64,000 nucleotides of DNA, taken from the NCBI GenBank assembly GCA_028717265.1, contig JAQUOE010000001.1, forward strand, positions 16,963 through 80,962, in the 5' to 3' direction. Below, piece after piece: positions 1 through 64,000 of this stretch. A program made the position numbers and the translations under genes. This stretch comes from Actinomycetota bacterium (lineage in GTDB: Bacteria > Actinomycetota > Humimicrobiia > Humimicrobiales > Humimicrobiaceae). Within the stretch, counting starts at the first letter, position 1. The number at the start of each line of letters is the position of its first letter. Under the pieces are notes generated by a model. The model was not told the origin of the DNA, did not search any database, and was given only the letters and a program-made list of their open reading frames with translations.

Positions 1-584
1 AAATAAACGGCAGAAAAATTTTAACCTATCCTATTGCCGGAACAAGAAAAAGGGGGCAGAATTCCAGAGAGGACAGGATTCTTACCACTGACCTGTTAAA
101 TGACAGAAAAGAAAAAGCCGAACATAATATGCTCGTGGATCTTTCCAGAAATGATCTGGGGAGGGTATGCCGTTATAACAGCGTGAAGGTTAGAAAATAT
201 ATGAGTGTGGAGAAGTATTCACATGTGATACACCTTGTGTCCCGCATAGAAGGAACCCTGAATAAAAATAATTCGATATACGACGCACTAAAAAGCGTTT
301 TTCCTGCCGGCACATTATCAGGTGCCCCAAAAATAAGGGCGATGCAGATAATAAGCGAACTGGAACCTGACAGGCGGGGACCATACGGCGGAGCCGTGGG
401 ATATTTCGGATACGATGGTAATCTTGACAGCTGCATTACAATCAGGACCGCCATTATTAAAAATGGAACGGCATATATTCAGGCAGGTGCCGGAATAGTG
501 TATGATTCCGAACCTGAAAATGAATATAACGAAACTCTAAATAAGGCAGCTGCGCTCTTTAAGGCCATAAAGTTGATGAAGTGA
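1..584 (+). CDS. trpE: anthranilate synthase component I, C-terminal part (5' end lies outside the window)
   Basis: The frame is open from nt 3. It translates to ...ILTYPIAGTRKRG...LLND...MLVDLSRNDLGRV...GAPKIRAMQII...GPYGGAVGYFGYDGNLDSCITIRTA, the chorismate-binding signature. It sits upstream of trpD. Confidence 0.85.
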   Translation, partial: INGRKILTYPIAGTRKRGQNSREDRILTTDLLNDRKEKAEHNMLVDLSRNDLGRVCRYNSVKVRKYMSVEKYSHVIHLVSRIEGTLNKNNSIYDALKSVFPAGTLSGAPKIRAMQIISELEPDRRGPYGGAVGYFGYDGNLDSCITIRTAIIKNGTAYIQAGAGIVYDSEPENEYNETLNKAAALFKAIKLMK

Positions 585-642
585 ACTTAAGGATATGAAA
601 ACAGAGAAGATTTTTAAATAACAAGAAGGGGAGATTTATTAA

Positions 643-1656
643 ATGAAAGATTTTCTGGAAAAAGTTCTAAGCGGAAATGATCTTGATCAGGATGAAGCAT
701 ACAGTGCAATGGAATTCATAATGGAAGGGAAAGCAAATGACTGCCAGATTGCAGCTTTTCTTACCGCATTGAAAATCAAAGGGGAAACGGCTCATGAAAT
801 AAGTGGTTTTTCAAAAGCTATGCTGGAGAAAGCCATAAAAGTCAAAAGCAGGCACAAAAATCTCGTAGATACGTGCGGCACAGGAGGTGACGGTCTGCAT
901 ACTTTCAATATATCCACAACCGCTGCATTCATAGCTGCCGGAGCAGGGGTACCGATTGCAAAACATGGAAACAGAAGCGTATCAAGCAAAAGCGGAAGTG
1001 CCGACGTACTGGAAGAACTGGGTGTAAATATAGATCTCGAATGCGGTGAGGTTTCTGATTGTCTGGATAATGTGGGGATAGGATTTATTTTTGCTCCCAG
1101 AGCCCATACGGCTATGAAATATGTAGCCAGAGCCAGAAAGGACATGGGTATAAGAACAGTTTTTAATATTCTGGGGCCCATTACCAATCCGGCACAGGCA
1201 AGCGGACGGGTACTGGGAGTTTTTGATAAAAATCTTATGGAGGTCATGATAAATACTCTAAAAGACCTGGATGTAGAGAGAGCATTTGTTGTCAACAGCG
1301 AAGAAGGGCTCGATGAATTTTCGGTTTCAGGTAAGAATTCTGTTGCGGAATTGAGAGATGGCAGGGTAACTCGATATATTCTTGATCCGGAAGAGCTGGG
1401 CTTTAAAAAATCAAAAATTTCGGATCTCGCAGGCGGAGATAAGAAAGAAAATGCGAAAATTTTAATGAATATTCTTACCGGGAAGGAAAAGGGAGCAAAG
1501 ATGGATTCTGCGGTGATTAATGCCGCTGCGGCGATAGTCTCAGGTAAAAGGGCCGACTGCCTGAAAGAAGGTCTGGAAATAGCAATATCATCCATTGAAA
1601 GCGGAAAAGCGCATGAGAAACTATTAAAACTTATAGAATTTACAAACAGGAAATAA
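643..1656 (+). CDS. trpD: anthranilate phosphoribosyltransferase
   Basis: Contains DTCGTGGDGLHTFNISTTAAFIAAGAGVPIAKHGNRSVSSKSGSADVLE, the glycosyl transferase family 3 motif. 337 aa. Confidence 0.9.
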   Translation: MKDFLEKVLSGNDLDQDEAYSAMEFIMEGKANDCQIAAFLTALKIKGETAHEISGFSKAMLEKAIKVKSRHKNLVDTCGTGGDGLHTFNISTTAAFIAAGAGVPIAKHGNRSVSSKSGSADVLEELGVNIDLECGEVSDCLDNVGIGFIFAPRAHTAMKYVARARKDMGIRTVFNILGPITNPAQASGRVLGVFDKNLMEVMINTLKDLDVERAFVVNSEEGLDEFSVSGKNSVAELRDGRVTRYILDPEELGFKKSKISDLAGGDKKENAKILMNILTGKEKGAKMDSAVINAAAAIVSGKRADCLKEGLEIAISSIESGKAHEKLLKLIEFTNRK

Positions 1657-1658
1657 AT

Positions 1659-2471
1659 ATGGATTATCTTAAGGAAATCTTGCTGGCCAAAAAAGAAGAG
1701 ATAAAAAAAATAGGGAAAAATCCCGGGTGGATGAAATCAAGAATATCCGGGACAGTTAAAAGCAAAGGGAATTTTTTAAGAAATATCAAGAAGGGGAAAA
1801 TTAATATAATAGCCGAAATAAAAAAAGCTTCCCCTTCAAGGGGAATCATCAACGGAAGGCTTGATATCGAAAAAACGGCCCTTACTTATAATAAATTTAA
1901 AAGTTTTATTTCAGGGATATCGGTTTTGACGGAACCCATATATTTCATGGGTAATACGAAAGATATCGGTAAAGTCAGAAGCAAGACCGATCTTCCGGTT
2001 CTGAGAAAGGATTTTATTTTCAGCGAAGCTCAGGTCTATGAAAGCGCCGCTATAGAGGCGGATTGTATTTTGCTTATCGCTTCGCTTCTGGGAGGAAAGA
2101 AATTAAAAAGACTTCATGGACTTGCCGAAAATCTTGGACTGGATACGCTGATTGAAGTTCATGATATAAAGGAACTGGACAAAGTGCTGGAGACCGGTGC
2201 GGGGTTTATAGGTATAAACAACCGCAATCTCAGGACCATGAGAATCGATGAAAAAACGATTTATGATTTTCTGGAGTATAGCAGCAACAAGGATCTTTCG
2301 GATAAGATCTTTGTCTGTGAGAGCGGCATCAGAGATGCAGGACACATAAAGGATCTTTTTTCGGAAGGCATAAATGTATTTCTCGTTGGGGAATATTTCA
2401 TGGCGAGTAATAGTCTCGAAGAAAGATTGAAAGAGATTGAACTGGAATTGAAAAAGGATAATCTGATATAA
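1659..2471 (+). CDS. trpC: indole-3-glycerol phosphate synthase
   Basis: 270 aa with IIAEIKKASPSRG and LIEVHD motifs, and it sits in the trp operon position. The start is 3 nt after the trpD stop. Confidence 0.85.
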   Translation: MDYLKEILLAKKEEIKKIGKNPGWMKSRISGTVKSKGNFLRNIKKGKINIIAEIKKASPSRGIINGRLDIEKTALTYNKFKSFISGISVLTEPIYFMGNTKDIGKVRSKTDLPVLRKDFIFSEAQVYESAAIEADCILLIASLLGGKKLKRLHGLAENLGLDTLIEVHDIKELDKVLETGAGFIGINNRNLRTMRIDEKTIYDFLEYSSNKDLSDKIFVCESGIRDAGHIKDLFSEGINVFLVGEYFMASNSLEERLKEIELELKKDNLI

Positions 2472-2529
2472 GGATCAGCGGCAATACCGGGCAGTCGAAA
2501 GATAGGCTAATTTATTTGGAGATTATGAT

Positions 2530-3192
2530 ATGGTCTGGATAAAAATATGCGGGATAACAAACTCAAAGGATGCAGCAGAAATATCCCGTCTTGGAGTAAA
2601 TACTATAGGATTTGTGCTGTCCACAAACAGTCCCAGAAGAGTTGGATCCGATACGGCGGAAAAGATAATCATGACGCTGCGGAGCGGGGGGATCAAAGTC
2701 CCGGTGACGGGCGTATTCGTAAATGAGAAGATAGAAAGGATCACCCGGTGCGTTAAATTATTGGGACTGGACTATATTCAGCTTTCGGGAGACGAAGAAG
2801 AGAATTATATAGAGGATTTAAAAAAAGAATCCGGGAAGACAAAAATCATAAAAGCAATAAGGATCAAGGACAATAATAGAAATCAAGAAGATATGATAGA
2901 TGGATTAGATGAAGAAATAGATAAATTAAAAGGTTATGCGGATTTTATTCTTCTTGACAGTTACAGGAAGGGCATTTACGGAGGAACCGGAGTGCCGCTT
3001 GACTGGGGGACGTTAAAGAATTATTGTAGTAAAATCCCTGTCATATTATCGGGAGGACTCGATCCGGAAAACGTTAAAAAGGCAGTGGATACCGTGGGGC
3101 CATTTGGCGTGGATGCATCTTCCGGGCTGGAAATCTATCCCGGAAAGAAGGATATGGAAAAGGCCGCGAGATTCGTAAACATTTTAAGATAG
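2530..3192 (+). CDS. trpF: phosphoribosylanthranilate isomerase
   Basis: 220 aa with an N-terminal IKICGIT motif. It lies between trpC and trpB. Confidence 0.8.
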   Translation: MVWIKICGITNSKDAAEISRLGVNTIGFVLSTNSPRRVGSDTAEKIIMTLRSGGIKVPVTGVFVNEKIERITRCVKLLGLDYIQLSGDEEENYIEDLKKESGKTKIIKAIRIKDNNRNQEDMIDGLDEEIDKLKGYADFILLDSYRKGIYGGTGVPLDWGTLKNYCSKIPVILSGGLDPENVKKAVDTVGPFGVDASSGLEIYPGKKDMEKAARFVNILR

Positions 3193-3290
3193 ATAATAAA
3201 GATTTTAGATTCAGATTTAATTAAAAATTAAAGATAAAAAAGTTTTTAAAATAGGTGTAAAAAGGTAAAAACAATCGAGGGTAGAATAAT

Positions 3291-4460
3291 TTGAAAAAAT
3301 CAGTAAAAAAAGGATATTTCGGGGAATTCGGAGGCAGTTACGTTCCGGAAATACTGGTCAGTGCATTAAAGGAACTGGAAAAGAATTATTTTAAATATAA
3401 AAGGGATAAGAAATTCAAAGAAGAACTGGCATATTATCTAAAGAATTATGCCGGAAGACCCACTCCTCTATATTATGCTGAAAGACTTTCGAAGAAATTC
3501 GGGAAAGCAAAAATTTATTTAAAAAGAGAAGATCTGTGCCATCTTGGTGCCCACAAAATCAACAATACCATAGGCCAGACTCTTCTTGCACGAAAAATGG
3601 GAAAAAAATTCATAATCGCAGAGACCGGAGCAGGACAGCACGGTGTAGCGACTGCTGCGGCAGCTGCGCTGTTTGATATGAAATGCAAGATTTTTATGGG
3701 AAGCAAGGATATCAGGAGACAGTCTTCCAATGTACACAGGATGAAATTGATGGGGGCAGAAGTGGTAGAAGTTTCATCCGGAAGCAGGACGTTAAAGGAC
3801 GCAGTCAATGAAACTCTGCGGTACTGGGTTTCAAGAGTGGATGACACCTATTACGTTCTGGGCTCCGTGGTGGGTCCACATCCATATCCTGCCATGGTAA
3901 GGGATTTCCAGACGATCATAGGCAAAGAGACAAAAAAACAGATCATGGATATTGAAGGGAGGCTGCCTGATTATATTATCGCCTGTGTCGGGGGCGGCAG
4001 CAATTCCATAGGGATATTTTACCCATTTTTAAAATATGCGGATTCTGTCAGGCTCATAGGGGTAGAAGCCGGAGGAAAGGGTATCAGAAGCAGGAAACAC
4101 GGAGCAACGCTGGGTTTTGGTAAAAAGGGTATATTCCACGGCGCCTTCAGCTATGTACTGCAGGATAATTATGGCCAGATAGAAGAAGCTTACTCAATAT
4201 CGGCGGGGCTTGATTACCCCGGAGTCGGACCTGAACATTCATATTTGAAGGAAAAAGGAATAGTCAAATATGAGTATATTGTTGACAGTGAGGCACTGGA
4301 AGCATTCAGAGTATTATCGGAATACGAGGGTATTATCCCAGCATATGAAAGTTCCCATGCCCTTGCTTATGCAGCTAAGCTCGCGCCGGCACTCGATAAA
4401 AACAAGGTCATTATCGTAAATCTATCCGGTCGCGGAGATAAAGACATCGAAAATAAGTAA
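3291..4460 (+). CDS. trpB: tryptophan synthase beta chain
   Basis: TTG start. Contains the [12 protein letters not shown] lysine motif and GGGSNSIG. 389 aa. Confidence 0.9.
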
Positions 4461-4544
4461 AATTATTTAAAAATATCAAAAACCGGAGATAACAATCAGA
4501 AGTGTTTCCGATTTTAATTTATATAAAGGTGTGGGATTTACATT

Positions 4545-5357
4545 ATGAACAAAAATAAAAGCAGCATCATAGAAAAAGTGTTCGAAGATTTGAGAAAAAA
4601 CGAAAGGAAAGCTTTTATCCCGTTTATAACCTGCGGTTTTCCAACTCCCGATGGTTTTTTCAAATTATTTGAGACTCTGGATAAAAACGGTGCGGATATA
4701 ATCGAGATAGGTATTCCATTTTCGGATCCGCTTGCCGATGGCCCGATCATTCAGACCACTTCAAAAATTGCCCTGGAGAACGGAGTAAATACCGATGTTG
4801 TCCTTAAGTCAATAGCAAAAATAAGAAAAAGCAGCGACACCCCGATAGCCGTTATGACCTATTTCAATACGATTTATCATTATGGTCTTGAGAAGTTCCT
4901 GAAAAATGCCGAAAATGCAGGGATAAATGGATTAATAATCCCTGATTTGCCGCTGGAAGAATTCATCTGCTACGAGAGCTATTTCAGCAGGGTAAGTATC
5001 AACAATATCATGCTTGCTTCCCTTACTTCGGGCAGGGAAAGACTGCACACTATTGTAAAAAAAAGCAGGGGATTCATTTATTGTATTTCGGTAAAGGGAG
5101 TTACCGGAATAAGAAACAGTATAAGTCCGGAAGTAATCGATTTTTTAAAAAATTTAAGAAAAATAACCTCACTGCCTCTCGCCCTGGGATTCGGACTTTC
5201 AAGCAGGGAGCAGATCAGACAGATAAAAGATTATTGTGACGGAATAATAATCGGAAGTAAAATTTTATCTCTTATACTTGAAGCCGATAACTTCAAACAG
5301 GGTATCAGTAAAGTTGAAGATTTCACCCTTGGCGTGAACAACATATTAAAATCTTAA
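4545..5357 (+). CDS. trpA: tryptophan synthase alpha chain
   Basis: 270 aa, TIM-barrel TrpA-like (FIPFITCGFP, GADIIEIGIPFSDPLADGP). It follows trpB. Confidence 0.85.
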   Translation: MNKNKSSIIEKVFEDLRKNERKAFIPFITCGFPTPDGFFKLFETLDKNGADIIEIGIPFSDPLADGPIIQTTSKIALENGVNTDVVLKSIAKIRKSSDTPIAVMTYFNTIYHYGLEKFLKNAENAGINGLIIPDLPLEEFICYESYFSRVSINNIMLASLTSGRERLHTIVKKSRGFIYCISVKGVTGIRNSISPEVIDFLKNLRKITSLPLALGFGLSSREQIRQIKDYCDGIIIGSKILSLILEADNFKQGISKVEDFTLGVNNILKS

Positions 5358-5495
5358 AGATGCAATATCTTATCGGATTTAACGGTAAGATATATTTTAA
5401 TCTATCCCAGACCTCATTAAACAGACCACCTGCTCTGCAATAACTCAAAAGGTGTGATACAATAAATAAGTCATTTAAAGACTAAAGGAGAAAAC

Positions 5496-6524
5496 ATGAA
5501 ACTATTTAAGTTACTTCTAATATCTTTAATGGTGCTGGCAATTTTTATTACTCCTGTTGGATGCACAAAAAAATCAGAAGAAGCAGAAGAAGAAGCAGTA
5601 GTAGAAACGGAAGAGGAAGTGGAAGCGGAAGAGTCTACTGAAAAACCGGGATCAGCTGAAGAAGAAATTACTGAAGAATCCACTGAGGTAACCGGAGAAG
5701 AAGGCAATGGTGCGGGAAATAACGGAAATTTTGGAAAAGCAACCCTGAGTGGAGACTGGGTTTATTACCAGAACAGTTATGATGAAGAAAGTATTTACAA
5801 AATTAAGACAGACAGCAGTGGAAAGGAAAAGATATGTGACGGTTTTTCCGATTATATCAACGTAGTGGGAGACTGGATCTATTACCGGAGTACAAACGCC
5901 TGGATCTCTAAAATCAAAACAGACGGAAGCGGGCAGGAAGTTATAAGTCGTGACGAAACCGATTTTGTCACTGCAGTGGGAGATTGGGTTTATTATGTAA
6001 ACTATTATATTTATAGAATCAGGACAGACGGCAGCGGGCTTGAAAAGATAAATGATGATGATTCCGGTGAATTCAGTGTAGCGGGGGATTGGATTTATTA
6101 CAACAATGATAGTGATAATGATAGAATTTATAAAATTAAAACAGACGGCAGCGGGCGCAATAAGTTAAATGATGACGTGTCTTACTATGTCAATGTGGTA
6201 GGAGACTGGATATATTATTCAATCCCTGAAGCTGATGCCGCAGGGATTTATAAAATTAAAACTGACGGAAGCGGGAAGGAAAAGATAATTGATGACCCTT
6301 CATATTGTATCAACATTTTGGGAGACTGGATTTATTATGGAAACTTTGATGATAACGCTAAGATTTATAGAATTAGAACAGACGGCAGTGGGAAAGAAAA
6401 AATAAATGATGATATGTCTCTTTTTATCAATGTAGCAGGTGATTGGATTTATTACGACAATCTGGATGACCTTAAGGCTTATAGAATTAGAACAGACGGC
6501 AGTGAGCGGCAGCCGGCAGATTAA
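5496..6524 (+). CDS. secreted lipoprotein with seven DUF5050-like tandem repeats
   Basis: It has a signal peptide and lipobox (LAIFITPVGC), then a Glu-rich acidic linker. Seven repeats of about 44 aa follow, each of the form GDW[IV]YY...IY[KR]I[KR]TDGSG[KQ]EKI. The DUF5050 family name is from memory. Confidence 0.6.
   Translation: MKLFKLLLISLMVLAIFITPVGCTKKSEEAEEEAVVETEEEVEAEESTEKPGSAEEEITEESTEVTGEEGNGAGNNGNFGKATLSGDWVYYQNSYDEESIYKIKTDSSGKEKICDGFSDYINVVGDWIYYRSTNAWISKIKTDGSGQEVISRDETDFVTAVGDWVYYVNYYIYRIRTDGSGLEKINDDDSGEFSVAGDWIYYNNDSDNDRIYKIKTDGSGRNKLNDDVSYYVNVVGDWIYYSIPEADAAGIYKIKTDGSGKEKIIDDPSYCINILGDWIYYGNFDDNAKIYRIRTDGSGKEKINDDMSLFINVAGDWIYYDNLDDLKAYRIRTDGSERQPAD
5745..6524 (+). repeat. 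seven tandem ~130-bp coding repeats inside the lipoprotein gene
   Basis: The recurring GDWIYY / YKIKTDGSG peptide blocks are mirrored by recurring gagactggatttattat and aaaattaaaacagacggcagcgg DNA blocks. Confidence 0.7.
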
Positions 6525-6673
6525 CAGATTAATCAGAAATGTTTAAGAGCTATAATTAAATAGTTACGGAAAAGGAGCGATCTGATTAGTTTGAATTTGA
6601 CAGGGAGACTGCTAAAAATTTTAAAATAAAAAATGAAAAAGAGCTATTAGAATTTCTTAAAAGCAGAAATTAG

Positions 6674-6844
6674 TCTTCCATACTGAAGTTAGTTCTTGAT
6701 TCAAATATATATTTTTCCGCTCTTTTATTTGCTGGAATTCCCTATATGCAAAACTCCAAAACGAGTTTTCGAAAGGAGATAAAAAAGCTCTTAAAAATCT
6801 GTTTTCAGCGAATGGCCCATTCGAAACGCTTTCTTCTAAATTAG
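6674..6844 (+). pseudogene. PIN-domain (TIGR00305-like) toxin N-terminal fragment, no start and truncated
   Basis: The frame gives ILKLVLDSNIYFSALLFAGIP, which resembles the M-K-V-V-L-D-T-N-V-L-I-S-A-L-L PIN N-terminus. There is no canonical start, and the ORF stops after about 57 codons, whereas a PIN domain is about 130 aa. Confidence 0.25.
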
Positions 6845-7300
6845 ATCTTGCTTTTTGCGCCGGTTGGATAGATTCGGATGTTTATCATGATATTCGGATC
6901 ATAAAAAACTGAGGAATCATCGTGCCCATTCAATTGAAAATATTTCATCCAATGAAGAAAGAATAAGAAATGAGATTGGAAAATTTTTAGTACCTGAACG
7001 TAAGTTTTATGATCGGGGAAAACAATGGGCGGCTTCTGCTGCTAAAGGTAAGATAATAATTTCAACAGGTAAAAAACCTGAGGATTTAAAAGAAAATTTA
7101 TATACTCCGGGTAGTTTAACATTAGGCATAGCGCTTCCGATAATATTCACAGTTCCGATCAGTAATTTAAAACCCCTCTTCTGTATGAAGAATGATAATA
7201 AGGATAATATCTTTGCAATAGATATTCCTGATTACATGAAAAAACTGATAGAAAAAACATCTGATAAAAGATTGAGATTACTTCTTTATAATAAAAAATA
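6700..7300 (+). pseudogene. HEPN / MtlR-YggD-like protein gene disrupted by frameshifts
   Basis: Frame 1 reads ...LFSANGPFETLSSKLDLAFCAGWIDSDVYHDIRIIKN and then hits a stop at an A6 run (6903-6908). Adding one A continues the reading as ...IRIIKKLRNHRAHSIEN..., an Rx4-6H HEPN motif, with about 130 further codons to the stop at about 7300. There is no canonical start in the upstream frame, and none of this appears in the ORF track. Confidence 0.35.
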
Positions 7301-7560
7301 GTTTAATCGCAAAACGAATAGTATGAAGATTTAAAATTAATATTTATTTATTACTTAAAAACCAATCTTCAGATTAGCTGCATCAAATCCTATAACATAT
7401 ATCCTGAAGACTGAGATATTTTTCTTATGCCAGAGTCAAATCCGAATACATCAGGAATTTTCCTTTAAATATTGTTAATAATAAAAATATGCAATATGGG
7501 TTCAGTGAAAATCCCTTCTGATAAATAATCATCATGCTGATATTTTTTATATAATTAATT

Positions 7561-7610
7561 TCATTTACAATGAAAACATTATATGATATTATTTCATTAT
7601 AAATGAAAAC
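7561..7610 (+). promoter_or_regulatory. 17-nt direct repeat pair, 15 of 17 matching, 15 nt upstream of the AAA ATPase gene
   Basis: TCATTTACAATGAAAAC (7561-7577) and TCATTATAAATGAAAAC (7594-7610) lie in an AT-rich intergenic region just before the start at 7626. Confidence 0.25.
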
Positions 7611-7625
7611 TTTGGAAATAATTGA

Positions 7626-8897
7626 ATGGAAAAAACAACGTTAAAAACTCTGGTGCTGGAACAAAGAGAAAATATCATAGCGAAAGATAAGGGATTAAAA
7701 AGGGATTCATTATCTGAAGTAGCACCCAATCTTAAACTTCCGCATTGCCTGATCATTGCAGGAATCAGGCGTGTGGGCAAATCCACTCTTCTATTGCAGA
7801 TAATCGATTCTTATTTTGGAGAAGATTTTTATTATTTCAATTTTGAAGATGAAAGACTTGTCAATTTCAATATAGAGGATTTCAATCTGCTCTATGAAGT
7901 GATGATCGAGTTCTACGGCGAAAAAAAGACTTTCTTTTTTGACGAAATCCAGAACATCAAAGGCTGGGAAACGTTTGTGCGGAGAATGATGGATAAAAAT
8001 TATAAATTCGTCCTGACCGGTTCAAATGCTACGCTCCTTAGTCGGGAATTGGGCACGAAATTAACGGGAAGATATATCCTTTCAACTTTGTATCCGTTTT
8101 CATTCAAAGAGTTTTTAAAATTCAAAGAATATTCATTGGATAAAAAGGATCTTCTTATTACAGAAAAAAAGGTAAAGATTAAGAAACAATTCGATGAATA
8201 TTTGAAACGCGGCGGTATGCCCGAATATTTAAAATATAATTTCAATACGGAAATACTTCAGAGATTGTATGAAGACATTATTTACAGGGATATAGCAGCC
8301 AGGTATGGGATAAAAGATATGAAAACTTTAAGGGAACTGGCCCTTTATTATCTTACCAATATTACAGGTGAAATATCATATAATAAACTTAAGAATACTT
8401 ATAAAACAGGCAGCGTCAATACAATAAAAAACTATACCGAATATTTGGAGAACAGTTTTTTAGTGGATATCTTAAATATTTTTTCGTATTCCATTAAGCA
8501 ACAAGCTATTGCGCCCAAGAAAGTATTCTGTATAGATAATGGCATAGCGGATTGTATTTCTTTTGCATTTTCGGATAATATGGGAAGATATCTTGAGAAT
8601 CTTGTGTATATCGAGTTAAAAAGAAGAGGTGAAACTCTCTATTATTACAGGACAAAAAACAACAACACGGTTGATTTTGCAGTAAAGAGAGGTAATAAAA
8701 TAAGTGAAATCATTCAGGTATGTTTTGATATTGGAAATGAGAAAACCAGAGAAAGAGAGATTAAAAGTTTGGATCAGGCAATGGAAGAGCTGGAACTCAA
8801 TGAAGGCTTGATTATAACATATGAAAATGAAGAAATAATAAAAATGAATGGTAAATCAATAAAAATAATGCCCGCGTATAAATGGCTGATTGTATAA
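7626..8897 (+). CDS. AAA+ ATPase of the AAA_14 / DUF4143 family
   Basis: Contains the Walker A motif GIRRVGKSTLL and a Walker B-like FFFDEIQ. Its length of 423 aa and its C-terminal region are typical of the widespread 'predicted ATPase (AAA+ superfamily)' orphans. Confidence 0.7.
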   Translation: MEKTTLKTLVLEQRENIIAKDKGLKRDSLSEVAPNLKLPHCLIIAGIRRVGKSTLLLQIIDSYFGEDFYYFNFEDERLVNFNIEDFNLLYEVMIEFYGEKKTFFFDEIQNIKGWETFVRRMMDKNYKFVLTGSNATLLSRELGTKLTGRYILSTLYPFSFKEFLKFKEYSLDKKDLLITEKKVKIKKQFDEYLKRGGMPEYLKYNFNTEILQRLYEDIIYRDIAARYGIKDMKTLRELALYYLTNITGEISYNKLKNTYKTGSVNTIKNYTEYLENSFLVDILNIFSYSIKQQAIAPKKVFCIDNGIADCISFAFSDNMGRYLENLVYIELKRRGETLYYYRTKNNNTVDFAVKRGNKISEIIQVCFDIGNEKTREREIKSLDQAMEELELNEGLIITYENEEIIKMNGKSIKIMPAYKWLIV

Positions 8898-8962
8898 TCG
8901 AAGAATCTTAAATAATTTAAAAAAGGATATGGAGTGATCGAAGCAATGGAGAGATCGAGATA

Positions 8963-9868
8963 ATGCCGGATTTGGAAGAAAAAAAAGAAATTAAAGATCT
9001 GATTATAAGTATCGTAAGCTATAACAGTTTGAATTATTTAAGGGAATGCCTGGATTCCATATTGAAAAATCCTCCCGGATTGGATTATGAGATAATAGTT
9101 ATCGACAATGCCTCCGGTGACGGTACCGTGGAATCAGTAAAAAAGGATTATCCCGGAGTGACCCTGATACCCGGTAATAAGAATGTAGGATTCGCTGCGG
9201 CAAATAACAGAGCCATCGAAAAATCTGATTCAAAGTACATCGTTCTTCTTAATAGTGACTGTATGGTATATAAAAAATCTCTGGACAACCTTGTAGATTT
9301 CATGAATAAACATCCGGGTGCAGGAATAACGGGACCGAAAATAGTAAACAGTGACGGAACCATTCAGTTATCCTGCAGAAGGTTTCCTTCTCTTATGAAT
9401 GCTGCAGCTCATACCATACTGGCCGATATATTCCCCGGCAATCCTTTTTCAAAAAAATACAAACTTGCGGATATCGGCAGGGATGATCCCTCAAAAGTGG
9501 ACTGGGTTTCAGGGTCCTGTATGATAATAAGGAGAGAGGCCCTGGAGGATACCGGAACTCTTGATGAAAGATATTTTATGTATGTAGAGGACCTGGATAT
9601 TTGTTACAGAATGTGGCAGAAAAACTGGGAGGTATATTACAATCCGGAAGCCAAAATAATGCATCATATTGCAGGAAGCAGCGGGCGCGGAAAAATAAAG
9701 TCGAGTTTCAGGATGCAGAGGAGTGTGTTTTATTTTTTCTGGAAAAATTACAGGAAAGATTGGAGAATTATTTTAATACCGCTTCTGATTCTGGCGCTTG
9801 GATTCAGATTGTTTCTTTCTATCATTAAAAGTTGCTTCTCTAAGAAAAATAATATATATAAATCGTAG
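8963..9868 (+). CDS. family 2 glycosyltransferase with a C-terminal TM segment
   Basis: Shows the GT-A fold motifs VIDNASGDGT and YVEDLDICYR (DxD-like), plus a C-terminal hydrophobic helix. Confidence 0.75.
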   Translation: MPDLEEKKEIKDLIISIVSYNSLNYLRECLDSILKNPPGLDYEIIVIDNASGDGTVESVKKDYPGVTLIPGNKNVGFAAANNRAIEKSDSKYIVLLNSDCMVYKKSLDNLVDFMNKHPGAGITGPKIVNSDGTIQLSCRRFPSLMNAAAHTILADIFPGNPFSKKYKLADIGRDDPSKVDWVSGSCMIIRREALEDTGTLDERYFMYVEDLDICYRMWQKNWEVYYNPEAKIMHHIAGSSGRGKIKSSFRMQRSVFYFFWKNYRKDWRIILIPLLILALGFRLFLSIIKSCFSKKNNIYKS

Positions 9869-9991
9869 TTAAAAAGGTTGTATTGGTCCGTTTTTAAAAA
9901 TTTTAAAGAGATTAGAAAAGTTTGGTTTTTTAAATTTAGGATTTTATATTAAAATAATCACAATTAGAAAAGTGCTCCGGGAGAATAAAAT

Positions 9992-10951
9992 ATTTTAAGA
10001 ATTTTAATAACAGGTATTGCCGGATTTGCCGGCAGACATCTTACCTCTTATCTCGCTGGGAAAGATAATAACAAAATTTTGGGAACAGACCTGACTGTAA
10101 AAAATTTTAATCTGGATGATTCTACCGGCGAAATAGAATTTGAAGAAGCGGATATCACCCATAGAGAGAAAATTTTCAGTATAATCAAGAAATTCAAACC
10201 TGATCAGGTATACCATCTTGCCGCTCAAAGCTCTGTAAGTCATTCCTGGGAAGATCCGGTAGAGACCTTCAGAATCAATGTTTTCGGGGGAATAAATATT
10301 TTAGAGGGCCTAAAGATTTTTTGCCCGGAATGCAGGATTCTTATGGCATGCACTGCCGAAGAATACGGAGAAACAGATATTCCGGATAAGCCGGTAGATG
10401 AACAATTCAGGATCTTTCCCCAGAATCCATATGCCATAAGTAAATCGGCCCTGGATTTTTTATCCTCTGTTTATTATGGTGCATACAAACTTCCGGTCTT
10501 TATAAGCAGGGCATTCAATCATATCGGTCCGGGTCAGTCCGAAAGATTTGTATGTTCGGATTTCGCAAGGCAAATAGCCCTTACGGAAAGCGGCAAACAG
10601 GAACCGGAAATATGGGTCGGGAATATACAATCAGAGAGAGATTTTCTGGATGTAAGGGATGCAGTGAAAGCATACTATTTTATAATAAACAAAGGCCGCC
10701 CGGGCCAGGTTTATAACGTCTGTTCGGGAAGGAAATTGAAGATTTCGGATTTACTTGATATGCTCATATCTTTCAGTAAAAGATCGGACATTAAAGTGAA
10801 GATCGACCGGAAGAAATTAAGGGCAATCGATGTCAAATCGATGTACGGAGATAATAGTAAATTAAAAAACCATACCGGATGGATTCCCGGTTATTCCATC
10901 GAAACATCACTAAAGGATACGCTTGATTACTGGAGAGGAAAAACCGGTTAA
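9992..10951 (+). CDS. NAD-dependent epimerase/dehydratase, GDP-6-deoxy-D-mannose reductase (Rmd)-like, with a probable ATT start
   Basis: The Rossmann motif ILITGIAGFAGRHL is encoded at 9995-10040. That is upstream of the first canonical start, TTG at 10079, where the ORF track begins. There is an in-frame stop at 9986, a GGGAGA Shine-Dalgarno at 9979-9984, and ATT at 9992. Downstream motifs are HLAAQSSVSHSWEDP and YAISK (YxxxK). The resemblance to Rmd/Gmd is from memory. Confidence 0.55.
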   Translation: MLRILITGIAGFAGRHLTSYLAGKDNNKILGTDLTVKNFNLDDSTGEIEFEEADITHREKIFSIIKKFKPDQVYHLAAQSSVSHSWEDPVETFRINVFGGINILEGLKIFCPECRILMACTAEEYGETDIPDKPVDEQFRIFPQNPYAISKSALDFLSSVYYGAYKLPVFISRAFNHIGPGQSERFVCSDFARQIALTESGKQEPEIWVGNIQSERDFLDVRDAVKAYYFIINKGRPGQVYNVCSGRKLKISDLLDMLISFSKRSDIKVKIDRKKLRAIDVKSMYGDNSKLKNHTGWIPGYSIETSLKDTLDYWRGKTG

Positions 10952-10983
10952 AGAATCTATTGTTGAGATGAAAAGGAGTTAAA

Positions 10984-12099
10984 TTGAAAGCAGTAATATT
11001 AGCCGGCGGGGAGGGAACAAGATTGCGCCCGATTACCTATTTGAACCCAAAACCGATGCTTCCCCTGGTAAACAGGCCCTTTATGGAAAAATTTGTTTTA
11101 TGGATCAAATCCCATAAGATCGAAGATATAATTTTTTCCACTGGCTATCTTCAGGGGATTTTTAAAAGCTATTTTGGAGACGGAAGCAGATATAAAATGA
11201 AGTTTATCTATGTACAGGAAAAGGAACCCCTGGATACCTGCGGAGGCGTAAAGAATGTGGAGAAATATCTGGATGGTAATAGTTTCATGGTATTTAACGG
11301 TGATATTCTTTCTTCAATCGATCTGACCGAAATGGCAGCCTTTCATAAGAGAAAAAGAGCGGATATAACAATATCGCTTACCAGAGTCGAAAACCCTGAA
11401 TCTTATGGTCTGGTGCCTGTTGATAAAGAAAGCAGAGTGATGCAGTTTCTCGAGAAACCTGAACGTGGTGAAGCCACCACTGATTTGATTAATGCCGGAA
11501 TATATATCATAGAGCCAGATATTATGGGACTGGTACCAAAAGGTAAAAGGTACTCTTTCGAGAGAGATCTTTTTCCCGATGTTCTGGATAAGGGATATAA
11601 AGTTTTTGGTTATGTTTCCGATGAATACTGGCTCGATGTCGGGACACCCCGGAAATATCTAATGGCGCACTGGGATGTTTTATATAAAAAGATAAATTTT
11701 AAATTCCCTTATAAAGAAGTTATGGAAAATATATATATAGGGGAAGATACAGAGTATTCAAAAAATAATTTCGTTTCAGGGCCGGTTGTTATAGGGGAAA
11801 AGACAAGAATGGAAAGCAGCGTAAAGATAATGCCCCTTACGGTAATAGGTGATGATTGTCGTATATCCGGAGGAACAGAAATATCAGAAAGCATAATTTT
11901 TGGCAGCTGCAAAATAGGTGAAAAATGCCTGATAAAAAGGGCAATAATTTCAAATAATGTAAAAATCGATGACAATGTGATAATAGAGGACTATGCCGTT
12001 ATCGGAGATAACAGCAAAATTGGGAAAAATAATATATTGAAAAACGGCGTAAAGATTGGTATAAATTCTAACATTGCACCGGGGCAGATTTCTTTTTAA
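10984..12099 (+). CDS. sugar-1-phosphate nucleotidyltransferase (mannose-1-P guanylyltransferase-like) with a C-terminal left-handed beta-helix
   Basis: TTG start. Has GGEGTRLRPIT (the NTP_transferase G-x-G-T-R) and C-terminal hexapeptide repeats (IGDNSKIGKNNILKNGVKIG). It lies in the GDP-sugar cluster. Confidence 0.65.
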   Translation: MKAVILAGGEGTRLRPITYLNPKPMLPLVNRPFMEKFVLWIKSHKIEDIIFSTGYLQGIFKSYFGDGSRYKMKFIYVQEKEPLDTCGGVKNVEKYLDGNSFMVFNGDILSSIDLTEMAAFHKRKRADITISLTRVENPESYGLVPVDKESRVMQFLEKPERGEATTDLINAGIYIIEPDIMGLVPKGKRYSFERDLFPDVLDKGYKVFGYVSDEYWLDVGTPRKYLMAHWDVLYKKINFKFPYKEVMENIYIGEDTEYSKNNFVSGPVVIGEKTRMESSVKIMPLTVIGDDCRISGGTEISESIIFGSCKIGEKCLIKRAIISNNVKIDDNVIIEDYAVIGDNSKIGKNNILKNGVKIGINSNIAPGQISF

Positions 12100-12156
12100 A
12101 TCAAGTATCTGTCAAAAAGAATTAATTATCAAATTTTTTAGATTTAGGGGGAGATA

Positions 12157-13122
12157 ATGACCAGAGCACTGGTAACCGGAATTACCGGTCAGGATGGTTC
12201 CTACCTGGCGGAGTTTTTATTGGAGAAGAAATATGAAGTCTATGGAATGGTAAGGCGCTCATCTGTAGAGAATTTCAATAGAATAGAACATATAAGGAAC
12301 AAGCTGAAGTTTGTCCAGGCAGATCTGCTGGATCAGTTGTCCATAATAGATGCAATAAAAGAATCCTGTCCCGATGAGATATATAATCTTGGCGCCATGT
12401 CGTTTGTGCCAACATCCTGGAAGCAGCCTGTCCTGACAGGCGAGTTTACCGGATTGGGAGTGACAAGGATGCTGGAGGCGACACGGCATATGAATAAAAA
12501 TATCAAGTTCTATCAGGCATCCAGTTCTGAAATGTTCGGGAAAGTAAAAGAAGTTCCCCAGAATGAGAATACCCCTTTTTATCCCAGAAGTCCTTACGGG
12601 GTAGCAAAAGTCTATGGCCATTACATGACCGTAAACTACAGGGAAAGTTATGATATGTTTACCTGCAGTGGTATACTTTTTAACCACGAATCACCAAGAC
12701 GGGGTCTTGAATTTGTTACTAAAAAGATAACTTACGGGGCGGCTAAAATAAAACTTGGATTGACTGATAACCTGTGTCTTGGAAATCTGGACGCAAAAAG
12801 AGACTGGGGGTATGCTCTGGATTATATCGAAGCAATGTGGCTGATGCTTCAACAGGATAAACCGGAAGATTATGTCATAAGCACCGGAGAGGCACATTCT
12901 GTAAGAGATTGGGTCGAGGCTTCTTTCCGGTGTCTGGATCTTGACTGGGAGAAATTTGTAAAAATCGATAAAAGATTCATCAGGCCGGCTGATGTGGAAC
13001 TTCTGGTAGGAGATTGTTCCAAAGCCAAAGAAAAACTTGGCTGGAAGCCGAAAGTGGGCTTTGAAGAGCTGGTAAAGATAATGGTTGAATTTGATTACAA
13101 TCATTTAAAAAAACAAATGTAA
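12157..13122 (+). CDS. gmd: GDP-mannose 4,6-dehydratase
   Basis: The N-terminus [32 protein letters not shown] is nearly identical in pattern to canonical Gmd. 321 aa. Confidence 0.9.
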
Positions 13123-13151
13123 TTTTTAGCTACCGGAGGGAGTTATATCAA

Positions 13152-14597
13152 ATGAAAGAAACCGCTATAAAATTCGGAACCGATGGCTGGAGAGGTATAA
13201 TAGCTGACGAGTTTACTTTCGACGGAGTAAGAATCGTTACGCAGGGTGTCAGTAATTATCTACGTAAAAAAGTGAAAAAAGAAGCCGAACCATGCGTGGT
13301 GCTGGGATATGATACAAGATTCCTTTCCGATAAATTTGCCGGTGTCTCGGCAGAGGTATTTGCGCGCAATGGTATCAGAGTTTATTTTTCCGACAGGATT
13401 ATAACTTCACCAATCCTTTCTCATGCCGTGCTCGAAAAAAAGGCCGACCTGGGTATTATGATCACTGCCAGCCATAATCCTTATTACTATAATGGTTATA
13501 AAATCAAAGGGCCATTCGGCGGTTCCGCTACCATGGATATAATAAGTGAAGTCGAAAAAGAAGTCAGCGAAGTGTCGGAAAATGTCGAACGTTACAGGGA
13601 ATTTTTATATCCTGGAAGCAAAAAAGATGATACTGTCAAAAAAGCGGATTTTTTATCAAGTTACCGGCAAAATATCCTCGGTCAGGTAGACAGGGAGATT
13701 GTAGAAGGTTTTAATTTCGGACTGCTTCTTGAGCCCATGTATGGTGCGGCTCAGGGCATGTTTAAAGATATCCTTGAGACATTTAACCCCATGAATCTTT
13801 TTGAGATGCATTCTATTTTAAATCCGGGATTCGGAGGTATAAATCCGGAACCTATCGGAGACAATCTGGCTGAAGCCAAACGAACCCTCAGGGAGAAAAA
13901 ATACAAGATGGCAATTTGTCTGGATGGTGACGGTGACAGGATCGCGGCTCTGGGTGAGGAAGGCAATTACATAAGCTCCCATCATCTTTATGCCATAGTT
14001 TTATGGTATCTCGCCAGTATAAAAAAAATGAAAGGCAAAGTGATAAAATCAGTCAATCTATCTTCAATAGTGGATAAAATATGCGCCAGATATGATCTGG
14101 AACTTATCACTACTCCCGTGGGATTTAAATATATAGCGGAGCAAATAATAAAAGGCGGAGTCATTATGGGTGGTGAAGAAAGCGGGGGTTTATGGGCAGG
14201 AGGAAATTTGCCGGAAAGAGACGGCATGCTTATGGGCCTGAGACTTCTGGAAATTGTGTGCAGTACGGAAAAGACCATAAACCGGATTCTCGAAGAAATT
14301 TATAATGAATTCGGATATTTTGTTTTTAACAGGATCGACTATAAAATTGGTCCGGAACAAAAGGCAAATTTAAAATCTCTTCTGGAGAGAGGTATCCCCG
14401 ATATTCTTAAGAAAGCAGGTGCCGGAAAAGTCATCACTATAGATGGTTACAAATATATTATGGAGGACAATAGCTGGATAATGATCAGGCCATCCGGAAC
14501 CGAATCGGTGGTAAGGGTATATACGGAAGGTGAAAGCGATAAAAAGATAAAACATCTACAGGAGCTGGGTAAGGAAGTCATAGACAGTGTTTTTTAA
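13152..14597 (+). CDS. phosphomannomutase/phosphoglucomutase (alpha-D-phosphohexomutase)
   Basis: Contains FGTDGWRG, the TASHNP active-serine motif and the GDGDR metal-binding loop. Confidence 0.75.
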   Translation: MKETAIKFGTDGWRGIIADEFTFDGVRIVTQGVSNYLRKKVKKEAEPCVVLGYDTRFLSDKFAGVSAEVFARNGIRVYFSDRIITSPILSHAVLEKKADLGIMITASHNPYYYNGYKIKGPFGGSATMDIISEVEKEVSEVSENVERYREFLYPGSKKDDTVKKADFLSSYRQNILGQVDREIVEGFNFGLLLEPMYGAAQGMFKDILETFNPMNLFEMHSILNPGFGGINPEPIGDNLAEAKRTLREKKYKMAICLDGDGDRIAALGEEGNYISSHHLYAIVLWYLASIKKMKGKVIKSVNLSSIVDKICARYDLELITTPVGFKYIAEQIIKGGVIMGGEESGGLWAGGNLPERDGMLMGLRLLEIVCSTEKTINRILEEIYNEFGYFVFNRIDYKIGPEQKANLKSLLERGIPDILKKAGAGKVITIDGYKYIMEDNSWIMIRPSGTESVVRVYTEGESDKKIKHLQELGKEVIDSVF

Positions 14598-14655
14598 AAA
14601 ACCTGTATTTAGGGAAAATATATTTTAAATAAGATAAAAAAGAAAGGTAGCTATT

Positions 14656-15726
14656 ATGAATTCTCTGGATAATCAGGACAGAATCAAAGAGATTGATAAA
14701 AATGGAATGCTTGAAGCTGAAGAAAATTTTTATCTTCAGCTCCTGGACGCAAAAGAAATTGCCAGCAGGGCTGATTTAGACAAAATAAAAGGAAAGAAGT
14801 TCGATGGTATTGCTATCCTTGGCATGGGTGGATCCGGATTTTCCGGTGATATTATAAAAGCTCTGATAAAAGATGATATAAGTATACCTGTCGAGATAGT
14901 AAAAGGTTATAATTTGCCTTCTTTTGTAAAAAGAGGATGGTTGGTAATTTCTATGAGTTATTCCGGTAATACGGAAGAGACGATTTCTGCGACCGGTATG
15001 GCTCTGGAACGTGGATGCGATGTTTTTGTTGTTTGTTCCGGCGGTAAACTTGAAGGCATCGGGCGCAGTAATGATAAACCTGTAATAAAGATACCTTCAG
15101 GGATTCAGCCAAGAGGCGCAATTGGTTATTTATTTTTTCCCGCTTATCTCGCACTGGGTTATCTTGATATAGTAAATATACACTCCCCGGATATAGAAGA
15201 AGCCCTTGATCTGATTAAAGAGAAAGCCGGCCTTTACAGAAGGGAAATTGTCAGTGAAGACAATCCTGCAAAGAAACTGGCTTTAAAAATTTCTGATTAT
15301 TTACCCATAGTATATGGAACGGAGGGTCTGCTGGCTGCGATTGCCTACAGGTTGAAATGTGAGTTCAATGAAAATTCAAAGACCCCCTCGTGGTGGAACG
15401 AGTTTCCGGAATTAAACCATAATGAAACCGTTGGCTGGGAGAGGTTAAAAGAGACTACCGGGAAATTTATACTCCTGGTTTTTAGAGAAAAAGAAGAGAC
15501 GGTAAGAATAAAGACACGCATTGAAGTGACCCTGAGTCTTATCAGGGAAAATGTAGGTGAAATTGTAGAAATACCGGTCGAAGGTAAATCCAGGCTTGCG
15601 AAAGCTTTATCAGCTCTGTATCTGGGTGATATAACCTCCGTGTATCTGGCACTCCTGAAAGGTATCGACCCCGGCCCGGTGGAAAAAATAGAATCACTAA
15701 AACGCAAACTGGCAGAATTGAAATAA
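14656..15726 (+). CDS. bifunctional phosphoglucose/phosphomannose isomerase (SIS-domain, archaeal type)
   Basis: 356 aa with the ILGMGGSGFSGDI SIS motif. The size and context fit the PGI/PMI family next to a phosphomannomutase. Confidence 0.65.
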   Translation: MNSLDNQDRIKEIDKNGMLEAEENFYLQLLDAKEIASRADLDKIKGKKFDGIAILGMGGSGFSGDIIKALIKDDISIPVEIVKGYNLPSFVKRGWLVISMSYSGNTEETISATGMALERGCDVFVVCSGGKLEGIGRSNDKPVIKIPSGIQPRGAIGYLFFPAYLALGYLDIVNIHSPDIEEALDLIKEKAGLYRREIVSEDNPAKKLALKISDYLPIVYGTEGLLAAIAYRLKCEFNENSKTPSWWNEFPELNHNETVGWERLKETTGKFILLVFREKEETVRIKTRIEVTLSLIRENVGEIVEIPVEGKSRLAKALSALYLGDITSVYLALLKGIDPGPVEKIESLKRKLAELK

Positions 15727-15750
15727 AATGATATAGAAAGGAAAATTTTA

Positions 15751-17007
15751 ATGGATTTCGATGTAAAAGATATTAGTCTGGCAGGAGAAGGCAAGAATAA
15801 GATAGAATGGGCAGCAAAAGAAATGCCGGTACTGCAGGGAATAAAAAAGGACTTTTCAAAAAACAAACCTCTTAAAAAGCTGGTTATAGGAGCCTGTCTT
15901 CATGTTACTTCGGAAACTGCAAATCTCATGATTGCTTTAAAAGAAGGCGGAGCCGATGTGGCTCTATGCGCATCCAATCCTTTAAGCACCCAGGATGATG
16001 TAGCGGCTTCACTTGTAAAAGATTTTAAAATCAAAGTATTTGCCATAAAGGGAGAGGATAATAAGACATATTACCGGCATATAAATAGTGTCCTTGATAC
16101 CGGACCCCGCATTACGATGGATGACGGTGCAGACCTGATTTCAACCATACACAGCAAAAGAAAAGAATTGCTTAAAAGGGTTTACGGAGGAACGGAAGAG
16201 ACAACAACAGGAGTCATAAGGCTCAAGAGCATGGAAAAAAAAGGCGTGCTTTTTTATCCGATTATTGCAGTCAATGATGCTAAAACAAAACATTTCTTTG
16301 ATAACCGCTATGGAACCGGACAGAGCACAATAGACGGGATCCTGAGGGCAACCAATATCCTGCTGGCGGGTAAAAAATTTGTGGTAGCCGGTTACGGCTG
16401 GTGCGGGAGAGGAGTTGCCGCAAGGGCAAAAGGTATGGGTGCTTCTGTTGTTATACTGGAAGTGGATCCCCTTAAAGCACTGGAAGCCAAATTGGACGGA
16501 TTCGACGTGATGAATTCCAGGGAAGCGGCTAAAATAGGAGATATTTTTTTATCTGTCACGGGCAACAAAAATGTGATAGGCGAGATAATCCTGAAAAATT
16601 GCAGCGATGGGGCGATTCTGGCCAATTCCGGCCATTTCGATGCTGAAATCGACTTGAACTATCTCAGAGTAAACAGCACTTCCAAAAAGAAAGTCAGGCC
16701 ATTTGTCGAAGAATATAATATGAAGGACGGCAGAAAGTTGTATGTTCTTGCAGAGGGAAGGCTTGTGAACCTCAGTGCGGCGGAAGGTCATCCGGCAAGT
16801 GTGATGGATATGAGTTTTGCGAATCAGTCCCTGAGCGCAAAGTATATTTTTGAAAAAAGCGGCAGTCTTTCAAAAAAAGTTTATTCGGTTCCGGAAGACA
16901 TAGATAAAAATATTGCAAAACTTAAACTAAAAAACATGGGGGTTAAAATAGATTTATTGACACCCGAGCAGGAGGAATACCTTAGTTCATGGGAAATGGG
17001 GACATAA
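15751..17007 (+). CDS. ahcY: adenosylhomocysteinase (short archaeal/Thermotoga type)
   Basis: Has the ETTTGV motif and a NAD-binding [10 protein letters not shown] motif. The canonical GYGDVGKG form is recalled from memory. 418 aa. Confidence 0.85.
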
Positions 17008-18089
17008 ACCGTTATCCGGCAGTCAGCAGAGTATGCACACTCAAATGGGAAAGACAGGTTTTAAGGTTAATAGATCAGAGAAGTCTTCCTTTCAAAGAGA
17101 TGTATGTAAGCTGCAGGTCCGTGGAAAATGTGGCAGAAGCTATAAAAGATATGGTAGTAAGAGGGGCCCCTGCTATTGGAGTTGCTGCCGGTTATGGGAT
17201 TGCGCTGGCAGCTCTGCAATTTAAAGGAAAGAATAAAGAAAAATTTATCATTCATATAGATGAGAGTATAAAGTTACTATCCGGAGCAAGGCCAACAGCA
17301 ATAAATTTATTCTGGGCGCTGGACAGGATGAGAGATGTCCTTGATGAAAACAAAAATCTGGAAATTGAAAAAATCAGGGAAAAATTAATCGAGAAGGCGA
17401 TAGAAATCGAAAAGCAGGATCTCGAGATCAACCGGAAAATCGGTCATCATGGAAAGAAGCTATTCAAAGAAGTAAAAGGCAATATCAGGATCCTTACACA
17501 CTGTAATGCTGGTGCACTGGCGACGTCGGGTTACGGAACGGCGCTTGCGGTGATAAGAAGTCTAAGCGCAGAAAGTAAAGTAGCTAATGTGATAGTAGAC
17601 GAGACGAGACCATTTCTTCAGGGAGCAAGACTTACTGCCTGGGAGCTCTATCAGGAAAAAATACCCTTTTTTATCATATCGGATAATATGGCCGGATATT
17701 TTATGTCAAAAGGGGATGTCGATGCGGTACTGGTTGGCGCAGACAGAATAGCTTCAAACGGTGATACGGCAAATAAAATAGGTACCCTGAGCCTGTCGAT
17801 ACTTGCAGAGTATTACAGGATACCGTTCTATGTTGCGGCTCCGATTTCGACTATTGATATGAAAATAAAAAGTGGGGATAATATCCCTATAGAATATAGA
17901 GATAAAAGAGAAGTGAGAGAGATTCTGGGAAAGGTTATCATACCGGACTTTATGGCAGTAGAAAATCCGGCTTTCGATGTCACACCGGCTGATAAGATAA
18001 CCGCGATCATAACTGAAAATGGCGTTGTTTACCCTCCTTACAAAAAAACGTTGGCAAAATTCTTAAAGATGGATAAACAAGGAAATTGA
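16989..18089 (+). CDS. mtnA: methylthioribose-1-phosphate isomerase (eIF-2B alpha/beta/delta family)
   Basis: 366 aa showing the MtnA/eIF2B-like fold pattern ([12 protein letters not shown]..., ...[18 protein letters not shown]). It overlaps the ahcY 3' end by 19 nt. Confidence 0.75.
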
Positions 18090-18096
18090 TAACAGA

Positions 18097-19239
18097 ATGA
18101 CAGTAAATACGAAAAAAGCTATGGTACTGGCCGCAGGTCTCGGAACAAGACTCCGGCCGCTGACCGATTTGATTTCCAAGCCAATGGCTCCCATAGTCAA
18201 CAGGCCGGTAATGGAGCATATTATAAGACTTCTTGTAAAACATAACTTTACTGATATTATTTGCAATCTTCACTGGTATCCGGATGATATAAAAAATTAT
18301 TTTGGGGATGGATCAAAATGGGGAGTAAACATAATTTACTCCTATGAGGAAGAACTGCTGGGAACAGCAGGCGGTGTTAAAAATGTCGAGTATTTTTTTG
18401 GAAAAGACACATTTTTAGTTATAAGCGGCGATGCCCTTACTGATATTAATTTAACGGATGCAGTAAAATTTCATAAAAATAAAGGCGGCGTAGCAACACT
18501 TATTTTGACTGAAGTAGATGATGCATCCCAGTATGGTGTGGTTTTACTTGATGACAACAAAAGAATAATAGGATTCCAGGAGAAACCTTTAAGCGGTGAA
18601 GCGGAATCAAACCTTGCAAATAGCGGAATATATGTTTTCGAGCCGGAAATATTTAATTATTTGCCTCCCCGGGGACAATTTTGTGATTTTGGCAAAAGTT
18701 GTTTTCCGGATTTATTGAAAAAAGATGTTATATACTATGGTTACCGCCATAATCAATATTGGAACGATGTAGGAAGTCTGGACCAGTATCAACAGGGTAA
18801 TTTTGATGCACTTGAAGGTAAGGTCAGAGTCAGCATCCCCGGGAAAAAAATAAAAGAAGGGGTCTGGATGGGAAAGAACTGTAAAATTGAGGAGGGTGTA
18901 ATAATTATCCCCCCGGCTTGCCTGGGAGATAATTGTACAATAAAAAAAGATGCAAAACTTTATGGCCCTATAATTCTTGGTAACAATACAATTGTAGATG
19001 AAAGGGCAGTTTTATATAGAGGTATTAAGTGGGGCAGCGGTTATATAGGAAAAGATACTTCGCTTATTGGCGCGATCATAGGATACGATGCAAAAATAAG
19101 AGATAAAGCTTCGATTCTGGAAAAAGCGGTTATAGGTTCCGGAAGTATCATAAAGGATGGAATAAAAATCCATCCGAGTGTAAAAATCATGTCCGATAAG
19201 ATAATTGATATTGATACAGAAAACACCACAGAAGGTTAA
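18097..19239 (+). CDS. sugar-phosphate nucleotidyltransferase with a left-handed beta-helix domain, a paralogue of the 10984 gene
   Basis: Has AAGLGTRLRPLT and C-terminal hexapeptide repeats. The architecture is the same as in eIF2B gamma/epsilon and GDP-mannose pyrophosphorylase. Confidence 0.65.
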   Translation: MTVNTKKAMVLAAGLGTRLRPLTDLISKPMAPIVNRPVMEHIIRLLVKHNFTDIICNLHWYPDDIKNYFGDGSKWGVNIIYSYEEELLGTAGGVKNVEYFFGKDTFLVISGDALTDINLTDAVKFHKNKGGVATLILTEVDDASQYGVVLLDDNKRIIGFQEKPLSGEAESNLANSGIYVFEPEIFNYLPPRGQFCDFGKSCFPDLLKKDVIYYGYRHNQYWNDVGSLDQYQQGNFDALEGKVRVSIPGKKIKEGVWMGKNCKIEEGVIIIPPACLGDNCTIKKDAKLYGPIILGNNTIVDERAVLYRGIKWGSGYIGKDTSLIGAIIGYDAKIRDKASILEKAVIGSGSIIKDGIKIHPSVKIMSDKIIDIDTENTTEG

Positions 19240-19921
19240 TCAAAATTTCATAAATATTCTTAAAGATATTCTTATCCCACCTTTATGTGCCGTTTGCGGG
19301 AAGGCCGGTTCAGAATTAGTCTGTCGGCAGTGCATATCAAAAATCAATGAAATCGGTGACCTGGTATGCGATTATTGCGGCAGACCATTATCCAGGATCG
19401 ATTCCGGAAATAAAATGTGCAGTTTTTGTAAAAATGAAGATTTTAATTTTTACAGGCACAGGAGCTTTACTGTTTATGAAGGAGAAATAAAAAAAATAAT
19501 AAGGAAATATAAATACAATAAAATATACGGCCTGAAAGAAATTATTGCAGGATTCTTGGAGAGGACATATTTTATAAATTATAAACATGAGGAAATTGAT
19601 TATATGGATACGGTCCCGGGTGAGCATATGGAAATATTATGCAGATCATTATCGGGATTAATTAAAATTCCATTTGCTGGTAATATATTAAGTATAAAAA
19701 AAATAATAAAGCAGCAGGGGCTCGATTATACACAGAGGAAAAATAATATAAAGGAGGCATTTAAGGTTAAAAATTGTGTACTCAGTTATGGCAAAAATAT
19801 ACTGCTGGTGGATGACGTCTGGACCACAGGAAGTACACTGATGGAGATTTCCGGTATTTTAAAAAGAGCAGGTGCGGATAAAATTTATTTATTAACTATT
19901 GCAAGGGGAAAGGATTCATAG
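19205..19921 (+). CDS. ComF-family protein (zinc-finger plus phosphoribosyltransferase domain)
   Basis: Has N-terminal CAVCGK...CRQC and CDYCGRP...CSFC cysteine pairs and the C-terminal PRTase motif ILLVDDVWTTGSTL. The start is uncertain: ATG at 19205 overlaps the previous gene. Confidence 0.65.
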   Translation: MILIQKTPQKVNQNFINILKDILIPPLCAVCGKAGSELVCRQCISKINEIGDLVCDYCGRPLSRIDSGNKMCSFCKNEDFNFYRHRSFTVYEGEIKKIIRKYKYNKIYGLKEIIAGFLERTYFINYKHEEIDYMDTVPGEHMEILCRSLSGLIKIPFAGNILSIKKIIKQQGLDYTQRKNNIKEAFKVKNCVLSYGKNILLVDDVWTTGSTLMEISGILKRAGADKIYLLTIARGKDS

Positions 19922-20136
19922 TGCCAAAATCGAGGGGATTTGTAAAGTGGTTCAGTCCCGAGAATGGATTCGGTTTTATAGAAGCCAAATCCAGAGGAGC
20001 CGGAGAAATATTCGTAAAATATTCTTCCATAGAGTCTGATGGATTCAAAACATTAAAAAAAGGTCAGAGAGTGGAGTTCGAGTTTGAAAAAGACGAGAGA
20101 GGTGGCATAGCCAAAAAGGTTGTGGTAATAAAGTGA
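19921..20136 (+). CDS. cold-shock protein (CspA family)
   Basis: GTG start. Contains FVKWFSPENGFGFIE (the RNP1-like KGFGFI motif). 71 aa. Confidence 0.8.
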   Translation: MPKSRGFVKWFSPENGFGFIEAKSRGAGEIFVKYSSIESDGFKTLKKGQRVEFEFEKDERGGIAKKVVVIK

Positions 20137-20219
20137 TTCGTAAAGTAATATATTTTAAGTAAATCAGGATATTTATAACATTAATTTTTTAATCAGGTCC
20201 GGGGACCAGGGGGAAAAGG

Positions 20220-20780
20220 ATGGAGTTTATTATTAAAAGTAAAAATATCGAGCTGGATGAAAAAATCCGGAATTATGCGGAAAGGAAGATCAAAGATAAA
20301 ATAGTTAAGATTTTGGATAAAGTAATAAAACTGGAAATAAAATTTACTTATGAGAAAAATCCCAGGATTAATTTAAATAATCTTGTTGAAGTAACTGTTT
20401 TTACGGCAGGTGCCGTTATAAGGGCAACTGATTCGGGAACCGATGCCTTCGAAGCAGTAGATAAAGTCAATAGCAAATTAGAGAGACAGGTGAAGAAATA
20501 CAGAGACAAGTTAATAGACAGGGGAAGGAAGAGCGGCAGCCAGAGTGATACCGGACTTATGGGGGAAGAACTCGAAGTTGTCGAAGACGAAATCGATGAA
20601 TCGATAGTAAAGACAAAAACTTTTATTTTAAAACCGGTACTGCCGGAAGAGGCAATATTGCAGATGGAGCTGCTTGGTCATGATTTTTTTGTTTTTATAA
20701 ATTCAGAGACAGGCAGAACTGCGGTGGTATACCTGAGAAAAGATAAAAAATATGGTTTGATAGAACCTACTCTACAATGA
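20220..20780 (+). CDS. hpf: ribosome hibernation promoting factor (long HPF/YvyD type)
   Basis: Has an N-terminal YfiA/RaiA fold (MEFIIKSKNIELDEKIRNYAERKI) and the C-terminal dimerisation extension. It sits immediately upstream of secA, as in B. subtilis. Confidence 0.8.
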   Translation: MEFIIKSKNIELDEKIRNYAERKIKDKIVKILDKVIKLEIKFTYEKNPRINLNNLVEVTVFTAGAVIRATDSGTDAFEAVDKVNSKLERQVKKYRDKLIDRGRKSGSQSDTGLMGEELEVVEDEIDESIVKTKTFILKPVLPEEAILQMELLGHDFFVFINSETGRTAVVYLRKDKKYGLIEPTLQ

Positions 20781-20805
20781 GATTAAAATGATGAAGGTGA
20801 AGTAA

Positions 20806-23373
20806 ATGTTAGGGAAAATTGGAAATATTCTTAAAGTCGGTCAGGGCAAGATAGTAAAACGATATGAAGAAAGTTTAAGCGCAATAAATAATCTTGAGAA
20901 AGAAATAAGCGCACTTACAGACGATCGGTTGGCTGCAAAGACAGAGGAATTCAAACAGAGGTATGAGAAGGGAGAAAAACTGGATCAACTGATGCCGGAA
21001 GCTTTTGCAGTAGTAAGAGAAGCAGCAAAAAGAACCATTGATATGCGCCATTTTGATGTCCAGATACAGGGCGGTATTGTTCTTTTTGAAGGGAAAATTG
21101 CAGAAATGAAAACAGGTGAAGGGAAAACCCTTGTAGCAACACTTCCTGTATATTTGAATTCCTTTACCGGAAAAAGTACGCATCTGGTGACGGTAAACGA
21201 GTATCTGGCAAAGAGAGATAGTGAATGGATGGGTGTTGTTTATAAATTTCTGGGGCTAAAAGTGGGCCTTATCCGGCATGAGACACCCAACCTGGAAAAG
21301 AAAGAACAATATCGCTCCGATGTAGTGTATGGTACCAATAATGAGTTCGGATTTGATTATTTAAGAGATAATATGGTGATGAGTAAAGAAAGTATGGTGC
21401 AGAATGGCCACCATTATGCCATTGTCGATGAAGTTGACAGTATTCTTATAGATGAAGCCAGGACCCCTCTTATTATTTCCGGAATTGCATATGGGACCAC
21501 TGAGATTTATAAAAAATTTGCGCAGATAGTACCGCAACTTGAGATAGATGAAGATTTCGAAATAGACGAAAAATTAAGGACAGCGGCGATTACGGAAATG
21601 GGTGTTGAGAAAGTAGAAGGGATAATGGGTATAGAAAACCTGTACGACCCCTCTAATTATTTATACATACATGCATTAAATCAATCTCTAAAAGCTTATC
21701 ATCTGTTCAAAAAAGATGTGGATTATATGTTAAAAGATGGCCAGATAATCATTGTTGACGAATTTACCGGAAGATTAATGCCGGGCAGAAGATACAGCGA
21801 AGGTCTTCATCAGGCTATAGAGGCCAAGGAAAGAGTGAAAATCAAGGATGAAAACCAGACGCTTGCTACAATCACTATTCAAAATTATTTTAGGATGTAT
21901 GAGAAACTGGCGGGAATGACCGGTACCGCACTAACTGAAGCAGAAGAGTTCAGACGTATTTATAATCTTCAAACTGTGGAGGTACCTACTAATAGACCAA
22001 TGATAAGGAAGGATCTTCCTGATTTGATTTATAAGACCGAAAATGCCAAATTCGATAAGGTAGTGGAAGACATAGCCGGCAGATATGAAAGAGGTCAGCC
22101 TGTGCTTGTGGGGACCATATCAATTGAAAAATCCGAAAAGTTGAGCGGTATGTTGAAAAGAAAAGGCGTACCCCATGAAGTCTTGAATGCAAAATATCAT
22201 GAAAAAGAAGCCGAGATCATAGCGAAAGCCGGACAAAAAAATTCAGTTACAATTGCAACAAATATGGCAGGAAGAGGTACCGATATAGTTCTTGGCGAGG
22301 GAGTTGTGGATCTTGGCGGTCTTCATGTGCTGGGGACTGAAAGGCATGAAAGCAGAAGAATCGATAATCAGCTAAGGGGAAGGGGCGGCCGTCAGGGAGA
22401 TATAGGGTCCAGCCAATTTTACCTCAGTACCGAAGATGATCTGTTAAGGCTTTTTGGGTCAGAAAGAATTTACAGGGTCATGGAAACATTTAATTTTCCA
22501 AATGATATACCGATACAGCACCCCATGATAAACAGGGCGATTGAAAACGCTCAGAGGCAGGTCGAAGCTAGAAATTTCGAAATAAGGAAGCATGTACTTG
22601 AATATGATGACGTTATGAACAAACAGAGGGAAATAATCTACGCCAGAAGAAAGAATATTCTGGAAGGGGAGAACTTAAAGCCTGCGGCTCTGGATATGAT
22701 AAAAGATGTAGCGGCAAAAGGTATTGATATTCATATAAATCCGGGAGATTACCCTGAGAATTGGGATCTTGACGCATTGTCCAATTATATGAATCCTATA
22801 TTTTCCACTGATATAGTAGCCGATGTCATAGAAAAGAAGAAAGCTGGTATAGATAAATTGAGCATAGGCGTTTTAAAGGAAAAATTGACAGAAAGAGCCT
22901 ACCGGATCTACGAGGAAAGAGAAAAAAATTATTCATCTCCTGTTATAAGGAGACTTGAAAAAATAGTGATGCTGAACGTTATCGATAATATGTGGAGAGG
23001 CCATCTGCTGGAAATGGATTACCTCAAGGAAGGTATAAGTCTCAGATCTATCGGTCAAATGGATCCTCTTGTCGAGTATAAACGCGAAGCATTTATTTTT
23101 TTTAAGGAACTCATAGAGGAAATAAAATTTGATACGGTAAGATTATTATTTAATGTAAAGATAGTCACCAGAGAAGAACAGGAAAAACAAAGCGAACATG
23201 ACAAACAAAATGTCGTAAGGGGGCAGCAAGTGACGAATATACAGGCCAGCGGTCCGGTGAAATCTACTGTCCAAACTTTAAATACGAGGACAGAGACTGT
23301 AAAAAAAATCGGAAGAAATGCTCCCTGTCCATGCGGAAGCGGGAAAAAGTATAAGAAATGCTGTGGTAAATAA
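20806..23373 (+). CDS. secA: preprotein translocase ATPase SecA
   Basis: 855 aa carrying DEAD-like motor motifs and a C-terminal zinc-binding [14 protein letters not shown]. Confidence 0.95.
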
Positions 23374-23405
23374 CTTTAATATGAATAATAAACCTGGAGG
23401 ATTCT

Positions 23406-24510
23406 ATGTTAGAGGATTATGATACGAAATTGGATAAATTACTGAAAAAACTCGTTTTTTTAAGGGACTGTCTTTGAAATAGATAATAAAATAAAGAGTC
23501 TTAAGGACCTTGAGAGCAGGGCTCTATCAGAAAAATTCTGGGAAGATCACGATAAAGCCCAGAAGATAATCCGGGAGATTTCGGAGCTTAAAGAAACAAT
23601 TGCTGATATTAAAAATTTAGAGGAAAAAGTAGAGGATAGCAGATTAGCATTGGAAATACTTAAAAGCGAGGAAGACGGAAGTCTTGAAAAAGAGCTGGCA
23701 GAAAATCTTACCGACATAGAGGGTTCACTTAATGGTCTGGAAGAAAAAGTAATTTTAAGCGGCAAATATGACTCCTATCCTTCGGTAATAAATATTCACC
23801 CCGGAGCGGGCGGGACAGAATCACAGGATTGGGCGGAGATGCTGTTCCGGATGTATACACGCTGGATCGATAAAAGAGGGTTTTCTTATATTGTCAATGA
23901 CTATCAGGCAGGTGAAGAGGCGGGTATAAAGAATATTACTTTTACAGTTACCGGGAGAAATGCATACGGACTTTTAAAATCGGAAAAAGGGATCCATAGA
24001 CTGGTAAGGATCTCACCCTTTGATTCTTCCAAAAGAAGGCATACTTCTTTTGCATCTGTTGACGTGATACCGTTTTTCGATAAAGATATAGATATAAAAA
24101 TTAATAAAGAAGATCTAAAAATCGAGACCTTCAAATCGAGCAGTGCAGGTGGCCAGCATGTAAATGTCACCGATTCAGCAGTGAGGATCACGCATCTTCC
24201 CACCAATATTGTGGTGCAGTGCCAGAATGAAAGATCACAGACGCTGAACAAGCAGACAGCCATACAGATTTTGAAATCAAAGCTTTTCGAGCTGGAGAGG
24301 AAGAAAAATATCGAAGAAATAGATAAAGTAAGAGGAGAAAAAAAAGAAATCGGATGGGGCAATCAAATAAGAAGTTATACTCTTCAACCTTACCAGCTGA
24401 TCAAGGACCACAGAACCGGAATCGAGATAGGAGATGTAGGTTCGGTACTGGATGGTAATATAGATATGCTTATCAGAGGTTTTCTTGAAAAAAAATTATA
24501 CAAAGCGTAA
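23406..24510 (+). CDS. prfB: peptide chain release factor 2, needing a programmed +1 frameshift at CTT TGA (23472-23477)
   Basis: Frame 0 reads MLEDYDTKLDKLLKKLVFLRDCL then TGA. The +1 frame continues as EIDNKIKSLKDLE... and carries the SPF and GGQ motifs. AAGGGA lies 5 nt upstream of the slip site. Confidence 0.85.
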
Positions 24511-24554
24511 ACTCTTGAGTATTAAAGTCAGGGAGTATAAAGAGAAAATAAGAA

Positions 24555-25241
24555 ATGAACATGATCGAATTCAAACAGGTCAGTAAAATATACGAAGACA
24601 ATACGGTCGCGCTTAAGAATATTAATCTGGAAATCAAGAAGGGAGAATTTCTGTTTCTGGTCGGCCCAAGCGGATCGGGTAAGTCCACTTTCATAAAATT
24701 ACTTATAAAAGAAATTGAAGAAACTGAGGGCAGTATATTCATAGCAGGAAGAAATATTTGCAATCTCAAGTCAAATAGAATTCCGCAGCTAAGGAGAAAT
24801 ATAGGATGTGTGTTCCAGGATTTCAAACTTCTGCCAAATAAAACCATATTTGAAAATGTAGCATTTACACTTGAGGTTATCGGCAAACCTGTTTACGAGA
24901 TAAAAATCCAGGTGCCCCAGGTTTTAAAACTTGTAGGCATTTTTAGTAAAATAAATTCTTATCCCCATCAATTATCCGGTGGTGAGCAGCAGAGAGTTTC
25001 TATTGCAAGGGCATTTGTAAACAGGCCTCCGATACTTCTTGCCGATGAACCCACTGGCAATCTGGATCCGGGAACGTCGGAAGGAATCATGAAGATATTA
25101 TCACGTATAAATCTTATCGGTACCACTGTCCTTATGGCCACACATGACCGGAATATCGTAAACTCAATGCGAAGAAGAGTAGTGGAACTGGAGGAAGGAG
25201 AAATAATCAGGGATCAGAAGAGAGGAGTATACGGAGACTGA
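24555..25241 (+). CDS. ftsE: cell division ATP-binding protein FtsE
   Basis: Carries Walker A GPSGSGKST, the ABC signature LSGGEQQRV and Walker B ILLADEPTGNLD. Confidence 0.85.
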   Translation: MNMIEFKQVSKIYEDNTVALKNINLEIKKGEFLFLVGPSGSGKSTFIKLLIKEIEETEGSIFIAGRNICNLKSNRIPQLRRNIGCVFQDFKLLPNKTIFENVAFTLEVIGKPVYEIKIQVPQVLKLVGIFSKINSYPHQLSGGEQQRVSIARAFVNRPPILLADEPTGNLDPGTSEGIMKILSRINLIGTTVLMATHDRNIVNSMRRRVVELEEGEIIRDQKRGVYGD

Positions 25242-26149
25242 TGGTAAGGCCCAGATATTTTTTTAGTGAAACATTTATCAGCCTCAGAAGAAACTTTTTT
25301 ATGGGATTTACTGCTATTACCACTGTGGCCATTACTCTGTTTGTCGTCGGGTTTTTTACAATAATCGTATACGATATACAGGGTATTATAAGTTCGGTAG
25401 AAAGTGAAGTCGAGTTGGCCGTATATCTTGAGGATGAAATCTCGGAGGAGCTAAAGGACTATATAGAAAAGGAAGTATTAAGCTGGGAAGAGACTGATTC
25501 CGTAAATTATGTATCCAAAGACCAGGCACTTGAGAGATTCAGGGAGCAGAATGAAGGGAGCGATATTTTAAAAGAAATAGAAGGCAATCCGCTGCCGGCA
25601 TCTTTTGAAATAACATTAAGCAGCCCAGAAAAAATCGATCAGGTAGCGCTGCGTTTTTATGATAAAGATGGAAACTATATAGAAGGTGTCAATGATGTAA
25701 TATATGGCAAGAATTATGTAAATAAATTGTTTTCCATAACGGCAATCGTAGGAACCATAGCGCTTCTAATAATAATAGTGCTGCTTCTGGCAGCTATTGT
25801 ATTGATATTCAACACGATAAGACTGTCTATCTATGCCCGCCGGAAAGAGATCGAGGTGATGAAACTGGTTGGGGCCACTAACTGGTTCGTAAGGGTTCCT
25901 TTTTTATTCGAAGGATTTTTTGAAGGATTTGTAGGCAGCGTCATTTCAATTATCCTGCTATATTTCGTAGGTAATTTTCTGTTGATCAGAGGCGAGAGGG
26001 TGATCGTGGACACGATGCGCATAAAAGAGCTGGCCATAGTCGGAAGCAGCGGTGTCGTATTGTATGTGTATATAGGTGTAGCGGTGCTGGGAGGTCTTAT
26101 AGGGATTTTAAGCAGTGCCATCGCCCTTAGAAGGTATGTAAAGATATAA
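25241..26149 (+). CDS. ftsX: cell division permease FtsX
   Basis: It follows ftsE with a 1-nt overlap. It has four TM segments and a periplasmic loop, typical FtsX topology. Confidence 0.8.
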   Translation: MVRPRYFFSETFISLRRNFFMGFTAITTVAITLFVVGFFTIIVYDIQGIISSVESEVELAVYLEDEISEELKDYIEKEVLSWEETDSVNYVSKDQALERFREQNEGSDILKEIEGNPLPASFEITLSSPEKIDQVALRFYDKDGNYIEGVNDVIYGKNYVNKLFSITAIVGTIALLIIIVLLLAAIVLIFNTIRLSIYARRKEIEVMKLVGATNWFVRVPFLFEGFFEGFVGSVISIILLYFVGNFLLIRGERVIVDTMRIKELAIVGSSGVVLYVYIGVAVLGGLIGILSSAIALRRYVKI

Positions 26150-26225
26150 AAAACACACTTAAATCTTTTGAATTTTCAATTTCTCTTGATTAGTATTAAA
26201 ATATTTCCTGAAAAAATGAAATAAT

Positions 26226-27407
26226 ATGAAGCTTAAAAGTAAAAACATCATAGCCATAATTGTAACAATTATTATAGCACTCTCCGGCTTTAATATTGTT
26301 TATGCTGCATCCCCTAAATCTATTCAGGCTCAATCCTACGAGGAAAAATTGGAGCAGATACAAAAGGATAGAGAAGCGACCCAGGAAAAAATCAAAGACG
26401 TAAAAAAACAGGAACAGGAATATATTAACCAGGTAAATGAAGTAGAAACTCAGCTGACGGATGCACTATCGGAATTGAATGCTCTTAATCAAAGACTGGC
26501 TGATGCAAAAAGCGAAGTAGATAAGGCGACCATAGAGCTTGTTTTAAAAGAAGAAGAACTCAAAAAGATAGAAGATGAACTTGAAGGAAAAGTAAAAATA
26601 TTGAATGACAGGGTCACCGCAATCTATAAAAATGGCGGCAGCAATATAATGGAAATCTTGCTCAAAGCACAGGATTTCCTGGATTTCATATCCAAGCTGA
26701 AGCTCATGAATCTTTTTGCGGAACAGGATACCGAAAATATTCAATCAATCAAACAGAAAAGAGATGCAACCATAGGGATAAAAAAATCCATAATCGATTT
26801 AAGAGAAGAACAAAAGGAATATAAATCGAAAGTTGAAAAACTGGTCGCTCAGGCTGAGGAGAAAGCCAGTGAGATAAATGGAATATATGATGAAAAGCAA
26901 GATTTGCTTCATAAAGCTACTGCCAATAAAAATGCTCTTATACAGATGGATAAGCAGCTCGAGATACAGGAAGCCGAGGTTACAAGAATACTCGAGAGCT
27001 ACAAGTACGGGTCCGCTCCTTCGGGAAAATTCGCATGGCCCGTGGCCGGCAGAGTGACGTCCGGTTTCGGAACGAGATACCATCCCATACTTGGTTACAA
27101 CAGGTTTCATTCAGGAATAGACATCGCAGCTTCCTATGGGACCCTGGTAAAAGCAGCGGATGGGGGTCAGGTGGTACAGGCTGCCTATTCCAGCGGATAT
27201 GGTTATTATATTATACTTTATCATGGAGGAGGTTTTGCTACCTATTATGCGCATCTTTCCAGCTTCAATGTTTCTGCGGGTCAAATGGTACAGAGGGGAC
27301 AGGTGATAGGACTGGTTGGTTCCACTGGATTAGCCACAGGACCGCATTTGCACTTCGAGGTCAGGATAAACGGGACTCCTCAGAATCCATATGCTTATTT
27401 ACAATAA
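26226..27407 (+). CDS. coiled-coil M23/LytM-family peptidase (EnvC-like, possible FtsEX-coupled activator)
   Basis: Has a signal peptide, a long coiled coil, and a C-terminal M23 domain with HSGIDIAAS...HLHFEV. It lies directly after ftsEX. Confidence 0.75.
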   Translation: MKLKSKNIIAIIVTIIIALSGFNIVYAASPKSIQAQSYEEKLEQIQKDREATQEKIKDVKKQEQEYINQVNEVETQLTDALSELNALNQRLADAKSEVDKATIELVLKEEELKKIEDELEGKVKILNDRVTAIYKNGGSNIMEILLKAQDFLDFISKLKLMNLFAEQDTENIQSIKQKRDATIGIKKSIIDLREEQKEYKSKVEKLVAQAEEKASEINGIYDEKQDLLHKATANKNALIQMDKQLEIQEAEVTRILESYKYGSAPSGKFAWPVAGRVTSGFGTRYHPILGYNRFHSGIDIAASYGTLVKAADGGQVVQAAYSSGYGYYIILYHGGGFATYYAHLSSFNVSAGQMVQRGQVIGLVGSTGLATGPHLHFEVRINGTPQNPYAYLQ

Positions 27408-27448
27408 TAATTTAAATACTTAATGTTAACGGACAGGATGATAATGTT

Positions 27449-28660
27449 ATGAAAAAGAATATCTTGATAGCGGTAATCTCGGTTATTGTTATTATTTTTG
27501 TTTTCTCCACCGGACTATGGGTAGGAATCAATTTTGATTCTCTTAAGGGAGATTTATTAAATACTGACCGAAGTGATACTTCAGCAGTTGATGATACATT
27601 CAATTTAGATGCTTTTAAAGAAGTATGGAAGCTTATTTCCGCTAATTCACTGGTAGAAAAAAGCAACAGGGCAATAGTCGAAGCAGGCCTGGAGGGTATG
27701 CTTTCGGTTCTTGATGATAGATATGCAGAATATTTCACAGCTGAAGAATATAGCAAGATAATGGAAGCCTACAGCGGCACTACAAGCGGCATAGGAGTCG
27801 TGGTAACGCTTAATGAAGAAGGGCAGGTTCTGGTAATAAGAATACTTGAGGATGCACCTGCTTATGGAGCGGGCATCATGGAAGGAGATATTATAGTCGA
27901 AGTAGATGATATAGAAATAAAAGATATGGAACTTGAAAATGTAGTGGCTATGATTAAAGGTAAAGAAGGAACCGGAGTAAGTTTGAAGATCTTCAGACCT
28001 TCCGAGGACAAAATATTGGAAACCGATGTCACCAGAGCGAGATTTTATATTCCCAATCTGATTTCCGATATTTTTGAAGGAGACATAGGCTATGTATGGT
28101 ATTACGACTTCCAGGTCAATGGGGCCACACAGCTTGATAAAGAGATTCAAAAACTGATTGATGATGGTGCCAGTGGTCTGATACTGGACCTTCGAAATAA
28201 TCCCGGCGGTACATGGGATGATGCAATCGAGGTTTGTGATTTATTTATAAACGAAGGCATAATTTCAACTATTGAGGGAAGAAACGATAATAAAGTAAGG
28301 ACCGACGAGTTTGTAGCAAGAGAAGGAAAATATACCGAGATTCCACTGGTAGTATTGATAAACAGCTTTTCAGCGAGTGCTTCCGAACTTGTTGCGGGTG
28401 CATTAAAAGATAGTGGCAGAGCCACTCTGGTTGGAGAGACAAGCTATGGCAAGGGTGTCATTCAGGGACTTTATGAGCTTTCGGACGGCTCGGGAATCAA
28501 ATTTACGACTGCAAAATATTTTTTACCTTCAGGAGCATCCGTGGAAGGGGTAGGGGTAAAACCTGATATAATGATCGAGCTAAAAGAGGATGACACCGAA
28601 GATGTTCAATTAGCCAGAGCTATCGAGGAACTTAATATTCTTATAAGTGAGATTGAATGA
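27449..28660 (+). CDS. ctpA: carboxy-terminal processing peptidase (S41)
   Basis: Has an N-terminal TM, a PDZ region and the S41 catalytic region (INSFSASASELVAGAL with Ser, ...GKGV...). 403 aa. Confidence 0.8.
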   Translation: MKKNILIAVISVIVIIFVFSTGLWVGINFDSLKGDLLNTDRSDTSAVDDTFNLDAFKEVWKLISANSLVEKSNRAIVEAGLEGMLSVLDDRYAEYFTAEEYSKIMEAYSGTTSGIGVVVTLNEEGQVLVIRILEDAPAYGAGIMEGDIIVEVDDIEIKDMELENVVAMIKGKEGTGVSLKIFRPSEDKILETDVTRARFYIPNLISDIFEGDIGYVWYYDFQVNGATQLDKEIQKLIDDGASGLILDLRNNPGGTWDDAIEVCDLFINEGIISTIEGRNDNKVRTDEFVAREGKYTEIPLVVLINSFSASASELVAGALKDSGRATLVGETSYGKGVIQGLYELSDGSGIKFTTAKYFLPSGASVEGVGVKPDIMIELKEDDTEDVQLARAIEELNILISEIE

Positions 28661-29139
28661 AAAAACCAAAAAAGAAAAATAGTTACGAAGAGAATAAAAT
28701 GATAATAGCCCTGAATAAAAAAGCATTCAGGGATTTTTTTATTTTAAACACGTATGAGGCGGGAATAGCACTGGAAGGCTGCGAAGTCAAGTCTATACGT
28801 GATCACAGAGTGAACCTGAGGGATAGTTACAGCAGAATAAGGGACAGTCAGCTATTTCTTTACAATATGCATATATCTCCATACAGTAAAAGCAGAATCG
28901 GGGATATAAATCCCACCAGGACCAGAAGACTTCTTATGCACCGGAGGGAGATCGATAAAATAGAAGGTAAGTTGACTGACAGGAGCCTGACCCTTGTTCC
29001 CTTAAGAGTATATATGATCAAAAACAGGGTCAAGATCGAACTGGCACTGGTTAAAGGCAAAGCCGGAAGAGATAAGCGGCAGGATATTCAGGAAAGAGAA
29101 CATAAGATCGAAATGAAGAGGGCTTTGAAAAAATATTGA
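28657..29139 (+). CDS. smpB: SsrA-binding protein
   Basis: Contains IALNKKAFRDFFILNTYEAGIALEGCEVKSIR, the SmpB signature. The start is either ATG at 28657, overlapping the ctpA stop, or the ATG at 28696-28699. Confidence 0.85.
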   Translation: MKKPKKKNSYEENKMIIALNKKAFRDFFILNTYEAGIALEGCEVKSIRDHRVNLRDSYSRIRDSQLFLYNMHISPYSKSRIGDINPTRTRRLLMHRREIDKIEGKLTDRSLTLVPLRVYMIKNRVKIELALVKGKAGRDKRQDIQEREHKIEMKRALKKY

Positions 29140-29196
29140 TTTTGATGTAAAATAACCTCCGCACTTAATCCGGAGTTAATTCCCACGCTAAAATAA

Positions 29197-29549
29197 GGGG
29201 GCGACCTGGATTCGACGGGGACAGGTTGAGCTTAAATTGCAAGCCGAGTATCAGAACTCGTAAATAACTGAAAATAAACATAAAAGCTAATAATAATAAA
29301 TTAGCATTAGCAGCCTAATTTAAGCTGCTACGTCTGTGAAAGGTTTCCTGCGCTTTTCAACAGGCGCCGGTTAGCAGGATACTCCGGTATGATATGTCTG
29401 CGGTAGTACCGGAGGAAATTTAAAGCGGGCTGGCTTTTTTGATCGTGTCCATGCGAGCAAAAAAGTGAGACTTAAAATGTGGAATAAGCTTGTAGGCGTT
29501 TAAGTGTCAATGTCTTCGGACGCGGGTTCGATTCCCGCCGCCTCCACCA
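29197..29549 (+). ncRNA. ssrA: tmRNA (SsrA)
   Basis: It lies directly downstream of smpB. The 5' GGGGGCGACCTGGATTCGACGGGG pairs with the 3' ...GGACGCGGGTTCGATTCCCGCCGCCTCCACCA, giving a tRNA-Ala-like acceptor, T-arm and CCA. The internal tag ORF is GCT AAT AAT AAT AAA TTA GCA TTA GCA GCC TAA, encoding ANNNKLALAA. Confidence 0.85.
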
Positions 29550-29632
29550 TATAATAACTATAAATTTTATGTCCATATAAAAGAGAACTACAAAATCATT
29601 TAATGCCTGCTATATCTTAACAAGAAAATAAT

Positions 29633-29657
29633 GTATTCTTTGTAATACAAAGAATAC
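29633..29657. promoter_or_regulatory. perfect 25-bp palindrome (GTATTCTTTGTA A TACAAAGAATAC), probably an operator
   Basis: Two 12-bp inverted-repeat arms, 12/12 matching, sit 6 nt before the AAAGGAG Shine-Dalgarno of the RHH gene. Confidence 0.45.
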
Positions 29658-29670
29658 AAAGGAGTTTAAT

Positions 29671-29889
29671 ATGTCTAAGATCATTGCCATAAGGTCGCCT
29701 GAAGAAGTATCGGAAAAACTGGACGATTTATCCCTTGAGATTAGAAGAAAAAAAAGTTCTATAATAAAGTCTGCATTGGAACAGTATTTGGATGAATATA
29801 CAGATTATCAGATTGCTCTGGATAGGTTAAAGGATAAACAGGATAAAATAATAATTTCAGAAGATCTAAAGAAAGAGCCTGGAATATAA
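29671..29889 (+). CDS. ribbon-helix-helix antitoxin-like protein (RelB/DinJ/ParD-type) with no cognate toxin gene
   Basis: Shows the RHH pattern IAIRSPEEVSEKLDDLSLEIRRKKSSIIKSALEQYL and a C-terminal tail ending ...DLKKEPGI, like toxin-binding antitoxin tails. The next gene, 16 nt downstream, is an alpha/beta hydrolase. Confidence 0.5.
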   Translation: MSKIIAIRSPEEVSEKLDDLSLEIRRKKSSIIKSALEQYLDEYTDYQIALDRLKDKQDKIIISEDLKKEPGI

Positions 29890-29904
29890 TATCGTATATA
29901 TAAA

Positions 29905-30714
29905 TTGAACTTCATTATGAATAAAAAAAATCTAAGAAAATACGGAAAACCTCCTTTTAGTATCGCACTATTACATGGCGGACCAGGAGCACCAGGTGAA
30001 ATGGCTCCGGTGGCGAGAGAATTATCCTCGTATTGGGGTGTCCTGGAACCACTCCAAACAAAATCATCCATTGAAGAACAGGTTAATGAATTATATTACA
30101 TCCTTGCAAAAAATGGAGATCCGCCTGTCACTTTAATTGGCTGGTCCTGGGGAGCAATGCTCGGATTCATTTTTACTGCAAAATATCCTCGAATGGTGAA
30201 GAAACTCATACTTGTGGGAAGTGCTGTATTCGAGCAGAAATATGCAGAGAAGATTATGAAAACAAGGCTAAACCGCCTTGATAAGGAAGAAAGAATAGAA
30301 ATGCAGGATTTGATAGAAAACTTGAATAATCATTTAATCGAAGATAAAGAAAAGAATATTTTAATATCACGCTTTGGAAAACTTTTATTTAAATCCGATT
30401 CATATAATCCTTTGCCTTATAAGAATGAAATCCTGGAATATCGGTATCATATATACAGGTATGTATGGAAGGAAGTGGAGAACCTCAGATCCAGCGGGAA
30501 ATTATTAAAGATGGGAAAACAAATCAGTTGTCCGGTAGTGGCTATTCACGGTGATTATGACCCGCACCCCTTTCAGGGAGTCCTGAAACCTCTTTTGCGC
30601 ATCATAAAAAATTTCCACTTTATCATTCTGGAAAAATGCGGACACGAACCCTGGATTGAACGCATGGCGAAGGACAGGTTTTATGGCGCTATTAAAAAAG
30701 AATTAAAATTTTAG
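29905..30714 (+). CDS. alpha/beta-fold hydrolase
   Basis: Contains the nucleophile elbow IGWSWGAMLG (GxSxG) and a C-terminal His region (CGHEPW). Confidence 0.6.
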   Translation: MNFIMNKKNLRKYGKPPFSIALLHGGPGAPGEMAPVARELSSYWGVLEPLQTKSSIEEQVNELYYILAKNGDPPVTLIGWSWGAMLGFIFTAKYPRMVKKLILVGSAVFEQKYAEKIMKTRLNRLDKEERIEMQDLIENLNNHLIEDKEKNILISRFGKLLFKSDSYNPLPYKNEILEYRYHIYRYVWKEVENLRSSGKLLKMGKQISCPVVAIHGDYDPHPFQGVLKPLLRIIKNFHFIILEKCGHEPWIERMAKDRFYGAIKKELKF

Positions 30715-30868
30715 AAATTATCAGAAGAGAATTTATTACCCCGGGTGTTATATAACTCGATTTCCTATTAATATTTTAAACCTATCTGCTATAATATTAT
30801 GAATTTTGCTTTAGTTTTAAATATCATAGTCGGAAAATATCATAACCGGGAAAAAAGGTACAATTAAA

Positions 30869-31693
30869 TTGCTTGATCATAAAATATTATATAATTCGGA
30901 ATCTATTTCCGATGAATATGCAAAAAGGGATTACCTTGAGGGCGCCGAATCTGCCATAATTAAAAAATTTGGCAGCAGGTTCAAAAAAATGGATATGCTC
31001 GATATGGGAGTCGGAGGAGGACGCACCACTAAATATTTCGCTCCTCTGGTAAAAAGTTACATAGGAGCGGACTATGCACCTAATATGATAACCAGATGCA
31101 GGGTCAAATATAGAGGTAAATACTCGTTTATGGAGAGCGATGTAAGATCGATGAACATGTTTGGAAGCAATATGTTTGATTTCGTGCTGTTCAGCTATAA
31201 TGGAATAGACAGCTTCAGCCATGAAGATAGGTTTGCAGCTCTAAAAGAAATAAAAAGGGTACTCAGAAGTAATGGATATCTCTATTTTTCTTCGCACAAT
31301 TTAAACTGGGAAAATCTTTCGGATCTCTTTAACTTTAAATCGGGCGGAATGGGCACAGATAAAAAAAATGGTTCCAGGGATTTTATAAGGTTACTTGGCA
31401 GCAGTATTAAATCCGGATTTAAAAAACTTCGCTTGAATATTTTAAATAGAAACCTTCGCAGTAAAGATTTTGTTCAACATTTAAAGGAAAAGCAGAGGGG
31501 CTTGATATATGATAATTCACTTAATGGAAAGGCAAGTGTCTATTATATAACCAGAGCCGAACAGATAAGGCAATTGGAAGATGCCGGTTTTAAAAATATA
31601 ACCACTTATTCCAGAAACGGTACTAATACCGGGAATGAAGAAAAGTTAAATGAAGATGGTTGGATATATTACCTTTGCGAGGCAGATAAATAA
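30869..31693 (+). CDS. class I SAM-dependent methyltransferase
   Basis: Has motif I LDMGVGGGRTT and post-I/II acidic residues. 274 aa. Confidence 0.6.
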   Translation: MLDHKILYNSESISDEYAKRDYLEGAESAIIKKFGSRFKKMDMLDMGVGGGRTTKYFAPLVKSYIGADYAPNMITRCRVKYRGKYSFMESDVRSMNMFGSNMFDFVLFSYNGIDSFSHEDRFAALKEIKRVLRSNGYLYFSSHNLNWENLSDLFNFKSGGMGTDKKNGSRDFIRLLGSSIKSGFKKLRLNILNRNLRSKDFVQHLKEKQRGLIYDNSLNGKASVYYITRAEQIRQLEDAGFKNITTYSRNGTNTGNEEKLNEDGWIYYLCEADK

Positions 31694-31880
31694 GATCTTT
31701 AAAGGCCAGAATGTTAATTAAGCGCATCAGGATACGGCTGATTTCTTATTTTTATTTTAAAATTATATAATTAGTTGGTTGCAGACCTTAAGGTTGATTA
31801 ATTATTTTTTATGGTTACTGCAGTTTTACAGGGTGTTAAAGTTCTAAAAGGGTTTAATAAATAATTCCGAAAGAGTAAAT

Positions 31881-32684
31881 TTGGACAATAGAGCAATAGG
31901 AATTTTTGATTCAGGTGTCGGTGGCCTCACAGTTTTATGGGAAATAATGAAGGCCATTCCCAATGAAAGCACCATATATTTCGGGGACACAAAAAGATTT
32001 CCTTACGGCCCGAGGGATTTGGATGAAGTCAAAAAATTAGTTTTTAAAATAACCAGATTCCTTTACGATAAAGATGTCAAACTTATCGTGATTGCCTGCA
32101 ATACTTCCACTGCTGCTGCCCTTGATGATTTGAAGCGGCAGTATGATATACCGATCATAGGGGTTATAGAGCCCGGAGCAAGGACAGCTGTTTACAATAC
32201 CAGAAATAAAAGGGTCGGTGTGATTGCAACCGAGGGTACTGTCAAAAGCAATGCATATCCGAATGAAATCGAAAGGATAAATCCGGGCATAAAGACATTT
32301 TCCGTTCCGGCTCCTTTGCTTGTGGATTTCGTAGAGAAAGGTATTCTTAAGGGCAGCGGTCTTGATAAAGTAATCAAAGGTTACCTGAAACCATTATACG
32401 ACGCCGGTATCGATGTATTAATACTGGGCTGTACCCATTTCCCGTTGATAGAAAAGAGGATTTTAGCCTGCAGCGGCAATGGGATAAAGGTTATAAGTTC
32501 AGCAGTCGAAACTGCAAAGGATGTCAGGGAAATTCTTGAGGAAAGAGGATTATGTGCGGATAAAGGGAAAACGCCCGAAAGATTTTTTTATGAAACAGGG
32601 ATAAAAAGCAAATTTTTTGAAGTGGGAAATATGTTCCTGGGCGAAGAGATAAAGGAAGTCATAAAAATAAAATTGGATATCTGA
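31881..32684 (+). CDS. murI: glutamate racemase
   Basis: TTG start. Contains IGIFDSGVGGLTV and CNTSTA, the Asp/Glu racemase motifs. Confidence 0.85.
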   Translation: MDNRAIGIFDSGVGGLTVLWEIMKAIPNESTIYFGDTKRFPYGPRDLDEVKKLVFKITRFLYDKDVKLIVIACNTSTAAALDDLKRQYDIPIIGVIEPGARTAVYNTRNKRVGVIATEGTVKSNAYPNEIERINPGIKTFSVPAPLLVDFVEKGILKGSGLDKVIKGYLKPLYDAGIDVLILGCTHFPLIEKRILACSGNGIKVISSAVETAKDVREILEERGLCADKGKTPERFFYETGIKSKFFEVGNMFLGEEIKEVIKIKLDI

Positions 32685-32731
32685 AATAATAAAATACCTT
32701 AAAATGTCATTAAAGAGAAAGGTTTCCGGTA

Positions 32732-33460
32732 ATGATTAAAAGAATAGATGGCAGAAAAAAAGACGAAATAAGAAAAATAAAAATAACAAGGAATTATATA
32801 TCGCACAGTGACGGTTCGGTATTTATCGAGATGGGGAAAACCAGGATCATATGCACTGCTACCGTGGAAGATAAAGTTCCCAGGTTTTTGGCAGGTAAGG
32901 GTTCGGGCTGGATCACGGCCGAATACGATATGATTCCAGGTTCCGCTCCGCAGAGGATCATACGGGCTCAGACCACCGGAAGAATTAATGGAAGGACTCA
33001 TGAGATCCAGAGACTGATTGGCAGGTCACTCAGGAGTGTGGTTGACTTGAATAAGATTGGCGAAAGAACCATCTGGATAGATTGCGACGTGATCGAAGCA
33101 GATGGCGGGACAAGGACCGCCTCGATAACCGGCAGCTTTGTTGCTCTTTTCGACTGCATGCACTCTTTAATAGAGAGGAAAATTGTAGGGGTGATGCCCA
33201 TAGAAAATTTTTTAGCTGCAATAAGCGTGGGCATAGTCAATGGGGAGATACTGGTAGATCTCTGCTTTGAAGAAGATTCGAAGGCACAGGTAGATATGAA
33301 TGTAGTAATGAATTCTAAAGGCGAACTCATAGAGGTGCAGTCTACTGCAGAGACCACTCCTTTCAGCAGAGAAAATTTCGATAAGATGATGGAAAAAGCA
33401 ACTGATGGTATTAAGGAAATCATAGAAACTCAAAAAAATATATTGAGTCAGGATATATAA
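32732..33460 (+). CDS. rph: ribonuclease PH
   Basis: 242 aa with GSVFIEMGKTRIICTATVEDKVPRFL...GWITAEYDMIPGSA, the RNase PH pattern. Confidence 0.85.
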   Translation: MIKRIDGRKKDEIRKIKITRNYISHSDGSVFIEMGKTRIICTATVEDKVPRFLAGKGSGWITAEYDMIPGSAPQRIIRAQTTGRINGRTHEIQRLIGRSLRSVVDLNKIGERTIWIDCDVIEADGGTRTASITGSFVALFDCMHSLIERKIVGVMPIENFLAAISVGIVNGEILVDLCFEEDSKAQVDMNVVMNSKGELIEVQSTAETTPFSRENFDKMMEKATDGIKEIIETQKNILSQDI

Positions 33461-33494
33461 TTTTTATATCATCTATTCACATGGGTGTTTATCA

Positions 33495-34091
33495 TTGCAG
33501 ATAGTTATAGCTTCAAAAAATAATGGAAAGATCCGGGAAATAAAATCATTTTTTAGCAATTTACGAAAAGTGCAGTGGCTGACTTTCGAAGATTTCGAAA
33601 GATTTCCGGATATAAAAGAAGAAGGAAAAAGCTTTGCAGAGAATGCAGGGTTAAAGGCCCGCGGTATTTCTCTTTATACAAATAAAATCGCTCTTGGCGA
33701 TGACTCCGGACTGGAAGTGGATTTTTTAGGAGGCAGGCCGGGAATAAAGTCGTCAAGATATACCGGAGTAAATGCTGCTGATAAGGAGAACAGGGACAAG
33801 CTTCTCGAAGAAATGAAAAATGCCGGGGATATTTCGGAGAGGTCAGCGAGATTTATCTGCAGCATGGTTCTCTGGGATCCGGTAAAAGGTTTTATCTTCG
33901 GGGCGAAGGGCATCTGTGAAGGTTTTATAGGTTTTAAGGAAATAGGTACCGGCGGTTTCGGTTATGATTGTATCTTCAATCCGACAGGATATAATAAGAC
34001 GATGGCCCAGTTGACACAGGTTGAAAAAAATATGATCAGCCACAGAGGCAAGGCTCTCAAAGCTGTATATGGATTTATTGTAAATTTATAA
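33495..34091 (+). CDS. rdgB: non-canonical purine NTP pyrophosphatase (RdgB/HAM1)
   Basis: TTG start. Contains IVIASKNNGKIREIK and FGYDCIFNPTGYNKTMAQL. It lies downstream of rph, a conserved pair. Confidence 0.8.
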   Translation: MQIVIASKNNGKIREIKSFFSNLRKVQWLTFEDFERFPDIKEEGKSFAENAGLKARGISLYTNKIALGDDSGLEVDFLGGRPGIKSSRYTGVNAADKENRDKLLEEMKNAGDISERSARFICSMVLWDPVKGFIFGAKGICEGFIGFKEIGTGGFGYDCIFNPTGYNKTMAQLTQVEKNMISHRGKALKAVYGFIVNL

Positions 34092-34132
34092 AATTATGTT
34101 ATTATTTTTCTGCTAAAGAATCGGTTTTAAAT

Positions 34133-34211
34133 CGGGGTGTAGCGCAGTTTGGTTTAGCGCACCTGCTTTGGGAGCAGGGGGTCGGAGGTTCAAATCCTCT
34201 CACCCCGACCA
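34133..34211 (+). tRNA. tRNA-Pro (anticodon TGG), CCA encoded
   Basis: Cloverleaf with acceptor CGGGGTG/CACCCCG, anticodon loop TTTGGGA and T-loop TTCAAAT. Confidence 0.85.
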
Positions 34212-34217
34212 TTTCGG

Positions 34218-34293
34218 GCGGGAATAGCTCAGTTGGCTAGAGCGTCAGCCTTCCAAGCTGAAGGTCGCGGGTTCGAGGCCCGTTTCCCGCTCC
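34218..34293 (+). tRNA. tRNA-Gly (anticodon TCC), CCA encoded
   Basis: Acceptor GCGGGAA/TTCCCGC, anticodon loop CTTCCAA, T-loop TTCGAGG. Confidence 0.85.
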
Positions 34294-34334
34294 ATTTTTT
34301 AGTAATGAATTTTAATTTGTTATAATATTTGCGT

Positions 34335-34411
34335 GCGCCAGTAGCTCAGCTGGATAGAGCAACGGATTTCTAATCCGTGGGTCGGGGGTTCAAATCCCTC
34401 CTGGCGTACCA
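34335..34411 (+). tRNA. tRNA-Arg (anticodon TCT), CCA encoded
   Basis: Acceptor GCGCCAG/CTGGCGT with G1-U72, anticodon stem ACGGA/TCCGT, loop TTTCTAA. Confidence 0.85.
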
Positions 34412-34419
34412 GAAATTTG

Positions 34420-34478
34420 GGTATCGCATTATAAATTCAGGTAGCGTACCATAAAGTTGGTATTGGCTGTATAATTTT
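34420..34478 (+). repeat. three tandem imperfect ~19-20-nt repeats in the tRNA-Arg/tRNA-His spacer
   Basis: GGTATCGCATTATAAATTC, GGTAGCGTACCATAAAGTT and GGTATTGGCTGTATAATTTT share the GGTA...C...ATAAA pattern. Confidence 0.35.
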
Positions 34479-34490
34479 AATTAAACATAT

Positions 34491-34567
34491 GGTGAGAATA
34501 GCTCAGCTGGGAGAGCACAGGATTGTGGATCCTGGGGTCGCGGGTTCGATCCCCGTTTCTCACCCCA
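34491..34567 (+). tRNA. tRNA-His (anticodon GTG) with encoded G-1, CCA encoded
   Basis: An extra 5' G precedes the GTGAGAA/TTCTCAC acceptor, and the discriminator is C. Anticodon loop TTGTGGA. Confidence 0.85.
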
Positions 34568-34580
34568 TTTTTTAAACCTT

Positions 34581-34657
34581 GCGCCTGTAGCTCAGTTGGA
34601 TAGAGCGTCGGACTTCGAATCCGTGCGTCGGGGGTTCGAATCCCTCCAGGCGTACCA
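34581..34657 (+). tRNA. tRNA-Arg (anticodon TCG), CCA encoded
   Basis: Acceptor GCGCCTG/CAGGCGT, anticodon loop CTTCGAA. Confidence 0.8.
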
Positions 34658-34666
34658 TATTTAAAT

Positions 34667-34742
34667 GGGCCGTTAGCTCAGCTGGTAGAGCACCTGACTC
34701 TTAATCAGGGTGTCACAGGTTCGATCCCTGTACGGCTCACCA
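34667..34742 (+). tRNA. tRNA-Lys (anticodon CTT), CCA encoded
   Basis: Acceptor GGGCCGT/ACGGCTC, anticodon stem CCTGA/TCAGG, loop CTCTTAA. Confidence 0.85.
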
Positions 34743-34747
34743 TCTCT

Positions 34748-34834
34748 GCGAGAGTGGCGGAACTGGCAGACGCGCTAGACTTAGGATCTAGTGGGGTAAC
34801 ACCTATAGGGGTTCAAGTCCCCTCTCTCGCACCA
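34748..34834 (+). tRNA. tRNA-Leu (anticodon TAG), long variable arm, CCA encoded
   Basis: Acceptor GCGAGAG/CTCTCGC, anticodon loop CTTAGGA, extra arm TGGGGTAACACCTATA. 87 nt. Confidence 0.85.
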
Positions 34835-34987
34835 GAAAAGAAACAATTTTTGGAATGAAATTTAAAACTAACAGTAGAAAACATGCTGAATGCATATTTT
34901 CGGGACTTGAAAAGACGGACCGAGTGTTAATGAGGGAATCTGCGTTTCTTAAGTCATTTTTTAATGATTTACCTTAATTAGAAACCC

Positions 34988-36073
34988 TCAATATTTATCG
35001 GTTACAACACCAAGAGAGGAAGCTTTTATAAAAGGCAATCCTGTTAAAGCCTTAAGGCCTTCCGAGTCTCCGGTGACTACTGCTCCCATTATCTTTATAT
35101 CATCCTGTGTAAGTTTACCATCATCGCCTACAATGTTGTTGTATATTCTGTCAAATTCATTTCCTTTGTGGTATTCATCTCTGCTATTTACAATAGAGTT
35201 AATAAACAGTTCCACGGCCGTAGATCCGGATATTTCCCTCCCATCATTATAATATAGCTTTATGCCGTAGGCTGTATATTCAGATTTCACCGGCGGGAAT
35301 ACTACAGGAAATTCCATCTCTTCCTGTTTTCTGAGAGGGATCTTCAACATCTCTTTTTCATTTTCACTCAGGTCGTCAACCCAGTACCAGGTTACTGTGA
35401 TGTTCTCAGGCAATATATTTCGAACTTCTTCTGTGGTATATTTCCTGTCAAATGAAAGCGCCATCTCCATATACTTGTCATTGCCAATATCATCAAGTAA
35501 ATCAAGGTCATTCAGACACTCGCCGGCGTTATATTTTACGAAAGGATAGAAAAATACCATCACCCTCTGGCCGAGCTCATTGTATCTCCTGTATCCCAGA
35601 TCCTCTATAGCATAACTGGAATCAAAATCATGATCCAAAATTGAGGGACATGTTTCACAAATCATTCCATGGCGGGGATAGATAGCAAATTCGGATTCTT
35701 TTTCACCTGTATATATAACTTTTCCCTCTATAATTTTGTACATGGTGTAATATATTTTATCTTTATAGCCACGAGTTTCCCATACCTCTTTTCCTATATA
35801 TTTATCAGGAGCGGAAATTTTGTAAATTTCATGTGTATAATTGTTTGTCTCCTTCTCCCATTTATGAATGGAGTTAGCTACAAGATCTGATGCAGCCATA
35901 GCGGCGGCACATAACACACAAAAGACTAAAAAACTTATTCCAATAATTTTCAATATGGTCCACCATCTTGCTTTTTTAACAACTATGCCGAGCTTCTTAC
36001 TTTTGAACTCATCAAAGATTTTGTCCATATCCTTCTTAGTATCTTCTGACTTTTTTTCCATTTTAAAATTCAC
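34988..36073 (-). CDS. putative anti-sigma factor: single TM with a ~290-aa extracytoplasmic domain
   Basis: It sits immediately downstream of an ECF sigma gene on the same strand and overlaps it by 11 nt. It has a short basic cytoplasmic N-terminus, one TM (WWTILKIIGISFLVFCVLCAAAMA) and a large C-terminal domain with no motif I recognise. Confidence 0.5.
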   Translation of the reverse strand: MNFKMEKKSEDTKKDMDKIFDEFKSKKLGIVVKKARWWTILKIIGISFLVFCVLCAAAMAASDLVANSIHKWEKETNNYTHEIYKISAPDKYIGKEVWETRGYKDKIYYTMYKIIEGKVIYTGEKESEFAIYPRHGMICETCPSILDHDFDSSYAIEDLGYRRYNELGQRVMVFFYPFVKYNAGECLNDLDLLDDIGNDKYMEMALSFDRKYTTEEVRNILPENITVTWYWVDDLSENEKEMLKIPLRKQEEMEFPVVFPPVKSEYTAYGIKLYYNDGREISGSTAVELFINSIVNSRDEYHKGNEFDRIYNNIVGDDGKLTQDDIKIMGAVVTGDSEGLKALTGLPFIKASSLGVVTDKY

Positions 36074-36563
36074 TCCTTTCCCATAACTTTTTGAATTTTT
36101 TTCTTGCTCTGTAAAGATAGATCTTTACTTTTTCCTCACTGTATCCTTTAAACTCCGAGATATCCCGGTACGAAAAACCTATTATGTACTTCAGGATTAG
36201 CAATTCCTTAAATACTGGTTGTAATTTTTCTAATGTTTTTCTGATATCTTTCACTTTTTCTGAAATAATTGCAGTATCCTCCGAACTCTCTGTTGCAAGA
36301 TCCGTAATATCTATATCACTCAGGTTTATGGATACATTTTTCTTATTTTTCCTGCATAAATTATAAAATTCATTAAAAGCTACACGGAAAAGCCATGCTC
36401 TGGCTGCTCCAACTTCTATAGAATCGATATATTTCAATGCTTTATAAAGTGTATTCTGAACAATATCTTCCGTGTCTTCTTTCGTAACACCCATTTTGAT
36501 AAGGGACCTAAACACAATCTTCATCTCATTTATCAGGACCTCTTCAAGGGGTTCTGCGCCCAT
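36063..36563 (-). CDS. RNA polymerase ECF-type sigma-70 factor
   Basis: Region 2 is EDIVQNTLYKALKYIDSIE...ARAWLFRVAFNEFYNLCRK, and region 4 is an HTH (FSYRDISEFKGYSEEKVKIYLYRARKKFKKL). 166 aa. Confidence 0.75.
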   Translation of the reverse strand: MGAEPLEEVLINEMKIVFRSLIKMGVTKEDTEDIVQNTLYKALKYIDSIEVGAARAWLFRVAFNEFYNLCRKNKKNVSINLSDIDITDLATESSEDTAIISEKVKDIRKTLEKLQPVFKELLILKYIIGFSYRDISEFKGYSEEKVKIYLYRARKKFKKLWERSEF

Positions 36564-36892
36564 TCCTCACCATCCGCTCACTGAAATAAATCTTGATAGG
36601 TATTTATTCCCACTCTTATAAAACAAACAAAATGTAAAAATGTATACAAATATCAATTTTAAAAATATAGAATAATGTTTTATCAATATATCAAATTATA
36701 ATATATAAAAATTATAAAAATTATATATAGTTCATAATATGCAGAAACCGGAAAACAGACGATAGATATGAAGGTTAAAGAACTTTTTTGCAACGAGTAC
36801 CCTGGTTTGTATTTTATTTATTTTCTATTATAATATGTGTCTTAATGTGAAACTGGGTTAATTTTATTTGTAGTATTTGAGGGGGAATTTTA

Positions 36893-38314
36893 TTGAGTTA
36901 CAAGATAAAAAGTCAGAAAAAAATCGACTTAAACAAGGTTAAATTAGAAATAGAGATTACAAATAACTATTTAAAGAAAAATATCGGTAAAGCTTATAAG
37001 AATATATCCGATAAAGCAAATATTCCCGGTTTCAGGAAAGGAAAGATTCCTTATCAGGTAATAGATGTAAAATTCGGTAAACAATACGTATTAAATGAGG
37101 CAGCCAGTCTTTCGATTTCAGAACTATATCCTGACATAATAACGCAGTCCAAACTGATGCCGATTGATTACCCAAGAATAAAAATCAATCAGTTATCCGA
37201 GGATTTACCTCTGGGATTCGAGATGGAAGTGGAACTGGAACCTGAAGTAGAATTACCGTCATATAAAGGAGTAAAAGTTTCGAGTATCTCGACTGATGTG
37301 TCCGATGAAGAACTGGAAAGGCAGATAAATAATATAAGAAATAATTTTGCATCACTCGAATCTGTCGAAGACGGCAAACCAGTATCAAAAGGCGATTATG
37401 TCACCCTGGATTTCAGTGGCGAAATCGAAGGAAAAGCATTTGAAGGTGGCAATGCTGAAGATTATCTTCTGGAAGTCGGTTCTAATACATTGTTCGCAAA
37501 ATTTGAGGATTCCCTTATCGGAATGAAAAAAGGTGAAAAGAAAAATGAAGTCCTTACACTGCCGAACAATATCAAAAATACCGGCCTTGCAGGCAAAGAG
37601 GCAAATTTTAGTATTTTTATAAAGGAGATAAAGAGGAAAGTACTGCCTGAAATAAATGAGGAATTTTTAAAGAGTCTGGGTGATTTTAAAGATGCCGATG
37701 ATTTTAAGGATAATATCAAAAAGAAGCTGGTCGAGCAGAAAGAAAGTTTTAGAAGGGCAAAGATAATTGAAGAAATCCTCAATCATATAGTGGATAATAT
37801 GAAGACCAGAGTTCCTGATGTCATGGTAACTAACCGGATAAAGCAGATAAACGAGGAGATCGATGAGGATTTAAAAAGACAGAAAGTAAGCAGGGATAAT
37901 TATCTCAGAGCCATAAATATTACAGAAGACAAATTTAAGGAAGAAATAAAGGAGAAAGCTGCCAGAGAAATAAAAGAATACCTGATCTTCAGGGCATTGG
38001 AAAAAGCAGAAAAGAAGAATATAGAACCTTCCGAAGAAGAGATTAAAAAAGAGAAAGATAATATTATCGGCAGATGTAAAAAAGAGGAAGACATCAAAAA
38101 GGTAAAGGAATTTTTTGAAAATCCCGAAGGGCAGAGGACCATTGTCGAGAATATCAGGCGAAGAAAAATAATAGATTTACTGATAGCCAGTGCCCGGGTG
38201 GTAGAAGAAAAAAGCACAGGTGGCAAAGATACAGAGGAGATATGGACACCTGATAAAGATAAGACAGGAGACGAAAAAAGAGCAAAGAAGCTCTGGACTC
38301 CTGGCTCAAAATAA
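36893..38314 (+). CDS. tig: trigger factor
   Basis: TTG start preceded by a GGGGG Shine-Dalgarno. Contains the ribosome-binding signature GFRKGKIP and a central FKBP-like domain. It lies upstream of clpP-clpX. Confidence 0.85.
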   Translation: MSYKIKSQKKIDLNKVKLEIEITNNYLKKNIGKAYKNISDKANIPGFRKGKIPYQVIDVKFGKQYVLNEAASLSISELYPDIITQSKLMPIDYPRIKINQLSEDLPLGFEMEVELEPEVELPSYKGVKVSSISTDVSDEELERQINNIRNNFASLESVEDGKPVSKGDYVTLDFSGEIEGKAFEGGNAEDYLLEVGSNTLFAKFEDSLIGMKKGEKKNEVLTLPNNIKNTGLAGKEANFSIFIKEIKRKVLPEINEEFLKSLGDFKDADDFKDNIKKKLVEQKESFRRAKIIEEILNHIVDNMKTRVPDVMVTNRIKQINEEIDEDLKRQKVSRDNYLRAINITEDKFKEEIKEKAAREIKEYLIFRALEKAEKKNIEPSEEEIKKEKDNIIGRCKKEEDIKKVKEFFENPEGQRTIVENIRRRKIIDLLIASARVVEEKSTGGKDTEEIWTPDKDKTGDEKRAKKLWTPGSK

Positions 38315-38326
38315 TTAGAAAGAGAG

Positions 38327-38926
38327 ATGAATGAAATGTCTAATGATTATTTAATTCCGATGGTGATTGAACAGACCAGCAGAGGGGAACGCTCTTTCGA
38401 TATTTACTCACGCTTACTCAAGGAGAGAATAATTTTTCTGGGAGTGGCAATAGATGATAATGTCGCAAATCTGGTAATGGCACAGATGCTGCATCTGGAA
38501 GCTGAGGACCCGGAAAAAGATATTCAGCTGTATATAAACAGCCCGGGTGGGATTGTGACATCCGCTCTTGCGGTTTATGATACCATGCAGTTCATAAAAT
38601 CACCGGTATCAACCATATGCATAGGCCAGGCTGCAAGCGCCGCTGCGGTACTGCTTCTGGCAGGAGCAAAAGGTAAAAGATTTTCACTGCCTAATTCGAG
38701 AGTCATGCTTCACCAGCCATCCGGAGGTGTTTCCGGAACCACAATCGATGTGGAAATCCATGCAAAAGAAATGGTAAGAATTCGTTCTCTATTAAATGAA
38801 ATAATAGCAAAACATACCGGCCAGGAAGTAAAAAAGGTAGAGAAGGACACCGAAAGAGACTTTATATTGAATGCAGAGGATGCCAAAAAATACGGCATAG
38901 TGGACGAAGTCATATATAAAAAATAA
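38327..38926 (+). CDS. clpP: ATP-dependent Clp protease proteolytic subunit
   Basis: Contains the GQAAS active-site Ser context and the HQPSGG His motif. 199 aa. Confidence 0.9.
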
Positions 38927-38948
38927 TAACGCTAAGGAGTGCATAAAC

Positions 38949-40229
38949 TTGTCAACAAATGATGGAAAAAAAAGTGATTTTTTAAAATGTTCTTTTTGCG
39001 GTAAATCCCAGAATCAGGTAAAAAAATTGATTGCGGGTCCGGGGGTTTATGTTTGCAATGAATGTGTGGATCTGTGTAACGAGATCATAGATGAAGAATT
39101 AAAAGAACAAAGGGAAGTCGACTTCAAGGATCTTCCCAAACCAAAAGAAATATATTCGATATTGAACGAGTATGTAATAGGCCAGGAAAGGGCGAAAAAG
39201 GTCCTTTCCGTAGCAGTGTATAATCATTATAAAAGAGTAAAATATGAAGGCAGCCTGAGTGAAGATGACATAGAGATCCAGAAAAGCAATATTTTGCTCA
39301 TTGGTCCAACCGGCTGCGGTAAGACTCTTCTTGCCCAGACCCTTGCAAGGATATTAAATGTCCCATTTTGCATCGCAGATGCGACCGCACTTACCGAGGC
39401 GGGTTATGTCGGAGAAGATGTGGAAAATATATTGCTTAGACTGATACAGGCTGCAGATTTTGATATCAAAAGAGCTGAAACCGGTATAATCTATCTGGAT
39501 GAGATTGATAAGATCAGCCGTAAATCCGAAAATCCCTCTATTACGCGTGATGTATCAGGCGAAGGGGTGCAGCAGGCGCTTCTTAAGATTCTGGAGGGAA
39601 CCGAAGCCAATGTTCCTCCGCAGGGAGGGAGAAAACATCCTCATCAGGATTTTATACAGATCAATACCAGTAATATTCTTTTTATATGCGGAGGTTCTTT
39701 CAGCGGTTTGGAAAAGATAATAGAAAAAAGAATCAATGAAAGCAGCGTAGGATTTATTTCAAGAAAAACTCCTGCCAAAGTCGAAAAGATCGATAAGCTT
39801 CTCCCCCTGACAATGCCGGAAGATCTATTAAAATACGGTCTTATACCGGAACTGATCGGGAGGCTGCCAGTTGTAAGCACGCTCTCCAATCTTACTGAGA
39901 GCGATCTCATTAAAATTCTGGTCGAACCTAAAAATTCTCTGGTAAGGCAATACGTAAAGATGTTCAGGATGGATAAGGTCGAACTGGAGTTTACAAAAGA
40001 TGCCCTGAGAGAGATTTCAGGGCGGGCCCTGAAAAGAGGAACAGGAGCAAGAGGACTGAGGGCCATTATGGAAGAAATAATGCTTAATATAATGTTTGAG
40101 ATACCCCAGCGTAACGATATAAGAAAATGTATCATAACCAGAGAGGTTGTAGAGAATAAAACCGAACCCGAGATAATCGGTAGATCAAACAATAAAGTTT
40201 TTTTGAAAGATGAGGAAAAATCAGCCTAA
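38949..40229 (+). CDS. clpX: ATP-dependent Clp protease ATP-binding subunit ClpX
   Basis: TTG start. Has an N-terminal C4 zinc finger (CSFCGK...CNEC), Walker A GPTGCGKT and the GYVGEDVEN pore loop. Confidence 0.9.
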
Positions 40230-40230
40230 A

Positions 40231-42906
40231 ATGTTCGATGAGATCAAGGATAAATTCAATCCTTCGGCATTTGAACAGAAAATCTACCGTTACTGGTTAG
40301 AAAATAAATATTTTTCTGCAAAAATCGATAAATCAAAAGTCCCATTCAGCATGGTAATTCCTCCTCCCAATGTAACCGGTTATCTCCATATCGGCCATGC
40401 TCTGAATAATACTCTTCAGGATGTAATCGTAAGATATAAAAGGATGAAGGGGTTCAATGCGACCTGGGTACCGGGGATAGATCATGCGGGTATAGCTACC
40501 CAGAATGTTGTTGAAAGGGCCCTGAAAGAAAGAAATACGGACAGATTTCAACTGGGAAGAAAAAAGTTCGTAGAAGAAGTATGGCACTGGAAAGAAAAGT
40601 ATGGAAGCCGGATCATAGATCAATTGAAGTCACTGGGCTGTTCATGCGATTGGGACAGGGAAAGGTTTACCTTCGACAGAGAGTACAGCAAGGCAGTGAC
40701 AAAAGAGTTCGTTGTCCTCTACGAAAAAGGTTTGATTTACAGGGGAAATTACATGGTCAACTGGTGTCCCAGGTGCAGGACCGCGATTTCGGATATCGAA
40801 GTAGAACATGTGGTAAAAAAGGGTAATTTATGGGATATAAAGTATCCCCTGATCGATCCTGAGACCGGTAAACCCTGTGACAGCGAATATATAGTTGTTT
40901 CGACTACAAGACCCGAGACGATGCTCGGTGATACTGCAGTTGTTGTGAATCCCGGTGACCGGAGGTATAAAAAATATAAGGGCAGAACCGTTTATCTTCC
41001 TTTAGTGGGAAGAAAAATTCCCCTGATTGAAGATGATTTTGTCGATATGGAATTCGGAAGCGGAGCCGTTAAGGTCACTCCGGCCCATGATCCCAATGAT
41101 TTTGAAATAGGAAAAAGACATAAACTTGAAGAAATCAATATCTTCAACGAAGATGCTACCCTGAATCCAAATGCAGGAAAATATGAAGGCCTGGAACGTA
41201 ATTCCGCAAGACAAAAGATCCTGCAGGATCTGGAAGAACAGGGCTGCCTCCTGGGCAAAAAAGATCACGATTCCCAGGTTGGAACTTGCTGCAGGTGCAA
41301 TACCGTGGTGGAGCCAAGGATCTCGATGCAGTGGTTCATGTCTATGAAAGAACTGGCTGGTCCGGCAATCCGTGTGGTTAAAGAAGGAAAGGTAAAAATA
41401 ATACCAAAAAAATGGGAGAAACTATATTTTAACTGGATGGAAAATATCAGGGACTGGTGCATATCCCGTCAGTTGTGGTGGGGGCACCAGATTCCGGTAT
41501 GGTATTGCAGGGATTGCAATGAAATGATAGTAAGCGAGGGTAAACCTGAGAGTTGTCCCAAATGCGGCTGCAGCAGTATGGAACAGGATCAGGATGTTCT
41601 CGATACATGGTTCAGTTCCTGCCTGTGGCCATTTGCGGCTTTTGGCTGGCCGGAAGAAACAGAGGATCTTAGATATTTTTTTCCGACAGATGCTCTCATT
41701 ACTGCTCATGATATTATCTTTTTCTGGGTTGCGAGAATGATCATGATGAGTCTTTATTTCAGGAAGGATATTCCTTTCGGAGAAGTTTTTATAAATCCTC
41801 TGGTAAACGACGTATTTGGTCAGAAAATGAGCAAATCCAAAGGCAATGCGGTGGATCCTGTGGACTTGATCAATCAAAAAGGAGCCGACGTCCTGAGATT
41901 TACCCTTACTTCTCTGACCACCCCGGGAAGAAACCTGAGTATGGGCGATGAGAAGATAGAAGGAGTAAGAAATTTTGCAAATAAATTATGGAATGCATCG
42001 AAATTCGTAATAACAAATTTAAATGACGAAGATATAGCTGATATCGATATCAGCCGGTTAAATCCGGATCTATGGGACAGATGGATACTCTCCAGGTTAA
42101 ACAGGGTAATAAGGGGGATTGAAAAATATCTGGAAAAATATAATTTTTCTTTTGCTTCACGGATACTTAATACTTTTCTCTGGAATGATTATTGTGACTG
42201 GTACATAGAGTCCGCAAAGGTTAAGATCTACTCTCCAAAAAATAGCGGTAAGAAAAAAAATGCTTTATTTATATTGTGGTATGTCCTTGAAAAATATCTT
42301 AAGCTTCTTCATCCGTTTATGCCTTTTATAACCGAACAGATCTGGCAGAATATTCCACACAGCGGTGAAAGTATAATGGTAGAGAGCTTTCCGGAACCCG
42401 AACGAGCAAGAATCGATCAGCATATCGAAGATGAAATAAAAATACTATTTGATGTCATAGGCGAGATAAGAAAAATAAGGTCCGAGTTTAAAATAAATCC
42501 GTCCAGCAGAATCAATATAAGCCTTATGGCGAGTGAAGATAGAAGTAAGGCCGTACTGGAAGAAAACAGCGAATATATATGCAGCCTGGCGAAAACAGGG
42601 GAACTCGAGTTTAAGGATTTTACAGGTAAAAAGGGGTATATAAAAGCTGCCGCGGCAAATGTGGATATATTCATCAATATTGCCGATGCGATAGATGTAG
42701 AATCTGAAAAGAAAAGAGCAGGGGACCGGATCAAAAAAGTGAATCTTGATATCGAAAAAAGTAAAAAAAAGTTATCAAATACCGATTTCTTACATAAGGC
42801 ACCACAGGAAATAATCCAAAAACAAAAAAATAATCTTGACCGGGCAGAAAAACTCCTCGAAGTACTGAAAGATCAATTAAACAGGATAAAGGACATAAGC
42901 GAATAA
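40231..42906 (+). CDS. valS: valine--tRNA ligase
   Basis: Contains PPPNVTGYLHIGHALN (HIGH) and KMSKSKGN (KMSKS), with a C-terminal coiled coil. The ORF track starts at 40210 inside clpX. ATG at 40231, 2 nt after the clpX stop, is the more likely start. Confidence 0.9.
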   Translation: MFDEIKDKFNPSAFEQKIYRYWLENKYFSAKIDKSKVPFSMVIPPPNVTGYLHIGHALNNTLQDVIVRYKRMKGFNATWVPGIDHAGIATQNVVERALKERNTDRFQLGRKKFVEEVWHWKEKYGSRIIDQLKSLGCSCDWDRERFTFDREYSKAVTKEFVVLYEKGLIYRGNYMVNWCPRCRTAISDIEVEHVVKKGNLWDIKYPLIDPETGKPCDSEYIVVSTTRPETMLGDTAVVVNPGDRRYKKYKGRTVYLPLVGRKIPLIEDDFVDMEFGSGAVKVTPAHDPNDFEIGKRHKLEEINIFNEDATLNPNAGKYEGLERNSARQKILQDLEEQGCLLGKKDHDSQVGTCCRCNTVVEPRISMQWFMSMKELAGPAIRVVKEGKVKIIPKKWEKLYFNWMENIRDWCISRQLWWGHQIPVWYCRDCNEMIVSEGKPESCPKCGCSSMEQDQDVLDTWFSSCLWPFAAFGWPEETEDLRYFFPTDALITAHDIIFFWVARMIMMSLYFRKDIPFGEVFINPLVNDVFGQKMSKSKGNAVDPVDLINQKGADVLRFTLTSLTTPGRNLSMGDEKIEGVRNFANKLWNASKFVITNLNDEDIADIDISRLNPDLWDRWILSRLNRVIRGIEKYLEKYNFSFASRILNTFLWNDYCDWYIESAKVKIYSPKNSGKKKNALFILWYVLEKYLKLLHPFMPFITEQIWQNIPHSGESIMVESFPEPERARIDQHIEDEIKILFDVIGEIRKIRSEFKINPSSRINISLMASEDRSKAVLEENSEYICSLAKTGELEFKDFTGKKGYIKAAAANVDIFINIADAIDVESEKKRAGDRIKKVNLDIEKSKKKLSNTDFLHKAPQEIIQKQKNNLDRAEKLLEVLKDQLNRIKDISE

Positions 42907-42932
42907 TATAACGTTAACCAAAGCGAGAAATA

Positions 42933-44255
42933 GTGAACTACGGGCAAGTAAACAAATATCTCGACAGTTGCCTTATTTTCGGAATAAAAACAAATCTTGT
43001 CAGAATACAAAAGATACTCGAGCTTCTTGGTGATCCTCAAAAAAAGACCGACTTTATTCATATCGTAGGGACCAATGGTAAGACTTCCACTACTAAAATG
43101 ACTGCTGCAATATTAAAAAGCCACGGCATTCATACCGGTTATCACATTTCTCCCCATATTGATAGTTATACGGAGAGAATGTGGGTAAACGGCAGGAATC
43201 TTTCGGAGAAAAAATTTACCGGAGTCTTTAATGAGATATATCCCGCAATCCTGGAAGTAAACAGGATGGATCTGGGCGGTCCGGTTACCCAGTTCGAGAT
43301 AATATCTGCAATGGTATTCAAATTGGCTGAGAATGAAAGTATCGAAGTTATGGTTCTCGAAGCAGGAATGGGAGGAAGATGGGATGCCACAAATATCGCT
43401 GATTCAAAGGTTGTGGGACTTACAGGTGTGAGCCTTGAACATACGGAAATACTGGGCAGGACAATAAGGGATATAACCCTGGAGAAAGTAGAGGTAATAA
43501 AAGAAAAGGCACTGGTTGCAACCACAAGCAGCAATAAAGAGGTCCTGGAGATTTTAACTGGAAAAGTAGAAAAGACCGGTTCCGGACTTTTCTTATATGG
43601 AAAAGATTTTCATATACAAAAGAAGGTAAGTCTGGGGCTGAATGGATGGTCCCTGGACATCAAAGGAGTAAACAGCACTTATAAAAATCTGGCATTGCCG
43701 CTTCTCGGCCAGTATCAGCCCATGAACCTTTCACTGGCGGTAATCCTTGCAGAACTTTATCTGGGAACCGGAGGGGAGAAAATAAATGAAGAAAGATTAA
43801 GAAAGGGCATATCCGGTATCAGGGTAAAAGGAAGATTCGAAATTATCAGAGAAAGGCCCATGGTAATCCTGGATGCCGGTCATAATCCCGAAGGAACAGA
43901 TAATTTCATTAAAAACATCTCCTATTATTTTGGAGAAAGAAAAAAAATAATAATTTTTGCTGTCCTGGCGGATAAAGATTATGAAAGTATGGTCGGGGGG
44001 ATAATCAGTGTAAGCGATATTTTGATTTTAACTTCAAGTCAGAATACCAGAAGCCTTAGCGCTGATCAGCTTGAAAAAGTGGTAAAAGGAAAAATAAAAT
44101 TGTTAAAAAATAAGATTCACCGGCCTGCCGGAGTATATAAAATAGATACTATAGAAAATTCCATAAAATTTGCTTTAAAAATTTCCGCTATAAATGATAT
44201 TATATGCATTACTGGTTCAATAACTAATTTAGAGAGGGCAAAATATAAACTTTAA
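42933..44255 (+). CDS. folC: folylpolyglutamate synthase / dihydrofolate synthase
   Basis: GTG start. Contains the Mur-ligase-family P-loop IHIVGTNGKTSTT. 440 aa. Confidence 0.8.
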   Translation: MNYGQVNKYLDSCLIFGIKTNLVRIQKILELLGDPQKKTDFIHIVGTNGKTSTTKMTAAILKSHGIHTGYHISPHIDSYTERMWVNGRNLSEKKFTGVFNEIYPAILEVNRMDLGGPVTQFEIISAMVFKLAENESIEVMVLEAGMGGRWDATNIADSKVVGLTGVSLEHTEILGRTIRDITLEKVEVIKEKALVATTSSNKEVLEILTGKVEKTGSGLFLYGKDFHIQKKVSLGLNGWSLDIKGVNSTYKNLALPLLGQYQPMNLSLAVILAELYLGTGGEKINEERLRKGISGIRVKGRFEIIRERPMVILDAGHNPEGTDNFIKNISYYFGERKKIIIFAVLADKDYESMVGGIISVSDILILTSSQNTRSLSADQLEKVVKGKIKLLKNKIHRPAGVYKIDTIENSIKFALKISAINDIICITGSITNLERAKYKL

Positions 44256-44267
44256 CCTGGAGGATAG

Positions 44268-44726
44268 ATGGATTTATTTGGATATTTCAATGATATTATG
44301 GCTTTTTTTAAAAATCCGATATGGAGATATCTGTATTACGGATTGATTTTTATTTTGATTATTGTCTGGCTTGCTTTTGTTTATTGGACCTACAGAGATG
44401 CGAAACTCCGGGTCGAAAGTCAGGCCTCTGCTATTTTCTGGGCACTTGTTGTATTGATACTGAATTTTTTGGGATTGATACTTTATTTGATATTAAGACC
44501 CCCTGAGTTTATAGATGATGTAACAGAAAGGGACCTCGAAATAGAAAGAATGGAAACGCTTCTTGATAGCGAGGGATTCAGCTGCCCCGCCTGCGGGAAT
44601 CCCGTGAAGGACGATTTTTTGATTTGCCCTTACTGCAGAAAAAAATTAAAAAGTTCCTGTATCAGTTGCGGTAAACCTTTAAATTTAAACTGGAAAGTTT
44701 GTCCCTATTGCAGAAATACACAATAA
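44268..44726 (+). CDS. membrane protein with a PLD-nuclease N-terminal (PLDc_N)-like TM domain and two tandem zinc ribbons
   Basis: The TM hairpin contains FLGLILYLILRPPE. The C-terminus reads CPACGNP...CPYCRKK...CISCGKP...CPYCRN, four CxxC pairs. The PLDc_N assignment is from memory. Confidence 0.45.
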   Translation: MDLFGYFNDIMAFFKNPIWRYLYYGLIFILIIVWLAFVYWTYRDAKLRVESQASAIFWALVVLILNFLGLILYLILRPPEFIDDVTERDLEIERMETLLDSEGFSCPACGNPVKDDFLICPYCRKKLKSSCISCGKPLNLNWKVCPYCRNTQ

Positions 44727-44744
44727 ATTAATGGGAGATTTTTA

Positions 44745-45212
44745 ATGAGCGGATGCGGGAATTCTGGAAAAAGTGACATCCGGGGTGAAATCGATAATAA
44801 TATCGAAAAAAGCCTTGTCGTAGTCAAACCGGATGGAGTGAGGAAAAAAGTAATCGGAGAGATCATATCCCGTTTTGAAAAAGAGGATCTTAACATTGAA
44901 AAGTTAAAAATGTTAAGAATTAGCAGGGAACTTGCACACAGGCATTACCAGGATCATAAAGATAAAAGTTTTTTTGATATATTGATAGAGTATATAACGT
45001 CGGGTCCCGTAGTAGCAATGGTAATAAGCGGTGAAAACGCAATTGCCAGAGTAAGGGGACTTATTGGACCGACTGATCCCAGAAAGGCGGAAAGAGGGAC
45101 CATCAGAGGTGATTTTGGCGATGATATTACTGTAAATGTAATTCATGGTTCGGATTCCATGGAAAATGCGCGGAGAGAAATAGAATTATTTTTTGGTCAG
45201 AGTAAATGGTAA
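44745..45212 (+). CDS. ndk: nucleoside diphosphate kinase
   Basis: Contains KSLVVVKPDGV and the active-site NVIHGSDS with His. The only in-frame start, ATG at 44745, gives an 18-aa N-terminal extension. Confidence 0.85.
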   Translation: MSGCGNSGKSDIRGEIDNNIEKSLVVVKPDGVRKKVIGEIISRFEKEDLNIEKLKMLRISRELAHRHYQDHKDKSFFDILIEYITSGPVVAMVISGENAIARVRGLIGPTDPRKAERGTIRGDFGDDITVNVIHGSDSMENARREIELFFGQSKW

Positions 45213-45231
45213 AAAATCTTAAAGGTGGCGA

Positions 45232-45486
45232 ATGGGTAAAAGAAGAGGGAAAATAGTTTTTTTAATAGTATTGGCTGGAGGCATAATAGGAGCTATTTTG
45301 GGCCATGTCCTTAAAGATATCGTTCCGATTTTGGATAAGGGATTAAAAGTAGGCACTGACTCTCTAAGCCTTAATTTATATTTAATCGATATAAGTTTTG
45401 GCATTCATATAAATATTACACTTGGTGCCATCATAGGGTTACTTATAGCTTTTTTATTAGCGGATGTTGGAAGAAGAAGATCGTAG
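45232..45486 (+). CDS. small two-TM membrane protein (DUF4321-like)
   Basis: 84 aa with two hydrophobic helices separated by LDKGLKVGTDSLSLNLYLI. It overlaps the maf start. The family assignment is from memory and tentative. Confidence 0.4.
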   Translation: MGKRRGKIVFLIVLAGGIIGAILGHVLKDIVPILDKGLKVGTDSLSLNLYLIDISFGIHINITLGAIIGLLIAFLLADVGRRRS

Positions 45487-46099
45487 TAAAAAAATTATTT
45501 TAGCTTCTGCTTCTCCGAGAAGGAAGGAAATACTGAAGCTATTAAAGCTGGATTTTGGTGTAATCGAGCCAAAAAATTGTGAAGAGAAGCAGTATAAAAA
45601 TCCCTACCATACCGTAATCAGCAATAGTATCATTAAAGCCAAAAATGTTTATAATTATATAAAAGAACAAAGCCTGACGAAGCAGGATCCGTATTACGGG
45701 AAAGGATTTCTTATTGCCGGTTTCGATACTATTATACATATGAATAATAGATACATGGGCAAACCGGCAAATATTGAACAGGCAATTGAGTTTTTAAATA
45801 TTTTTTCAGGCAGGATCCATCGGGTGGTAAGCGGAGTTTGTGTTCTGGATAGCATATCCGGCAAGTATTATTTTGATACCGAAACGACTAAAGTCAGATT
45901 CAGAAAGCTTACGGAAGAAGATATCAAAGCTTATACAGACAGGGAAGATGTGCTTGATAAAGCGGGAGCTTATAATATATTTGGATTCGGAAGTCTGCTC
46001 GTGGAGAGAATAAATGGTTGTTTTTATAACATAGCAGGATTCCCGGTTAAAAAATTTGCGGATCTGGCAGGGAAGTTTAAATTTAATATTTTAAGTTAA
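45464..46099 (+). CDS. maf: Maf-like nucleotide pyrophosphatase (septum formation protein)
   Basis: Contains IILASASPRRKEILK, the Maf N-terminal signature. It lies upstream of mreBCD. Confidence 0.8.
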   Translation: MLEEEDRSKKIILASASPRRKEILKLLKLDFGVIEPKNCEEKQYKNPYHTVISNSIIKAKNVYNYIKEQSLTKQDPYYGKGFLIAGFDTIIHMNNRYMGKPANIEQAIEFLNIFSGRIHRVVSGVCVLDSISGKYYFDTETTKVRFRKLTEEDIKAYTDREDVLDKAGAYNIFGFGSLLVERINGCFYNIAGFPVKKFADLAGKFKFNILS

Positions 46100-46122
46100 A
46101 TTAAGGAGTCAGTGTATTTAAT

Positions 46123-47151
46123 ATGTTTGATTTTTTCTTAAACGTAGTTGGCAGGGATATGGGCATAGATCTTGGAACGGCTTATACGCTGGTATATGTT
46201 AAGGGTAAGGGAATAGTTCTTGACGAGCCATCCATAGTGGCAATCGACAGGGAGCGCAAGAAAATACTGGCGGTAGGCAAAGAAGCCAAGAGGATGGTGG
46301 GAAGAACCCCGGATAATATCGTTGCAATCAGACCCTTAAAAGACGGGGTGATTGCGGATTTTGAAACAACGGAAAAAATGCTCCGGTATTTTATACAAAA
46401 AATTCACAAAAATGTCGCTTTTGCCAGACCCAGGATTGTTATTTGTGTTCCCTCCGGGATCACTCCGGTTGAGAAGAAAGCAGTTATCGAAACTGCGGAG
46501 CAGGCCGGAGCGAGAGCTGCTTATATAATAGAGGAACCTCTGGCTGCGGCTATAGGCTCAGGTTTACCCATAGATGAACCAAAGGGCAGCATGATCATAG
46601 ATATTGGTGGAGGGACTTCCGAGGTGGCTGTTATATCGCTGGGAGGAATAGTCGTCAGCCAATCACTGCGTATTGGCGGGGATGAAATGGATGAAGCCAT
46701 AATATATTATCTGAAAAAAGAACATAATCTGTTTTTAGGTGAAAGTACCGCGGAGAAAGTAAAGATAGAGATAGGATCTGCGTTCCCTCTGGAAAATGAA
46801 GAAAAAATGGAAATAAACGGAAGAGATCTGGTGACCGGGCTTCCTAAAACAATTATTATTACCAGTCAGCAGATAAGAAAAGCACTGGAAAAAGTATTAA
46901 GTGATATTGTCAATGCAATTGTGGAGGTACTTGATGTCACACCCCCTGAACTTTCTTCGGATATAATGAAGAGAGGTATTTTTATGGCGGGGGGCGGATC
47001 ATTGCTCAAAGGATTAACAGAAAGAATAAGCAGGGAGACACATTGCCCCGTTTATATGGCCGAAGATCCTATGGCAGCAGTAGCTATCGGGGCAGGAAAA
47101 TGCGTCGAAGATTTTAACACTCTAAAAAAATACCTCAAATATTCGAAATAA
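46123..47151 (+). CDS. mreB: rod shape-determining protein MreB
   Basis: Shows the actin-fold motifs GIDLGTAYT and [13 protein letters not shown]. 342 aa. Confidence 0.9.
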
Positions 47152-47182
47152 CTGTTTTAAATTCAATCTATAATATTAACCG

Positions 47183-47992
47183 ATGGTCACATTAAACAGA
47201 AGATTCAGAAACTATATCGTTCTTGCCATAATAATTGTTTTATGTCTGATAATTATAACCGCAAGTTTTAAAGAATCCGATTTTATCAAAAATATCAAGA
47301 CCAGGACCGTTGATTTTTTCAAGCCCATTCAGGAGAAGTTTCATTCTTTCATCAGTCCGTTCACCCGCTTTATAAATTCAATAAGAGACTATATAAACCT
47401 GAGGCAGAAATATCTGGACCTTCAGGAGGAAAATTCTCTCTTAAGACAAAAATACAGCGAAGATATAAACATTAAAGTGGAAAATGATTCGCTGAGAAAG
47501 TTGCTGGGAGTAAAACTGAGAGAAGACTATGAGACCATAACTGCCAGAGTAATAGGATATTCTGAAAGTAAATGGCAATCTGAAATCATTTTAAATGCCG
47601 GAAAAAGCGATGGGGTACTGGAGGGAATGGGAGTGATTAATGAAGATGGACTTATCGGAGTGGTAATACTTGCCGGTAATAATTCATGCAATGTACGCAT
47701 CATAGATGATCCCCGGAGCAATATCGGAGTGAGAATACTTTCTTCGAGAAAACTCGGAATCATCCAGGGCAGCCAGGACAGGAAAGTCACTTTAAATTAC
47801 ATTTCAAGCGAAGAATCGGTGTTTAAGGGGGATATAATAATTACATCCGAATATGGAAATTTACCGGGTGAAATACTGATAGGGCGGGTAAGTAAAGTGA
47901 ACGAAAATCCCGGTGATCCATATAAAACAATTGAGGTCGAACCTTTTGCGGATTTTAAAAAAATAGAATATGTTCTGATCATAAAGCAGTAG
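47183..47992 (+). CDS. mreC: rod shape-determining protein MreC
   Basis: Has an N-terminal TM, a coiled coil and a C-terminal beta domain. It follows mreB. Confidence 0.75.
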   Translation: MVTLNRRFRNYIVLAIIIVLCLIIITASFKESDFIKNIKTRTVDFFKPIQEKFHSFISPFTRFINSIRDYINLRQKYLDLQEENSLLRQKYSEDINIKVENDSLRKLLGVKLREDYETITARVIGYSESKWQSEIILNAGKSDGVLEGMGVINEDGLIGVVILAGNNSCNVRIIDDPRSNIGVRILSSRKLGIIQGSQDRKVTLNYISSEESVFKGDIIITSEYGNLPGEILIGRVSKVNENPGDPYKTIEVEPFADFKKIEYVLIIKQ

Positions 47993-48007
47993 ACATTATT
48001 TATAATC

Positions 48008-48532
48008 ATGAAAATTTTTTATAAATTTTTGCATTTCTTCATACTTATAATCTGCCTGTTGCTTCAAATAGTTTTTTTTGAATATATTAAGACATTTTCG
48101 ATAAATTTCGATCTGGTCATGGTGGTCATAATAGCAGTTGTTATTTTTGACGGTACATTCTGGGGAATTTTATTTGGATTTGCTGCAGGAATGATGCTGG
48201 ATCTTTTGATAGGAGATATTATTGGAGTAAGCGCTCTCATTTATTCGTTAAATGCCTTCATAGTATCAAAACTTATTACCTCGGGTTTTAAATTAAAGTA
48301 TTTGACATATTCATTCATCGTTTTTCTGGTCACTGAAATCAATATAATTATAGTAAGCCTGATCCGTTATTTGTTTAATTTCAGCAGCAACTGGATGCAA
48401 ATGGGATTGGAACTTACAACAAAGCCGGTTTTAAATATAGTTTTAATGTTTATTATTTTTCCTGTTATAAGTATAAGTTCGGGAATGGCAAGGGAGACCG
48501 AATTTGGGTTTAAATATAAAAATAAGATTTAG
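48008..48532 (+). CDS. mreD: rod shape-determining protein MreD
   Basis: 174-aa polytopic membrane protein after mreC. Confidence 0.6.
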   Translation: MKIFYKFLHFFILIICLLLQIVFFEYIKTFSINFDLVMVVIIAVVIFDGTFWGILFGFAAGMMLDLLIGDIIGVSALIYSLNAFIVSKLITSGFKLKYLTYSFIVFLVTEINIIIVSLIRYLFNFSSNWMQMGLELTTKPVLNIVLMFIIFPVISISSGMARETEFGFKYKNKI

Positions 48533-50357
48533 AATAGTACTTTATTTACTGGCAATACTCGCGGTAGTGCTTATATTGAGGCTTTATTTTTTACAGATAA
48601 TGAGCGGCGGACTTTATGCTGAGCTGGCATCGGAAAATATAAGCAGAGAAAAAACCGTATCGGCCCCGAGGGGAAATATATATGACCGTAACGGAAAACT
48701 GCTGGTTAAAAGCGTTCCTGTAAAAGCCGTGGCCATAGAACCTCTTATTGTTTCAGAAAATGAAGACGTGATGAGGATTTTAAGCGAGTGTTTAAATATA
48801 TCATATGAAAAAATAAAGGAGAAGGTGGAGAAGAGCAATTTACCTTATACGGATAGATTGATTTTAAAACAGGATATTGATACCGCTACGATGATCTATC
48901 TTAAAGAAAACAGCGATAAATTACCGGGAGTGGAAGTAATCGACTTATATCTCAGGGAGTATGATTTTGGTTTTCTTGCATCACATCTGCTGGGATATAC
49001 AGGAGAAATCGATGAAGAAAGGCTGCAGTCGGAAGTATATATGGATTATGAGGGCGGGGATCAGATCGGACTGACCGGACTGGAAGAGGCTTACGAGAGT
49101 CTGCTTACGGGTAAAAAAGGTAAAATAATATATGAAGTCGATCCTCTGGGGAGACCGGTAAACATACTGGAAGAAACAGATCCTATCAGCGGGAACGATC
49201 TGTATTTGACAATTGATATAGATTTGCAGAGATTCGTAGAAGAAGCTCTTTATCAATCCATACTTGAGGTGAGACAGAAGAAAATCACCAATACGGATGA
49301 GTATTATAAAGTACCAGGAGGAGCGGTTGTGGTACTGGACACAAGAAACGGTCAGGTACTGGCCATGGCGAGTTATCCAACATATAACCCCGAACTGTTC
49401 GTAGGAGGGATATCGCAGGCTGAATATGCTGAATTAGAGGATCCGGAAAATCATTCCCCTCTTTTAAATAGAGCCGTTATGTCTTTTCCTCCCGGTTCGG
49501 CAATAAAAATAGTTCCCGCGTATGCAGGACTTACAGAGGGGATTATCAGCGAGTACAGCAGGTTCACCTGTGCTGGAGTGTGGTATGGATTAGGACCGGA
49601 TTTTCCAAAATATTGCTGGCAGAGAGGTGGACATGGCAGTCTCGATATCAGAGGGGCCATTAAAAATTCCTGCGATATCTATTTCTATCAGGTAGGATAC
49701 GGACTTCTATTGAAAAATAATAATACGGAAGAACTTCTGCAACAATATCTGAGGACCTTTGGATTTGGTTCGGCAACCGGGATCGATCTTCCCAACGAGG
49801 ATGAGGGATTGGTTCCGGATAAAGAATGGAAAAAAGATTATTTTAAAGATCAACCGGGATATACCGTATGGTTCCCGGGAGATACGGTCAATATGGCAAT
49901 AGGGCAGGGAGATTTACTGGTAACACCGCTTCAGCTGGCTCAGGCCTATTCGATTCTGGCAAATCGGGGGCTGGAATATAAACCGTATTTGGCCAAAGAA
50001 ATAAAAGATTCCGAAGGAAATTTATTTCCTGATAGTTCAGAAGATGATTATCAGGATCTGAATCTGGATGAATCTTTCGTAAAGATCATAGAGGATGGTA
50101 TGGTCCAGGTGGTTAGTCCGGGAGGAACAGCAGCAGGCACTTTTTGGGACTTTCCCCTGAGTGAAATACAAATTGCAGGAAAAACGGGAACCGCGGAATT
50201 TTTTGGAAAACAGGACTATGCATGGTTCGCAAGTTATGCTCCGGTAGGCAGTCCGCAGTATGTGGTCGTAGCGATGCTCGAAGAGGCCGGTTCAGGAGGA
50301 AGCAATGTGGCGCCAATGATTGAGAAAATATATAGATATTTATTTAATATTGATTGA
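48504..50357 (+). CDS. mrdA: penicillin-binding protein 2 (elongasome transpeptidase)
   Basis: Has an N-terminal TM and the dimerisation domain, then SAIK (SxxK), SCD (SxN-like) and KTGTA motifs. Confidence 0.85.
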   Translation: MGLNIKIRFRIVLYLLAILAVVLILRLYFLQIMSGGLYAELASENISREKTVSAPRGNIYDRNGKLLVKSVPVKAVAIEPLIVSENEDVMRILSECLNISYEKIKEKVEKSNLPYTDRLILKQDIDTATMIYLKENSDKLPGVEVIDLYLREYDFGFLASHLLGYTGEIDEERLQSEVYMDYEGGDQIGLTGLEEAYESLLTGKKGKIIYEVDPLGRPVNILEETDPISGNDLYLTIDIDLQRFVEEALYQSILEVRQKKITNTDEYYKVPGGAVVVLDTRNGQVLAMASYPTYNPELFVGGISQAEYAELEDPENHSPLLNRAVMSFPPGSAIKIVPAYAGLTEGIISEYSRFTCAGVWYGLGPDFPKYCWQRGGHGSLDIRGAIKNSCDIYFYQVGYGLLLKNNNTEELLQQYLRTFGFGSATGIDLPNEDEGLVPDKEWKKDYFKDQPGYTVWFPGDTVNMAIGQGDLLVTPLQLAQAYSILANRGLEYKPYLAKEIKDSEGNLFPDSSEDDYQDLNLDESFVKIIEDGMVQVVSPGGTAAGTFWDFPLSEIQIAGKTGTAEFFGKQDYAWFASYAPVGSPQYVVVAMLEEAGSGGSNVAPMIEKIYRYLFNID

Positions 50358-50375
50358 CATGATTATAAAGAGTAA

Positions 50376-51572
50376 ATGATAAGAAGAAGAAAAAGTCTCA
50401 GGGATTTTGCCAGTTTCGATAGGGAGAAGAGAAAGATCCGGTTTGATTTTATACTATTTTTCCTGGTTCTTGCTATCTCTTCATGGGGGGTCCTGGTGAT
50501 TTACAGCGCAACCAGAGAGACCCTGCCCGGAGGAGTATCGGATCCAGGGTATTATATGAAAAGACAATTGATCTGGCTGGGAGCAGGGATCATTATATTT
50601 ATTGTAATTCAATTTATAAATTACAGGAAAATCCAGAGATACTGGTGGCTGATTCTGGCCCTGGGGATCTTTTCGCTTGTAGCCGTGCTTCTTTTTGGCT
50701 ATGAGGTTCACGGATCGAAAAGCTGGATAGATTTGAGATTCACTACCATTCAACCCTCGGAATTTTCAAAGATTTTTATGGTAATAGTTTTATCCGCCAT
50801 CATGTCAAAATGGAGAAGTGAAAAGGTATCCAATGTTACTTTCAGGAAAGTTGTAATTGCATCATTTGCGGCACTCACATTTGTTGTACTGGTTTTACTG
50901 GAACCTGATTACGGGACCGCCCTTATATACTTTATAGTATTTATTGGTTTATTATTCATATCCGGGGCTAATTTTCTGTATATCCTCTCAATACTGGGAC
51001 TTACGGCCGGAGGATTTTTTCTTGCTCTGAATGCCGGCTTCATAAAGCAATATCAGCTGGACAGGATTCTTGTTTTTCTAAAACCGGATGTGTCATCAAT
51101 GGAAGGTGCCGGGTATAATTTATATCAGTCCAAACTGGCGATTGGTTCCGGCGGACTGTTAGGCAAGGGTCTTTTCCTGGGAAGGCAGACAAATCTGAGT
51201 TATGTTCCGGAGCACCATACCGATTTTATATTTTCCGTTATCGGAGAAGAAGTGGGATTCATAGGGGCAATTCTGGTAATATTAATACTCGGAATAATTA
51301 TCTGGAGGTGCTTCTATATAGCTTCGAATTCTTCCGATACCTTTGCAATGCTGCTTGCTTCGGGAATAGGTTTTATTATTTTATCTCAGGTAGTTATAAA
51401 TATAGGCATGACCATAGGTATTATGCCAATCATAGGAATTCCTCTGCCTTTCTTGAGTTCCGGCGGCTCCAGCCTCATAAGTATGTTTCTGGGTGTTGCA
51501 CTTGTGGAAAATGTGTTTATATGGAGGGAAGTAAGAAAAAGTCATGTGATCGCTTATCAGGAGTTCAAATAA
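50376..51572 (+). CDS. rodA: peptidoglycan glycosyltransferase RodA (SEDS family)
   Basis: About 10 TM helices of FtsW/RodA/SpoVE type, directly after mrdA. Confidence 0.85.
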   Translation: MIRRRKSLRDFASFDREKRKIRFDFILFFLVLAISSWGVLVIYSATRETLPGGVSDPGYYMKRQLIWLGAGIIIFIVIQFINYRKIQRYWWLILALGIFSLVAVLLFGYEVHGSKSWIDLRFTTIQPSEFSKIFMVIVLSAIMSKWRSEKVSNVTFRKVVIASFAALTFVVLVLLEPDYGTALIYFIVFIGLLFISGANFLYILSILGLTAGGFFLALNAGFIKQYQLDRILVFLKPDVSSMEGAGYNLYQSKLAIGSGGLLGKGLFLGRQTNLSYVPEHHTDFIFSVIGEEVGFIGAILVILILGIIIWRCFYIASNSSDTFAMLLASGIGFIILSQVVINIGMTIGIMPIIGIPLPFLSSGGSSLISMFLGVALVENVFIWREVRKSHVIAYQEFK

Positions 51573-51589
51573 TCTCCGGGGAGTCAAAT

Positions 51590-53374
51590 ATGGATAAAAT
51601 CAAAAGGCTGGATTCTGATCTGCTTGGAAGGCTCTTAAAAGATATTGAAAAACCGGGCAGGTATATAAATAACGAAATAGGAACCAAAAGTAAAAGTCCG
51701 GGGACAATGGAAGATTTTCAGGATTTAATCCTTATGGCCCTTGTGTTTCCGGATATATATGAAGTCGGCATGTCTAATCTGGGTCTCCAGATCCTGTATG
51801 AAATTATAAATAAACATAAGTGTTTTTCGGCGGAAAGAGTTTTTTCTCCATGGATAGATTTTGAAGAGAAGCTCAGAAAAGAGAAAGTAAAAATCTTTTC
51901 ACTTGAAAACCGGATATTTCTGGACTCTTTTGATTTGATTGGTTTTACGGTCCAGCACGAATTCTTATATACAAATATACTGAATATACTCGATATGGGC
52001 GGTATAGGCATAAGGGCCGTAGACAGGAGAAATAGATTTCCTCTTGTGTGTGCCGGAGGACCTGCGATTGTCAATCCTCAGCCGCTTTCAAGATTCATGG
52101 ATTTTTTTGTTATCGGGGACGGGGAAGAAGTTGTCATTTCCATTTTGCAGAGAGTTAAAAAATACAGGGAGAACAATAAAGATAAAAACTGGTTCCTGAA
52201 AGAAATCAGCAGGCTCGATGGGATATATATTCCCGGGTTCTATAGATTCTATTATTATCCGGATGGGCGGATCAAGAGCATAGAACCGGGGGAAAAGGTA
52301 AAAAAAGCAGTAATAAAAAACCTTAATGAATTTCAGATAGTCCAGGATCCAATAATACCTAATATTAAAACGGTACATGATAGATTTGCAGTAGAGATTA
52401 TGAGGGGATGCAGCAGGGGCTGCAGGTTCTGTCAGGCAGGTATTATCTACAGACCGGTGCGAAAGAGGGAAGTCGGCTCTCTCGTCAGGCAGTGTATTGC
52501 CGGACTAAAAAAAACGGGTTATGACGAAATTTCATTTTTGTCGCTGTCTTCCTCGGACTATGGTGAAATAGGGCATTTATTGGATAAAATCACGGACCCT
52601 TCAAAACACGGCCGACTTTCGATTTCAATGCCTTCTATGAGACTTGATAGTCTCAATTTGAAGTTATTCGAGCTTATTCAGAGCGGAAGAAAAACAGGAC
52701 TCACTTTTGCTCCCGAAGCAGGCAGCCAGAGAATGAGGAATATAATCAATAAAAATATAGAGGAAAAAGAAATGCTCGACTGCATAAAAATGGCTTTCAG
52801 CAGCGGTTGGGACAAAATCAAGCTTTATTTTATGATCGGCTTGCCGTATGAGAACGATAAAGATATCCATGAGATAACATTACTTGTGGAAAAGATAATA
52901 ATGGCGGCCAGAGAAAGGCTTTCAGGGAAAAAACTTGCCAGACTGAAAATCAACATCAGTATAAATGTATTTTGTCCCAAACCTTTTACACCCTTCCAGT
53001 GGGTGTCCCATGACAATCCGGGGAATCTTGATAGTAAGTTTGATTATATTTTAAAAAATGTATCCAAAAGGTATGTGAATATAAATTGGACCGATTCTAA
53101 AAAAAGCAGGATAGAATGCGCGTTAGCCAGGGGCAATGAAAGGGTAGGCGAGGTTATAGAGAGTGCATGGAAAAAAGGGGCCAGATTTGATAACTGGACG
53201 GATTTTTTCAAATTATCTGTCTGGGAGGAAGAATTCGTAAAAGCCGGCCTGGATATTGATCTTTTTACCAGAAAGTTTTCGGTAGATGAAATATTGCCCT
53301 GGGATATCATTGATATAGGAGTAAGTAAGGATTTTTTATTAAAAGAATATGACAGAGCAAGAGAATGTTTGTGA
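51590..53374 (+). CDS. radical SAM protein with an N-terminal B12-binding-like domain (TIGR03960-like)
   Basis: ATG at 51590 with a GGGGAG Shine-Dalgarno, just after the rodA stop. The N-terminus is MDKIKRLDSDLLGRLLKDIEKPGRYINNE and the cluster motif is CSRGCRFC. The ORF track's earlier start at 51308 overlaps rodA and is rejected. Confidence 0.7.
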   Translation: MDKIKRLDSDLLGRLLKDIEKPGRYINNEIGTKSKSPGTMEDFQDLILMALVFPDIYEVGMSNLGLQILYEIINKHKCFSAERVFSPWIDFEEKLRKEKVKIFSLENRIFLDSFDLIGFTVQHEFLYTNILNILDMGGIGIRAVDRRNRFPLVCAGGPAIVNPQPLSRFMDFFVIGDGEEVVISILQRVKKYRENNKDKNWFLKEISRLDGIYIPGFYRFYYYPDGRIKSIEPGEKVKKAVIKNLNEFQIVQDPIIPNIKTVHDRFAVEIMRGCSRGCRFCQAGIIYRPVRKREVGSLVRQCIAGLKKTGYDEISFLSLSSSDYGEIGHLLDKITDPSKHGRLSISMPSMRLDSLNLKLFELIQSGRKTGLTFAPEAGSQRMRNIINKNIEEKEMLDCIKMAFSSGWDKIKLYFMIGLPYENDKDIHEITLLVEKIIMAARERLSGKKLARLKINISINVFCPKPFTPFQWVSHDNPGNLDSKFDYILKNVSKRYVNINWTDSKKSRIECALARGNERVGEVIESAWKKGARFDNWTDFFKLSVWEEEFVKAGLDIDLFTRKFSVDEILPWDIIDIGVSKDFLLKEYDRARECL

Positions 53375-54059
53375 AACCAGGATAAGATTTAAATTCTATA
53401 AAAAAGATGAATTTAAATATCTATCCCACCTTGATATTTCAAGGATAATGATCCGTGCCATAAGAAGAGCGGAACTGGAAATCAAATATAGTCAGGGATA
53501 TAATCCAAAACCAAAGATTGGTTTCAGTCCGCCTACTCCCCTGGGTGTGGAGAGTATGGCAGAATATGCAGATGTCCTGCTTGAAGGTAATATTGATGAA
53601 AGAACCTTCAAAAAGAAACTAAATTCGGAGTTGAAACCGCAGATGCTGATTTCAGAAGCAAGAATAATTACGGAAAAAACTGAAAATCTTATGAATGCAG
53701 CAGCAGTGGTTCTCTATGGTTTTGAACTTCATATCTGTTCTTCAGATAATAAGGGCATGCCCGGAAGATTTTACACGGGATTGAAAAAAGACTTAACCAC
53801 CGGGCCTGATTTTTGCAACTCGATATTTGATCTAAAAATAATAACGGCAGAGGGATCTTCCGATATTATCCTTCTAAAACTATTCGGATATGTTAAAATT
53901 TTCAAAGAAGAAAACAATGAAATTTTTAAATTCAATAATTTCTACGGATTTTTTGAAAATTGGTTAAAAAAATATTGCATTGATATCAAAAATGTAAAAA
54001 AAGAAGAGTTATTTGTCTTGTGTGGAGGTATACTTAAAACGCCGATGGAGGTAGTCTGA
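53349..54059 (+). CDS. radical-SAM-associated DUF2344/TIGR03936-like protein
   Basis: 236 aa, immediately downstream of the rSAM gene and overlapping it. N-terminal RIRFKFYKKDEFKYLSHLDISRIMIRAIRRA. The family name is from memory. Confidence 0.55.
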   Translation: MTEQENVCETRIRFKFYKKDEFKYLSHLDISRIMIRAIRRAELEIKYSQGYNPKPKIGFSPPTPLGVESMAEYADVLLEGNIDERTFKKKLNSELKPQMLISEARIITEKTENLMNAAAVVLYGFELHICSSDNKGMPGRFYTGLKKDLTTGPDFCNSIFDLKIITAEGSSDIILLKLFGYVKIFKEENNEIFKFNNFYGFFENWLKKYCIDIKNVKKEELFVLCGGILKTPMEVV

Positions 54060-54090
54060 ATTCTTAGAGTAAAGGAGATCTGAGATTAAA

Positions 54091-55764
54091 TTGGATAAAG
54101 AAATGTTAGTAAGTTCGGATAAAAATGAAACCCGGATTGCTATTTTAGAATCAAAAAAGGTTACCCAGCTTTTTTTTGACCGCAAGAATAAAAAATCTCT
54201 TGTTGGAAACATATATATGGGCAGGGTTAAAAATATTCTTCCGGGACTGGATGCGGCTTTCGTTGATATAGAAGAGGATAAAAATGCTTTCCTGTATATC
54301 AATGAAGTCGGTCCGGATATGGATGATGAAAATGCTGCGGAGATACCAAAGAAAATACAATATGTTCTTAAGCCAAATCAAATAGTATTGGTCCAGGTAA
54401 CCAAGGATCCCATGAAGACAAAGGGTGCCAGGATAACTACTTATATATCTATTCCTGGCAGATATCTTGTCCTGGCACCCTTTAATAAGGGCATTGGAAT
54501 CTCCAGGAAAGTCTACGGAGAAGAAAGAGAGAATTTAAAAAAGATTGCAGCAGAAATAAAAAGTGAAGATTACGGATTAATTGTCAGGACCGCGGCCAGG
54601 GAAGCAGATAAAAACAAACTAAAAAAAGATTTAAAGCAGCTTTTAAAAAAATGGAATTTTATAAAGAAAAAAGCTTCTGCTTTAAATAAGCCCGGTATCG
54701 TTTTTAATGAATATTCAGTGATTTTAAAGTTGATGAGAGATGTATTTTCTGAGGAGTTTAGCACCATACATGTAGATAAGAAAGTGCTTAAAAGAGAAAT
54801 TGGCCGGTACCTGTACTCTGTCGGGATCAAATTCAACAATATAATAGTCCATCATGGGAAAGAAGATTTGTTTGAAGCCTTTAATGTCAACGAGGTTATA
54901 GAAGGTGCCCTCGAAAGGAAAGTCTGGCTAAAATCCGGAGGATTCATAGTAATAGATCATGGAGAGGCAATGACCACAATAGATGTCAATACCGGTAAAT
55001 ATACTTCAAATAAAAGTTCATCCCAGACCATACTGAGAACGAACCTGGAAGCAGCGGAAACAATTACCAATCAATTAAGGCTGCGGGATATCGGTGGTAT
55101 CATAGTGATAGATTTTATCGATATGGCCAGTGAGAAAGACAGAAAGAAGGTTTATAGCAGATTTTTACAGTGCCTTGAAAATGACAGGACCAAAACTGAA
55201 ATACTTCAATTTTCAAAATTGGGTCTGCTGGAAATGACAAGAAAAAATGTCTCGGACGGGATCCTTGACACGATGTGTAAAATCTGTCCCTGCTGCGGCG
55301 GTTCCGGCCATATAAAATCTGAGGAAACAATAAGACTTGAAACGGAGAGAAAGATCAGAAGACTTGCAAGAGAAAGCAAGTCAAAAGGTTTCTTAATAAA
55401 ATTGAATACAAATATAGCGGCGCTTGTAATCGGTACAGACGGCAGAAATTTAAAACATCTTGAGAACATAACAAAAAAATATATCAATATTCAGGGCGAT
55501 TCAAAATTACCGGTCGATACTTTTATAATATCAGCAGAGGGTTCGATTGCTGAAATAAAAGAAGCTTCCAAACCATTTAAAACCGGTGATATTCTTGATT
55601 TACTGGCAGAAGAACAGTATTTTCATAATAAAAATGATGCTATATCAAGAGTTGACGGATATATTGTGCAGATAATCGATGGAGGAAAATATATTGGCCA
55701 GAGACTCAGGGTAGAGATTAAGTCCGTATCCAAGACCAGTGCAGTAGCGGAAATCAGGAATTAA
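54091..55764 (+). CDS. rng: ribonuclease G/E family endoribonuclease
   Basis: Has an S1 domain (GNIYMGRVKNILPGLDAAFVDI), the catalytic region and a Zn-link CPCCGGSG. 557 aa. The start is TTG at 54091 or ATG at 54103. Confidence 0.8.
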   Translation: MDKEMLVSSDKNETRIAILESKKVTQLFFDRKNKKSLVGNIYMGRVKNILPGLDAAFVDIEEDKNAFLYINEVGPDMDDENAAEIPKKIQYVLKPNQIVLVQVTKDPMKTKGARITTYISIPGRYLVLAPFNKGIGISRKVYGEERENLKKIAAEIKSEDYGLIVRTAAREADKNKLKKDLKQLLKKWNFIKKKASALNKPGIVFNEYSVILKLMRDVFSEEFSTIHVDKKVLKREIGRYLYSVGIKFNNIIVHHGKEDLFEAFNVNEVIEGALERKVWLKSGGFIVIDHGEAMTTIDVNTGKYTSNKSSSQTILRTNLEAAETITNQLRLRDIGGIIVIDFIDMASEKDRKKVYSRFLQCLENDRTKTEILQFSKLGLLEMTRKNVSDGILDTMCKICPCCGGSGHIKSEETIRLETERKIRRLARESKSKGFLIKLNTNIAALVIGTDGRNLKHLENITKKYINIQGDSKLPVDTFIISAEGSIAEIKEASKPFKTGDILDLLAEEQYFHNKNDAISRVDGYIVQIIDGGKYIGQRLRVEIKSVSKTSAVAEIRN

Positions 55765-55825
55765 TATTCGAACTTCTTAATAAGAATAATTTATCGGAAG
55801 ATGTATTTACAGGAGATGTTTTAAA

Positions 55826-55861
55826 TTGACAGAGCAGCAATATATATGATAGTATGTCACT
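55826..55861 (+). promoter_or_regulatory. sigma-70-like promoter candidate for rplU-rpmA
   Basis: The -35 TTGACA (55826-55831), an 18-nt spacer and an extended -10 TGaTAGTAT (55847-55855) lie about 40 nt before the rplU start. Confidence 0.4.
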
Positions 55862-55894
55862 CTGTAATTTGAAGAGAAAACAGGGAGGAATAAA

Positions 55895-56212
55895 ATTTAC
55901 GCAATAATCACAAGCGGCGGAAAACAATATAAGGTAGAAGAAAATAAAGATATAGTAGTGGAAAGAATCGAGGGTAAAGAGGGTGATAAAATCACACTTT
56001 CGGAAGTCAACTTTATCAGTGATGGTGATAATATAGAAATAGGCAATCCTTTGATTTCCAAAGCTGCGGTAAATGCTACTATAAAGAAACAAATAAAAGG
56101 GGATAAAGTAATTGCATTCAAGTATAAACCCAAGAAAAGATACAGAAGAAAAGTGGGGCACAGGCAATTGCTTACAATATTACATTTGGACAGGATAAGC
56201 CTGAAGGGATAA
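55895..56212 (+). CDS. rplU: 50S ribosomal protein L21, with a probable ATT start
   Basis: The conserved N-terminus YAIITSGGKQYKVEENKDIVV is encoded upstream of the first canonical start, the GTG at about 55958 where the ORF track begins. An in-frame stop lies at about 55864, AGGGAGG lies 6 nt before the ATT, and the 3' end is ...HRQLLTILHLDRISLKG. Coordinates are +/- 1 nt (see rejected note). Confidence 0.8.
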   Translation: MYAIITSGGKQYKVEENKDIVVERIEGKEGDKITLSEVNFISDGDNIEIGNPLISKAAVNATIKKQIKGDKVIAFKYKPKKRYRRKVGHRQLLTILHLDRISLKG

Positions 56213-56224
56213 AAGGAGGAAGGT

Positions 56225-56476
56225 ATGTCCAGTAAAAAAGGTGTGGGAAGCAGTAGAAACGGCAGAGACAGCAACCCAAAATTTTTAGGATTAAAAAAAT
56301 CCGGAGGCCAGATGGTGACTGCCGGAAATATTATTTTAAGGCAGAGAGGAACCAGGTTCAGACCGGGTATCAATGCAGGTGTGGGCCGGGATCATACTAT
56401 TTTTGCAAAAGCCGATGGTAAAGTAGAATTTATAAAACACAGTAAAAAAGGTAAAGTAGTAAATATCATTTCTTAA
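56225..56476 (+). CDS. rpmA: 50S ribosomal protein L27, with no N-terminal propeptide
   Basis: Starts [16 protein letters not shown]...[11 protein letters not shown]. 83 aa. Confidence 0.9.
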
Positions 56477-56489
56477 AATTTCTTCTTTT

Positions 56490-57086
56490 TTATAGTACTC
56501 CTACAAAATGCAATATAATCCCAATTGCGCCGGCTGCCAGGATTACCAGAATTGGGTGTATTTTGGTTAAAAATAATACTAATAAACTTACCGCTGTAAT
56601 TGCTATGGCAACAGGATCTATGGTCTCTAAAAAATGACTTCCCGAACTTATATTCAATAAATCCCTGATACCCGTTCCCTCTTTAAAGTATGTGTTTACG
56701 GCTACGAATATAACAGCCTGTATGATTAACGCCAGCACCACGGGTCTGATTCCATAAATAGCGTCTTTTATTATCTGTCTTTGTTGATATTTTGATAAGA
56801 AAATATAAATACCTAAAATCAGAATAAATGACGGCAGGACCACTCCGATAGTAGCCAATGCTGCACCTGGAATTCCCCCCAATCTGTACCCGATAAAAGT
56901 AGCTGTGTTTATAGCAATCGGACCCGGGGTCATTTCCGAAATCGATATTATATTTACGAATTCCTGACCGGTAAGCCAGCCGCGGATTACTATCTCTCTT
57001 TCGATAATGGGGATCATCCCGTATCCTCCGCCAAAACTAAATAGGCCTATTTTGAAGAAAATAAGTAATAATTCAGGGTAAATCAT
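56490..57086 (-). CDS. chromate transporter (CHR) family half-size protein, second of a pair
   Basis: Contains FFKIGLFSFGGGYGMIPII (the CHR motif) and 5-6 TM helices. It overlaps the upstream partner by 4 nt. Confidence 0.65.
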   Translation of the reverse strand: MIYPELLLIFFKIGLFSFGGGYGMIPIIEREIVIRGWLTGQEFVNIISISEMTPGPIAINTATFIGYRLGGIPGAALATIGVVLPSFILILGIYIFLSKYQQRQIIKDAIYGIRPVVLALIIQAVIFVAVNTYFKEGTGIRDLLNISSGSHFLETIDPVAIAITAVSLLVLFLTKIHPILVILAAGAIGIILHFVGVL

Positions 57087-57640
57087 TTTTGCTTTTTCCT
57101 TATCTTAATGATCCTGAATCCGTAATATATAAGACCAAATAAAATTCCCATTATGACAATATAGACAGGATGAATCCTGGTTCCAAGGAGCAGTATCAGG
57201 GCTGCTGCTGTTATTATCGGACTTATTTTATCTCTTATGCCTGCTTTCCATATTCTAACGACTGCGAAAATCAGAAGTGCCACAATAGCCGCGCTTATTG
57301 CTTTGAGAGCGGCTATGACTGCTCCAATATTGCTTATATGGATAAATAATCTTGCTACGAGAAGGATAATCAGAAAAGATGGAAGTGTTACACCAAGAAG
57401 AGCAAATAAGGCTCCCGTATATCCTCCGGTTTTTCTCCCTGTCAATATAGCCAGGTTTACGGCAACTGCTCCGGGGAAAGCCTGTGAAATAGATAGAATG
57501 TCGACCATCTCATCCGGCGAGATCCATTTCTTCTTATCGACCAGTTCCCGTTCGATTAAAGGAATCATGGCAAATCCCCCTCCGAACGTAAAACTGCCTA
57601 TCTTAAGAAAAGTCAGGAATAATATCCATATTTTTTTCAT
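57083..57640 (-). CDS. chromate transporter (CHR) family half-size protein, first of a pair
   Basis: Contains FLKIGSFTFGGGFAMIPLI. 185 aa, polytopic. Confidence 0.65.
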   Translation of the reverse strand: MKKIWILFLTFLKIGSFTFGGGFAMIPLIERELVDKKKWISPDEMVDILSISQAFPGAVAVNLAILTGRKTGGYTGALFALLGVTLPSFLIILLVARLFIHISNIGAVIAALKAISAAIVALLIFAVVRIWKAGIRDKISPIITAAALILLLGTRIHPVYIVIMGILFGLIYYGFRIIKIRKKQK

Positions 57641-57821
57641 AATTTCTTATTTTAGAGAATAATCGCAAAAATTTACATGCTAAGGTGAAGATTTTATTTA
57701 TTATATGCGAATTATATGCGAATTATCAATTTTTATTTGCTTGACTGGTAAAATTCTTTCTGTAATATTTAAGTAATATATTTAATAGTTAATTTCTATG
57801 GCAATTCTGCAGGATTGATTT

Positions 57822-58868
57822 ATGAAGAGTAAAATGAAGGCACAGTTATTCTATGGACCGAAAGATATAAGATTTGAAGATATAGATATGCCGATCATAG
57901 GCAGCGATGAGGTACTGGTTAAAATAAAAAGTGCCCTTACCTGTGGTTCGGATCTCAAAACATATAAAAGAGGTCACCCTACTATGATAAAAAAGGCCTC
58001 GGTTTTTGGCCATGAATGGGCCGGCGATATTGTAGAGGCAGGCTGCGAGGTAGATGGCTTTAAAGTAGGCGATAGGGTTACAGCTGCGAACAGTGTTCCA
58101 TGCTTTAATTGTTATTACTGTAAAATTGGGAGATATTCTCTTTGTGAGAATATCAAATACAATAACGGCGCTTATGCAGAATATATAAAGATACCGTCAG
58201 ACATATTAAGGAAAAATACATATAAGATACCGGATGATATAGGCTATAGGGAAGCTGCGCTTTTGGAACCGCTGGCGTGTGTGGTGCATGGAATCGAAGA
58301 ATCCTGTATAAAAGCGGGGGATAAGATAGCGATTAACGGAGCGGGACCAATAGGGCTTATGTTCATAGCTGTTGCCAGGTTAAAAGGTGCAACAGTGATA
58401 TCTCTGGATTTATCGGATGAGAGATTGGAGTATGCCAGGCATTTCGGGGCCGATTATACAATTAATGTTAAAAAGGTGGATGACCAGATAAAAGCAGTAA
58501 AAAACCTGACTGAAGGAGGAAGGGGCGTGGATGTGGCAATTGATGCCACCGGGATACCCCGGGTATGGGAAATGGCCATATTTATGGGAAGGAAGGGAGC
58601 GATTATAAATCTATTTGGAGGCTGCATGCCGGATACTTCCATCAATATAGATACCGGACTGGTTCACTATTCGGAACTTACTGTAAAAGGGGTTTATCAT
58701 CATACTCCTTCTCATGTAAAACAATCATTCGATCTGATAACTTCAAAGAGGATCAATGTGAGTAATTTTATAACTGCCGACATACCTCTTGAAAAACTTA
58801 TAACAGCGCTGGAACTAATGGACCAGCAAAAGGGTATAAAATACAATATCGTTGCTTCACCATTATGA
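57822..58868 (+). CDS. zinc-dependent alcohol/polyol dehydrogenase (MDR family)
   Basis: Has the catalytic Zn motif CGSDL...GHEWAGDIVEAG, a structural Zn Cys cluster (CFNCYYCKIGRYSLC) and a GAGPIGL Rossmann motif. Confidence 0.75.
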   Translation: MKSKMKAQLFYGPKDIRFEDIDMPIIGSDEVLVKIKSALTCGSDLKTYKRGHPTMIKKASVFGHEWAGDIVEAGCEVDGFKVGDRVTAANSVPCFNCYYCKIGRYSLCENIKYNNGAYAEYIKIPSDILRKNTYKIPDDIGYREAALLEPLACVVHGIEESCIKAGDKIAINGAGPIGLMFIAVARLKGATVISLDLSDERLEYARHFGADYTINVKKVDDQIKAVKNLTEGGRGVDVAIDATGIPRVWEMAIFMGRKGAIINLFGGCMPDTSINIDTGLVHYSELTVKGVYHHTPSHVKQSFDLITSKRINVSNFITADIPLEKLITALELMDQQKGIKYNIVASPL

Positions 58869-59881
58869 AAGCTTTATTCTGTTACAGCCAGGATGAATTT
58901 AAACTGGAAGAAATAGACAGACCCGGAATACTGGAAGATGAAATGTTGATCGAAATGTTATACACGGGTCTGTGCGGTTCCGACATCGTAAAGATAATGG
59001 ACCCTGAAGTTAAAAAGCCGGCGGTCTTCGGTCATGAAGTCGCAGGAAGAGTAATAGAAACCGGGAAGAATGTAAAAGAGTTTAAAAAAGGTGATATAGT
59101 TGTAACGGCACATCATATACCATGTTACAAGTGCCATTATTGTCTGCATGGCAGTCATTCTATGTGCAGGCATTTTAAAGAAACAAATATATATCCGGGT
59201 TCATTTTGCCAGTATATAAGACTTTCGGGAGAACATATAAAATATACAACCTTTAAAGTTCCTCAGGAGCTTAACCCTGTAGCAGCATTATTCATAGAGC
59301 CTCTTGCCTGCTGCATAAGGGCTATGGATAGAATCGCATTTCGCAAAAACGATATATTTTCCGTAGTCGGGACCGGGGTCATAGGAATGTTGTTCATACA
59401 GCTGATTAAATCATCGGGAGGAATAGTCGCAGCAATTGACCTGAATGATGAGAGACTATCTCTGGCAAGAACACTGGGGGCGGATTACATTATAAATCCG
59501 TCAAATGAAATAGTGACCGGTGAGATTAAGAAAATTACAGCCGAAGGCATAGATGTTGCCATACTTACGGTGACAAATAAAAATACGCTGGGTGATGCGC
59601 TTTCATATCTTAGAGATGGCGGAACGGTCAGTATTTTCGGAGCATCAGGAAAGGAAAGCAGGTTCGAAGTAGATTTAGAAAATGTATATAAAAGAGAACT
59701 TACAATAATGAGTTCTTATTCGGCTACGCCTGAGTCGTTAAAACGTGCTTTTGACATCATAACCGGTGAAAAATTGAAGATATCCCCTCTGCTTTCGGAA
59801 GTATTGCCGCTTTCGGATTTTAAAAAAGGATTGGATCTGATGATGCGGAAAAAAATATATAAGGCAGTTTTTAAATTGTAA
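58865..59881 (+). CDS. second zinc-dependent alcohol dehydrogenase (MDR family), a tandem paralogue
   Basis: Contains CGSDI...GHEVAGRVIETG, CYKCHYCLHGSHSMC and GTGVIGM. Its start overlaps the stop of the first ADH gene. Confidence 0.7.
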   Translation: MKALFCYSQDEFKLEEIDRPGILEDEMLIEMLYTGLCGSDIVKIMDPEVKKPAVFGHEVAGRVIETGKNVKEFKKGDIVVTAHHIPCYKCHYCLHGSHSMCRHFKETNIYPGSFCQYIRLSGEHIKYTTFKVPQELNPVAALFIEPLACCIRAMDRIAFRKNDIFSVVGTGVIGMLFIQLIKSSGGIVAAIDLNDERLSLARTLGADYIINPSNEIVTGEIKKITAEGIDVAILTVTNKNTLGDALSYLRDGGTVSIFGASGKESRFEVDLENVYKRELTIMSSYSATPESLKRAFDIITGEKLKISPLLSEVLPLSDFKKGLDLMMRKKIYKAVFKL

Positions 59882-59930
59882 ATTATAATCTTTTTAAACT
59901 ATTTTATTTAATCTGATTTTAGGAAATACT

Positions 59931-61238
59931 ATGTTTTTGGATGAAGCTAAAATTAATATAAAAGCAGGAGACGGCGGAAATGGCATGGTCACCTTTTTCA
60001 ATTTGAATAGCGGAGCAAGAAAAATTCCCAGCGGAGGAAGCGGAGGAAAAGGTGGAGATGTAATAATAAAAGCAACAGTAAGCTTAAGCACATTATATGT
60101 ATTTAAAAAGAAAATACATTTTAAGGCCGAAAACGGTAAAAATGGCGCGTTCAATAACAGAAATGGCAAAGCCGGGATGGATCTGATAATAGATGTACCG
60201 ATTGGTACAGTCATCAAGGATGAGGATGGAGATGTGATTGCCGACCTGGATGCTCCGGGAGATGAAATTATTATTGTGGAAGGCGGAATAGGCGGTAAAG
60301 GAAATTCCAGTTTCGTGTCCTCAAAAAGAAGATTTCCTGCATTCGCGGAGTTGGGGGAAAAAACAGAGGATTTCTGGATAGGTCTCGAACTCAGGCTGGT
60401 CGCAGATGCGGCACTGGTCGGATTTCCTAATTCCGGCAAGTCTACTATAATCAGCAGAATATCCTCTGCAAGGCCGAAAATTGCAGATTACCCATTTACT
60501 ACTTTGACCCCAAATCTGGGCGTGGTAACGGTTGATGATGATAATTTTATAGTGACTGATGTCCCGGGACTTATAAAGGGTGCATATAAAGGAATAGGCC
60601 TTGGGGATAAATTCCTCAAGCATATAACCAGAGCTGCGGTGCTGGCAATAGTCCTGGACGGGCAGAGGATCATAGATAAGAGCGAGGACATAATCGATAC
60701 TTTTGATATTTTAAGGGAGGAATTAAGGCTATATAATATAGAAGTATACAAAAAAGACTATATAGTTTTAATCAATAAAATCGATTTGATAACAGATGAT
60801 ACCGTACTGCATGGAATTAAAAAAATATTGGAGGAAAAGAGCGGCAAGGATGTTTTTTTAATTTCAGCGGTCACGGGCAAGGGCCTTGAAGGATCGGTCT
60901 GGAATTTATACGAAAAAGTAGATAGATACAGGAAAGAAGTAAGGAAAGACAGAGACATAGAGTTTAAAAAACGTGAGATGACCAGAGTTTATGGTCCGGA
61001 TAAAAAAAGTCCCGGGATTGAAAAAATCGAAATCGAAAAAAACAATAATGAATATACGGTAAAGAATAAAAGATTAGAAAGAATGGTGGCCATGACTGAT
61101 CTGGAAAACGAAGAAGCGCTGGATTATTTAAAAGAAAGACTGAAAAAAATCGGAATTGCCGATACGTTGAAGAAAATGGGCATCAGCGAAGGCAGCACCA
61201 TAATTATCGGCAGACTTGTTTTTTCAATGACAGAATGA
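59931..61238 (+). CDS. obg: GTPase Obg/CgtA
   Basis: Has an N-terminal Obg fold (DEAKINIKAGDGGNGMVTF), G motifs (GFPNSGKST, DVPG, NKID) and a C-terminal OCT-like domain. Confidence 0.9.
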   Translation: MFLDEAKINIKAGDGGNGMVTFFNLNSGARKIPSGGSGGKGGDVIIKATVSLSTLYVFKKKIHFKAENGKNGAFNNRNGKAGMDLIIDVPIGTVIKDEDGDVIADLDAPGDEIIIVEGGIGGKGNSSFVSSKRRFPAFAELGEKTEDFWIGLELRLVADAALVGFPNSGKSTIISRISSARPKIADYPFTTLTPNLGVVTVDDDNFIVTDVPGLIKGAYKGIGLGDKFLKHITRAAVLAIVLDGQRIIDKSEDIIDTFDILREELRLYNIEVYKKDYIVLINKIDLITDDTVLHGIKKILEEKSGKDVFLISAVTGKGLEGSVWNLYEKVDRYRKEVRKDRDIEFKKREMTRVYGPDKKSPGIEKIEIEKNNNEYTVKNKRLERMVAMTDLENEEALDYLKERLKKIGIADTLKKMGISEGSTIIIGRLVFSMTE

Positions 61239-61259
61239 ATTTTATTCGAGGGGTAATAA

Positions 61260-62396
61260 ATGGAAGATAGAAAAAAGTATTTAGAGAATATTAAAAGAAT
61301 AGTCATAAAAATAGGCTCGAGCAGCCTGACCTTAAAGGCGGGCGGACTTGATAGAACCAGCATAAAGAAATTTGTTGATGAAGTAAGTTATCTGGCAAAC
61401 AGGGGAATAGAAGTGATCATAGTGACCAGCGGAGCAATTGCCGCGGGTCTGGAGAGTTTAAAGATTAAAAAGAAACCTGAAGATATTACTATGTTGCAAG
61501 CTGCTGCGTGTGTGGGGCAGCTGGAACTTATGAGTATTTATAGCAGCTTATTTCTTAAGAATAATTTAAAGAGCGGCCAGATACTTCTGACGCATGAGGA
61601 CACAACACGGAGGAAGCAATATCTAAATATAAAAAATACAATAAAAAATTTAATTGGTTTGAATATCATACCGATCATCAATGAAAATGATAGTGTGGCC
61701 GTCGATGAAATAAAATTCGGCGATAATGATCAGCTGGCTGCTCTGGTCGCTATTCTGGCGGAAGCCGACACTCTAATAATCCTGACCGATATAGATGGAG
61801 TATATGATAAGGATCCAAGAATTTACGGCAGCGCGAAGCTGATTCCATATATTGACAAAATAAGTGAAGATATGGAACGTGCCGCCGGTGGAATCGGGTC
61901 CACATACGGTATAGGCGGAATGAAATCTAAAATGAAAGCGGCCAAGATCTGTTCCTTTTCCGGTATAAAGACAATAATAGCAAACAGCAGAAGGAAAGAC
62001 ATTTTAAATAAGATTATTGCCGGAGATGACGCAGGGACTTTTTTTGCGCCTCAGACTGCAAAAAAAATAAAAAGCATAAAAAAATGGATAGCATTTGGGA
62101 AAAAGACAAGAGGGGCAATAGTAATAGACCGGGGAGCGGAAGAAGCCGTGCTGAATAAAGGCAAAAGCATACTGGCAGTCGGAGTGGTAGGCGTGGAGGG
62201 TAAATTTGATAAAGGCGATACATTGCAGGTATTTTCGCTTGACGGTAAGTTAATTGCCAGGGGAATATGTAACTTTTCGAGTGAAGAAATACAAAAAATA
62301 AAAGGTAAGAATAAAAAGAAAATTCTCTCAGAATTTGACGATTCCGTGTGCACGGAGGTGATTCACAGGGATTGCCTGGTAGTTTTTAATGAATGA
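61260..62396 (+). CDS. proB: glutamate 5-kinase with a PUA domain
   Basis: Contains VIKIGSSSLT and a C-terminal PUA (RGAIVIDRGAEEAV...). 378 aa. Confidence 0.85.
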   Translation: MEDRKKYLENIKRIVIKIGSSSLTLKAGGLDRTSIKKFVDEVSYLANRGIEVIIVTSGAIAAGLESLKIKKKPEDITMLQAAACVGQLELMSIYSSLFLKNNLKSGQILLTHEDTTRRKQYLNIKNTIKNLIGLNIIPIINENDSVAVDEIKFGDNDQLAALVAILAEADTLIILTDIDGVYDKDPRIYGSAKLIPYIDKISEDMERAAGGIGSTYGIGGMKSKMKAAKICSFSGIKTIIANSRRKDILNKIIAGDDAGTFFAPQTAKKIKSIKKWIAFGKKTRGAIVIDRGAEEAVLNKGKSILAVGVVGVEGKFDKGDTLQVFSLDGKLIARGICNFSSEEIQKIKGKNKKKILSEFDDSVCTEVIHRDCLVVFNE

Positions 62397-62440
62397 TTTT
62401 CACCGGGTTTTTTATGTTATAATAACTAAAACCGGAGGGA

Positions 62441-63700
62441 TTGATGGATTTAATACTGGAAATAGCAAAGAAGGCAAAAGAAAATACGAAGTTTATCTCT
62501 AGTGCCGGAACCAGAATCAAAAATAAAATATTATCCGGCATATCAAAGCATCTTACTGGCAGTGCCGAAGAGATTATAAAAGAAAATGAAAAGGATATGA
62601 GGGCATCCAAAGAAAAGGGAGTGTCCGAAAGTCTGTTTGACAGGTTGAAACTGAGCAGGGAAAGAATAGAAAGAAAAGCTGAAAGTATAGATAAAATCAT
62701 CAAATTCGAGGATCCGGTAGGAGAAGTAATTTTTGGTTATAACCTTCCGAATGGACTGATCTTAAAAAATATAAGGGTACCTCTGGGAGTTATCGGAATA
62801 ATATATGAAGCCAGACCTGATGTCACCATAGATGCTTCGGTTCTATGCATAAAAGCAGGAAATTGTATTATTTTGAGAGGCAGTTCTCATGCACTCAATA
62901 CAAATAAAAAATTGGTAGAGGTAATGGGCAGGGGTCTGGAGGATAATGGTTTTCCTAAAAGTATCATACAGATTGTTCCTTCGGCAGGCAGAGAGGATGT
63001 AACCAGATTAATGCAATTAAGGCAATATATAGATGTCCTTATTCCGAGAGGAGGAAAGAGTCTGATTGAAAGCGTTGTGGAGAACTCCAGAATACCGGTA
63101 ATCGAGACCGGGATTGGAAATTGTCATATATATATTGACAATGTACTGAATGGAATAAGCACAGATATCATTACCGGTATAGTGGTAAATGCAAAGACAC
63201 AGCGTCCAAGCGTATGCAACGCTGCTGAAAAATTATTAATACATAAAGATGTTGCCGAAGGAATATTGCCTCCGGTGCTAAAAAAGCTCGAAGAAAGAAA
63301 TGTAAAGCTTTTTGGATGTCCTGAATCCAAAAAAATTCATCCTTCCATAGAGCTGGCTTCTGAAAAAGACTGGTATGAAGAATATCTGGATTATAAAATG
63401 GCGGTCAGGGTAGTCGGCAGTATCGAAGAAGCTGTAAATCATATTAATAAATACGGTTCCCACCATACTGAAACTATAATAACATCGGACTATGGAAACT
63501 CTATTTATTTTACGAATAAAATAGATTCCGCATCGATTTTTGTGAATGCTTCAACCAGATTCACGGATGGCGAGGAATTTGGGCTTGGTGCAGAAATCGG
63601 AATAAGCACCCAGAAACTTCACTGGAGGGGCCCTATGGGACTGCGGCAACTAACGACCAATAAATTCATAGTTCTGGGTCAGGGCCAGATAAGGGAATAA
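62441..63700 (+). CDS. proA: glutamate-5-semialdehyde dehydrogenase (gamma-glutamyl phosphate reductase)
   Basis: 419 aa, ALDH-fold, follows proB. Contains ...CNAAEKLLIH... with the catalytic Cys. Confidence 0.85.
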   Translation: MMDLILEIAKKAKENTKFISSAGTRIKNKILSGISKHLTGSAEEIIKENEKDMRASKEKGVSESLFDRLKLSRERIERKAESIDKIIKFEDPVGEVIFGYNLPNGLILKNIRVPLGVIGIIYEARPDVTIDASVLCIKAGNCIILRGSSHALNTNKKLVEVMGRGLEDNGFPKSIIQIVPSAGREDVTRLMQLRQYIDVLIPRGGKSLIESVVENSRIPVIETGIGNCHIYIDNVLNGISTDIITGIVVNAKTQRPSVCNAAEKLLIHKDVAEGILPPVLKKLEERNVKLFGCPESKKIHPSIELASEKDWYEEYLDYKMAVRVVGSIEEAVNHINKYGSHHTETIITSDYGNSIYFTNKIDSASIFVNASTRFTDGEEFGLGAEIGISTQKLHWRGPMGLRQLTTNKFIVLGQGQIRE

Positions 63701-64000
63701 ATGGGAAAAAATAAGAAACAATATAAAAAAATAGGTATTATGGGGGGCACATTCAATCCAATCCATATTGGCCATCTGGTCACAGCTGAGGAAGCTTTGA
63801 GCCAGTTTAAACTGGATATAGTGATTTTTATACCTACAGGAGATCCGCCGCACAAAATTGAAAATGATACAGCAAGTGCCGAGGACAGGTATATAATGGC
63901 TGTTATTGCTACTTCTTCGAACAGCAGTTTTTTTGTTTCAAGAATGGAAATAGACAGGAAAGGAAAGTCGTATACAATAGATACTGTCAGGCAGTTAAAA
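63701..64000 (+). CDS. nadD: nicotinate-nucleotide adenylyltransferase, N-terminal part (3' end outside the window)
   Basis: ATG directly after the proA stop. Reads MGKNKKQYKKIGIMGGTFNPIHIGHLV (the (H/T)xGH motif). The frame is open to the window end. Confidence 0.8.
   Translation, partial: MGKNKKQYKKIGIMGGTFNPIHIGHLVTAEEALSQFKLDIVIFIPTGDPPHKIENDTASAEDRYIMAVIATSSNSSFFVSRMEIDRKGKSYTIDTVRQLK

Follow-up and report, generated by a model that had tools for sequence, protein, structure and literature searches.

The rmd gene on the plus strand of the window (the whole 64,000-nucleotide stretch of DNA analysed here) probably starts at an AUU codon, ATT 9992..9994, as the original prediction proposed. 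This reading is supported by the lack of a canonical start codon, by a start-region layout that is conserved among relatives, and by selection acting on the N-terminal codons, whereas the choice of this codon over its near-cognate neighbours is drawn from its spacing to the Shine-Dalgarno (SD) sequence. The rmd product belongs to the extended SDR family and is predicted to act as a GDP-4-dehydro-6-deoxy-D-mannose reductase. Comparison with related loci points to a start site that has moved by one codon within a single clade.

Start region of rmd

The start region of rmd is compact. The SD sequence GGGAGA (9979..9984) is separated from ATT 9992 by the 7-nt spacer ATAAAAT, within which an in-frame stop TAA (9986..9988) closes the frame upstream of the gene. 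From this stop, the rmd frame reads TAA 9986, AAT 9989, ATT 9992, TTA 9995, AGA 9998, ATT 10001, TTA 10004, and ATA 10007, and continues with ACA GGT ATT GCC GGA TTT GCC GGC. Translation from ATT 9992 gives I-L-R-I-L-I-T-G-I-A-G-F-A-G-R-H-L, preceded in frame by the stop and an Asn. Frame translation of the window sequence found no ATG, GTG or TTG in the rmd frame between TAA 9986 and TTG 10079..10081, which is the first canonical start triplet and serves as an internal Leu codon (K-I-L-G). On re-reading, the coordinates originally given were all exact; the 7-nt distance of GGGAGA from the ATT, the place of the Rossmann motif between the TAA and the TTG, and the claimed lack of canonical triplets were likewise borne out. 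Two other near-cognate codons lie in the same frame ahead of the Gly-rich motif, ATT 10001-10003 and ATA 10007-10009 (together 10001..10009), and had been left unmentioned in that prediction.

Gene product and neighbourhood

The rmd coding sequence comprises 319 codons plus a stop (9992..10951), as assigned from Pfam profiles, the best PDB match, and dN/dS. A profile search with the product read from ATT 9992 matched the GDP_Man_Dehyd (9.5e-68) and Epimerase (3.9e-49) profiles over their full length, and position 1 of the profiles falls on residues 4-5 when ATT 9992 is taken as codon 1. The best match among solved structures is 2PK3 (E 6.8e-71, full length), the GDP-6-deoxy-D-lyxo-4-hexulose reductase of Aneurinibacillus thermoaerophilus, followed by 6X3B, the Rmd of Pseudomonas aeruginosa (1.6e-51), while Gmd structures score 1e-28 or weaker. 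The native Met-Arg-Ala-Leu-Ile-Thr-Gly of 2PK3 aligns to rmd codons 2-8. Moreover, the NAD(P)-binding motif TGxxGxxG (T7-G14, TGIAGFAG, 10010..10033), with its GxxGxxG beginning at residue 8, aligns to LITGVAGFVGKYL of 2PK3 (TGVAGFVG), and the catalytic YxxxK (Y147-K151, YAISK, 10430..10444) aligns to YGVSK of the same structure. The genes of 2PK3 and 6X3B start at AUG, whereas rmd of the window is without a canonical start.

Homologues are labelled GDP-6-deoxy-D-mannose reductase by several sources in the protein search. None of the NCBIfam equivalog models reached its cut-off with the window protein, and the Rmd assignment is thus made from best-match similarity together with gene context. 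The name in the NCBI record, GDP-mannose 4,6-dehydratase (Gmd, TIGR01472), is rejected, as the protein scores 119.8 bits against an equivalog cut-off of 415 and a separate, true gmd-like gene is located at 12157-13122. Directly downstream of rmd lies a manC-like guanylyltransferase gene (10984-12099), which starts with TTG behind AGGAG; the gmd-like gene, starting with ATG, is followed by a PGM/PMM gene (manB/pgm, 13152-14597) and a PGI gene (from 14656). The neighbours gmd, manC, and manB/pgm are those expected for GDP-D-rhamnose synthesis. By similarity, the rmd product is an intact orthologue of Rmd (EC 1.1.1.281) with that predicted activity, and rmd with the manC-like, gmd, PGM/PMM, and PGI genes is a putative GDP-D-rhamnose cluster.

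Conservation of the start layout among relatives

The DNA of relatives was taken from genomes, metagenomes, and specific contigs, and their start regions were compared codon by codon. The layout is found in a clade of 11 sequence-distinct lineages (window/L001, L012, L002/L013, L003/L014, L015, L005/L016, L004, L006/L017, L028/L029, L030, and L032); L001 and the window possibly share a sample, and L001 is not counted as independent. These lineages are uncultured Actinomycetota from different metagenomes and MAGs, with 79-100% amino-acid identity and pairwise dS of 0.2-1.8 in comparisons within the clade. Their consensus reads (C)CGGGAGAA TAA ATT ATT (TTA/AAA/ATA) (AGA/AAA) ATT TT(A/G) ATA ACA GG, the exceptions being small SD variants in L028 and L030 and, in the window, an AAT where the consensus has the first ATT. 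The counterpart of ATT 9992 is unchanged in 11/11 lineages, and the codons on its two sides vary, being AAT, ATT or ATC before it and TTA, AAA or ATA (Leu, Lys or Ile) after it. A stop, TAA or TGA, occupies the 9986 position in 10/11 lineages, L028 having CGA. Furthermore, all 10 clade loci that were measured have the GGAG core, which can be seen in L032 as well. The in-frame stretch from the upstream stop to the ATT is free of canonical triplets in the 10 tabulated loci of the clade and also in L032.

At the protein level, relatives with at least 79% identity are nearly all short in the protein search, with either 272-301 aa or, where the protein starts MTG... or MITG..., 314-315 aa, while those at 78% identity or below have 318-333 aa and start (M/L)-(R/K)-I-L-I-T-G. 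The original prediction turned to orthologues as a check on the N-terminus, and they side with it: none is without the Rossmann segment, the full-length relatives begin at the same (M/L)-(R/K)-I-L-I-T-G, and the Met of 2PK3 corresponds to codon 2.

Origin of the AUU arrangement

Loci outside the clade (L031, L033, L007/18/23, L008/11/19/20, L009/21, and L010) served as outgroups. All of them have GGGAG, 6 nt, (C/T)TT, and then TTG (AGR/AAA) ATT, the canonical TTG corresponding to TTA 9995 of the window. When the leaders are laid side by side, the outgroup form is GGGAGAA-AATTCTTTTGAGG and the clade form is GGGAGAA-TA-AATTATTTTAAGA; the two differ by a 2-nt (TA) insertion, by CTT>ATT, and by TTG>TTA. 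In a neighbour-joining protein tree, built from this single gene and carrying no bootstrap support, the ATT-type loci form one clade nested among TTG-type loci. Judged from these comparisons, the ATT arrangement is derived, and the putative ancestral start is a UUG at the codon that now reads TTA 9995.

Three changes would have taken place in the common ancestor of these Humimicrobiaceae/Hydromicrobium-like lineages: the TTG start turned into TTA, the CTT ahead of it turned into ATT, and 2 nt, TA, were gained behind the SD. This insertion would both create the in-frame TAA and re-establish the distance between SD and start for the new codon. Measured from the GGAG core, the presumed start is 6-8 nt away in the clade (ATT) and 8-9 nt away in the outgroups (TTG), and the former TTG position in the clade now lies at 9-11 nt. 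The spacing has therefore been kept for the ATT and not for the old codon.

Choice among the near-cognate codons

The three near-cognate candidates lie at very different distances from the GGAG core, namely 8 nt for ATT 9992, 17 nt for ATT 10001, and 23 nt for ATA 10007. Other genes of the window mostly carry GGAG 3-11 nt before their start, the yardstick here being 16 SD-bearing window genes together with rules from other (model) bacteria. On account of this spacing, ATT 9992 is favoured over the other two. Codon invariance does not single it out, because ATT 10001 and ATA 10007 are equally invariant in the clade. Among the 18 columns with invariant Ile, 7 are codon-invariant, and three of these seven are the candidate codons themselves; of the remaining 15 columns, 11 vary in codon. 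This pattern indicates a likely nucleotide-level constraint on the initiation region, that is the first six codons, as a whole.

A start at ATT 10001, with the product M-L-I-T-G-I-A-G, is the strongest of the competing readings, although it is unlikely. This codon is invariant at every locus including the outgroups, coincides exactly with the match point of position 1 of the Pfam Epimerase profile, and would spare the greater part of strand beta-1 as well as the complete Gly motif. However, its distance from the GGAG core falls outside the bulk of the window's genes, and its invariance is explained by coding, as the outgroups carry it as the Ile of R-I-L-I-T-G downstream of their canonical TTG. 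Moreover, a start at this codon would leave unexplained the 2-nt insertion, which shifted the SD away from it.

Somewhat less probable still is a start at ATA 10007, which is the one given in the deposited annotation, NCBI MDD5621556.1 (P0001; 314 aa, MTGIAGFAG). ATA is an allowed table-11 start, the codon is invariant in the clade, and the resulting product keeps GxxGxxG. Nevertheless, it is the candidate farthest from the SD core, and initiation there deletes the Rossmann strand beta-1 (I-L-I), which is retained in every orthologue and in 2PK3. Additionally, outgroup L007 has GTA, an ordinary Val codon, at this position. The AUU at 9992 is thus preferred to both codons.

Coding character of the segment upstream of TTG 10079

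The 28 codons from ATT 9992 to TTG 10079 evolve as a coding sequence. Pairwise Nei-Gojobori dN/dS among ten lineages is mostly 0.1-0.3 for this segment (range 0.03-0.68), as compared with 0.06-0.18 for the remainder of rmd and about 0.1 for the whole gene. Since purifying selection acts here as in the rest of the gene, the N-terminal segment is taken to be translated.

These values bear directly on whether rmd is truncated, with a start at TTG 10079 and a product of 290 aa as Prodigal-type callers give, or is a pseudogene. Automatic callers do assign shortened proteins to the clade members, with database lengths of 272, 282, 286, 290, 293, and 301 aa, next to 314 aa from the NCBI pipeline. However, the TTG is not a conserved start, as the nine other clade lineages examined have CTG or CTT at the equivalent triplet, and the position of the first in-frame canonical triplet in relatives ranges between codon 5 and codon 72. 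The product from TTG 10079 begins at Pfam profile position 40-50; it was originally argued that such a start removes the NAD(P)-binding fold, and the 290-aa product indeed is without beta-1, the Gly loop, and alpha-A. Furthermore, frameshifts and stops were looked for in rmd and none was found, and the YxxxK is intact. Selection on the upstream codons and the lack of conservation of TTG 10079 effectively refute a truncated gene or a pseudogene, which is very improbable. Far weaker again, to the point of being negligible, is an artefact in this metagenome-assembled sequence (ATG misread as ATT, or an indel that conceals a canonical start farther upstream) or a leader ORF in a shifted frame, such as the 8-codon ORF opened in another frame by GTG 9972: the same ATT behind the same SD recurs in 11 lineages that differ in sequence and were assembled separately, from different samples and with different assemblers, which refutes the sequencing error and answers the original concern over a miscalled ATG, whereas relatives have GTA or ATT in place of GTG 9972, which is without an SD, and the lack of any canonical triplet in frame after the stop, already noted for the clade, speaks against a hidden start, a frameshift, and termination-reinitiation alike.

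Leader and putative promoter

Upstream of the SD lies a promoter-like block, TTGGTT, 17 nt, TATATT (9922..9961, plus strand), which is near-invariant in 15 aligned loci, including outgroups at 63-73% protein identity, and which occurs once in the window. It contains the inverted repeat ATTTTA-N3-TAAAAT at 9941-9955. A simple promoter scan gave an overlapping match at 9929-9958 that was not above shuffle expectation. This putative promoter probably drives rmd together with the downstream manC-gmd-manB, and the leader that results is probably short.

The initiation region is open and A/U-rich. The fold over the SD and ATT is no better than that of shuffled sequences (z = -0.42), with no occluding structure, and an Rfam search of the rmd 5' region gave no match even at E <= 1. 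A riboswitch or another known RNA in this region is rejected on these two results.

Other genes of the window

All long ORFs in the window, roughly 57, were scanned for headroom before their first canonical start, and no further gene in need of a non-canonical start was found among them. Two candidates were examined and rejected. The ORF at 23464-24510 proved to be prfB, and the classical +1 frameshift of that gene accounts for its headroom. In the radical-SAM gene at 51119-53374, the stretch upstream resembles non-coding sequence, and Pfam domains are found from residue 222. Separately, RNase G presents an ambiguous two-codon case, with ATT 54085 and TTG 54091 as the possible starts.

Comparison with known AUU starts

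AUU is the confirmed start codon of two Escherichia coli genes, infC (IF3) and pcnB (poly(A) polymerase), and the AUU of infC is conserved among relatives. The rmd gene of the window resembles both in having a normally spaced SD followed by AUU with no canonical start available, and it resembles infC in the conservation of that AUU among its relatives (11/11 lineages). The weak, IF3-discriminated initiation of infC and pcnB would be expected for rmd by analogy. However, rmd differs from them in encoding a cell-surface sugar-nucleotide enzyme without a known link to translation and with no obvious autoregulatory logic. Additionally, its AUU is not an in-place replacement, having arisen one codon upstream with a 2-nt shift of the SD.

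In E. coli reporters, near-cognate codons initiate at about 1-2% of AUG (bioRxiv 10.1101/063800), and IF3 is the factor that discriminates against near-cognate starts (PMC9723500). Evolutionary switches to AUU are rare: a survey of 36 genome groups recorded 1 among 61,358 ancestral AUG starts, 1 among 5,080 GUG, and 0 among 2,468 UUG (PMC5622118). In Listeria monocytogenes, clade-associated start switches are described for rsbW (ATG>ATA/ATT) and for 39 conserved genes, and such clade-specific start-codon states are interpreted as expression tuning (PMC13068326). The case of rmd is similar to those in Listeria and in the survey in that its start state is fixed in one clade and different in sister clades. 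Unlike those in Listeria, it persists over species- to genus-level divergence (dS >1) and not within one species, and the start has also been relocated by one codon. The rmd gene therefore adds a further example to a known, rare class of AUU starts and reveals no new mechanism; its less common features are the long-term retention and the one-codon relocation with a compensating SD shift.

Proposed mechanism and significance

The main use of this finding is in correcting inconsistent N-terminal annotation in uncultured Actinomycetota. Gene callers that admit only ATG, GTG, and TTG cut 4 to 71 residues from Rmd in every clade member, and as a result of such inconsistent start calls, family alignments, structure predictions, and pathway calls inherit wrong N-termini. 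Among the deposited records, MDD5621556.1 already carries a non-canonical rmd start, placed at a different codon (ATA 10007). Apart from annotation, rmd would bring a metabolic gene into the very small set of bacterial genes with a conserved AUU start. It would also be a clean, datable example of start-site movement, in which UUG was lost and AUU was gained upstream with a 2-nt SD shift.

In the proposed mechanism, the 30S subunit would bind GGGAGA in the unstructured, A/U-rich leader, and the initiator tRNA would recognise AUU by Watson-Crick pairing at the first two positions, with a mismatch at the third, so that the codon is read as fMet. The predicted product, fMet-L-R-I-L-I-T-G-I-A-G-F-A-G, would be one residue longer than that of the orthologues. 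Translation of Rmd would be low or IF3-sensitive relative to that of the co-transcribed manC, gmd, and manB. By analogy with known near-cognate starts, an AUU-dependent rmd would be weakly expressed, unless the IF3 or the ribosome of this lineage is more permissive.

Whether the AUU is also adaptive can be answered only tentatively. It might be a selected throttle and not a defect that is merely tolerated, in which weak, IF3-sensitive initiation sets the ratio of Rmd to Gmd and ManC within one transcript; this is a rather doubtful reading, though selection of that kind fits the retention of the SD-stop-AUU layout at dS >1 in eleven lineages and the insertion of 2 nt that restores the spacing. 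As an alternative, discrimination between start codons may be relaxed throughout the lineage. If the throttle reading is true, the AUU start of rmd might couple the synthesis of GDP-D-rhamnose, destined for cell-envelope glycan, to the state of the translation machinery in these bacteria.

Conserved non-coding block upstream of rmd

The rmd gene is preceded by a non-coding block of 40 nt on the forward strand, TTGGTTTTTTAAATTTAGGATTTTATATTAAAATAATCAC (9922-9961), which occurs only once in the window. This block is nearly invariant among loci in which the synonymous sites of the coding sequences are saturated, and its near-invariance extends to outgroups at 63% protein identity. An inverted repeat, ATTTTA-N3-TAAAAT, lies inside the block. 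Judged from this conservation, the block probably acts as a promoter and perhaps as an operator.

Flanking segment and family annotation

Relatives differ in what lies between trpA and the glycosyltransferase/rmd cluster, and this segment resembles a hotspot for insertions. In the window (5496-8897), it holds a putative, repeat-rich lipoprotein of 342 aa, an AT-rich stretch of 1.1 kb (6525-7625) in which no gene is called, and an AAA_14/DUF4143 ATPase. In two related loci of the ATT-start clade, L028 (500-1950) and L030 (1340-1970), the segment carries toxin-antitoxin pairs (MazE/PIN, RHH/PemK). In the TTG-start outgroup loci L031 and L033 it is empty.

The N-terminus of the rmd family is inconsistent across the database entries P0001 (MDD5621556.1, the record of the window's own gene) to P0009 and P0025, and the entry lengths include 272, 282, 286, 290, 293, 301, 314, and 315 aa. 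For the gene at 9992-10951, the name in the NCBI record, 'GDP-mannose 4,6-dehydratase', falls short of the Gmd equivalog cut-off; the true gmd is a separate gene at 12157-13122.

Other translation signals in the window

The window may contain a second ATT start, at the RNase E/G gene (start region 54073-54095, forward strand), where AGGAG is followed after 7 nt by ATT at 54085. This codon lies just two codons 5' of the first canonical start, TTG at 54091, which is 13 nt from the GGAG core. A further non-canonical start was considered at prfB, encoding release factor 2 (23406-24510, forward strand), and was rejected because its long stretch without a canonical start is accounted for by a classical programmed +1 frameshift. 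Its leader of 23 codons is opened by ATG at 23406 and closed by CTT TGA at about 23471-23476, with an SD-like AGGGA preceding this site and the PCRF/RF-1 main frame running on from it; the arrangement is ordinary. Equally ordinary are the tmRNA (29197-29549), whose tag is ANNNKLALAA, and seven clustered tRNA genes (Pro, Gly, Arg, His, Arg, Lys, and Leu; 34133-34834), all on the forward strand.

What the first reader, a model, noticed from the sequence alone, without database searches (positions are those of the whole stretch)
15751..19239. Overlapping ahcY-mtnA pair followed by a second NT+LbH nucleotidyltransferase gives an eIF2B-like pairing
SAH hydrolase and MTR-1-P isomerase overlap by 19 nt. 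That suggests translational coupling and a shared SAM by-product salvage role, yet no MtnB/aldolase, MtnP or MtnK is adjacent. The MtnA family is the eIF2B alpha/beta/delta fold. The flanking gene at 18097 and its paralogue at 10984 have the nucleotidyltransferase + left-handed beta-helix architecture of eIF2B gamma/epsilon, as remembered. AhcY carries GYGWCGRG in place of the canonical GYGDVGKG dinucleotide motif. That is the archaeal/Thermotoga short type, which includes S-inosylhomocysteine hydrolases.
Basis: partly seen in the sequence, partly recalled or inferred. Interest (0 to 1): 0.55.

Follow-up and report, generated by a model that had tools for sequence, protein, structure and literature searches.

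The report
Conserved actinobacterial ahcY–mtnA–sugar nucleotidyltransferase operon
Three ordinary metabolic genes (SAH hydrolase, methylthioribose-1-phosphate isomerase and a sugar-nucleotide synthase) sit inside a long housekeeping operon kept across deep-branching Actinomycetota; the resemblance to eIF2B is only at fold level, but the isomerase–nucleotidyltransferase pair also recurs in Nitrospinota, which remains unexplained.

Summary
ahcY (15751-17007) and mtnA (16989-18089) overlap by 19 nt. An NT+LbH gene (18097-19239) follows 7 nt later, and a paralogue lies at 10984-12099.

- AhcY is the short archaeal type, but it carries HxTxE (H51-V-T-S-E55). That is the published SAH-preferring fingerprint, not the HxExK of S-inosylhomocysteine hydrolases.
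- MtnA passes the MtnA equivalog cut-off and fails the ribose-1,5-bisphosphate isomerase one.
- The downstream NT keeps all canonical catalytic motifs. It groups with the cyanobacterial CugP-type UDP-glucose pyrophosphorylase (PDB 8x7s). Its other close relatives are NT+LbH+phosphohexomutase fusions, so it is most likely an active NDP-hexose synthase.

The string ManC–(GMD)–PMM–PGI/SIS–AhcY–MtnA–NT–ComF–HPF–SecA was found in 10 of 10 actinobacterial contexts examined (GC 36-71%). It is inherited synteny.

No mtnP, mtnK, mtnN, mtnB or deaminase gene lies in the 64-kb window.

One residue remains unexplained. MtnA followed directly by an NT+LbH gene, often with a 4-nt overlap, is also conserved in Nitrospinota (65 of 67 loci). 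No genuine MtnA–NT fusion was found. Interest is modest.

The parts
8963..9868 (+). GT2-family glycosyltransferase, upstream of the operon
   Evidence: ORF. The orthologue in L002 carries Glycos_transf_2. The window ORF itself was assigned by position and translation only.
9992..10951 (+). NAD-dependent sugar epimerase/dehydratase-like gene. The first canonical start is TTG 10079, but the GxxGxxG motif lies in frame upstream, so the start is probably ATT 9992.
   Evidence: Pfam GDP_Man_Dehyd/Epimerase matches only from profile position 40-50. The in-frame ILITGIAGFAGRHL after the stop at 9986-9988 matches the L002 orthologue's N-terminus.
10984..12099 (+). NT+LbH paralogue 1 ('ManC1'), the more ManC/GMPP-like of the two
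   Evidence: NF052502 (Rv-type Man-1-P guanylyltransferase) 318 bits, and LbH_EIF2B 68.7 bits, above Pfam's cut-off. It forms a clade separate from NT2.
12157..13122 (+). GDP-mannose 4,6-dehydratase
   Evidence: TIGR01472 439.5 bits against a cut-off of 415
13152..14597 (+). Phosphohexomutase (PMM/PGM family)
   Evidence: All four PGM_PMM domains are present
14656..15726 (+). Bifunctional phosphoglucose/phosphomannose isomerase (SIS, bact-PGI_C)
   Evidence: NF006426 343 bits against a cut-off of 295
15751..17007 (+). AhcY, S-adenosyl-L-homocysteine hydrolase of the short archaeal type
   Evidence: TIGR00936 628 bits against a cut-off of 498. Best PDB hit 7o5l, 540 bits.
15901..15915 (+). Nucleobase fingerprint H51-V-T-S-E55 (HxTxE, SAH-preferring type)
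   Evidence: Coordinates, motif rule, positional check against HLEMK of 7r37
16390..16413 (+). GYGWCGRG dinucleotide-fold motif (AhcY residues 214-221)
   Evidence: The same motif type occurs in 7o5l as GYGWCGKG.
16970..16975 (+). AGGAGG Shine-Dalgarno-like element for mtnA, inside the ahcY coding region, 13 nt before the ATG
   Evidence: Sequence read
16989..17007 (+). 19-nt overlap between ahcY and mtnA
   Evidence: Conserved in L001, L002/L003 and L005.
16989..18089 (+). MtnA, 5-methylthioribose-1-phosphate isomerase (probably also acting on 5-deoxyribose-1-phosphate)
   Evidence: TIGR00512 446 bits against a cut-off of 279. TIGR00511 (R15P isomerase) 190 bits, below its 314 cut-off. Cys172 and Asp252 are invariant in alignment A1. 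Best PDB hit 1t9k, 362 bits.
18097..19239 (+). NT+LbH paralogue 2 ('NT2'), a CugP-like sugar-1-phosphate nucleotidyltransferase and predicted NDP-hexose (probably UDP-glucose) pyrophosphorylase
   Evidence: Best PDB hit 8x7s UGPase, 239.5 bits, with the next hit at 134.5. It is sister to 8x7s with 92% bootstrap. Canonical motifs G14xGTR18, K28, D112, E162-K-P164 and D224 are present. Close relatives are fused to PGM/PMM.
19205..19921 (+). ComF-family phosphoribosyltransferase-like gene, last gene of the tightly packed run
   Evidence: DZR_2 and Pribosyltran domains, TIGR00201
19958..19981 (+). Terminator-like hairpin plus T-run. It is the only + strand terminator-like site between genes from 10079 to 19981; the other two + strand sites (11465, 12695) lie inside coding regions.

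Best explanation
The region is part of one long, tightly packed + strand operon running about 9992-19921. The organism is a low-GC, deep-branching actinobacterium close to Candidatus Hydromicrobium / Humimicrobiaceae.

The operon combines two housekeeping modules.

(1) A hexose-nucleotide module.
- PGI/PMI and a phosphohexomutase supply mannose-1-P and glucose-1-P.
- ManC1 makes GDP-mannose.
- GMD and an epimerase/reductase modify it.
- The second NT+LbH enzyme (NT2, 18097-19239) is a catalytically intact CugP-like pyrophosphorylase. It most likely makes UDP-glucose or another NDP-hexose.

(2) A SAM by-product module.
- AhcY hydrolyses S-adenosylhomocysteine to adenosine and homocysteine.
- MtnA isomerises 5-methylthioribose-1-P, and probably 5-deoxyribose-1-P, to the ribulose-1-P form. 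The steps before and after it are encoded elsewhere.

The 19-nt ahcY/mtnA overlap and the 7-nt mtnA/NT2 spacer, each with a ribosome-binding site inside the preceding gene, give co-transcription and probably translational coupling.

The gene order is inherited. The same string lies between the SIS isomerase and comF-hpf-secA in widely diverged Actinomycetota. The eIF2B resemblance reflects only that eIF2B alpha/beta/delta and gamma/epsilon descend from the same two enzyme superfamilies.

Shown: gene identities, motifs, overlaps, synteny. Inferred: substrates of NT2, coupling, single transcript.
For: AhcY: the HxTxE motif.

MtnA: catalytic Cys172 and Asp252 are invariant, and it is 53% identical to T. 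maritima MtnA.

NT2:
- Its best solved relative is 8x7s, 'UTP--glucose-1-phosphate uridylyltransferase'. That chain is 100% identical to a Thermostichus vulcanus protein conserved at >=83% across the cyanobacterial hits listed.
- The NT2 clade has 96% bootstrap support and is sister to 8x7s at 92%. It is separate from ManC1 and from eukaryotic GMPPs.
- 49 of 69 NT2-like cluster representatives are 750-935-aa proteins (most about 795-850 aa); all six long ones scanned with Pfam (751-935 aa) carry NT+LbH followed by PGM/PMM domains, at 40-47% identity to NT2. This links the clade to a phosphohexomutase, and so to hexose-1-P substrates.
- All canonical NT motifs are retained.

Synteny: ManC1-PMM-SIS-AhcY-MtnA-NT2-ComF-HPF-SecA was seen in L002/L003, L004, L005, L061, L086, L087, L168, L169 and L170, with GC 36-71%.

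Operon structure: the spacers measured between 10951 and 18097 are 58 nt or less, or overlaps. There is no Rfam riboswitch. One intergenic terminator-like hairpin follows comF.

Background: in 78 MtnA loci from other lineages, the recurrent functional neighbours are MtnP-like (7 loci) and aldolase-fusion genes (6 loci). An NT+LbH gene lies directly downstream in only 2.
Against: The MtnA->NT+LbH pair, in the same order and often with a 4-nt overlap, is also conserved in Nitrospinota. There 65 of 67 loci have it, with NT identity falling to 51%. Pure historical accident does not predict this.

In several high-GC Actinomycetota mtnA and NT2 overlap by 1-14 nt. This is the tightest junction in those operons.

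NT2 is only 39-41% identical to the characterised-type UGPase and lies below every NCBIfam equivalog cut-off. Its nucleotide and sugar specificity is therefore a prediction.

Whether the genome encodes the enzymes that feed MtnA (MtnP, or MtnN plus MtnK) and drain it (aldolase or dehydratase) could not be checked.
Confidence: 0.68

Rival explanations
1. MtnA and the downstream NT+LbH protein form a functional two-gene module. Either they share the sugar-1-phosphate pool, with NT2 activating 5-methylthioribose-1-P or 5-deoxyribose-1-P to an NDP-pentose for a glycan while MtnA salvages the rest. Or they form a physical complex in which the NT+LbH protein partners or regulates the isomerase. [quoted passage not shown]
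For: The same gene order, with translational-coupling signatures, occurs in two phyla.
- Actinomycetota: 10 of 10 contexts, with overlaps of 1-14 nt in L086, L087 and L168 and gaps of 6-7 nt in the window and L061.
- Nitrospinota: 65 of 67 loci, mostly with an ATGA overlap.

The two NT groups are not close orthologues, at 33-37% identity. The pairing therefore looks independent or very old.

The Nitrospinota NT has lost conservation of the EKP lysine motif and of the Thr in GxGTRL. This resembles non-catalytic NT+LbH proteins.

MTR-1-P is chemically a sugar-1-phosphate.
Against: No genuine MtnA-NT fusion was found. The two candidates, P0187 and P0245, are frameshift-garbled ORFs.

The fusions that do exist for this NT clade are with a phosphohexomutase, which points to hexose-1-P.

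In Actinomycetota the unrelated neighbours comF, hpf and secA are conserved just as well. In Nitrospinota the pair sits in a yggT-divIVA-DUF167 operon. So both cases could be housekeeping super-operons.

Only 2 of 78 other MtnA loci show the pairing. Cyanobacterial mtnA loci have no cugP nearby.

Window NT2 keeps all canonical hexose-1-P NT motifs.
Confidence: 0.12
2. AhcY is an S-inosylhomocysteine hydrolase working behind a DadD/MtaD-type deaminase. That deaminase would also turn MTA and 5'-deoxyadenosine into inosine analogues, which feed MtnA after phosphorolysis. This is the archaeal/Thermotoga route.
For: AhcY is the short archaeal type. It scores 493-519 bits to the archaeal enzymes of PMC10978960, including the M. 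jannaschii SIH hydrolase 7r3a, and 423 bits to the T. maritima enzyme. It is adjacent to mtnA.
Against: The fingerprint is HxTxE, and every HxTxE(Q) enzyme tested preferred SAH. The SIH-preferring P. furiosus enzyme has HLEMK at the aligned position. The orthologues in L040 and L061 also have HVTTE. No amidohydrolase deaminase lies in the window.
Confidence: 0.06
3. NT2 is simply a second GDP-mannose pyrophosphorylase isozyme, or another NDP-hexose enzyme such as a dTDP- or ADP-glucose synthase, rather than a UDP-glucose enzyme.
For: The best NCBIfam hit is the Rv-type Man-1-P guanylyltransferase model, at 204 bits. Sources name relatives 'mannose-1-phosphate guanylyltransferase/phosphomannomutase' or 'NDP-sugar synthase'. 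The NT+LbH+PMM fusion relatives carry GG-type P-loops like GMPPs.
Against: The score is far below the 440-bit cut-off. The CugP-type protein P0387 itself scores 187.5 bits on the same model. ManC1 in the same operon is the better ManC match at 318 bits. NT2 shares the LAAGxGTR form with 8x7s, whereas ManC1 and the GMPPs have GGxGTR. The tree places NT2 with 8x7s.
Confidence: 0.14

Closest known systems
Archaeal-type S-adenosyl-L-homocysteine hydrolases with the HxTxE fingerprint (Crenarchaeota enzymes in PMC10978960; PDB 7o5l)
   Same: 418 aa, with no 40-residue insertion. It has a short C-terminus, GYGWCG(R/K)G, and HxTxE. TIGR00936 is above its cut-off, and it scores 540 bits to 7o5l.
   Different: The host is an uncultured actinobacterium, and classical Actinomycetota such as Corynebacterium and Streptomyces use the long bacterial type (PMC10978960, section 9). 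Activity is untested.
S-inosyl-L-homocysteine hydrolases (M. jannaschii MjSIHH 7r3a; P. furiosus 7r37; T. maritima 3x2e)
   Same: Same short subfamily and the same GYGWCG-type NAD motif region.
   Different: They carry HxExK. The window protein has HxTxE, so a defining feature is not met.
MtnA, 5-methylthioribose-1-phosphate isomerase (T. maritima 1t9k, B. subtilis 2yvk/2yrf)
   Same: 53% and 44% identity respectively. The catalytic Cys and Asp are present and the equivalog score is above its cut-off.
   Different: It is not next to mtnP, mtnK or an aldolase, as it is in the methionine-salvage and DHAP-shunt operons. Here it is flanked by ahcY and an NT+LbH gene.
CugP-type (non-GalU) UDP-glucose pyrophosphorylase of cyanobacteria (Maeda et al. 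2014, J Bacteriol 196:2348, cited in PMC8227023; PDB 8x7s)
   Same: NT+LbH architecture of about 380 aa. It shares the LAAGxGTR, GDAL, FQEKP and SN.xNxGIY.FEP motifs and groups as the sister clade (92% bootstrap).
   Different: Identity is only 39-41%. NT2 lacks the 9-residue insertion after the YSFE motif seen in 8x7s. Specificity is untested. That 8x7s is CugP itself is my inference from its name, origin and conservation.
NT+LbH+phosphohexomutase fusion proteins (about 820 aa; named by sources as 'mannose-1-phosphate guanylyltransferase/phosphomannomutase')
   Same: 40-47% identity across the whole of NT2, in the same broad clade.
   Different: In the window the mutase is a separate gene (13152-14597) in the same operon.
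eIF2B (alpha/beta/delta regulatory core plus gamma/epsilon catalytic subunits)
   Same: The same two superfamilies are encoded side by side: the IF-2B/MtnA fold, and a pyrophosphorylase-like domain plus left-handed beta-helix (PMC8187479, PMC4046112).
   Different: Both window proteins are far closer to the enzymes than to eIF2B subunits: 362 against 57 bits, and 240 against 48 bits. NT2 keeps its catalytic motifs and lacks any domain C-terminal to the LbH, such as the one carried by 712-residue eIF2B epsilon. There is no eIF2 in bacteria, and no evidence of a complex.
Mycobacterial sugar-nucleotide neighbourhood: manC Rv3264c, pmmA/manB Rv3257c, manA Rv3255c (PMC3229680), with sahH Rv3248c and comF-like/hpf/secA1 Rv3242c-Rv3240c (the last four recalled from memory)
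   Same: The order of functions is the same: ManC ... PMM - SIS/PMI ... SAH hydrolase ... ComF - HPF - SecA.
   Different: As I recall it, classical actinomycetes have tmk-mtrAB-lpqB between sahH and comF. These deep lineages have mtnA-NT2 there. This was not verified with the tools.

Membership tests
S-adenosylhomocysteine hydrolase (AhcY) | Full-length match to the curated equivalog model, with both the substrate and NAD domains | tested here: met
   TIGR00936 628 bits against a cut-off of 497.6. PF05221 and PF00670 both match.
S-adenosylhomocysteine hydrolase (AhcY) | HxTxE(Q) nucleobase-binding fingerprint of SAH-preferring enzymes | tested here: met
   H51-V-T53-S-E55
S-inosylhomocysteine hydrolase subgroup | HxExK fingerprint | tested here: not met
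   The window has HVTSE where 7r37 has HLEMK
S-inosylhomocysteine hydrolase subgroup | A DadD/MtaD-type SAH deaminase in the same genome | not testable with these tools
   None lies in the 64-kb window.
S-inosylhomocysteine hydrolase subgroup | Higher turnover of SIH than of SAH | not testable with these tools
   Needs an enzyme assay
MtnA (5-methylthioribose-1-phosphate isomerase) | Score above the equivalog cut-off | tested here: met
   TIGR00512 445.8 bits against 279, and NF004326 465.6 against 271
MtnA (5-methylthioribose-1-phosphate isomerase) | Catalytic Cys and Asp (Cys160 and Asp240 in B. subtilis numbering, from memory) | tested here: met
   C172 and D252 are invariant in alignment A1
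MtnA (5-methylthioribose-1-phosphate isomerase) | Pathway partners that make MTR-1-P (MtnP, or MtnN plus MtnK) and consume MTRu-1-P (MtnB or Ald2) | not testable with these tools
   Absent from the window. Genome-wide presence is unknown.
Ribose-1,5-bisphosphate isomerase | Score above the equivalog cut-off | tested here: not met
   TIGR00511 189.8 bits against 314.1
Methionine-salvage / DHAP-shunt operon | mtnA clustered with mtnP or mtnK and an aldolase or dehydratase | tested here: not met
   No such gene lies in the window. In other phyla, MtnP-like genes occur in 7 and aldolase-fusion genes in 6 of 80 MtnA loci.
CugP-type UDP-glucose pyrophosphorylase | Closest relationship to a CugP-type enzyme rather than to ManC, GMPP or RmlA | tested here: met
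   8x7s scores 239.5 bits and the next hit 134.5. Sister clade with 92% bootstrap. 8x7s is a cyanobacterial protein.
CugP-type UDP-glucose pyrophosphorylase | Specificity for UTP and glucose-1-phosphate | not testable with these tools
   Identity is only 39-41% and no curated model exists
Sugar-1-phosphate nucleotidyltransferase (catalytically active) | GxGTR(L) loop, KP(M) lysine, GD aspartate, EKP lysine, (W)xD(V/I)G aspartate | tested here: met
   G14-x-G16-T17-R18, K28, D112, E162-K163-P164 and D224
Rv3264c-type mannose-1-phosphate guanylyltransferase | Score above the NF052502 cut-off | tested here: not met
   NT2 scores 204 bits and ManC1 318 bits, against a cut-off of 440
eIF2B gamma/epsilon-like subunit | NT-like domain plus LbH domain | tested here: met
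   PF00483 plus PF00132
eIF2B gamma/epsilon-like subunit | LbH of the eIF2B type above Pfam's gathering score | tested here: not met
   PF25084 scores 38.7 bits against 54 for NT2. ManC1 scores 68.7.
eIF2B gamma/epsilon-like subunit | Closer to eIF2B subunits than to metabolic pyrophosphorylases | tested here: not met
   eIF2B epsilon 6i3m_G scores 47.9 bits and 8x7s 239.5 bits
eIF2B-like complex | Stable physical association between the IF-2B-fold protein and the NT+LbH protein | not testable with these tools
   No genuine fusion was found. Only gene adjacency is seen, in two phyla.

The most novel reading that the evidence does not exclude
MtnA and the NT+LbH protein encoded directly downstream act together. 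The pair is translationally coupled in deep Actinomycetota and, independently, in Nitrospinota. The joint function would be either a hetero-oligomer of an IF-2B-fold protein with a pyrophosphorylase-like/LbH protein, or a route that nucleotide-activates a SAM-derived pentose-1-phosphate such as 5-methylthioribose-1-P or 5-deoxyribose-1-P. The first option would be a bacterial counterpart of the subunit pairing that eukaryotes built into eIF2B.
Probability: 0.1. Interest if true: 0.72.

Novelty: new member of a known kind. Interest (0 to 1): 0.33.

Why it matters
As it stands, the result mainly corrects annotation-level expectations for an uncultured actinobacterial lineage.
- AhcY should be read as a SAH hydrolase, not a SIH hydrolase.
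- The second 'mannose-1-phosphate guanylyltransferase-like' gene is more likely a CugP-type UDP-glucose enzyme.
- The cluster is inherited synteny.

The one point of wider interest is the recurrence of a tightly coupled mtnA->NT+LbH pair in two phyla. If that pairing reflects a complex or a shared substrate, it would give a testable prokaryotic precedent for the association of the two enzyme folds that make up eIF2B. Alternatively it would reveal a new fate for SAM-derived pentose phosphates.

Tried and rejected
(1) Rosetta-stone search for MtnA-NT fusions. I searched 1.84 billion cluster representatives with a concatenated MtnA+NT2 query. Only P0245 spanned both halves. P0187 had turned up earlier. 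Both contain Arg-rich frameshift garbage. P0187 lies on a contig with fragmented AdoHcyase and SecA genes. I rejected both as assembly or indel artefacts across the overlapping stop/start.

(2) Methylthioxylose on mycobacterial lipoarabinomannan as a possible sink for an NDP-methylthiopentose. The reviews I could read confirm the sugar exists, but the biosynthesis paper (PMC5357196) is not held. This stays an idea only.

(3) Riboswitch control of ahcY. There is no Rfam hit in the region, and only 24 nt separate the PGI gene from ahcY.

(4) The promoter scan was no better than shuffles, with 34 sites against 37 expected. I did not use it.

(5) NCBIfam naming of NT2, its relatives and the Nitrospinota NT. 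All are below the cut-offs, so this was uninformative for specificity.

(6) The exact-match look-up of the window MtnA found only a 3-kb Logan contig. The genome itself could not be retrieved to look for mtnP, mtnK, mtnN, ald2, dadD or galU.

(7) The CugP primary paper (PMC4054166) and papers citing 8X7S or 7O5L were not available.

Full report
**What is there**

- ahcY runs 15751-17007 and mtnA 16989-18089, so they overlap by 19 nt.
- mtnA has no alternative in-frame start near its 5' end. An AGGAGG lies 13 nt upstream of its ATG, inside ahcY.
- A gene with a nucleotidyltransferase domain plus a left-handed beta-helix (NT+LbH) starts at 18097, 7 nt after the mtnA stop. An AAGGAA lies within the end of mtnA. 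I call this gene NT2.
- A paralogue, ManC1, lies at 10984-12099.

The wider run on the + strand reads as follows:
- an epimerase-like gene
- ManC1
- GDP-mannose 4,6-dehydratase
- a phosphohexomutase
- a bifunctional PGI/PMI (SIS) isomerase
- AhcY, MtnA, NT2 and ComF

The spacers measured between 10951 and 18097 are 58 nt or less, or overlaps. The only + strand terminator-like hairpin lying between genes is at 19958-19973, just after comF. Rfam finds no riboswitch. This looks like one long operon.

Downstream come hpf, secA, prfB, ftsEX, an M23 peptidase, ctpA, smpB and tmRNA.

**Source organism**

Close homologues of NT2 (71-92% identity) come from MAGs named Candidatus Hydromicrobium, Humimicrobiaceae or Actinomycetota. 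The window has 32-43% GC.

**AhcY**

It passes the adenosylhomocysteinase equivalog model at 628 bits against a cut-off of 498. It is the short, archaeal-type enzyme.
- Its best solved relatives are 7o5l (540 bits) and the archaeal enzymes 7r37, 7r39 and 7r3a. The T. maritima enzyme follows, and human and rat enzymes score about 318 bits.
- GYGWCGRG is present at residues 214-221. 7o5l has GYGWCGKG.

The motif that separates substrate preference is a different one. Koeppl et al. tested 18 enzymes. Those with HxExK preferred S-inosylhomocysteine, and those with HxTxE(Q) preferred SAH (PMC10978960). The window protein reads H51-V-T-S-E55. At the aligned position the P. furiosus enzyme 7r37 reads HLEMK. 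The orthologues in L040 and L061 read HVTTE.

AhcY is therefore predicted to be a SAH hydrolase.

**MtnA**

- It scores 446 bits on the MtnA equivalog (cut-off 279) and 190 bits on the ribose-1,5-bisphosphate isomerase equivalog (cut-off 314).
- It is 53% identical to T. maritima MtnA (1t9k). It keeps the invariant Cys172 and Asp252.
- eIF2B alpha scores only 57 bits.

No MtnP, MtnK, MtnN, MtnB/aldolase or amidohydrolase deaminase lies anywhere in the 64-kb window. Whether they lie elsewhere in the genome could not be tested. The only exact-match contig for the window MtnA is 3 kb long.

**NT2**

Every canonical sugar-1-phosphate nucleotidyltransferase motif is intact: G14xG16-T17-R18, K28, D112, E162-K163-P164 and D224.

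Its best solved relative, by a wide margin, is 8x7s, deposited as UTP--glucose-1-phosphate uridylyltransferase. It scores 239.5 bits, against 134.5 for the next hit, a GMPP-like protein. eIF2B epsilon scores 47.9 bits.
- 8x7s is 100% identical to a Thermostichus vulcanus protein.
- That protein is conserved at 83% identity or more across the cyanobacterial hits listed. UniRef names several of them a UGPase.
- This fits the CugP family of Maeda et al. 2014 (reference seen; the paper itself is not held).

In a neighbour-joining tree the NT2 orthologues form a clade with 96% bootstrap support. That clade is sister to 8x7s at 92%. It is apart from the ManC1 clades and from eukaryotic GMPPs.

A search of 1.84 billion cluster representatives added a second line of evidence.
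- 49 of 69 NT2-like representatives are proteins longer than 700 aa (751-935 aa).
- All six of them that I scanned with Pfam (751-935 aa) carry NT+LbH followed by PGM/PMM domains.
- They are 40-47% identical to NT2.

This is a Rosetta-stone link between the clade and a phosphohexomutase. A separate mutase gene sits in the window operon.

NCBIfam gives no assignment. NT2 scores 204 bits on the Rv-type ManC model (cut-off 440), and the CugP-type protein itself scores 187.5 bits there. ManC1 scores 318 bits on that model and has the GGxGTR form, as GMPPs do.

The most likely reading is that ManC1 makes GDP-mannose and NT2 makes UDP-glucose or another NDP-hexose.

**Synteny within Actinomycetota**

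The string ManC1-(GMD)-PMM-SIS/PGI-AhcY-MtnA-NT2-ComF-HPF-SecA-PrfB is present in every context examined. The loci split into two groups.
- Low-GC (36-38%): L002/L003, L004 and L005.
- High-GC (67-71% where measured: L061, L086, L087): L061, L086, L087, L168, L169 and L170. Relatives of the L061 protein are named Thermoleophilia by NCBI.

NT2 orthologues are 45-53% identical between the two groups. The block is therefore old and inherited.

It resembles the mycobacterial order. manC Rv3264c, pmmA Rv3257c and manA Rv3255c are confirmed in PMC3229680. sahH Rv3248c and comF-like/hpf/secA1 Rv3242c-Rv3240c come from my memory.

The 19-nt ahcY/mtnA overlap is kept only in close relatives. In the distant ones the gap is 12-115 nt. 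The mtnA/NT2 junction ranges from a 14-nt overlap to an 86-nt gap.

**Is the MtnA-NT pairing more than chance?**

I scanned one genome per species with an MtnA alignment. This gave 80 loci from many phyla. A tblastn search and neighbour clustering followed.
- One locus is a close relative of the window (L005).
- One is the high-GC actinobacterium L061.
- In the rest, the recurrent functional neighbours are an MTA-phosphorylase-like gene (7 loci) and an aldolase/dehydrogenase fusion (6 loci). UvrA occurs in 19 loci and reflects lineage synteny.
- A Chloroflexi locus (L040) has MtnA, a PfkB kinase, AhcY (62% identical, HVTTE) and MetK together. This supports a SAM-cycle logic for the ahcY-mtnA association.
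- A Nitrospinales genome (L045) has mtnA overlapping a 329-aa NT+LbH gene by 4 nt (ATGA).

A metagenome scan with the L045 NT gave 80 loci. Of the 67 with room upstream, 65 have mtnA directly upstream on the same strand, mostly with the same overlap. NT identity falls to 51% and MtnA identity to 69% across them. So the pair is stable in a second phylum.

The Nitrospinota NT is only 33-37% identical to NT2 and joins its clade weakly. Its EKP lysine motif is not conserved, with variants FLGKGIK, FVNASIK and FIGASSM. The Thr of GxGTRL varies as well.

Several points count against a functional module.
- No genuine MtnA-NT fusion exists in the libraries searched. P0187 and P0245 are frameshift-garbled ORFs.
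- Unrelated neighbours are conserved just as well in both phyla.
- Cyanobacterial mtnA loci have no cugP nearby.

I therefore treat the recurrence as unexplained. I give about 10% to a real functional or physical coupling.

**Comparison with eIF2B**

[quoted passage not shown] The gamma and epsilon subunits are pyrophosphorylase-like plus LbH (PMC4046112). The window does encode one member of each superfamily side by side.

Both are clearly enzyme-type proteins.
- NT2's LbH_EIF2B Pfam score (38.7 bits) is below the gathering score of 54.
- NT2 has no extra C-terminal domain.
- Bacteria have no eIF2.

It resembles eIF2B in fold composition only. Membership is not supported.

**Verdict**

The gene identities, the overlap and the SAM by-product theme hold. 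The SIH-hydrolase hint and the eIF2B-like function do not.
- The proteins are new members of known families in an uncultured lineage.
- Interest is modest. It is raised slightly by the two-phylum recurrence of the mtnA->NT+LbH pair.

Noticed in passing
L045 5992-8018; L088-L165 (Nitrospinota-like marine metagenome contigs): mtnA directly precedes a 329-aa NT+LbH gene, mostly with a 4-nt ATGA overlap. This holds in 65 of 67 loci that have room upstream. In this NT family the canonical EKP lysine motif and the Thr of GxGTRL are not conserved, which suggests an altered or lost catalytic site.
   Followed up: partly
P0242, P0249, P0254 and about 45 other cluster representatives: Large family of NT+LbH+PGM/PMM fusion proteins, mostly about 795-850 aa and 40-47% identical to the window NT2. 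One of them (P0322, 935 aa) carries an additional DUF5752.
   Followed up: partly
L040 6016-11677 (Chloroflexi bacterium UBA6077): MtnA, a PfkB-family kinase, an archaeal-type AhcY ([13 protein letters not shown]) and MetK are clustered. This is a compact SAM-cycle neighbourhood.
   Followed up: no
window 9986-10079: The epimerase-like gene has its Rossmann motif ILITGIAGFAGRHL in frame upstream of the first canonical start (TTG 10079). The motif directly follows a stop at 9986-9988. The gene probably starts at ATT 9992, with GGGAG 9-10 nt upstream. Otherwise it is N-terminally damaged.
   Followed up: partly
window 23407-24510: prfB (RF2) is split over two frames. A programmed +1 frameshift site CTT TGA A lies at 23472-23478, and an SD-like AGGGA lies a few nucleotides upstream.
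   Followed up: partly
window 29197-29549: tmRNA gene (Rfam 226 bits) lies directly after smpB (28657-29139).
   Followed up: no
window 34133-34831: Cluster of seven tRNA genes on the + strand. It coincides with the only dip in GC skew in the window and is followed by two - strand genes, an ECF sigma factor (by eye) and a sigma-factor regulator.
   Followed up: no
L085 1995-3842 (P0187); P0245: Apparent IF-2B + NTP_transferase 'fusion' proteins. Both are frameshift-garbled ORFs from noisy high-GC contigs. They should not be taken as Rosetta-stone evidence.
   Followed up: yes
P0353 (514 aa); P0299 (487 aa): MtnA-family proteins with N-terminal extensions. P0353 carries a response-regulator receiver domain fused to the IF-2B domain.
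   Followed up: no
L086 4947-5567; L087 4996-5619; L168-L170 equivalents: A conserved gene of about 200 aa with no Pfam hit sits between the SIS isomerase and AhcY in the high-GC Actinomycetota. It is absent from the window lineage.
   Followed up: no
window 129-5357: Tryptophan biosynthesis genes, read by eye as trpE (3' end), trpD, trpC, trpF, trpB and trpA. A DUF5050 repeat protein follows at 5496-6524 (Pfam match; lipoprotein character by eye).
   Followed up: no

Follow-up and report, generated by a model that had tools for sequence, protein, structure and literature searches.

We find that the RHH gene lying directly downstream of ssrA in this actinobacterial DNA is probably the decaying antitoxin half of a RelB/RelE-type type II toxin-antitoxin (TA) module, an RHH antitoxin whose RelE/StbE toxin partner has been deleted. 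Comparison with related loci indicates that the intact module would normally sit directly downstream of ssrA in this uncultured Actinomycetota group (Ca. Hydromicrobium-like). The window, meaning the whole stretch of 64,000 nucleotides that was analyzed, contains the following features between smpB and murI.

28657..29139, + strand: smpB, 160 aa, the left housekeeping flank (ORF; homologues match PF01668 SmpB)
29197..29549, + strand: ssrA (tmRNA), tag peptide ANNNKLALAA (ARAGORN; Rfam RF00023, 226.3 bits, E = 1.4e-92)
29525..29549, + strand: att core at the ssrA 3′ end, the island integration site in relatives, empty here (direct repeats in relatives)
29529..29900, + strand: horizontally replaced (mosaic) segment that comprises the att core, the native spacer downstream of it, the promoter/operator and RHH gene, and seven codons of the toxin (discordance of identity and dS)
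29617..29639, + strand: damaged TA promoter (alignment with toxin-bearing relatives)
29632..29658, no strand: perfect 27-bp palindrome, putative RHH-repressor operator (sequence; relatives)
29659..29664, + strand: Shine-Dalgarno (SD) sequence AAGGAG, 6 nt 5′ of the ATG (read from the sequence; conserved in alignments)
29671..29889, + strand: RelB-like RHH antitoxin gene, 72 aa, intact ORF, orphan and degenerating (ORF; NF048017, 40.2 bits)
29879..29908, + strand: toxin stub, CTG-EYNIVY then IN-stop, with seven toxin-derived codons at 29879–29899 (tblastn; alignments to L016, L011 and L026)
29917..30714, + strand: resident alpha/beta hydrolase outside the TA module, ATG at 29917, with TTG at 29905 a possible alternative (Abhydrolase_1, 49.7 bits)
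30869..31693, + strand: resident class I SAM-dependent methyltransferase (Methyltransf_11, 61.8 bits)
31881..32684, + strand: murI, the right housekeeping flank of the variable ssrA–murI interval (ORF; homologues match PF01177 Asp_Glu_race)

Family identity of the orphan gene and loss of its toxin

The original prediction described the RHH gene, which starts 121 nt past the end of ssrA, as an orphan RelB/ParD-like antitoxin, and the family search supports that description while narrowing it. The best and only significant NCBIfam match of the window protein is the RelB-like model NF048017, although its score does not reach the cutoff of 50. All 30 family members scanned match this model, with scores of 38.9 to 43.2 bits for orphan copies (38.9 for P0002 and 43.2 for P0003) versus 52.7 to 57.8 bits for toxin-linked relatives (P0004, P0008, P0023, P0037 and P0046). 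Judged by these scores, the lineage belongs to the NF048017 family and the window copy appears to have drifted under the cutoff. The Pfam model RHH_3 also falls short, at 17.0 bits under a cutoff of 21.6. A profile of the family matches CopG-family RHH structures over residues 1–49 (E = 5e-4 to 8e-4), and the best sequence match in the PDB is the CopG-family RHH chain 6xrw_B. An AlphaFold2 monomer built on the family alignment is of low confidence (pLDDT 63.6, pTM 0.30), placing helices at 11–27, 30–54 and 63–66 and no strand. Identity with the metabolic regulators NikR or MetJ was considered and rejected: the protein has 72 aa, no Pfam or NCBIfam match to either at E up to 1, and no NikR_C domain. 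Literature searches found no experimental study of any member of this antitoxin subfamily. PADLOC returned no defence-system match for the RHH protein, the relatives' toxin, the hydrolase or an 87-aa antisense ORF at 29808–30071, and for the methyltransferase a generic MTase-domain match only; the antisense ORF is considered spurious because it has no family match and runs antisense to the hydrolase.

Our survey covered about 60 loci. About 45 related loci carry the RHH gene and the palindrome. In the related loci the antitoxin gene overlaps by 11 nt a gene for an 81–83-aa RelE/StbE toxin, usually at the same position between ssrA and murI, and the toxin scores above the cutoffs of both PF05016 (41.9 to 46.3 bits) and TIGR02385 (RelE_StbE; 36.7 to 39.1 bits). 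Because the toxin matches RelE_StbE and no ParE model, the label RelB/ParD-like resolves towards RelB. Wherever RHH identity is 74% or more and the sequence extends far enough, the overlapping toxin is present, with five exceptions: the window, L013, L014, L015 and L030. The same TA pair is also found at unrelated loci and in other phyla (L005–L008, L025 and L028).

That no toxin gene follows in the window was noticed at the outset, and the relatives, with an overlapping RelE/StbE gene at the homologous position, establish that it was genuinely lost. When the whole 64-kb window was searched with the relatives' toxins (tblastn), the only hit was the seven-codon stub LEYNIVY, after which the hydrolase comes next; a cognate toxin may lie elsewhere in the genome, beyond the 64 kb examined. 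The loss is a deletion of ~250 bp, common to the window and four near-identical contigs, with its junction at about 29899–29902, between GTATATA and TAAATTG. Both parental ends of the deletion contain TAAATT, but the junction has two bases (TA) more than a simple microhomology join would leave. As all orphans have the same junction and the same 6-bp deletion in the promoter spacer, each of these was a single ancestral event.

Putative operator, damaged promoter and probable decay of the antitoxin

The palindrome, TGTATTCTTTGTA-A-TACAAAGAATACA, comprises 13 + 1 + 13 nt. The original prediction was right that it is real, but gave it 12/12 arms; each arm is one base longer and the arms are complementary at 13/13 positions. 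It had no match in 100 shuffles of the window, and it folds as single-stranded DNA at -10.2 kcal/mol (z = -8.3). Among the first 30 sequences surveyed, 25 have it upstream of the RHH gene with at most five mismatches; it accompanies the gene away from ssrA as well (L005–L008 and L025), and distant family members have three direct TGTATTAC(A) repeats in its place. This distribution identifies the palindrome as the family's conserved operator-like element. It had been placed between the promoter and the SD sequence, but in relatives a conserved TTGACA is followed, 17 nt on, by the -10 hexamer TATTCT, which lies within the left arm, so the palindrome overlaps the promoter. A palindrome or repeats overlapping the promoter is the arrangement of relBE-type operators, here recognized by sequence anatomy alone, and the RHH protein presumably binds it and represses its own expression. 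The palindrome might instead act at the RNA level, for example as a terminator of ssrA or of an antisense transcript, a reading that we regard as extremely improbable. Its stable fold would suit a terminator, and a consensus scan did list it on the minus strand as a hairpin of terminator type, 12 pairs and then TTATTTTCTT; however, no minus-strand transcription is directed at it, and on the plus strand the palindrome is followed by AAGGAG and the ATG, with no T-run. It also overlaps a conserved -10 hexamer and moves with the RHH gene to loci without ssrA, while the direct repeats of distant members make a hairpin impossible and fit repeated RHH-binding subsites. A permissive Rfam search of 29000–32000 found no RNA family besides tmRNA.

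Nearly all toxin-bearing loci with at least 74% RHH identity have a promoter of the form TTGACA-17 nt-TATTCT/TATACT. L025 and L027 have no recognizable TTGACA, and L019 retains TTGACA-17-TATTCT despite replaced sequence upstream of its -35 hexamer. The window has a -35 relic, TTAACA (29617–29622), an 11-nt spacer and the -10 hexamer TATTCT (29634–29639), the spacer having been shortened by a 6-bp deletion at about 29631/29632. All five orphans have the 6-bp gap, and the -35 lesion differs in each sub-lineage. From general knowledge of sigma-70 promoters, an 11-nt spacer would abolish promoter activity. Inspection by eye and a consensus scan found no convincing -35 hexamer 17 nt upstream of TATTCT, where 29611–29616 reads TATATC; the orphan gene has no extended -10, and the consensus scan of 29550–29670 reported no plus-strand promoter. 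Read-through from ssrA or an unrecognized promoter could still express the orphan gene.

The RHH reading frame is intact in all five orphan contigs, but the orphans have accumulated eight derived substitutions at conserved residues, including T6A, L9S, F30S, A44T, T62I, R67K and L70P. The columns of T6, F30 and L70 are invariant or near-invariant and position 9 is hydrophobic; T6 is a probable DNA-contact threonine, and L9S and F30S would be expected to destabilize the fold. Two changes, L70P and G71R, fall within the presumed toxin-binding tail, and the first of them (CTT to CCT) simultaneously converts the toxin's TTG start to CTG. The orphan clade has eight derived nonsynonymous changes versus at most four synonymous ones, giving an omega of ~0.54 as compared with 0.04 to 0.14 for toxin-linked pairs (Fisher p = 0.02–0.03), a signal of relaxed selection that rests on few events because the substitution counts are small and the orphan contigs closely related. 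The palindrome is eroded by three changes in L014, L015 and L030, and is still perfect, with a good SD sequence, in the window and L013. Most likely, the window's antitoxin copy is poorly expressed and functionally dispensable.

Integration at ssrA, allele import and competing explanations

The ssrA 3′ end had been proposed as a classic integration site, and in relatives it is in active use. Islands bounded by 21–27-nt direct repeats of the att core occur in L014/L030, L016/L017, L018/L021, L019/L020/L023 and L024/L034. The islands are small (0.14–4 kb), with restriction-like genes among their contents. L019/L020/L023 alone have an integrase fragment (PF00589, 40.6 bits), which lies past ssrA and ahead of the att repeat. 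Every duplicate of the ssrA 3′ end is upstream of the RHH gene, and the final att copy lies 106–147 nt 5′ of the RHH ATG, so the TA module sits just beyond attR. The islands stop before the RHH promoter and are inserted between ssrA and the module. The hot spot for integration is thus real in this lineage, and the window's own attachment site is unoccupied (attB). [quoted passage not shown] Searches of 29550–31880 (ORFs, Pfam and NCBIfam) found no integrase, recombinase or remnant of one.

The mosaic segment is 92.3–92.8% identical to L016/L018/L019/L021, whose flanks are only 73–78% identical, and 80.8% identical to L009/L011, whose flanks are 84–88% identical. Synonymous divergence shows the same discordance: dS to L016 is 0.084 for the RHH gene versus 1.8 for smpB, while dS to L009 is 1.41 for the RHH gene versus 0.43 for smpB (smpB overall: 0.43 to L009/L011 and 1.5–1.8 to L016/L019/L021). 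The left crossover maps to 29508–29549, and the right edge of the imported DNA coincides with the toxin-deletion junction. The DNA spanning att core, RHH gene and toxin stub was thus imported from a different lineage, to which it is 92.5% identical as against 76% in the flanks. The GC content of the region is slightly low (31–37% versus 38–42%).

The hydrolase and methyltransferase, both correctly recognized in the original prediction, have another history. In L001, L011, L016, L019 and L026 the hydrolase follows the complete TA pair, with distances in relatives from 22 nt to >1.6 kb; L018/L021/L024 have a 95-nt relic of it, the hydrolase itself being absent in L021. L013 and L026 have the whole methyltransferase, and L009/L011 a copy with an internal deletion. 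Hydrolase dS to L011 is 0.50, in line with the genome flanks, and one phylogeny describes the hydrolase, methyltransferase, smpB, murI and rph, with L009/L011/L026 nearest. On this phylogenetic evidence, the hydrolase and methyltransferase are long-standing chromosomal neighbours and not cargo. We also considered the hydrolase as a replacement 'novel toxin' and rejected it, as it is already 3′ of the complete pair in relatives and tracks the genome phylogeny.

These observations bear directly on the proposal that the locus is the residue of an element integrated at ssrA, of which the toxin loss and the hot spot have held up and the RHH-hydrolase-methyltransferase block as an island residue has not. 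It is highly unlikely that this block is a mobile-element remnant minus its integrase, toxin and attR. Relatives do carry att repeats at the ssrA hot spot and, in L019/L020/L023, an integrase fragment in the interval from ssrA to the RHH gene; the RHH segment, bounded on the left by the att core, departs from the phylogeny of its flanks; the TA pair is also known from unrelated loci and from other phyla; and tandem ssrA islands with ~20-bp repeats are known elsewhere (PMC3146451). However, att repeats are wanting 3′ of every RHH gene surveyed, the relatives' islands terminate before its promoter, the window has no integrase, the GC dip is slight, and a scan of viral contigs found no relatives of the RHH protein. 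The hydrolase, methyltransferase and housekeeping flanks follow one phylogeny, and the order ssrA-RHH-toxin-hydrolase is common to genomes just ~75% identical in DNA, so that relatives largely have the same genes in the same place, the observation named in advance as speaking against an island. For the hydrolase and methyltransferase, the island reading is largely refuted. A retained function for the orphan is a better candidate, though still an unlikely one: the antitoxin may be kept as an anti-addiction or immunity factor against island- or plasmid-borne RelE-type toxins, or as a repressor of the hydrolase and methyltransferase. Its ORF is intact in five contigs, the operator and SD are perfect in the window and L013, the hydrolase start after the deletion is just 15–27 nt from the RHH stop, and in relatives defence-type islands actively integrate at the adjoining att site; orphan antitoxins are also common in other bacteria, where anti-addiction has been proposed (PMC7192599). 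Against retention stand a promoter geometry destroyed by the shared 6-bp deletion and independent -35 lesions, the replacement of a probable DNA contact (T6A), of core residues (L9S/F30S) and of the tail (L70P/G71R), the raised omega, a family score down by 10–19 bits, and an operator decaying in L014/L015/L030; and the hydrolase's variable distance, together with its absence in L021, argues against a conserved regulatory link. We consider it quite improbable, too, that an antitoxin-only allele replaced the resident relBE as an escape from addiction, entering at the att core and ending illegitimately inside the toxin gene, with a cross-reactive antitoxin covering the residual toxin and the orphan then providing immunity against RelE-bearing islands.

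The preferred explanation is therefore one of stepwise erosion of a TA module. In the intact module, an RHH dimer would bind the 25–27-bp palindrome over the -10 hexamer of the TTGACA-17-TATTCT promoter and autorepress the operon, as family knowledge and the conserved anatomy suggest, and the C-terminal half of the antitoxin (residues ~44–72) would bind and neutralize the co-translated RelE-family mRNA interferase. In the clade ancestor, an allele from another lineage replaced the stretch spanning the ssrA att core and the antitoxin gene, and the ~250-bp deletion removed the toxin gene, import and deletion being either one event or two. With the toxin gone, selection on the antitoxin probably relaxed: the promoter lost 6 bp of its spacer and its -35 consensus, conserved residues were replaced, and in a sister lineage the palindrome itself is eroding.

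The locus offers a clean natural example of the erosion of a chromosomal TA module, from toxin deletion through promoter damage and antitoxin substitutions to operator decay in a sister lineage. It lies next to a tmRNA hot spot where integration is active, in uncultured actinobacteria about which little is known. The locus carries a practical caution too: a gene adjacent to ssrA need not be island cargo. The erosion of a gene pair is ordinary and well documented, and the locus holds no mechanistic novelty for TA or island biology; it is of use for annotation, with an orphan RelB-like antitoxin and an attB that is empty, and documents on a small scale how TA alleles are exchanged.

Comparison with known systems

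The module in relatives resembles RelBE modules (NF048017 and TIGR02385). The antitoxin gene precedes the toxin gene and overlaps it. The antitoxin has ~70–80 aa, of which the N-terminal part is a predicted RHH domain and the C-terminal half would bind the toxin, and the ~83-aa toxin ends in a ...HRK..Y motif. The promoter is overlapped by a putative palindromic operator, and both curated cutoffs are cleared. The window differs in its deleted toxin, in an antitoxin below the family cutoff and in an 11-nt promoter spacer. ParDE (ParD/ParE) modules share the predicted RHH fold of the antitoxin, the best PDB chain being of the CopG family, and the relatives' toxin matches PF05016 'ParE_toxin', a model that spans the whole RelE/ParE superfamily; however, with the more specific NCBIfam models the toxin matches RelE_StbE and, weakly, YoeB, but no ParE model. 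As in the CopG/Arc/MetJ class of repressors, including NikR, the operator is palindromic or repeated, and the N-terminal 40 residues align to the CopG strand-helix-helix. Unlike that class, the protein has an extra C-terminal part of 30 residues that is conserved together with the toxin partner, and it lacks NikR_C or any other ligand-binding domain, which sets it apart from a metabolic regulator.

Dehalococcoides has tandem ssrA-specific islands with ~20-bp repeats, some of them without integration genes, and a syntenic, vertically inherited region starts after the last repeat (PMC3146451), as it does here. Those islands use the serine recombinase DsiB, whereas the sole recombinase seen here is the tyrosine-integrase fragment (PF00589) of relatives; the islands here are also small, with restriction-like genes, and the window itself has none. 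In Klebsiella pneumoniae, orphan antitoxins have been read as degraded TA loci or possible anti-addiction genes (PMC7192599). That work is a survey, whereas a single locus is followed here, at which deletion junction, promoter lesion and allele import can each be traced.

The locus and its putative operator

As the original prediction described, the sequence 3′ of ssrA contains a palindrome and a 72-codon ribbon-helix-helix (RHH) ORF with no toxin gene 3′ of it, and the ssrA 3′ end occurs only once.

Features of the window locus
28657-29139, smpB
29197-29549, tmRNA gene ssrA (ARAGORN; Rfam RF00023, 226 bits)
29632-29658, perfect inverted repeat, 83 nt beyond the tmRNA
29659-29664, Shine-Dalgarno sequence AAGGAG
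29671-29889, RHH ORF, 72 codons
29917 (ATG; or TTG at 29905) to 30714, alpha/beta hydrolase gene (Abhydrolase_1, 49.7 bits)
30869-31693, class I SAM methyltransferase gene (Methyltransf_11, 61.8 bits)
31881-32684, murI, followed by rph

The sole significant curated match of the RHH protein is NCBIfam NF048017, a RelB-family RHH antitoxin (40.2 bits; cutoff 50), which agrees with the antitoxin identity first proposed; its Pfam RHH_3 match is sub-threshold. CopG-family RHH structures align to the family profile over residues 1-49 (E = 5e-4). Among 5.8 billion proteins searched, relatives formed 58 clusters, nearly all of 72 aa (53 full-length clusters at 74-100% identity, and a few partial sequences besides), from MAGs of Ca. 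Hydromicrobium and other Actinomycetota. Weak sub-threshold matches to NF053762, the archaeal aCcr1 cell-cycle regulator, occur in 28 of 30 family members over residues 3-40 (family alignment A2; best E = 2.7e-6, 60-bit cutoff not reached) and probably reflect generic RHH likeness.

The palindrome, TGTATTCTTTGTA-A-TACAAAGAATACA, is perfect as predicted, with arms of 13 nt instead of 12. Shuffling the window never produced such a match, and the palindrome as single-stranded DNA forms a much more stable fold than shuffled sequences do (z = -8.3). We surveyed about 60 loci through encoding contigs, a GTDB genome scan and a metagenome scan (L numbers denote loci carrying the RHH gene). The palindrome is kept beside the gene in almost all relatives, as expected of the operator originally proposed, and the two also occur together at unrelated chromosomal sites between HhH-GPD glycosylase and PolX (L005-L008) and in a Spirochaetota MAG (L025). 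At most toxin-bearing loci, an invariant TTGACA is separated by 17 nt from a TATTCT hexamer (TATACT in L039 and L040). TATTCT occupies positions 3-8 of the left arm, so that the palindrome lies across the -10 region. At L019, an island-end deletion has swapped all sequence 5′ of TTGACA, and the promoter geometry is kept. An operator over the -10 region is the classical layout for autorepression by an RHH antitoxin, and we infer that the antitoxin binds the palindrome as a putative autorepression operator. Were the palindrome to work as an RNA hairpin, its replacement in distant members (46-54% identity; L028, L048-L051) by three direct TGTATTAC(A) repeats would be hard to accommodate; these fit protein-binding subsites of about 9 bp instead. 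Distant members, L054 among them, whose hosts are Neomarinimicrobiota and others, carry two or three direct TGTATTAC(A) or TGTAATACA repeats at 9-10-bp spacing, a pattern that suggests a basic RHH-binding subsite of about 9 bp.

Toxin loss and probable decay in the orphan clade

In relatives' contigs, an 81-83-aa gene with a TTG start overlaps the RHH gene by 11 nt, and its product passes both Pfam PF05016 (41.9-46.3 bits, cutoff 23) and the more specific TIGR02385 RelE_StbE (36.7-39.1 bits, cutoff 27.9). This toxin is present at all loci whose RHH identity is 74% or higher and whose downstream sequence suffices, except five orphans: the window, L013, L014, L015 and L030. All five share a single deletion junction, ...ATATCGTATATA/TAAATTGAAC..., with about 250 bp missing relative to the toxin-bearing L011. 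The predicted toxin loss is thereby confirmed: where relatives have an overlapping RelE_StbE gene, the window retains a stub of seven codons (LEYNIVY, 29879-29899) reading into a stop, and no toxin homologue was found elsewhere in the 64-kb window. Deletion by an illegitimate join is plausible because TAAATT is present at both parental ends, but the junction has two extra bases.

The promoter spacer is 6 bp shorter in all orphans (11 nt, from 17 nt). The -35 is TTAACA in the window and L013 and carries a 1-nt deletion in the other three, where three mutations have also altered the palindrome to TCTATTCTTTGTAAAATAAAGAATACA. Polarised against ten outgroups, the orphan substitutions comprise eight derived amino-acid changes, with at most four synonymous differences: T6A, F30S, A44T, T62I and R67K in all orphans, L9S in the window and L013, L70P in the window alone, and G71R in L013 and L014. 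T6, F30 and L70 are near-invariant across the family; judged by the CopG alignment and the CopG-DNA structure, T6 matches a beta-ribbon threonine that contacts bases, and L9 matches a leucine of the core. The TTG at which the lost toxin gene started overlaps the RHH gene and is abolished by L70P and, separately, by G71R. Omega (dN/dS) is 0.54 between the window and L016, versus 0.04-0.14 among toxin-linked pairs (Fisher p = 0.02-0.03), and NF048017 scores fall from 52.7-57.8 bits in toxin-linked relatives to 38.9-43.2 bits in orphans. These changes are consistent with relaxed selection after toxin loss. The orphan antitoxin may possibly have retained a function: its ORF and the window palindrome are intact, and the substitution numbers behind the relaxed-selection signal are small.

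The ssrA attachment site and its flanks

In this lineage, the 3′ end of ssrA clearly serves as an attachment site. Several relatives have inserts bounded by 21-27-nt duplicates of GGGTTCGATTCCCGCCGCCTCCACCA, the att core (29525-29549 in the window). L014 and L030, otherwise 98-100% identical to the window, carry a 4-kb insert whose genes include GmrSD_N and HSDR_N-like ones; L019, L020 and L023 carry a 1.5-kb insert with a tyrosine-integrase fragment (about 4386-5914 in L019). Tandem arrays occur at L016/L017 and L024/L034/L036, and a 158-nt mini-insert at L018 (326-485), L021 (3244-3402) and L031. In every island case, the last att repeat lies 106-147 nt 5′ of the RHH start codon and is followed by the same spacer found directly 3′ of the window ssrA, except at L019/L020/L022/L023, where an island-end deletion reaches the -35. 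This places the toxin-antitoxin (TA) module beyond attR, as chromosomal flank. No att repeat was found 3′ of the RHH gene in any locus searched, and no second ssrA 3′-end copy anywhere in the 64-kb window, matching the earlier failure to see one; the window att site is empty.

The L014 island spans 259-4280 between two perfect 25-nt ssrA 3′-end copies, and L030 has the same structure. It encodes a 73-aa ORF, a 291-aa HSDR_N-like protein, a 600-aa GmrSD_N (type IV restriction-like) protein and a 186-aa ORF, with no recognisable integrase. The L019/L020/L023 insert holds a 169-aa ORF without a family match and the 139-aa C-terminal integrase fragment (PF00589, 40.6 bits); past its second att copy, the left end of another island, about 24 nt long, adjoins the TA-promoter -35 directly. 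The mini-insert, between ssrA and a slightly mutated second att copy (CCACTA), has the same right end (GCGAACAAAGTGAGACGAAAGAC) as the larger islands in L016, L019 and L024 and could be what a deletion left behind or else a miniature element.

The order ssrA-RHH-toxin-hydrolase is common to genomes with only about 75% DNA identity, and a 95-nt hydrolase relic is left in L018, L021 and L024. The L026 order, RHH-toxin-(67 aa)-hydrolase-amine oxidase-methyltransferase-murI, is probably ancestral for the window's clade. The hydrolase and methyltransferase track smpB, murI and rph, with a synonymous divergence (dS) of 0.43-0.95 to L009/L011 (hydrolase to L011, 0.50) and 1.5 to >2 to L016/L019/L021. 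On these distances they are residents, not island cargo. The gene block had been proposed as the residue of an integrated element; with all att repeats 5′ of the RHH gene and both genes tracking the flanks, that proposal fails.

The whole ssrA-murI interval is a hot spot of gene gain and loss. A 490-aa amine-oxidase gene lies between hydrolase and methyltransferase in L026 (8753-10225), as in L009 and L019, and is absent from the window; the methyltransferase, intact in the window, L013 and L026, has an internal deletion of about 500 bp in L009/L011 (L011 6999-7291 against window 30732-31693). In L001, L002 and L003 (L001 6614-8070), the relBE-type pair and the hydrolase are separated by a GNAT acetyltransferase, an ORF of 139 aa and another TA-like pair, in which an 89-aa ORF overlaps a 71-aa DUF6290 protein. 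An AT-rich 35-nt element 5′ of murI (31742-31775, TTTCTTATTTTTATTTTAAAATTATATAATTAGT) is 94-97% identical between genomes that share only about 76% identity in their coding flanks, and a diverged copy (81%) lies 5′ of the methyltransferase gene at 30759-30785, where a TG-extended promoter-like site is predicted. The element is probably a strongly conserved promoter, although its conservation is unusually high. Farther on, seven tRNA genes (Pro, Gly, Arg, His, Arg, Lys, Leu) cluster at 34133-34834, and GC skew turns from positive to negative right after them (about 34800-35000), which may be only a coding-strand change.

A mosaic segment and its possible histories

Positions 29529-29900 share 92.3-92.8% identity with L016/L018/L019/L021, against only 73-78% for the flanks of those loci, and only 80.8% with L009/L011, against 84-88% for theirs. 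For the RHH gene, dS is 0.084 to L016 and 1.41 to L009; smpB shows the opposite order (1.80 and 0.43). Because the mutual RHH dS of L009 and L026 (0.51) is in line with housekeeping genes, theirs is the native allele of the window's clade, which makes the window's lineage the recipient. Within ssrA, L011-type sites end at 29507, which places the left crossover within 29508-29549, att core included; L011-like sequence restarts at 29902, which makes the toxin deletion junction the right edge. Two histories fit these data equally well. An antitoxin-plus-stub fragment may have been imported in one event, its left end exchanged at att, either site-specifically or by homology, and its right end joined illegitimately. 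Alternatively, the whole cassette may have been exchanged, and a later deletion would have taken both the toxin and the right crossover point. It is a long shot that antitoxin-only allele replacement was an escape from addiction, with the orphan persisting as immunity against RelE-bearing elements.

By sequence comparison, we read the locus as what is left of a RelB/RelE-type module that has lost its toxin and is eroding, with a conserved putative operator, adjoining an unoccupied tmRNA attachment site. Islands targeting ssrA are common. Tandem ssrA islands are described in Dehalococcoides (PMC3146451), and the att-bounded inserts of the window's relatives resemble them. Orphan antitoxins are common as well (PMC7192599); both are already known kinds, to which this locus adds a further case.

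What the first reader, a model, noticed from the sequence alone, without database searches (positions are those of the whole stretch)
51590..56476. Uncharacterised radical-SAM + DUF2344-like pair wedged between the elongasome genes and rng-rplU-rpmA
A ~595-aa B12-binding-like radical SAM protein (CSRGCRFC) and an overlapping ~236-aa partner sit between rodA and RNase G, which is followed by L21 and L27. As far as I recall, this pair (TIGR03960/TIGR03936) has no assigned function but recurs next to rng and rplU in Clostridia-like genomes. That hints at a role in RNA or ribosome maturation.
Basis: partly seen in the sequence, partly recalled or inferred. Interest (0 to 1): 0.5.

Follow-up and report, generated by a model that had tools for sequence, protein, structure and literature searches.

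The report
Orphan radical-SAM enzyme with dead TruA-like partner
The two genes are a real, very widespread and still uncharacterised enzyme pair: a radical-SAM protein plus a partner shaped like a tRNA pseudouridine synthase that has lost its catalytic residue, most likely a two-part RNA-modifying enzyme, though its function is untested.

Summary
The gene at 51590-53374 encodes a 594-aa TIGR03960 radical-SAM protein (691 bits, cut-off 462; motif CSRGCRFC). The gene at 53349-54059 overlaps it by 26 nt and encodes a 236-aa TIGR03936/DUF2344 protein. The pair lies between rodA and an Rne/Rng ribonuclease, rplU and rpmA. The genome is a low-GC Actinomycetota MAG, not Clostridia.

New here:
- The radical-SAM protein conserves only the three cluster cysteines, so it is not a MiaB/RimO-type methylthiotransferase. 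Its closest solved folds are the B12-dependent methylase MgmA, then RimO, CysS, MiaB and TsrM.
- In 80 genomes the two genes are adjacent or fused in 76. An Rne/Rng gene follows in 40 of 70 assessable loci, including 11 of 11 assessable fusions in Desulfobacterota and Nitrospirota.

Best reading: a two-part enzyme in which a dead TruA-like module presents a structured RNA to the radical-SAM active site. The chemistry and the target are unknown. E. coli has mreBCD-maf-rng without the pair, so part of the synteny is inherited. The family is catalogued and its function is open.

The parts
51590..53374 (+). TIGR03960 family radical-SAM protein, 594 aa
   Evidence: NCBIfam TIGR03960 scores 691.3 bits (cut-off 462.3), covering residues 14-591. 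Pfam finds PF19864 and PF04055. The start codon follows a GGGGAG Shine-Dalgarno sequence. The AF2 model has pLDDT 71 and pTM 0.74.
51782..52234 (+). N-terminal Rossmann-like domain (Radical_SAM_N2, residues 65-215), resembling a B12-binding domain. Together with the preceding loop it carries D55-x-Y57-x-x-G60, G156-G157 and GDGEE.
52391..52879 (+). Radical-SAM core (residues 268-430)
   Evidence: Pfam PF04055 scores 72.3 bits. The sequence aligns to MgmA (9ccb) at E 5.6e-11.
52409..52432 (+). CX3CX2C [4Fe-4S] cluster motif CSRGCRFC (C274, C278, C281)
   Evidence: Confirmed by translation. These are the only cysteines conserved across 105 family members.
53349..54059 (+). TIGR03936/DUF2344 partner, 236 aa, with a TruA-like pseudouridine-synthase fold and no catalytic Asp
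53526..53555 (+). Degenerate active-site loop SPPTPLGVES, aligned to the TruA motif SGRTDxGVHA. The TruA Arg is replaced by P62 and the catalytic Asp by P64.
   Evidence: Confirmed by translation. hhalign gives this register against one TruA sequence and against a TruA profile. The Pfam DUF2344 model hits a real TruA in the same register. Column 64 is P, S, A or G (one T, one Q) and never D or E in 130 sequences.
54091..55764 (+). Rne/Rng family ribonuclease, the conserved downstream neighbour. The start is ambiguous: ATT 54085, TTG 54091 or ATG 54103.
   Evidence: TIGR00757 scores 479.8 bits. The RNase G equivalog scores 391 bits, below its 594 cut-off. It is the next gene in 40 of 70 assessable loci.
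55895..56212 (+). rplU (L21), context gene with an ATT start codon
   Evidence: TIGR00061 scores 77.9 bits on the ORF that lacks the first 20 profile positions. Reading from ATT 55895 restores the N-terminus IYAIITSGGKQYKV, 5 nt after GGGAGGA.
56225..56476 (+). rpmA (L27), context gene
   Evidence: TIGR00062 scores 111 bits.
46123..51572 (+). Upstream context on the same strand: mreB, mreC, mreD, pbp2 (mrdA) and rodA
   Evidence: NCBIfam and Pfam assignments. The same gene order occurs in the lineage relatives L084 and L085.

Best explanation
The two genes encode the two subunits of one enzyme, the TIGR03960/TIGR03936 system.

Shown here:
- The large subunit is a radical-SAM protein with one CX3CX2C [4Fe-4S] site and no conserved auxiliary-cluster cysteines.
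- Its N-terminal Rossmann-like domain resembles the cobalamin domain of class-B radical-SAM methylases.
- The small subunit has the complete two-lobed fold of TruA/Pus1 pseudouridine synthases. Its conserved N-terminal half keeps TruA-like motifs (T-x-x-G-V, LNxxLP). The catalytic Asp and the neighbouring Arg are replaced by Pro.
- The two genes are adjacent or fused in almost every genome sampled.

Inferred:
- The proteins form a complex.
- The inactive TruA-like module acts as the substrate-recognition arm. It sits at the C-terminal side, where MiaB and RimO carry their TRAM domain. It would bind a structured RNA (tRNA or an rRNA precursor) and place one nucleotide at the radical-SAM active site.
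- Reductive cleavage of SAM there yields a 5'-deoxyadenosyl radical that abstracts a hydrogen atom from the nucleotide.
- The most likely outcome is a C-methylation through methylcobalamin, if the N-domain binds B12. Otherwise it is a B12-independent radical transformation.
- The frequent co-transcriptional position in front of rne/rng-rplU-rpmA-obg suggests that the target belongs to RNA processing or 50S subunit biogenesis.
For: - Family membership.
- The pair is a unit. The genes overlap by 26 nt. They are adjacent or fused in 76 of 80 loci, with 12 natural fusions. Fused representatives of 825-886 aa also appear in the 1.8-billion-protein library.
- Loss of the catalytic Asp: three concordant alignments, and no D or E at that column in 130 sequences.
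- Conservation in the partner is concentrated in residues 13-95, the half that carries the former active-site loop.
- Neighbourhood: Rne/Rng is the next gene in 40 of 70 assessable loci, mostly with gaps of -75 to +130 nt. That includes 11 of 11 assessable fused loci from Desulfobacterota, Nitrospirota and related groups, which have no mre or rodA nearby. L21, L27 and Obg follow.
Against: - No experiment exists, and no RNA binding was shown.
- Both TruA residues that handle the flipped base (Arg and Asp of GRTD) are lost, so base presentation cannot work as it does in TruA.
- The partner is only mildly basic (median pI 8.4, with 53% of members above 8).
- It has no classical RNA-binding add-on such as TRAM, PUA, THUMP or S4.
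- The two closest structural neighbours of the radical-SAM subunit, MgmA and RimO, modify proteins.
- The gene order is partly an inherited block. E. coli has mreBCD-yhdE-rng without the pair. Thirty of 70 loci have lost the rng linkage.
- In actinobacteria, SCO2606, a radical SAM gene whose orthology to this family is not verified, is reported to co-distribute with the mre cluster (PMC4255298).
- The radical-SAM model is only moderately confident (pLDDT 71), and cobalamin binding is untested.
Confidence: 0.45

Rival explanations
1. The enzyme modifies a protein, not RNA. Candidates are a ribosomal protein encoded next door (L21, L27) or the Rne/Rng ribonuclease, in the manner of RimO acting on S12 or MgmA acting on MCR. 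The TruA-like subunit would then be a scaffold or would dock on the ribosome.
Against: The pseudouridine-synthase fold is known almost only from RNA-binding proteins (hit lists; the generalisation is my own knowledge). The pair persists in 30 loci that have no adjacent rng, and most of those lack rplU and rpmA as well. No radical-SAM modification of L21 or L27 is known to me.
Confidence: 0.15
2. The position next to rng-rplU-rpmA is only inherited gene order. The pair acts in an unrelated process, for example a cell-envelope or elongasome-linked function, or small-molecule or cofactor metabolism.
For: The maf-mreBCD...rng block exists in E. coli without the pair. In the window and in L084 and L085 the pair directly follows rodA. 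Chater and Chandra noted that SCO2606, a radical SAM gene beside the mre cluster, has the same phyletic distribution as that cluster in actinobacteria (PMC4255298). In Clostridia the conserved upstream neighbours are M50 and M23 peptidases. Loci without rng carry unrelated genes downstream, such as LigA and PFK.
Against: RodA lies within 10 kb upstream in only 9 of 62 loci, against Rng downstream in 40 of 70. In Desulfobacterota and Nitrospirota the fusion gene keeps rng-rplU-rpmA-obg but has no mre or rodA. Co-loss of adjacent genes explains a shared distribution without any functional link. The TruA-like fold points to RNA. Orthology of SCO2606 with TIGR03960 was not verified here.
Confidence: 0.2
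3. The partner is an active, non-canonical pseudouridine synthase that uses another acidic residue (D29, E72 or D75). The radical-SAM subunit then modifies the pseudouridine further, giving a two-step hypermodification.
For: H27 is invariant (100%), and D/E29, E72 and D/E75 are conserved in at least 96% of 130 members. The whole fold is retained.
Against: To my knowledge, every characterised pseudouridine synthase family uses the Asp at the position that is Pro, Ser, Ala or Gly here. The adjacent Arg is also lost. No Pfam PseudoU_synth_1 match appears even at E<=10.
Confidence: 0.07

Closest known systems
NCBIfam TIGR03960 (B12-binding radical SAM protein) with TIGR03936 (radical SAM-associated protein; Pfam DUF2344, PF10105)
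   Same: Both proteins score far above the curated cut-offs. They are adjacent, as the family descriptions imply. NCBI already names 100% identical proteins this way.
   Different: No difference in kind. In this Actinomycetota lineage only the first ~120 residues of the partner match the family profiles (positions 1-120 of 209). The C-terminal half has diverged in sequence but keeps the fold. The family has no assigned function.
TruA/Pus1/Pus3 tRNA pseudouridine synthases
   Different: In the GRTD motif the catalytic Asp is Pro64 and the Arg is Pro62. No family member has an acidic residue at the Asp position. No PseudoU_synth_1 HMM match was found. The protein is always coupled to a radical-SAM protein.
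Cobalamin-dependent (class B) radical-SAM methyltransferases: MgmA/QCMT, CysS, TsrM, TokK, Mmp10
   Different: The position of the His in DxHxxG is a conserved Tyr (DxYxxG). The window protein gives no significant Pfam B12-binding hit. NCBIfam scores to TIGR04013/04014 are far below their cut-offs. There is an extra ~130-residue helical C-terminal region and a dedicated TruA-like partner. The characterised members named here act on peptides, proteins or small molecules.
Methylthiotransferases MiaB, MtaB and RimO
   Different: The three N-terminal cysteines of the auxiliary cluster are absent. There is no TRAM domain. HMM scores of 19-37 bits fall far below cut-offs of about 357.
RlmN/Cfr rRNA/tRNA radical-SAM methylases
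   Same: Radical-SAM enzymes that modify RNA near the peptidyl-transferase centre. This is the kind of role proposed here.
ArcS-RaSEA (archaeosine synthesis), and inactive TruA-like ribosome assembly factors (own knowledge plus hits 6sga_FC, 6sga_FB and 9hny_FB)
   Same: They set a precedent for a radical-SAM enzyme that needs a separate RNA-binding partner, and for pseudouridine-synthase-fold proteins that serve as rRNA-binding factors (for the structural hits).
   Different: No sequence relationship was tested or expected. This is an analogy in logic only.

Membership tests
TIGR03960 radical-SAM family | Whole-protein HMM score above the curated cut-off (462.3 bits) | tested here: met
   691.3 bits, residues 14-591 against profile positions 2-580 of 605.
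TIGR03960 radical-SAM family | CX3CX2C cluster motif and the Radical_SAM_N2 plus Radical_SAM domains | tested here: met
   CSRGCRFC at residues 274-281. PF19864 scores 180.8 bits and PF04055 scores 72.3 bits.
TIGR03960 / TIGR03936 system | The two components are adjacent or fused | tested here: met
   The genes overlap by 26 nt in the window. They are adjacent or fused in 76 of 80 loci, with 12 fusions.
TIGR03936 / DUF2344 | HMM score above the cut-off (71.9 bits for NCBIfam, 23.8 for Pfam) | tested here: met
   127.2 and 122.2 bits. Only profile positions 1-120 of 209 (NCBIfam) and 1-116 of 176 (Pfam) are matched.
Pseudouridine synthase (TruA family) | Pseudouridine-synthase core fold | tested here: met
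Pseudouridine synthase (TruA family) | Catalytic Asp in the GRTD loop | tested here: not met
   The position aligns to Pro64. The column is P, S, A or G (one T, one Q) and never D or E in 130 sequences.
Pseudouridine synthase (TruA family) | Match to Pfam PseudoU_synth_1 | tested here: not met
   No hit at E<=10.
Methylthiotransferases (MiaB/MtaB/RimO) | Three conserved N-terminal cysteines for the auxiliary [4Fe-4S] cluster | tested here: not met
   Only C274, C278 and C281 are conserved across 105 members.
Methylthiotransferases (MiaB/MtaB/RimO) | C-terminal TRAM domain and an HMM score above the cut-off | tested here: not met
   No TRAM hit. MtaB scores 36.6 bits and RimO 19 bits, against cut-offs of about 357.
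Class B cobalamin-dependent radical-SAM methyltransferases | N-terminal cobalamin-binding Rossmann domain | tested here: inconclusive
Class B cobalamin-dependent radical-SAM methyltransferases | Bound cobalamin and methyl transfer | not testable with these tools
   Needs reconstitution, UV-visible or EPR spectroscopy, and activity assays.
RlmN/Cfr | Family HMM match and the conserved mechanistic cysteine pair | tested here: not met
HemN-type coproporphyrinogen oxidase | Family HMM match | tested here: not met
RNase G (equivalog NF008689), for the downstream gene | Score above 594 bits | tested here: not met
   391.4 bits. The protein meets the broader Rne/Rng family model TIGR00757 (479.8 bits against 325.95).

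The most novel reading that the evidence does not exclude
The pair is the first cobalamin-type (class B) radical-SAM enzyme that acts on RNA. A catalytically dead TruA-derived subunit guides it to a tRNA or a 23S/16S rRNA precursor. It installs a so-far unassigned C-methyl or other radical modification tied to RNase E/G processing and 50S assembly, in a large part of the anaerobic and Gram-positive bacterial world. About 10,900 DUF2344 cluster representatives at 50% identity were found.
Probability: 0.15. Interest if true: 0.8.

Novelty: already known. Interest (0 to 1): 0.4.

Why it matters
The family is very large. About 10,900 representatives at 50% identity matched the partner. It sits in a core housekeeping locus in Actinomycetota, Bacillota, Desulfobacterota, Nitrospirota, Chloroflexota and Atribacterota, and it has no assigned function.

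A partner that is a pseudouridine-synthase fold stripped of its catalytic residues narrows the search to structured RNA substrates. That gives a concrete experiment: nucleoside mass spectrometry on a deletion mutant, and RNA pull-down with the partner.

If the hypothesis is confirmed, it would add a new RNA-modification enzyme class and a new use of the pseudouridine-synthase fold. If it is refuted, a major orphan radical-SAM family would still gain a substrate class.

Tried and rejected
- Methylthiotransferase reading: rejected. There are no auxiliary-cluster cysteines, no TRAM domain, and the HMM scores are about tenfold below the cut-offs.
- RlmN, Cfr and HemN: rejected.
- Active pseudouridine synthase: downgraded, because the catalytic Asp and the Arg are absent across the family.
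- Anti-phage defence system: no PADLOC hit for either protein.
- Cis-regulatory RNA, such as an L21 leader or a riboswitch: Rfam found nothing at E<=1 in 44000-58000.
- Operon boundaries from consensus scans are not informative. Terminator-like sites number 12, against 11.6 expected. Promoter-like sites number 65, against 45 +/- 8. The only notable site is TTGACA-18-TAGTAT at 55826-55855, in front of rplU.
- pI of the partner as an RNA-binding indicator: not discriminating (median 8.4).
- The rplS-lepB-rbgA-rnhB cluster near the pair in 13 loci that lack rng looked like independent ribosome-linked context. I rejected it as independent evidence because L017 shows that this cluster is contiguous with rplU-rpmA-obg in that lineage.
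- Literature: searches for DUF2344, TIGR03960, TIGR03936, the family names, and combinations with rng and rplU found no functional study. Only passing mentions of SCO2606 turned up.
- The afdb50 fold library was unavailable.
Cleft geometry, electrostatics and a model of the complex could therefore not be examined.
Full report
**1. What is in the sequence**

On the + strand a tightly packed, co-oriented run of genes reads:
- folC (42933)
- a double-zinc-ribbon protein
- ndk
- DUF4321
- maf
- mreB, mreC, mreD
- pbp2 (48504-50357)
- rodA (50376-51572)
- the radical-SAM gene (51590-53374)
- the DUF2344 gene (53349-54059)
- an Rne/Rng ribonuclease (54091-55764)
- rplU (55895-56212)
- rpmA (56225-56476)

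After an insertion, obg (59931) and proB (61260) follow.

The radical-SAM ORF can be extended to a GTG at 51308, but that extension overlaps rodA. The ATG at 51590 follows GGGGAG by 6 nt and gives the 594-aa length and the N-terminus shared by homologues. CSRGCRFC is at 52409-52432. The partner gene starts 26 nt before the radical-SAM stop codon.

**2. Family assignment**

- The radical-SAM protein scores 691.3 bits on TIGR03960 (cut-off 462.3). The partner scores 127.2 bits on TIGR03936 (cut-off 71.9).
- Pfam finds Radical_SAM_N2 plus Radical_SAM, and DUF2344.
- All other radical-SAM models score far below their cut-offs: TIGR04013 60 against 251, MtaB 36.6 against 357, RimO 19 against 357. 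RlmN and HemN give no hit.
- Proteins 100% identical to both are already in NCBI under exactly these family names, from an Actinomycetota MAG. Close relatives are labelled Humimicrobiaceae.

It is not from a Clostridia-like genome.

The downstream ribonuclease meets the Rne/Rng family model but not the RNase G equivalog (391 bits against 594).

**3. The partner is a TruA-like fold without the catalytic residues**

An AlphaFold2 model built on 54 homologues is confident (pLDDT 90, pTM 0.86).
- In Foldseek the top 21 hits are TruA, Pus1, Pus3 or TruA-like mitoribosome assembly-complex chains, at probability 1.0 and E from 2e-7.
- Pfam places DUF2344 in the pseudouridine-synthase clan (PMC7955657).

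To locate the active site I took a real truA gene found by chance in locus L039 and confirmed it with Pfam. I then built a TruA profile from it.

Three alignments give the same register:
- hhalign of the DUF2344 alignment against the single TruA sequence;
- hhalign against the TruA profile (probability 52%, E 1.4e-4);
- the Pfam DUF2344 model on TruA.

In that register S60-PPTPLGVES-69 aligns to SGRTDxGVHA. The TruA Arg is therefore Pro62 and the catalytic Asp is Pro64. A shared LNxxLP motif lies downstream.

Across 54 lineage homologues plus 76 sequences from other phyla, column 64 is P, S, A or G (one T and one Q) and never D or E.

The residues that are conserved family-wide are R13, K18, H27 (100%), L28, D/E29, R36, R40, G50, P53, G66 (100%), S/G69, E72 and D/E75. 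All lie in the N-terminal half. The C-terminal half is variable in sequence but keeps the fold.

**4. The radical-SAM subunit**

- Across 105 family members only C274, C278 and C281 are conserved cysteines. There is no auxiliary Fe-S cluster, which excludes methylthiotransferase, SPASM and twitch chemistry.
- After the first beta-strand of the N-domain there is a conserved D55-x-Y57-x-x-G60, where B12 domains carry DxHxxG. G156-G157 and GDGEE are also conserved.
- The AlphaFold2 model is only moderately confident (pLDDT 71, pTM 0.74).
  - RimO: 12.4
  - CysS: 11.7
  - MiaB: 11.3
  - TsrM: 10.7
  - AprD4: 10.6
  - Elp3: 10.0
  - HemN, RlmN and Cfr: lower
- MgmA is a B12-dependent glutamine C-methylase. 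Its cobalamin has no protein lower ligand (PMC11796369).
- By sequence MgmA is also the best PDB relative (E 5.6e-11 over the radical-SAM core).

The enzyme therefore has the architecture of the B12-domain and MTTase branch of the superfamily. Whether it binds cobalamin cannot be decided here.

**5. Neighbourhood survey**

A scan of one genome per GTDB species returned 80 loci at 39-45% identity. They are mostly Clostridia, with Negativicutes, Desulfobacterota, Nitrospirota, Chloroflexota and Atribacterota also represented. I searched six-frame ORFs with the window proteins and with a DUF2344 profile.

- DUF2344 is directly downstream or fused in 76 of 80 loci. Three of the other four run off the contig, and L043 has none.
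- Twelve loci carry a fusion (827-939 codons between stop codons).
- An Rne/Rng gene is the next gene in 40 of 70 assessable loci, mostly with gaps of -75 to +130 nt.
- L21 and L27 follow it in 20 of 30 loci with enough sequence.

An unbiased clustering of all neighbouring ORFs gave these counts of loci:
- Rng 40
- an M50 peptidase immediately upstream 30
- L21 24
- Obg 20
- L27 18
- L19 14
- Prp 13
- LepB 12
- an RbgA-like GTPase 12
- RNase HII, RodA and an M23 peptidase, 10 each

In the 12 fused loci, all 11 assessable ones have Rng directly downstream. They have no conserved upstream neighbour and no mre or rodA gene.

The 30 loci without Rng are mostly Oscillospirales. Their downstream genes are heterogeneous: LigA, PFK, KsgA, or the rplS-lepB-rbgA-rnhB cluster.

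Lineage relatives of the window (L084, L085) keep DUF4321-maf-mreBCD-pbp2-rodA-rSAM-DUF2344-rng. L085 continues with rplU-rpmA-obg-proB.

**6. How much the synteny proves**

- The pair stays with rng when the larger block breaks up, as in Desulfobacterota. RodA is within 10 kb upstream in only 9 of 62 loci. The association is therefore stronger with the RNA and ribosome side than with the elongasome.
- E. coli K-12 has mreB-mreC-mreD-yhdE(maf)-rng contiguous without the pair, so maf/mre...rng is an old block in its own right.
- From my own knowledge, B. subtilis has mreBCD-minCD-spoIVFA/B-rplU-ysxB-rpmA-obg. That fits the M23/M50-rSAM-DUF2344-rng-rplU order seen in Clostridia.
[quoted passage not shown] I could not verify that SCO2606 is a TIGR03960 member.

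The neighbourhood is suggestive but not decisive.

**7. Mechanism proposed**

Shown:
- a two-gene unit that is sometimes one polypeptide;
- a single-cluster radical-SAM core with a B12-like N-domain;
- a TruA-derived partner lacking the catalytic Asp and Arg;
- frequent co-orientation and tight spacing with rne/rng-rplU-rpmA-obg.

Inferred:
- The partner is the substrate-recognition arm. It is placed C-terminally in the fusions, where MiaB and RimO carry TRAM.
- It binds a structured RNA.
- The radical-SAM subunit abstracts a hydrogen atom from a nucleotide and most likely methylates it through cobalamin, or performs another radical transformation.

I give this 0.45. The rivals are:
- a protein substrate (0.15);
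- an unrelated or envelope-linked function with inherited synteny (0.2);
- an active non-canonical pseudouridine synthase (0.07).

**8. Novelty and verdict**

The family and the linkage of its two components are encoded in the database names, and the exact proteins are deposited and named. The feature is therefore already known as an object. Its function is unknown, and I found no functional study.

This analysis adds:
- family-wide loss of the TruA catalytic residues;
- exclusion of methylthiotransferase chemistry;
- a quantified cross-phylum linkage to rne/rng.

The family is large: about 10,900 DUF2344 representatives at 50% identity, 9,043 of them at E<=1e-10.

Interest is moderate at 0.4.

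Noticed in passing
window 55883-55900 (rplU start); L085:10776; L001:3732: rplU appears to start with ATT. The N-terminus IYAIITSGGKQYKV begins at ATT 55895, 5 nt after GGGAGGA, and the longest ATG/GTG/TTG ORF lacks the first ~20 residues of L21. The same ATT occurs in the distant lineage relative L085. Of the 22 other loci where the L21 N-terminus was found, 20 use ATG and 1 uses TTG; L001, the same contig as the window, also uses ATT. An ATT start is best known from the autoregulated infC gene.
   Followed up: partly
window 56490-59881: The usual rplU-rpmA-obg cluster is split by an insertion. It holds two half-size chromate-transporter genes on the minus strand (56490-57086 and 57083-57640) and two Zn-dependent alcohol/threonine-dehydrogenase-like genes (57822-59881). 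In relative L085, rpmA and obg are neighbours.
   Followed up: partly
window 54070-54105: The start of the Rne/Rng gene is ambiguous. An in-frame ATT at 54085 lies 7 nt after AAGGAG (54072-77). TTG 54091 lies 13 nt after it. ATG 54103, used by the gene callers, lies 25 nt after it.
   Followed up: no
L086 (E. coli K-12 NC_000913.3 3396326-3401087): E. coli has mreB-mreC-mreD-yhdE(maf)-rng contiguous on one strand without the radical-SAM pair. The maf/mre...rng block of the window is therefore an ancient arrangement.
   Followed up: yes
literature: PMC5311408, PMC4255298: In Streptomyces, phiJoe-type serine integrases and related mobile elements insert 74 bp from the 3' end of an SCO2606-like 'B12 binding domain radical SAM' gene next to the mre cluster. 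SCO2606 shares the phyletic pattern of the mre genes in actinobacteria. Orthology to TIGR03960 is plausible but was not verified here.
   Followed up: partly
L007, L021, L046, L048, L055, L073 and others (downstream of the pair); L017: In many Oscillospirales loci that lack rng, the pair lies a few kb upstream of rplS(L19)-lepB-rbgA-like GTPase-rnhB. L017 shows rSAM-DUF2344-rplU-(rpmA)-obg-rplS-lepB-rbgA-rnhB as one run.
   Followed up: partly
30 of the 80 loci, e.g. L036:2907-3962 and L046:8238-9302: In Clostridia the conserved gene immediately upstream of the radical-SAM gene is an M50 site-2-type peptidase, often preceded by an M23 peptidase. This recalls spoIVFB and spoIVFA upstream of rplU in Bacillus (the Bacillus comparison is my own knowledge).
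   Followed up: partly
window 34001-38000: GC skew is uniformly positive (0.14-0.28) across the window, except for 34-38 kb, where it drops to about 0 and GC content falls to 0.33. This may be a block on the opposite strand or a foreign segment.
   Followed up: no
L043 (Fusicatenibacter saccharivorans contig): This is the only locus with about 1.6 kb of sequence after the radical-SAM gene and no detectable DUF2344 ORF. It could be a divergent partner, a frameshift or a real loss.
   Followed up: no
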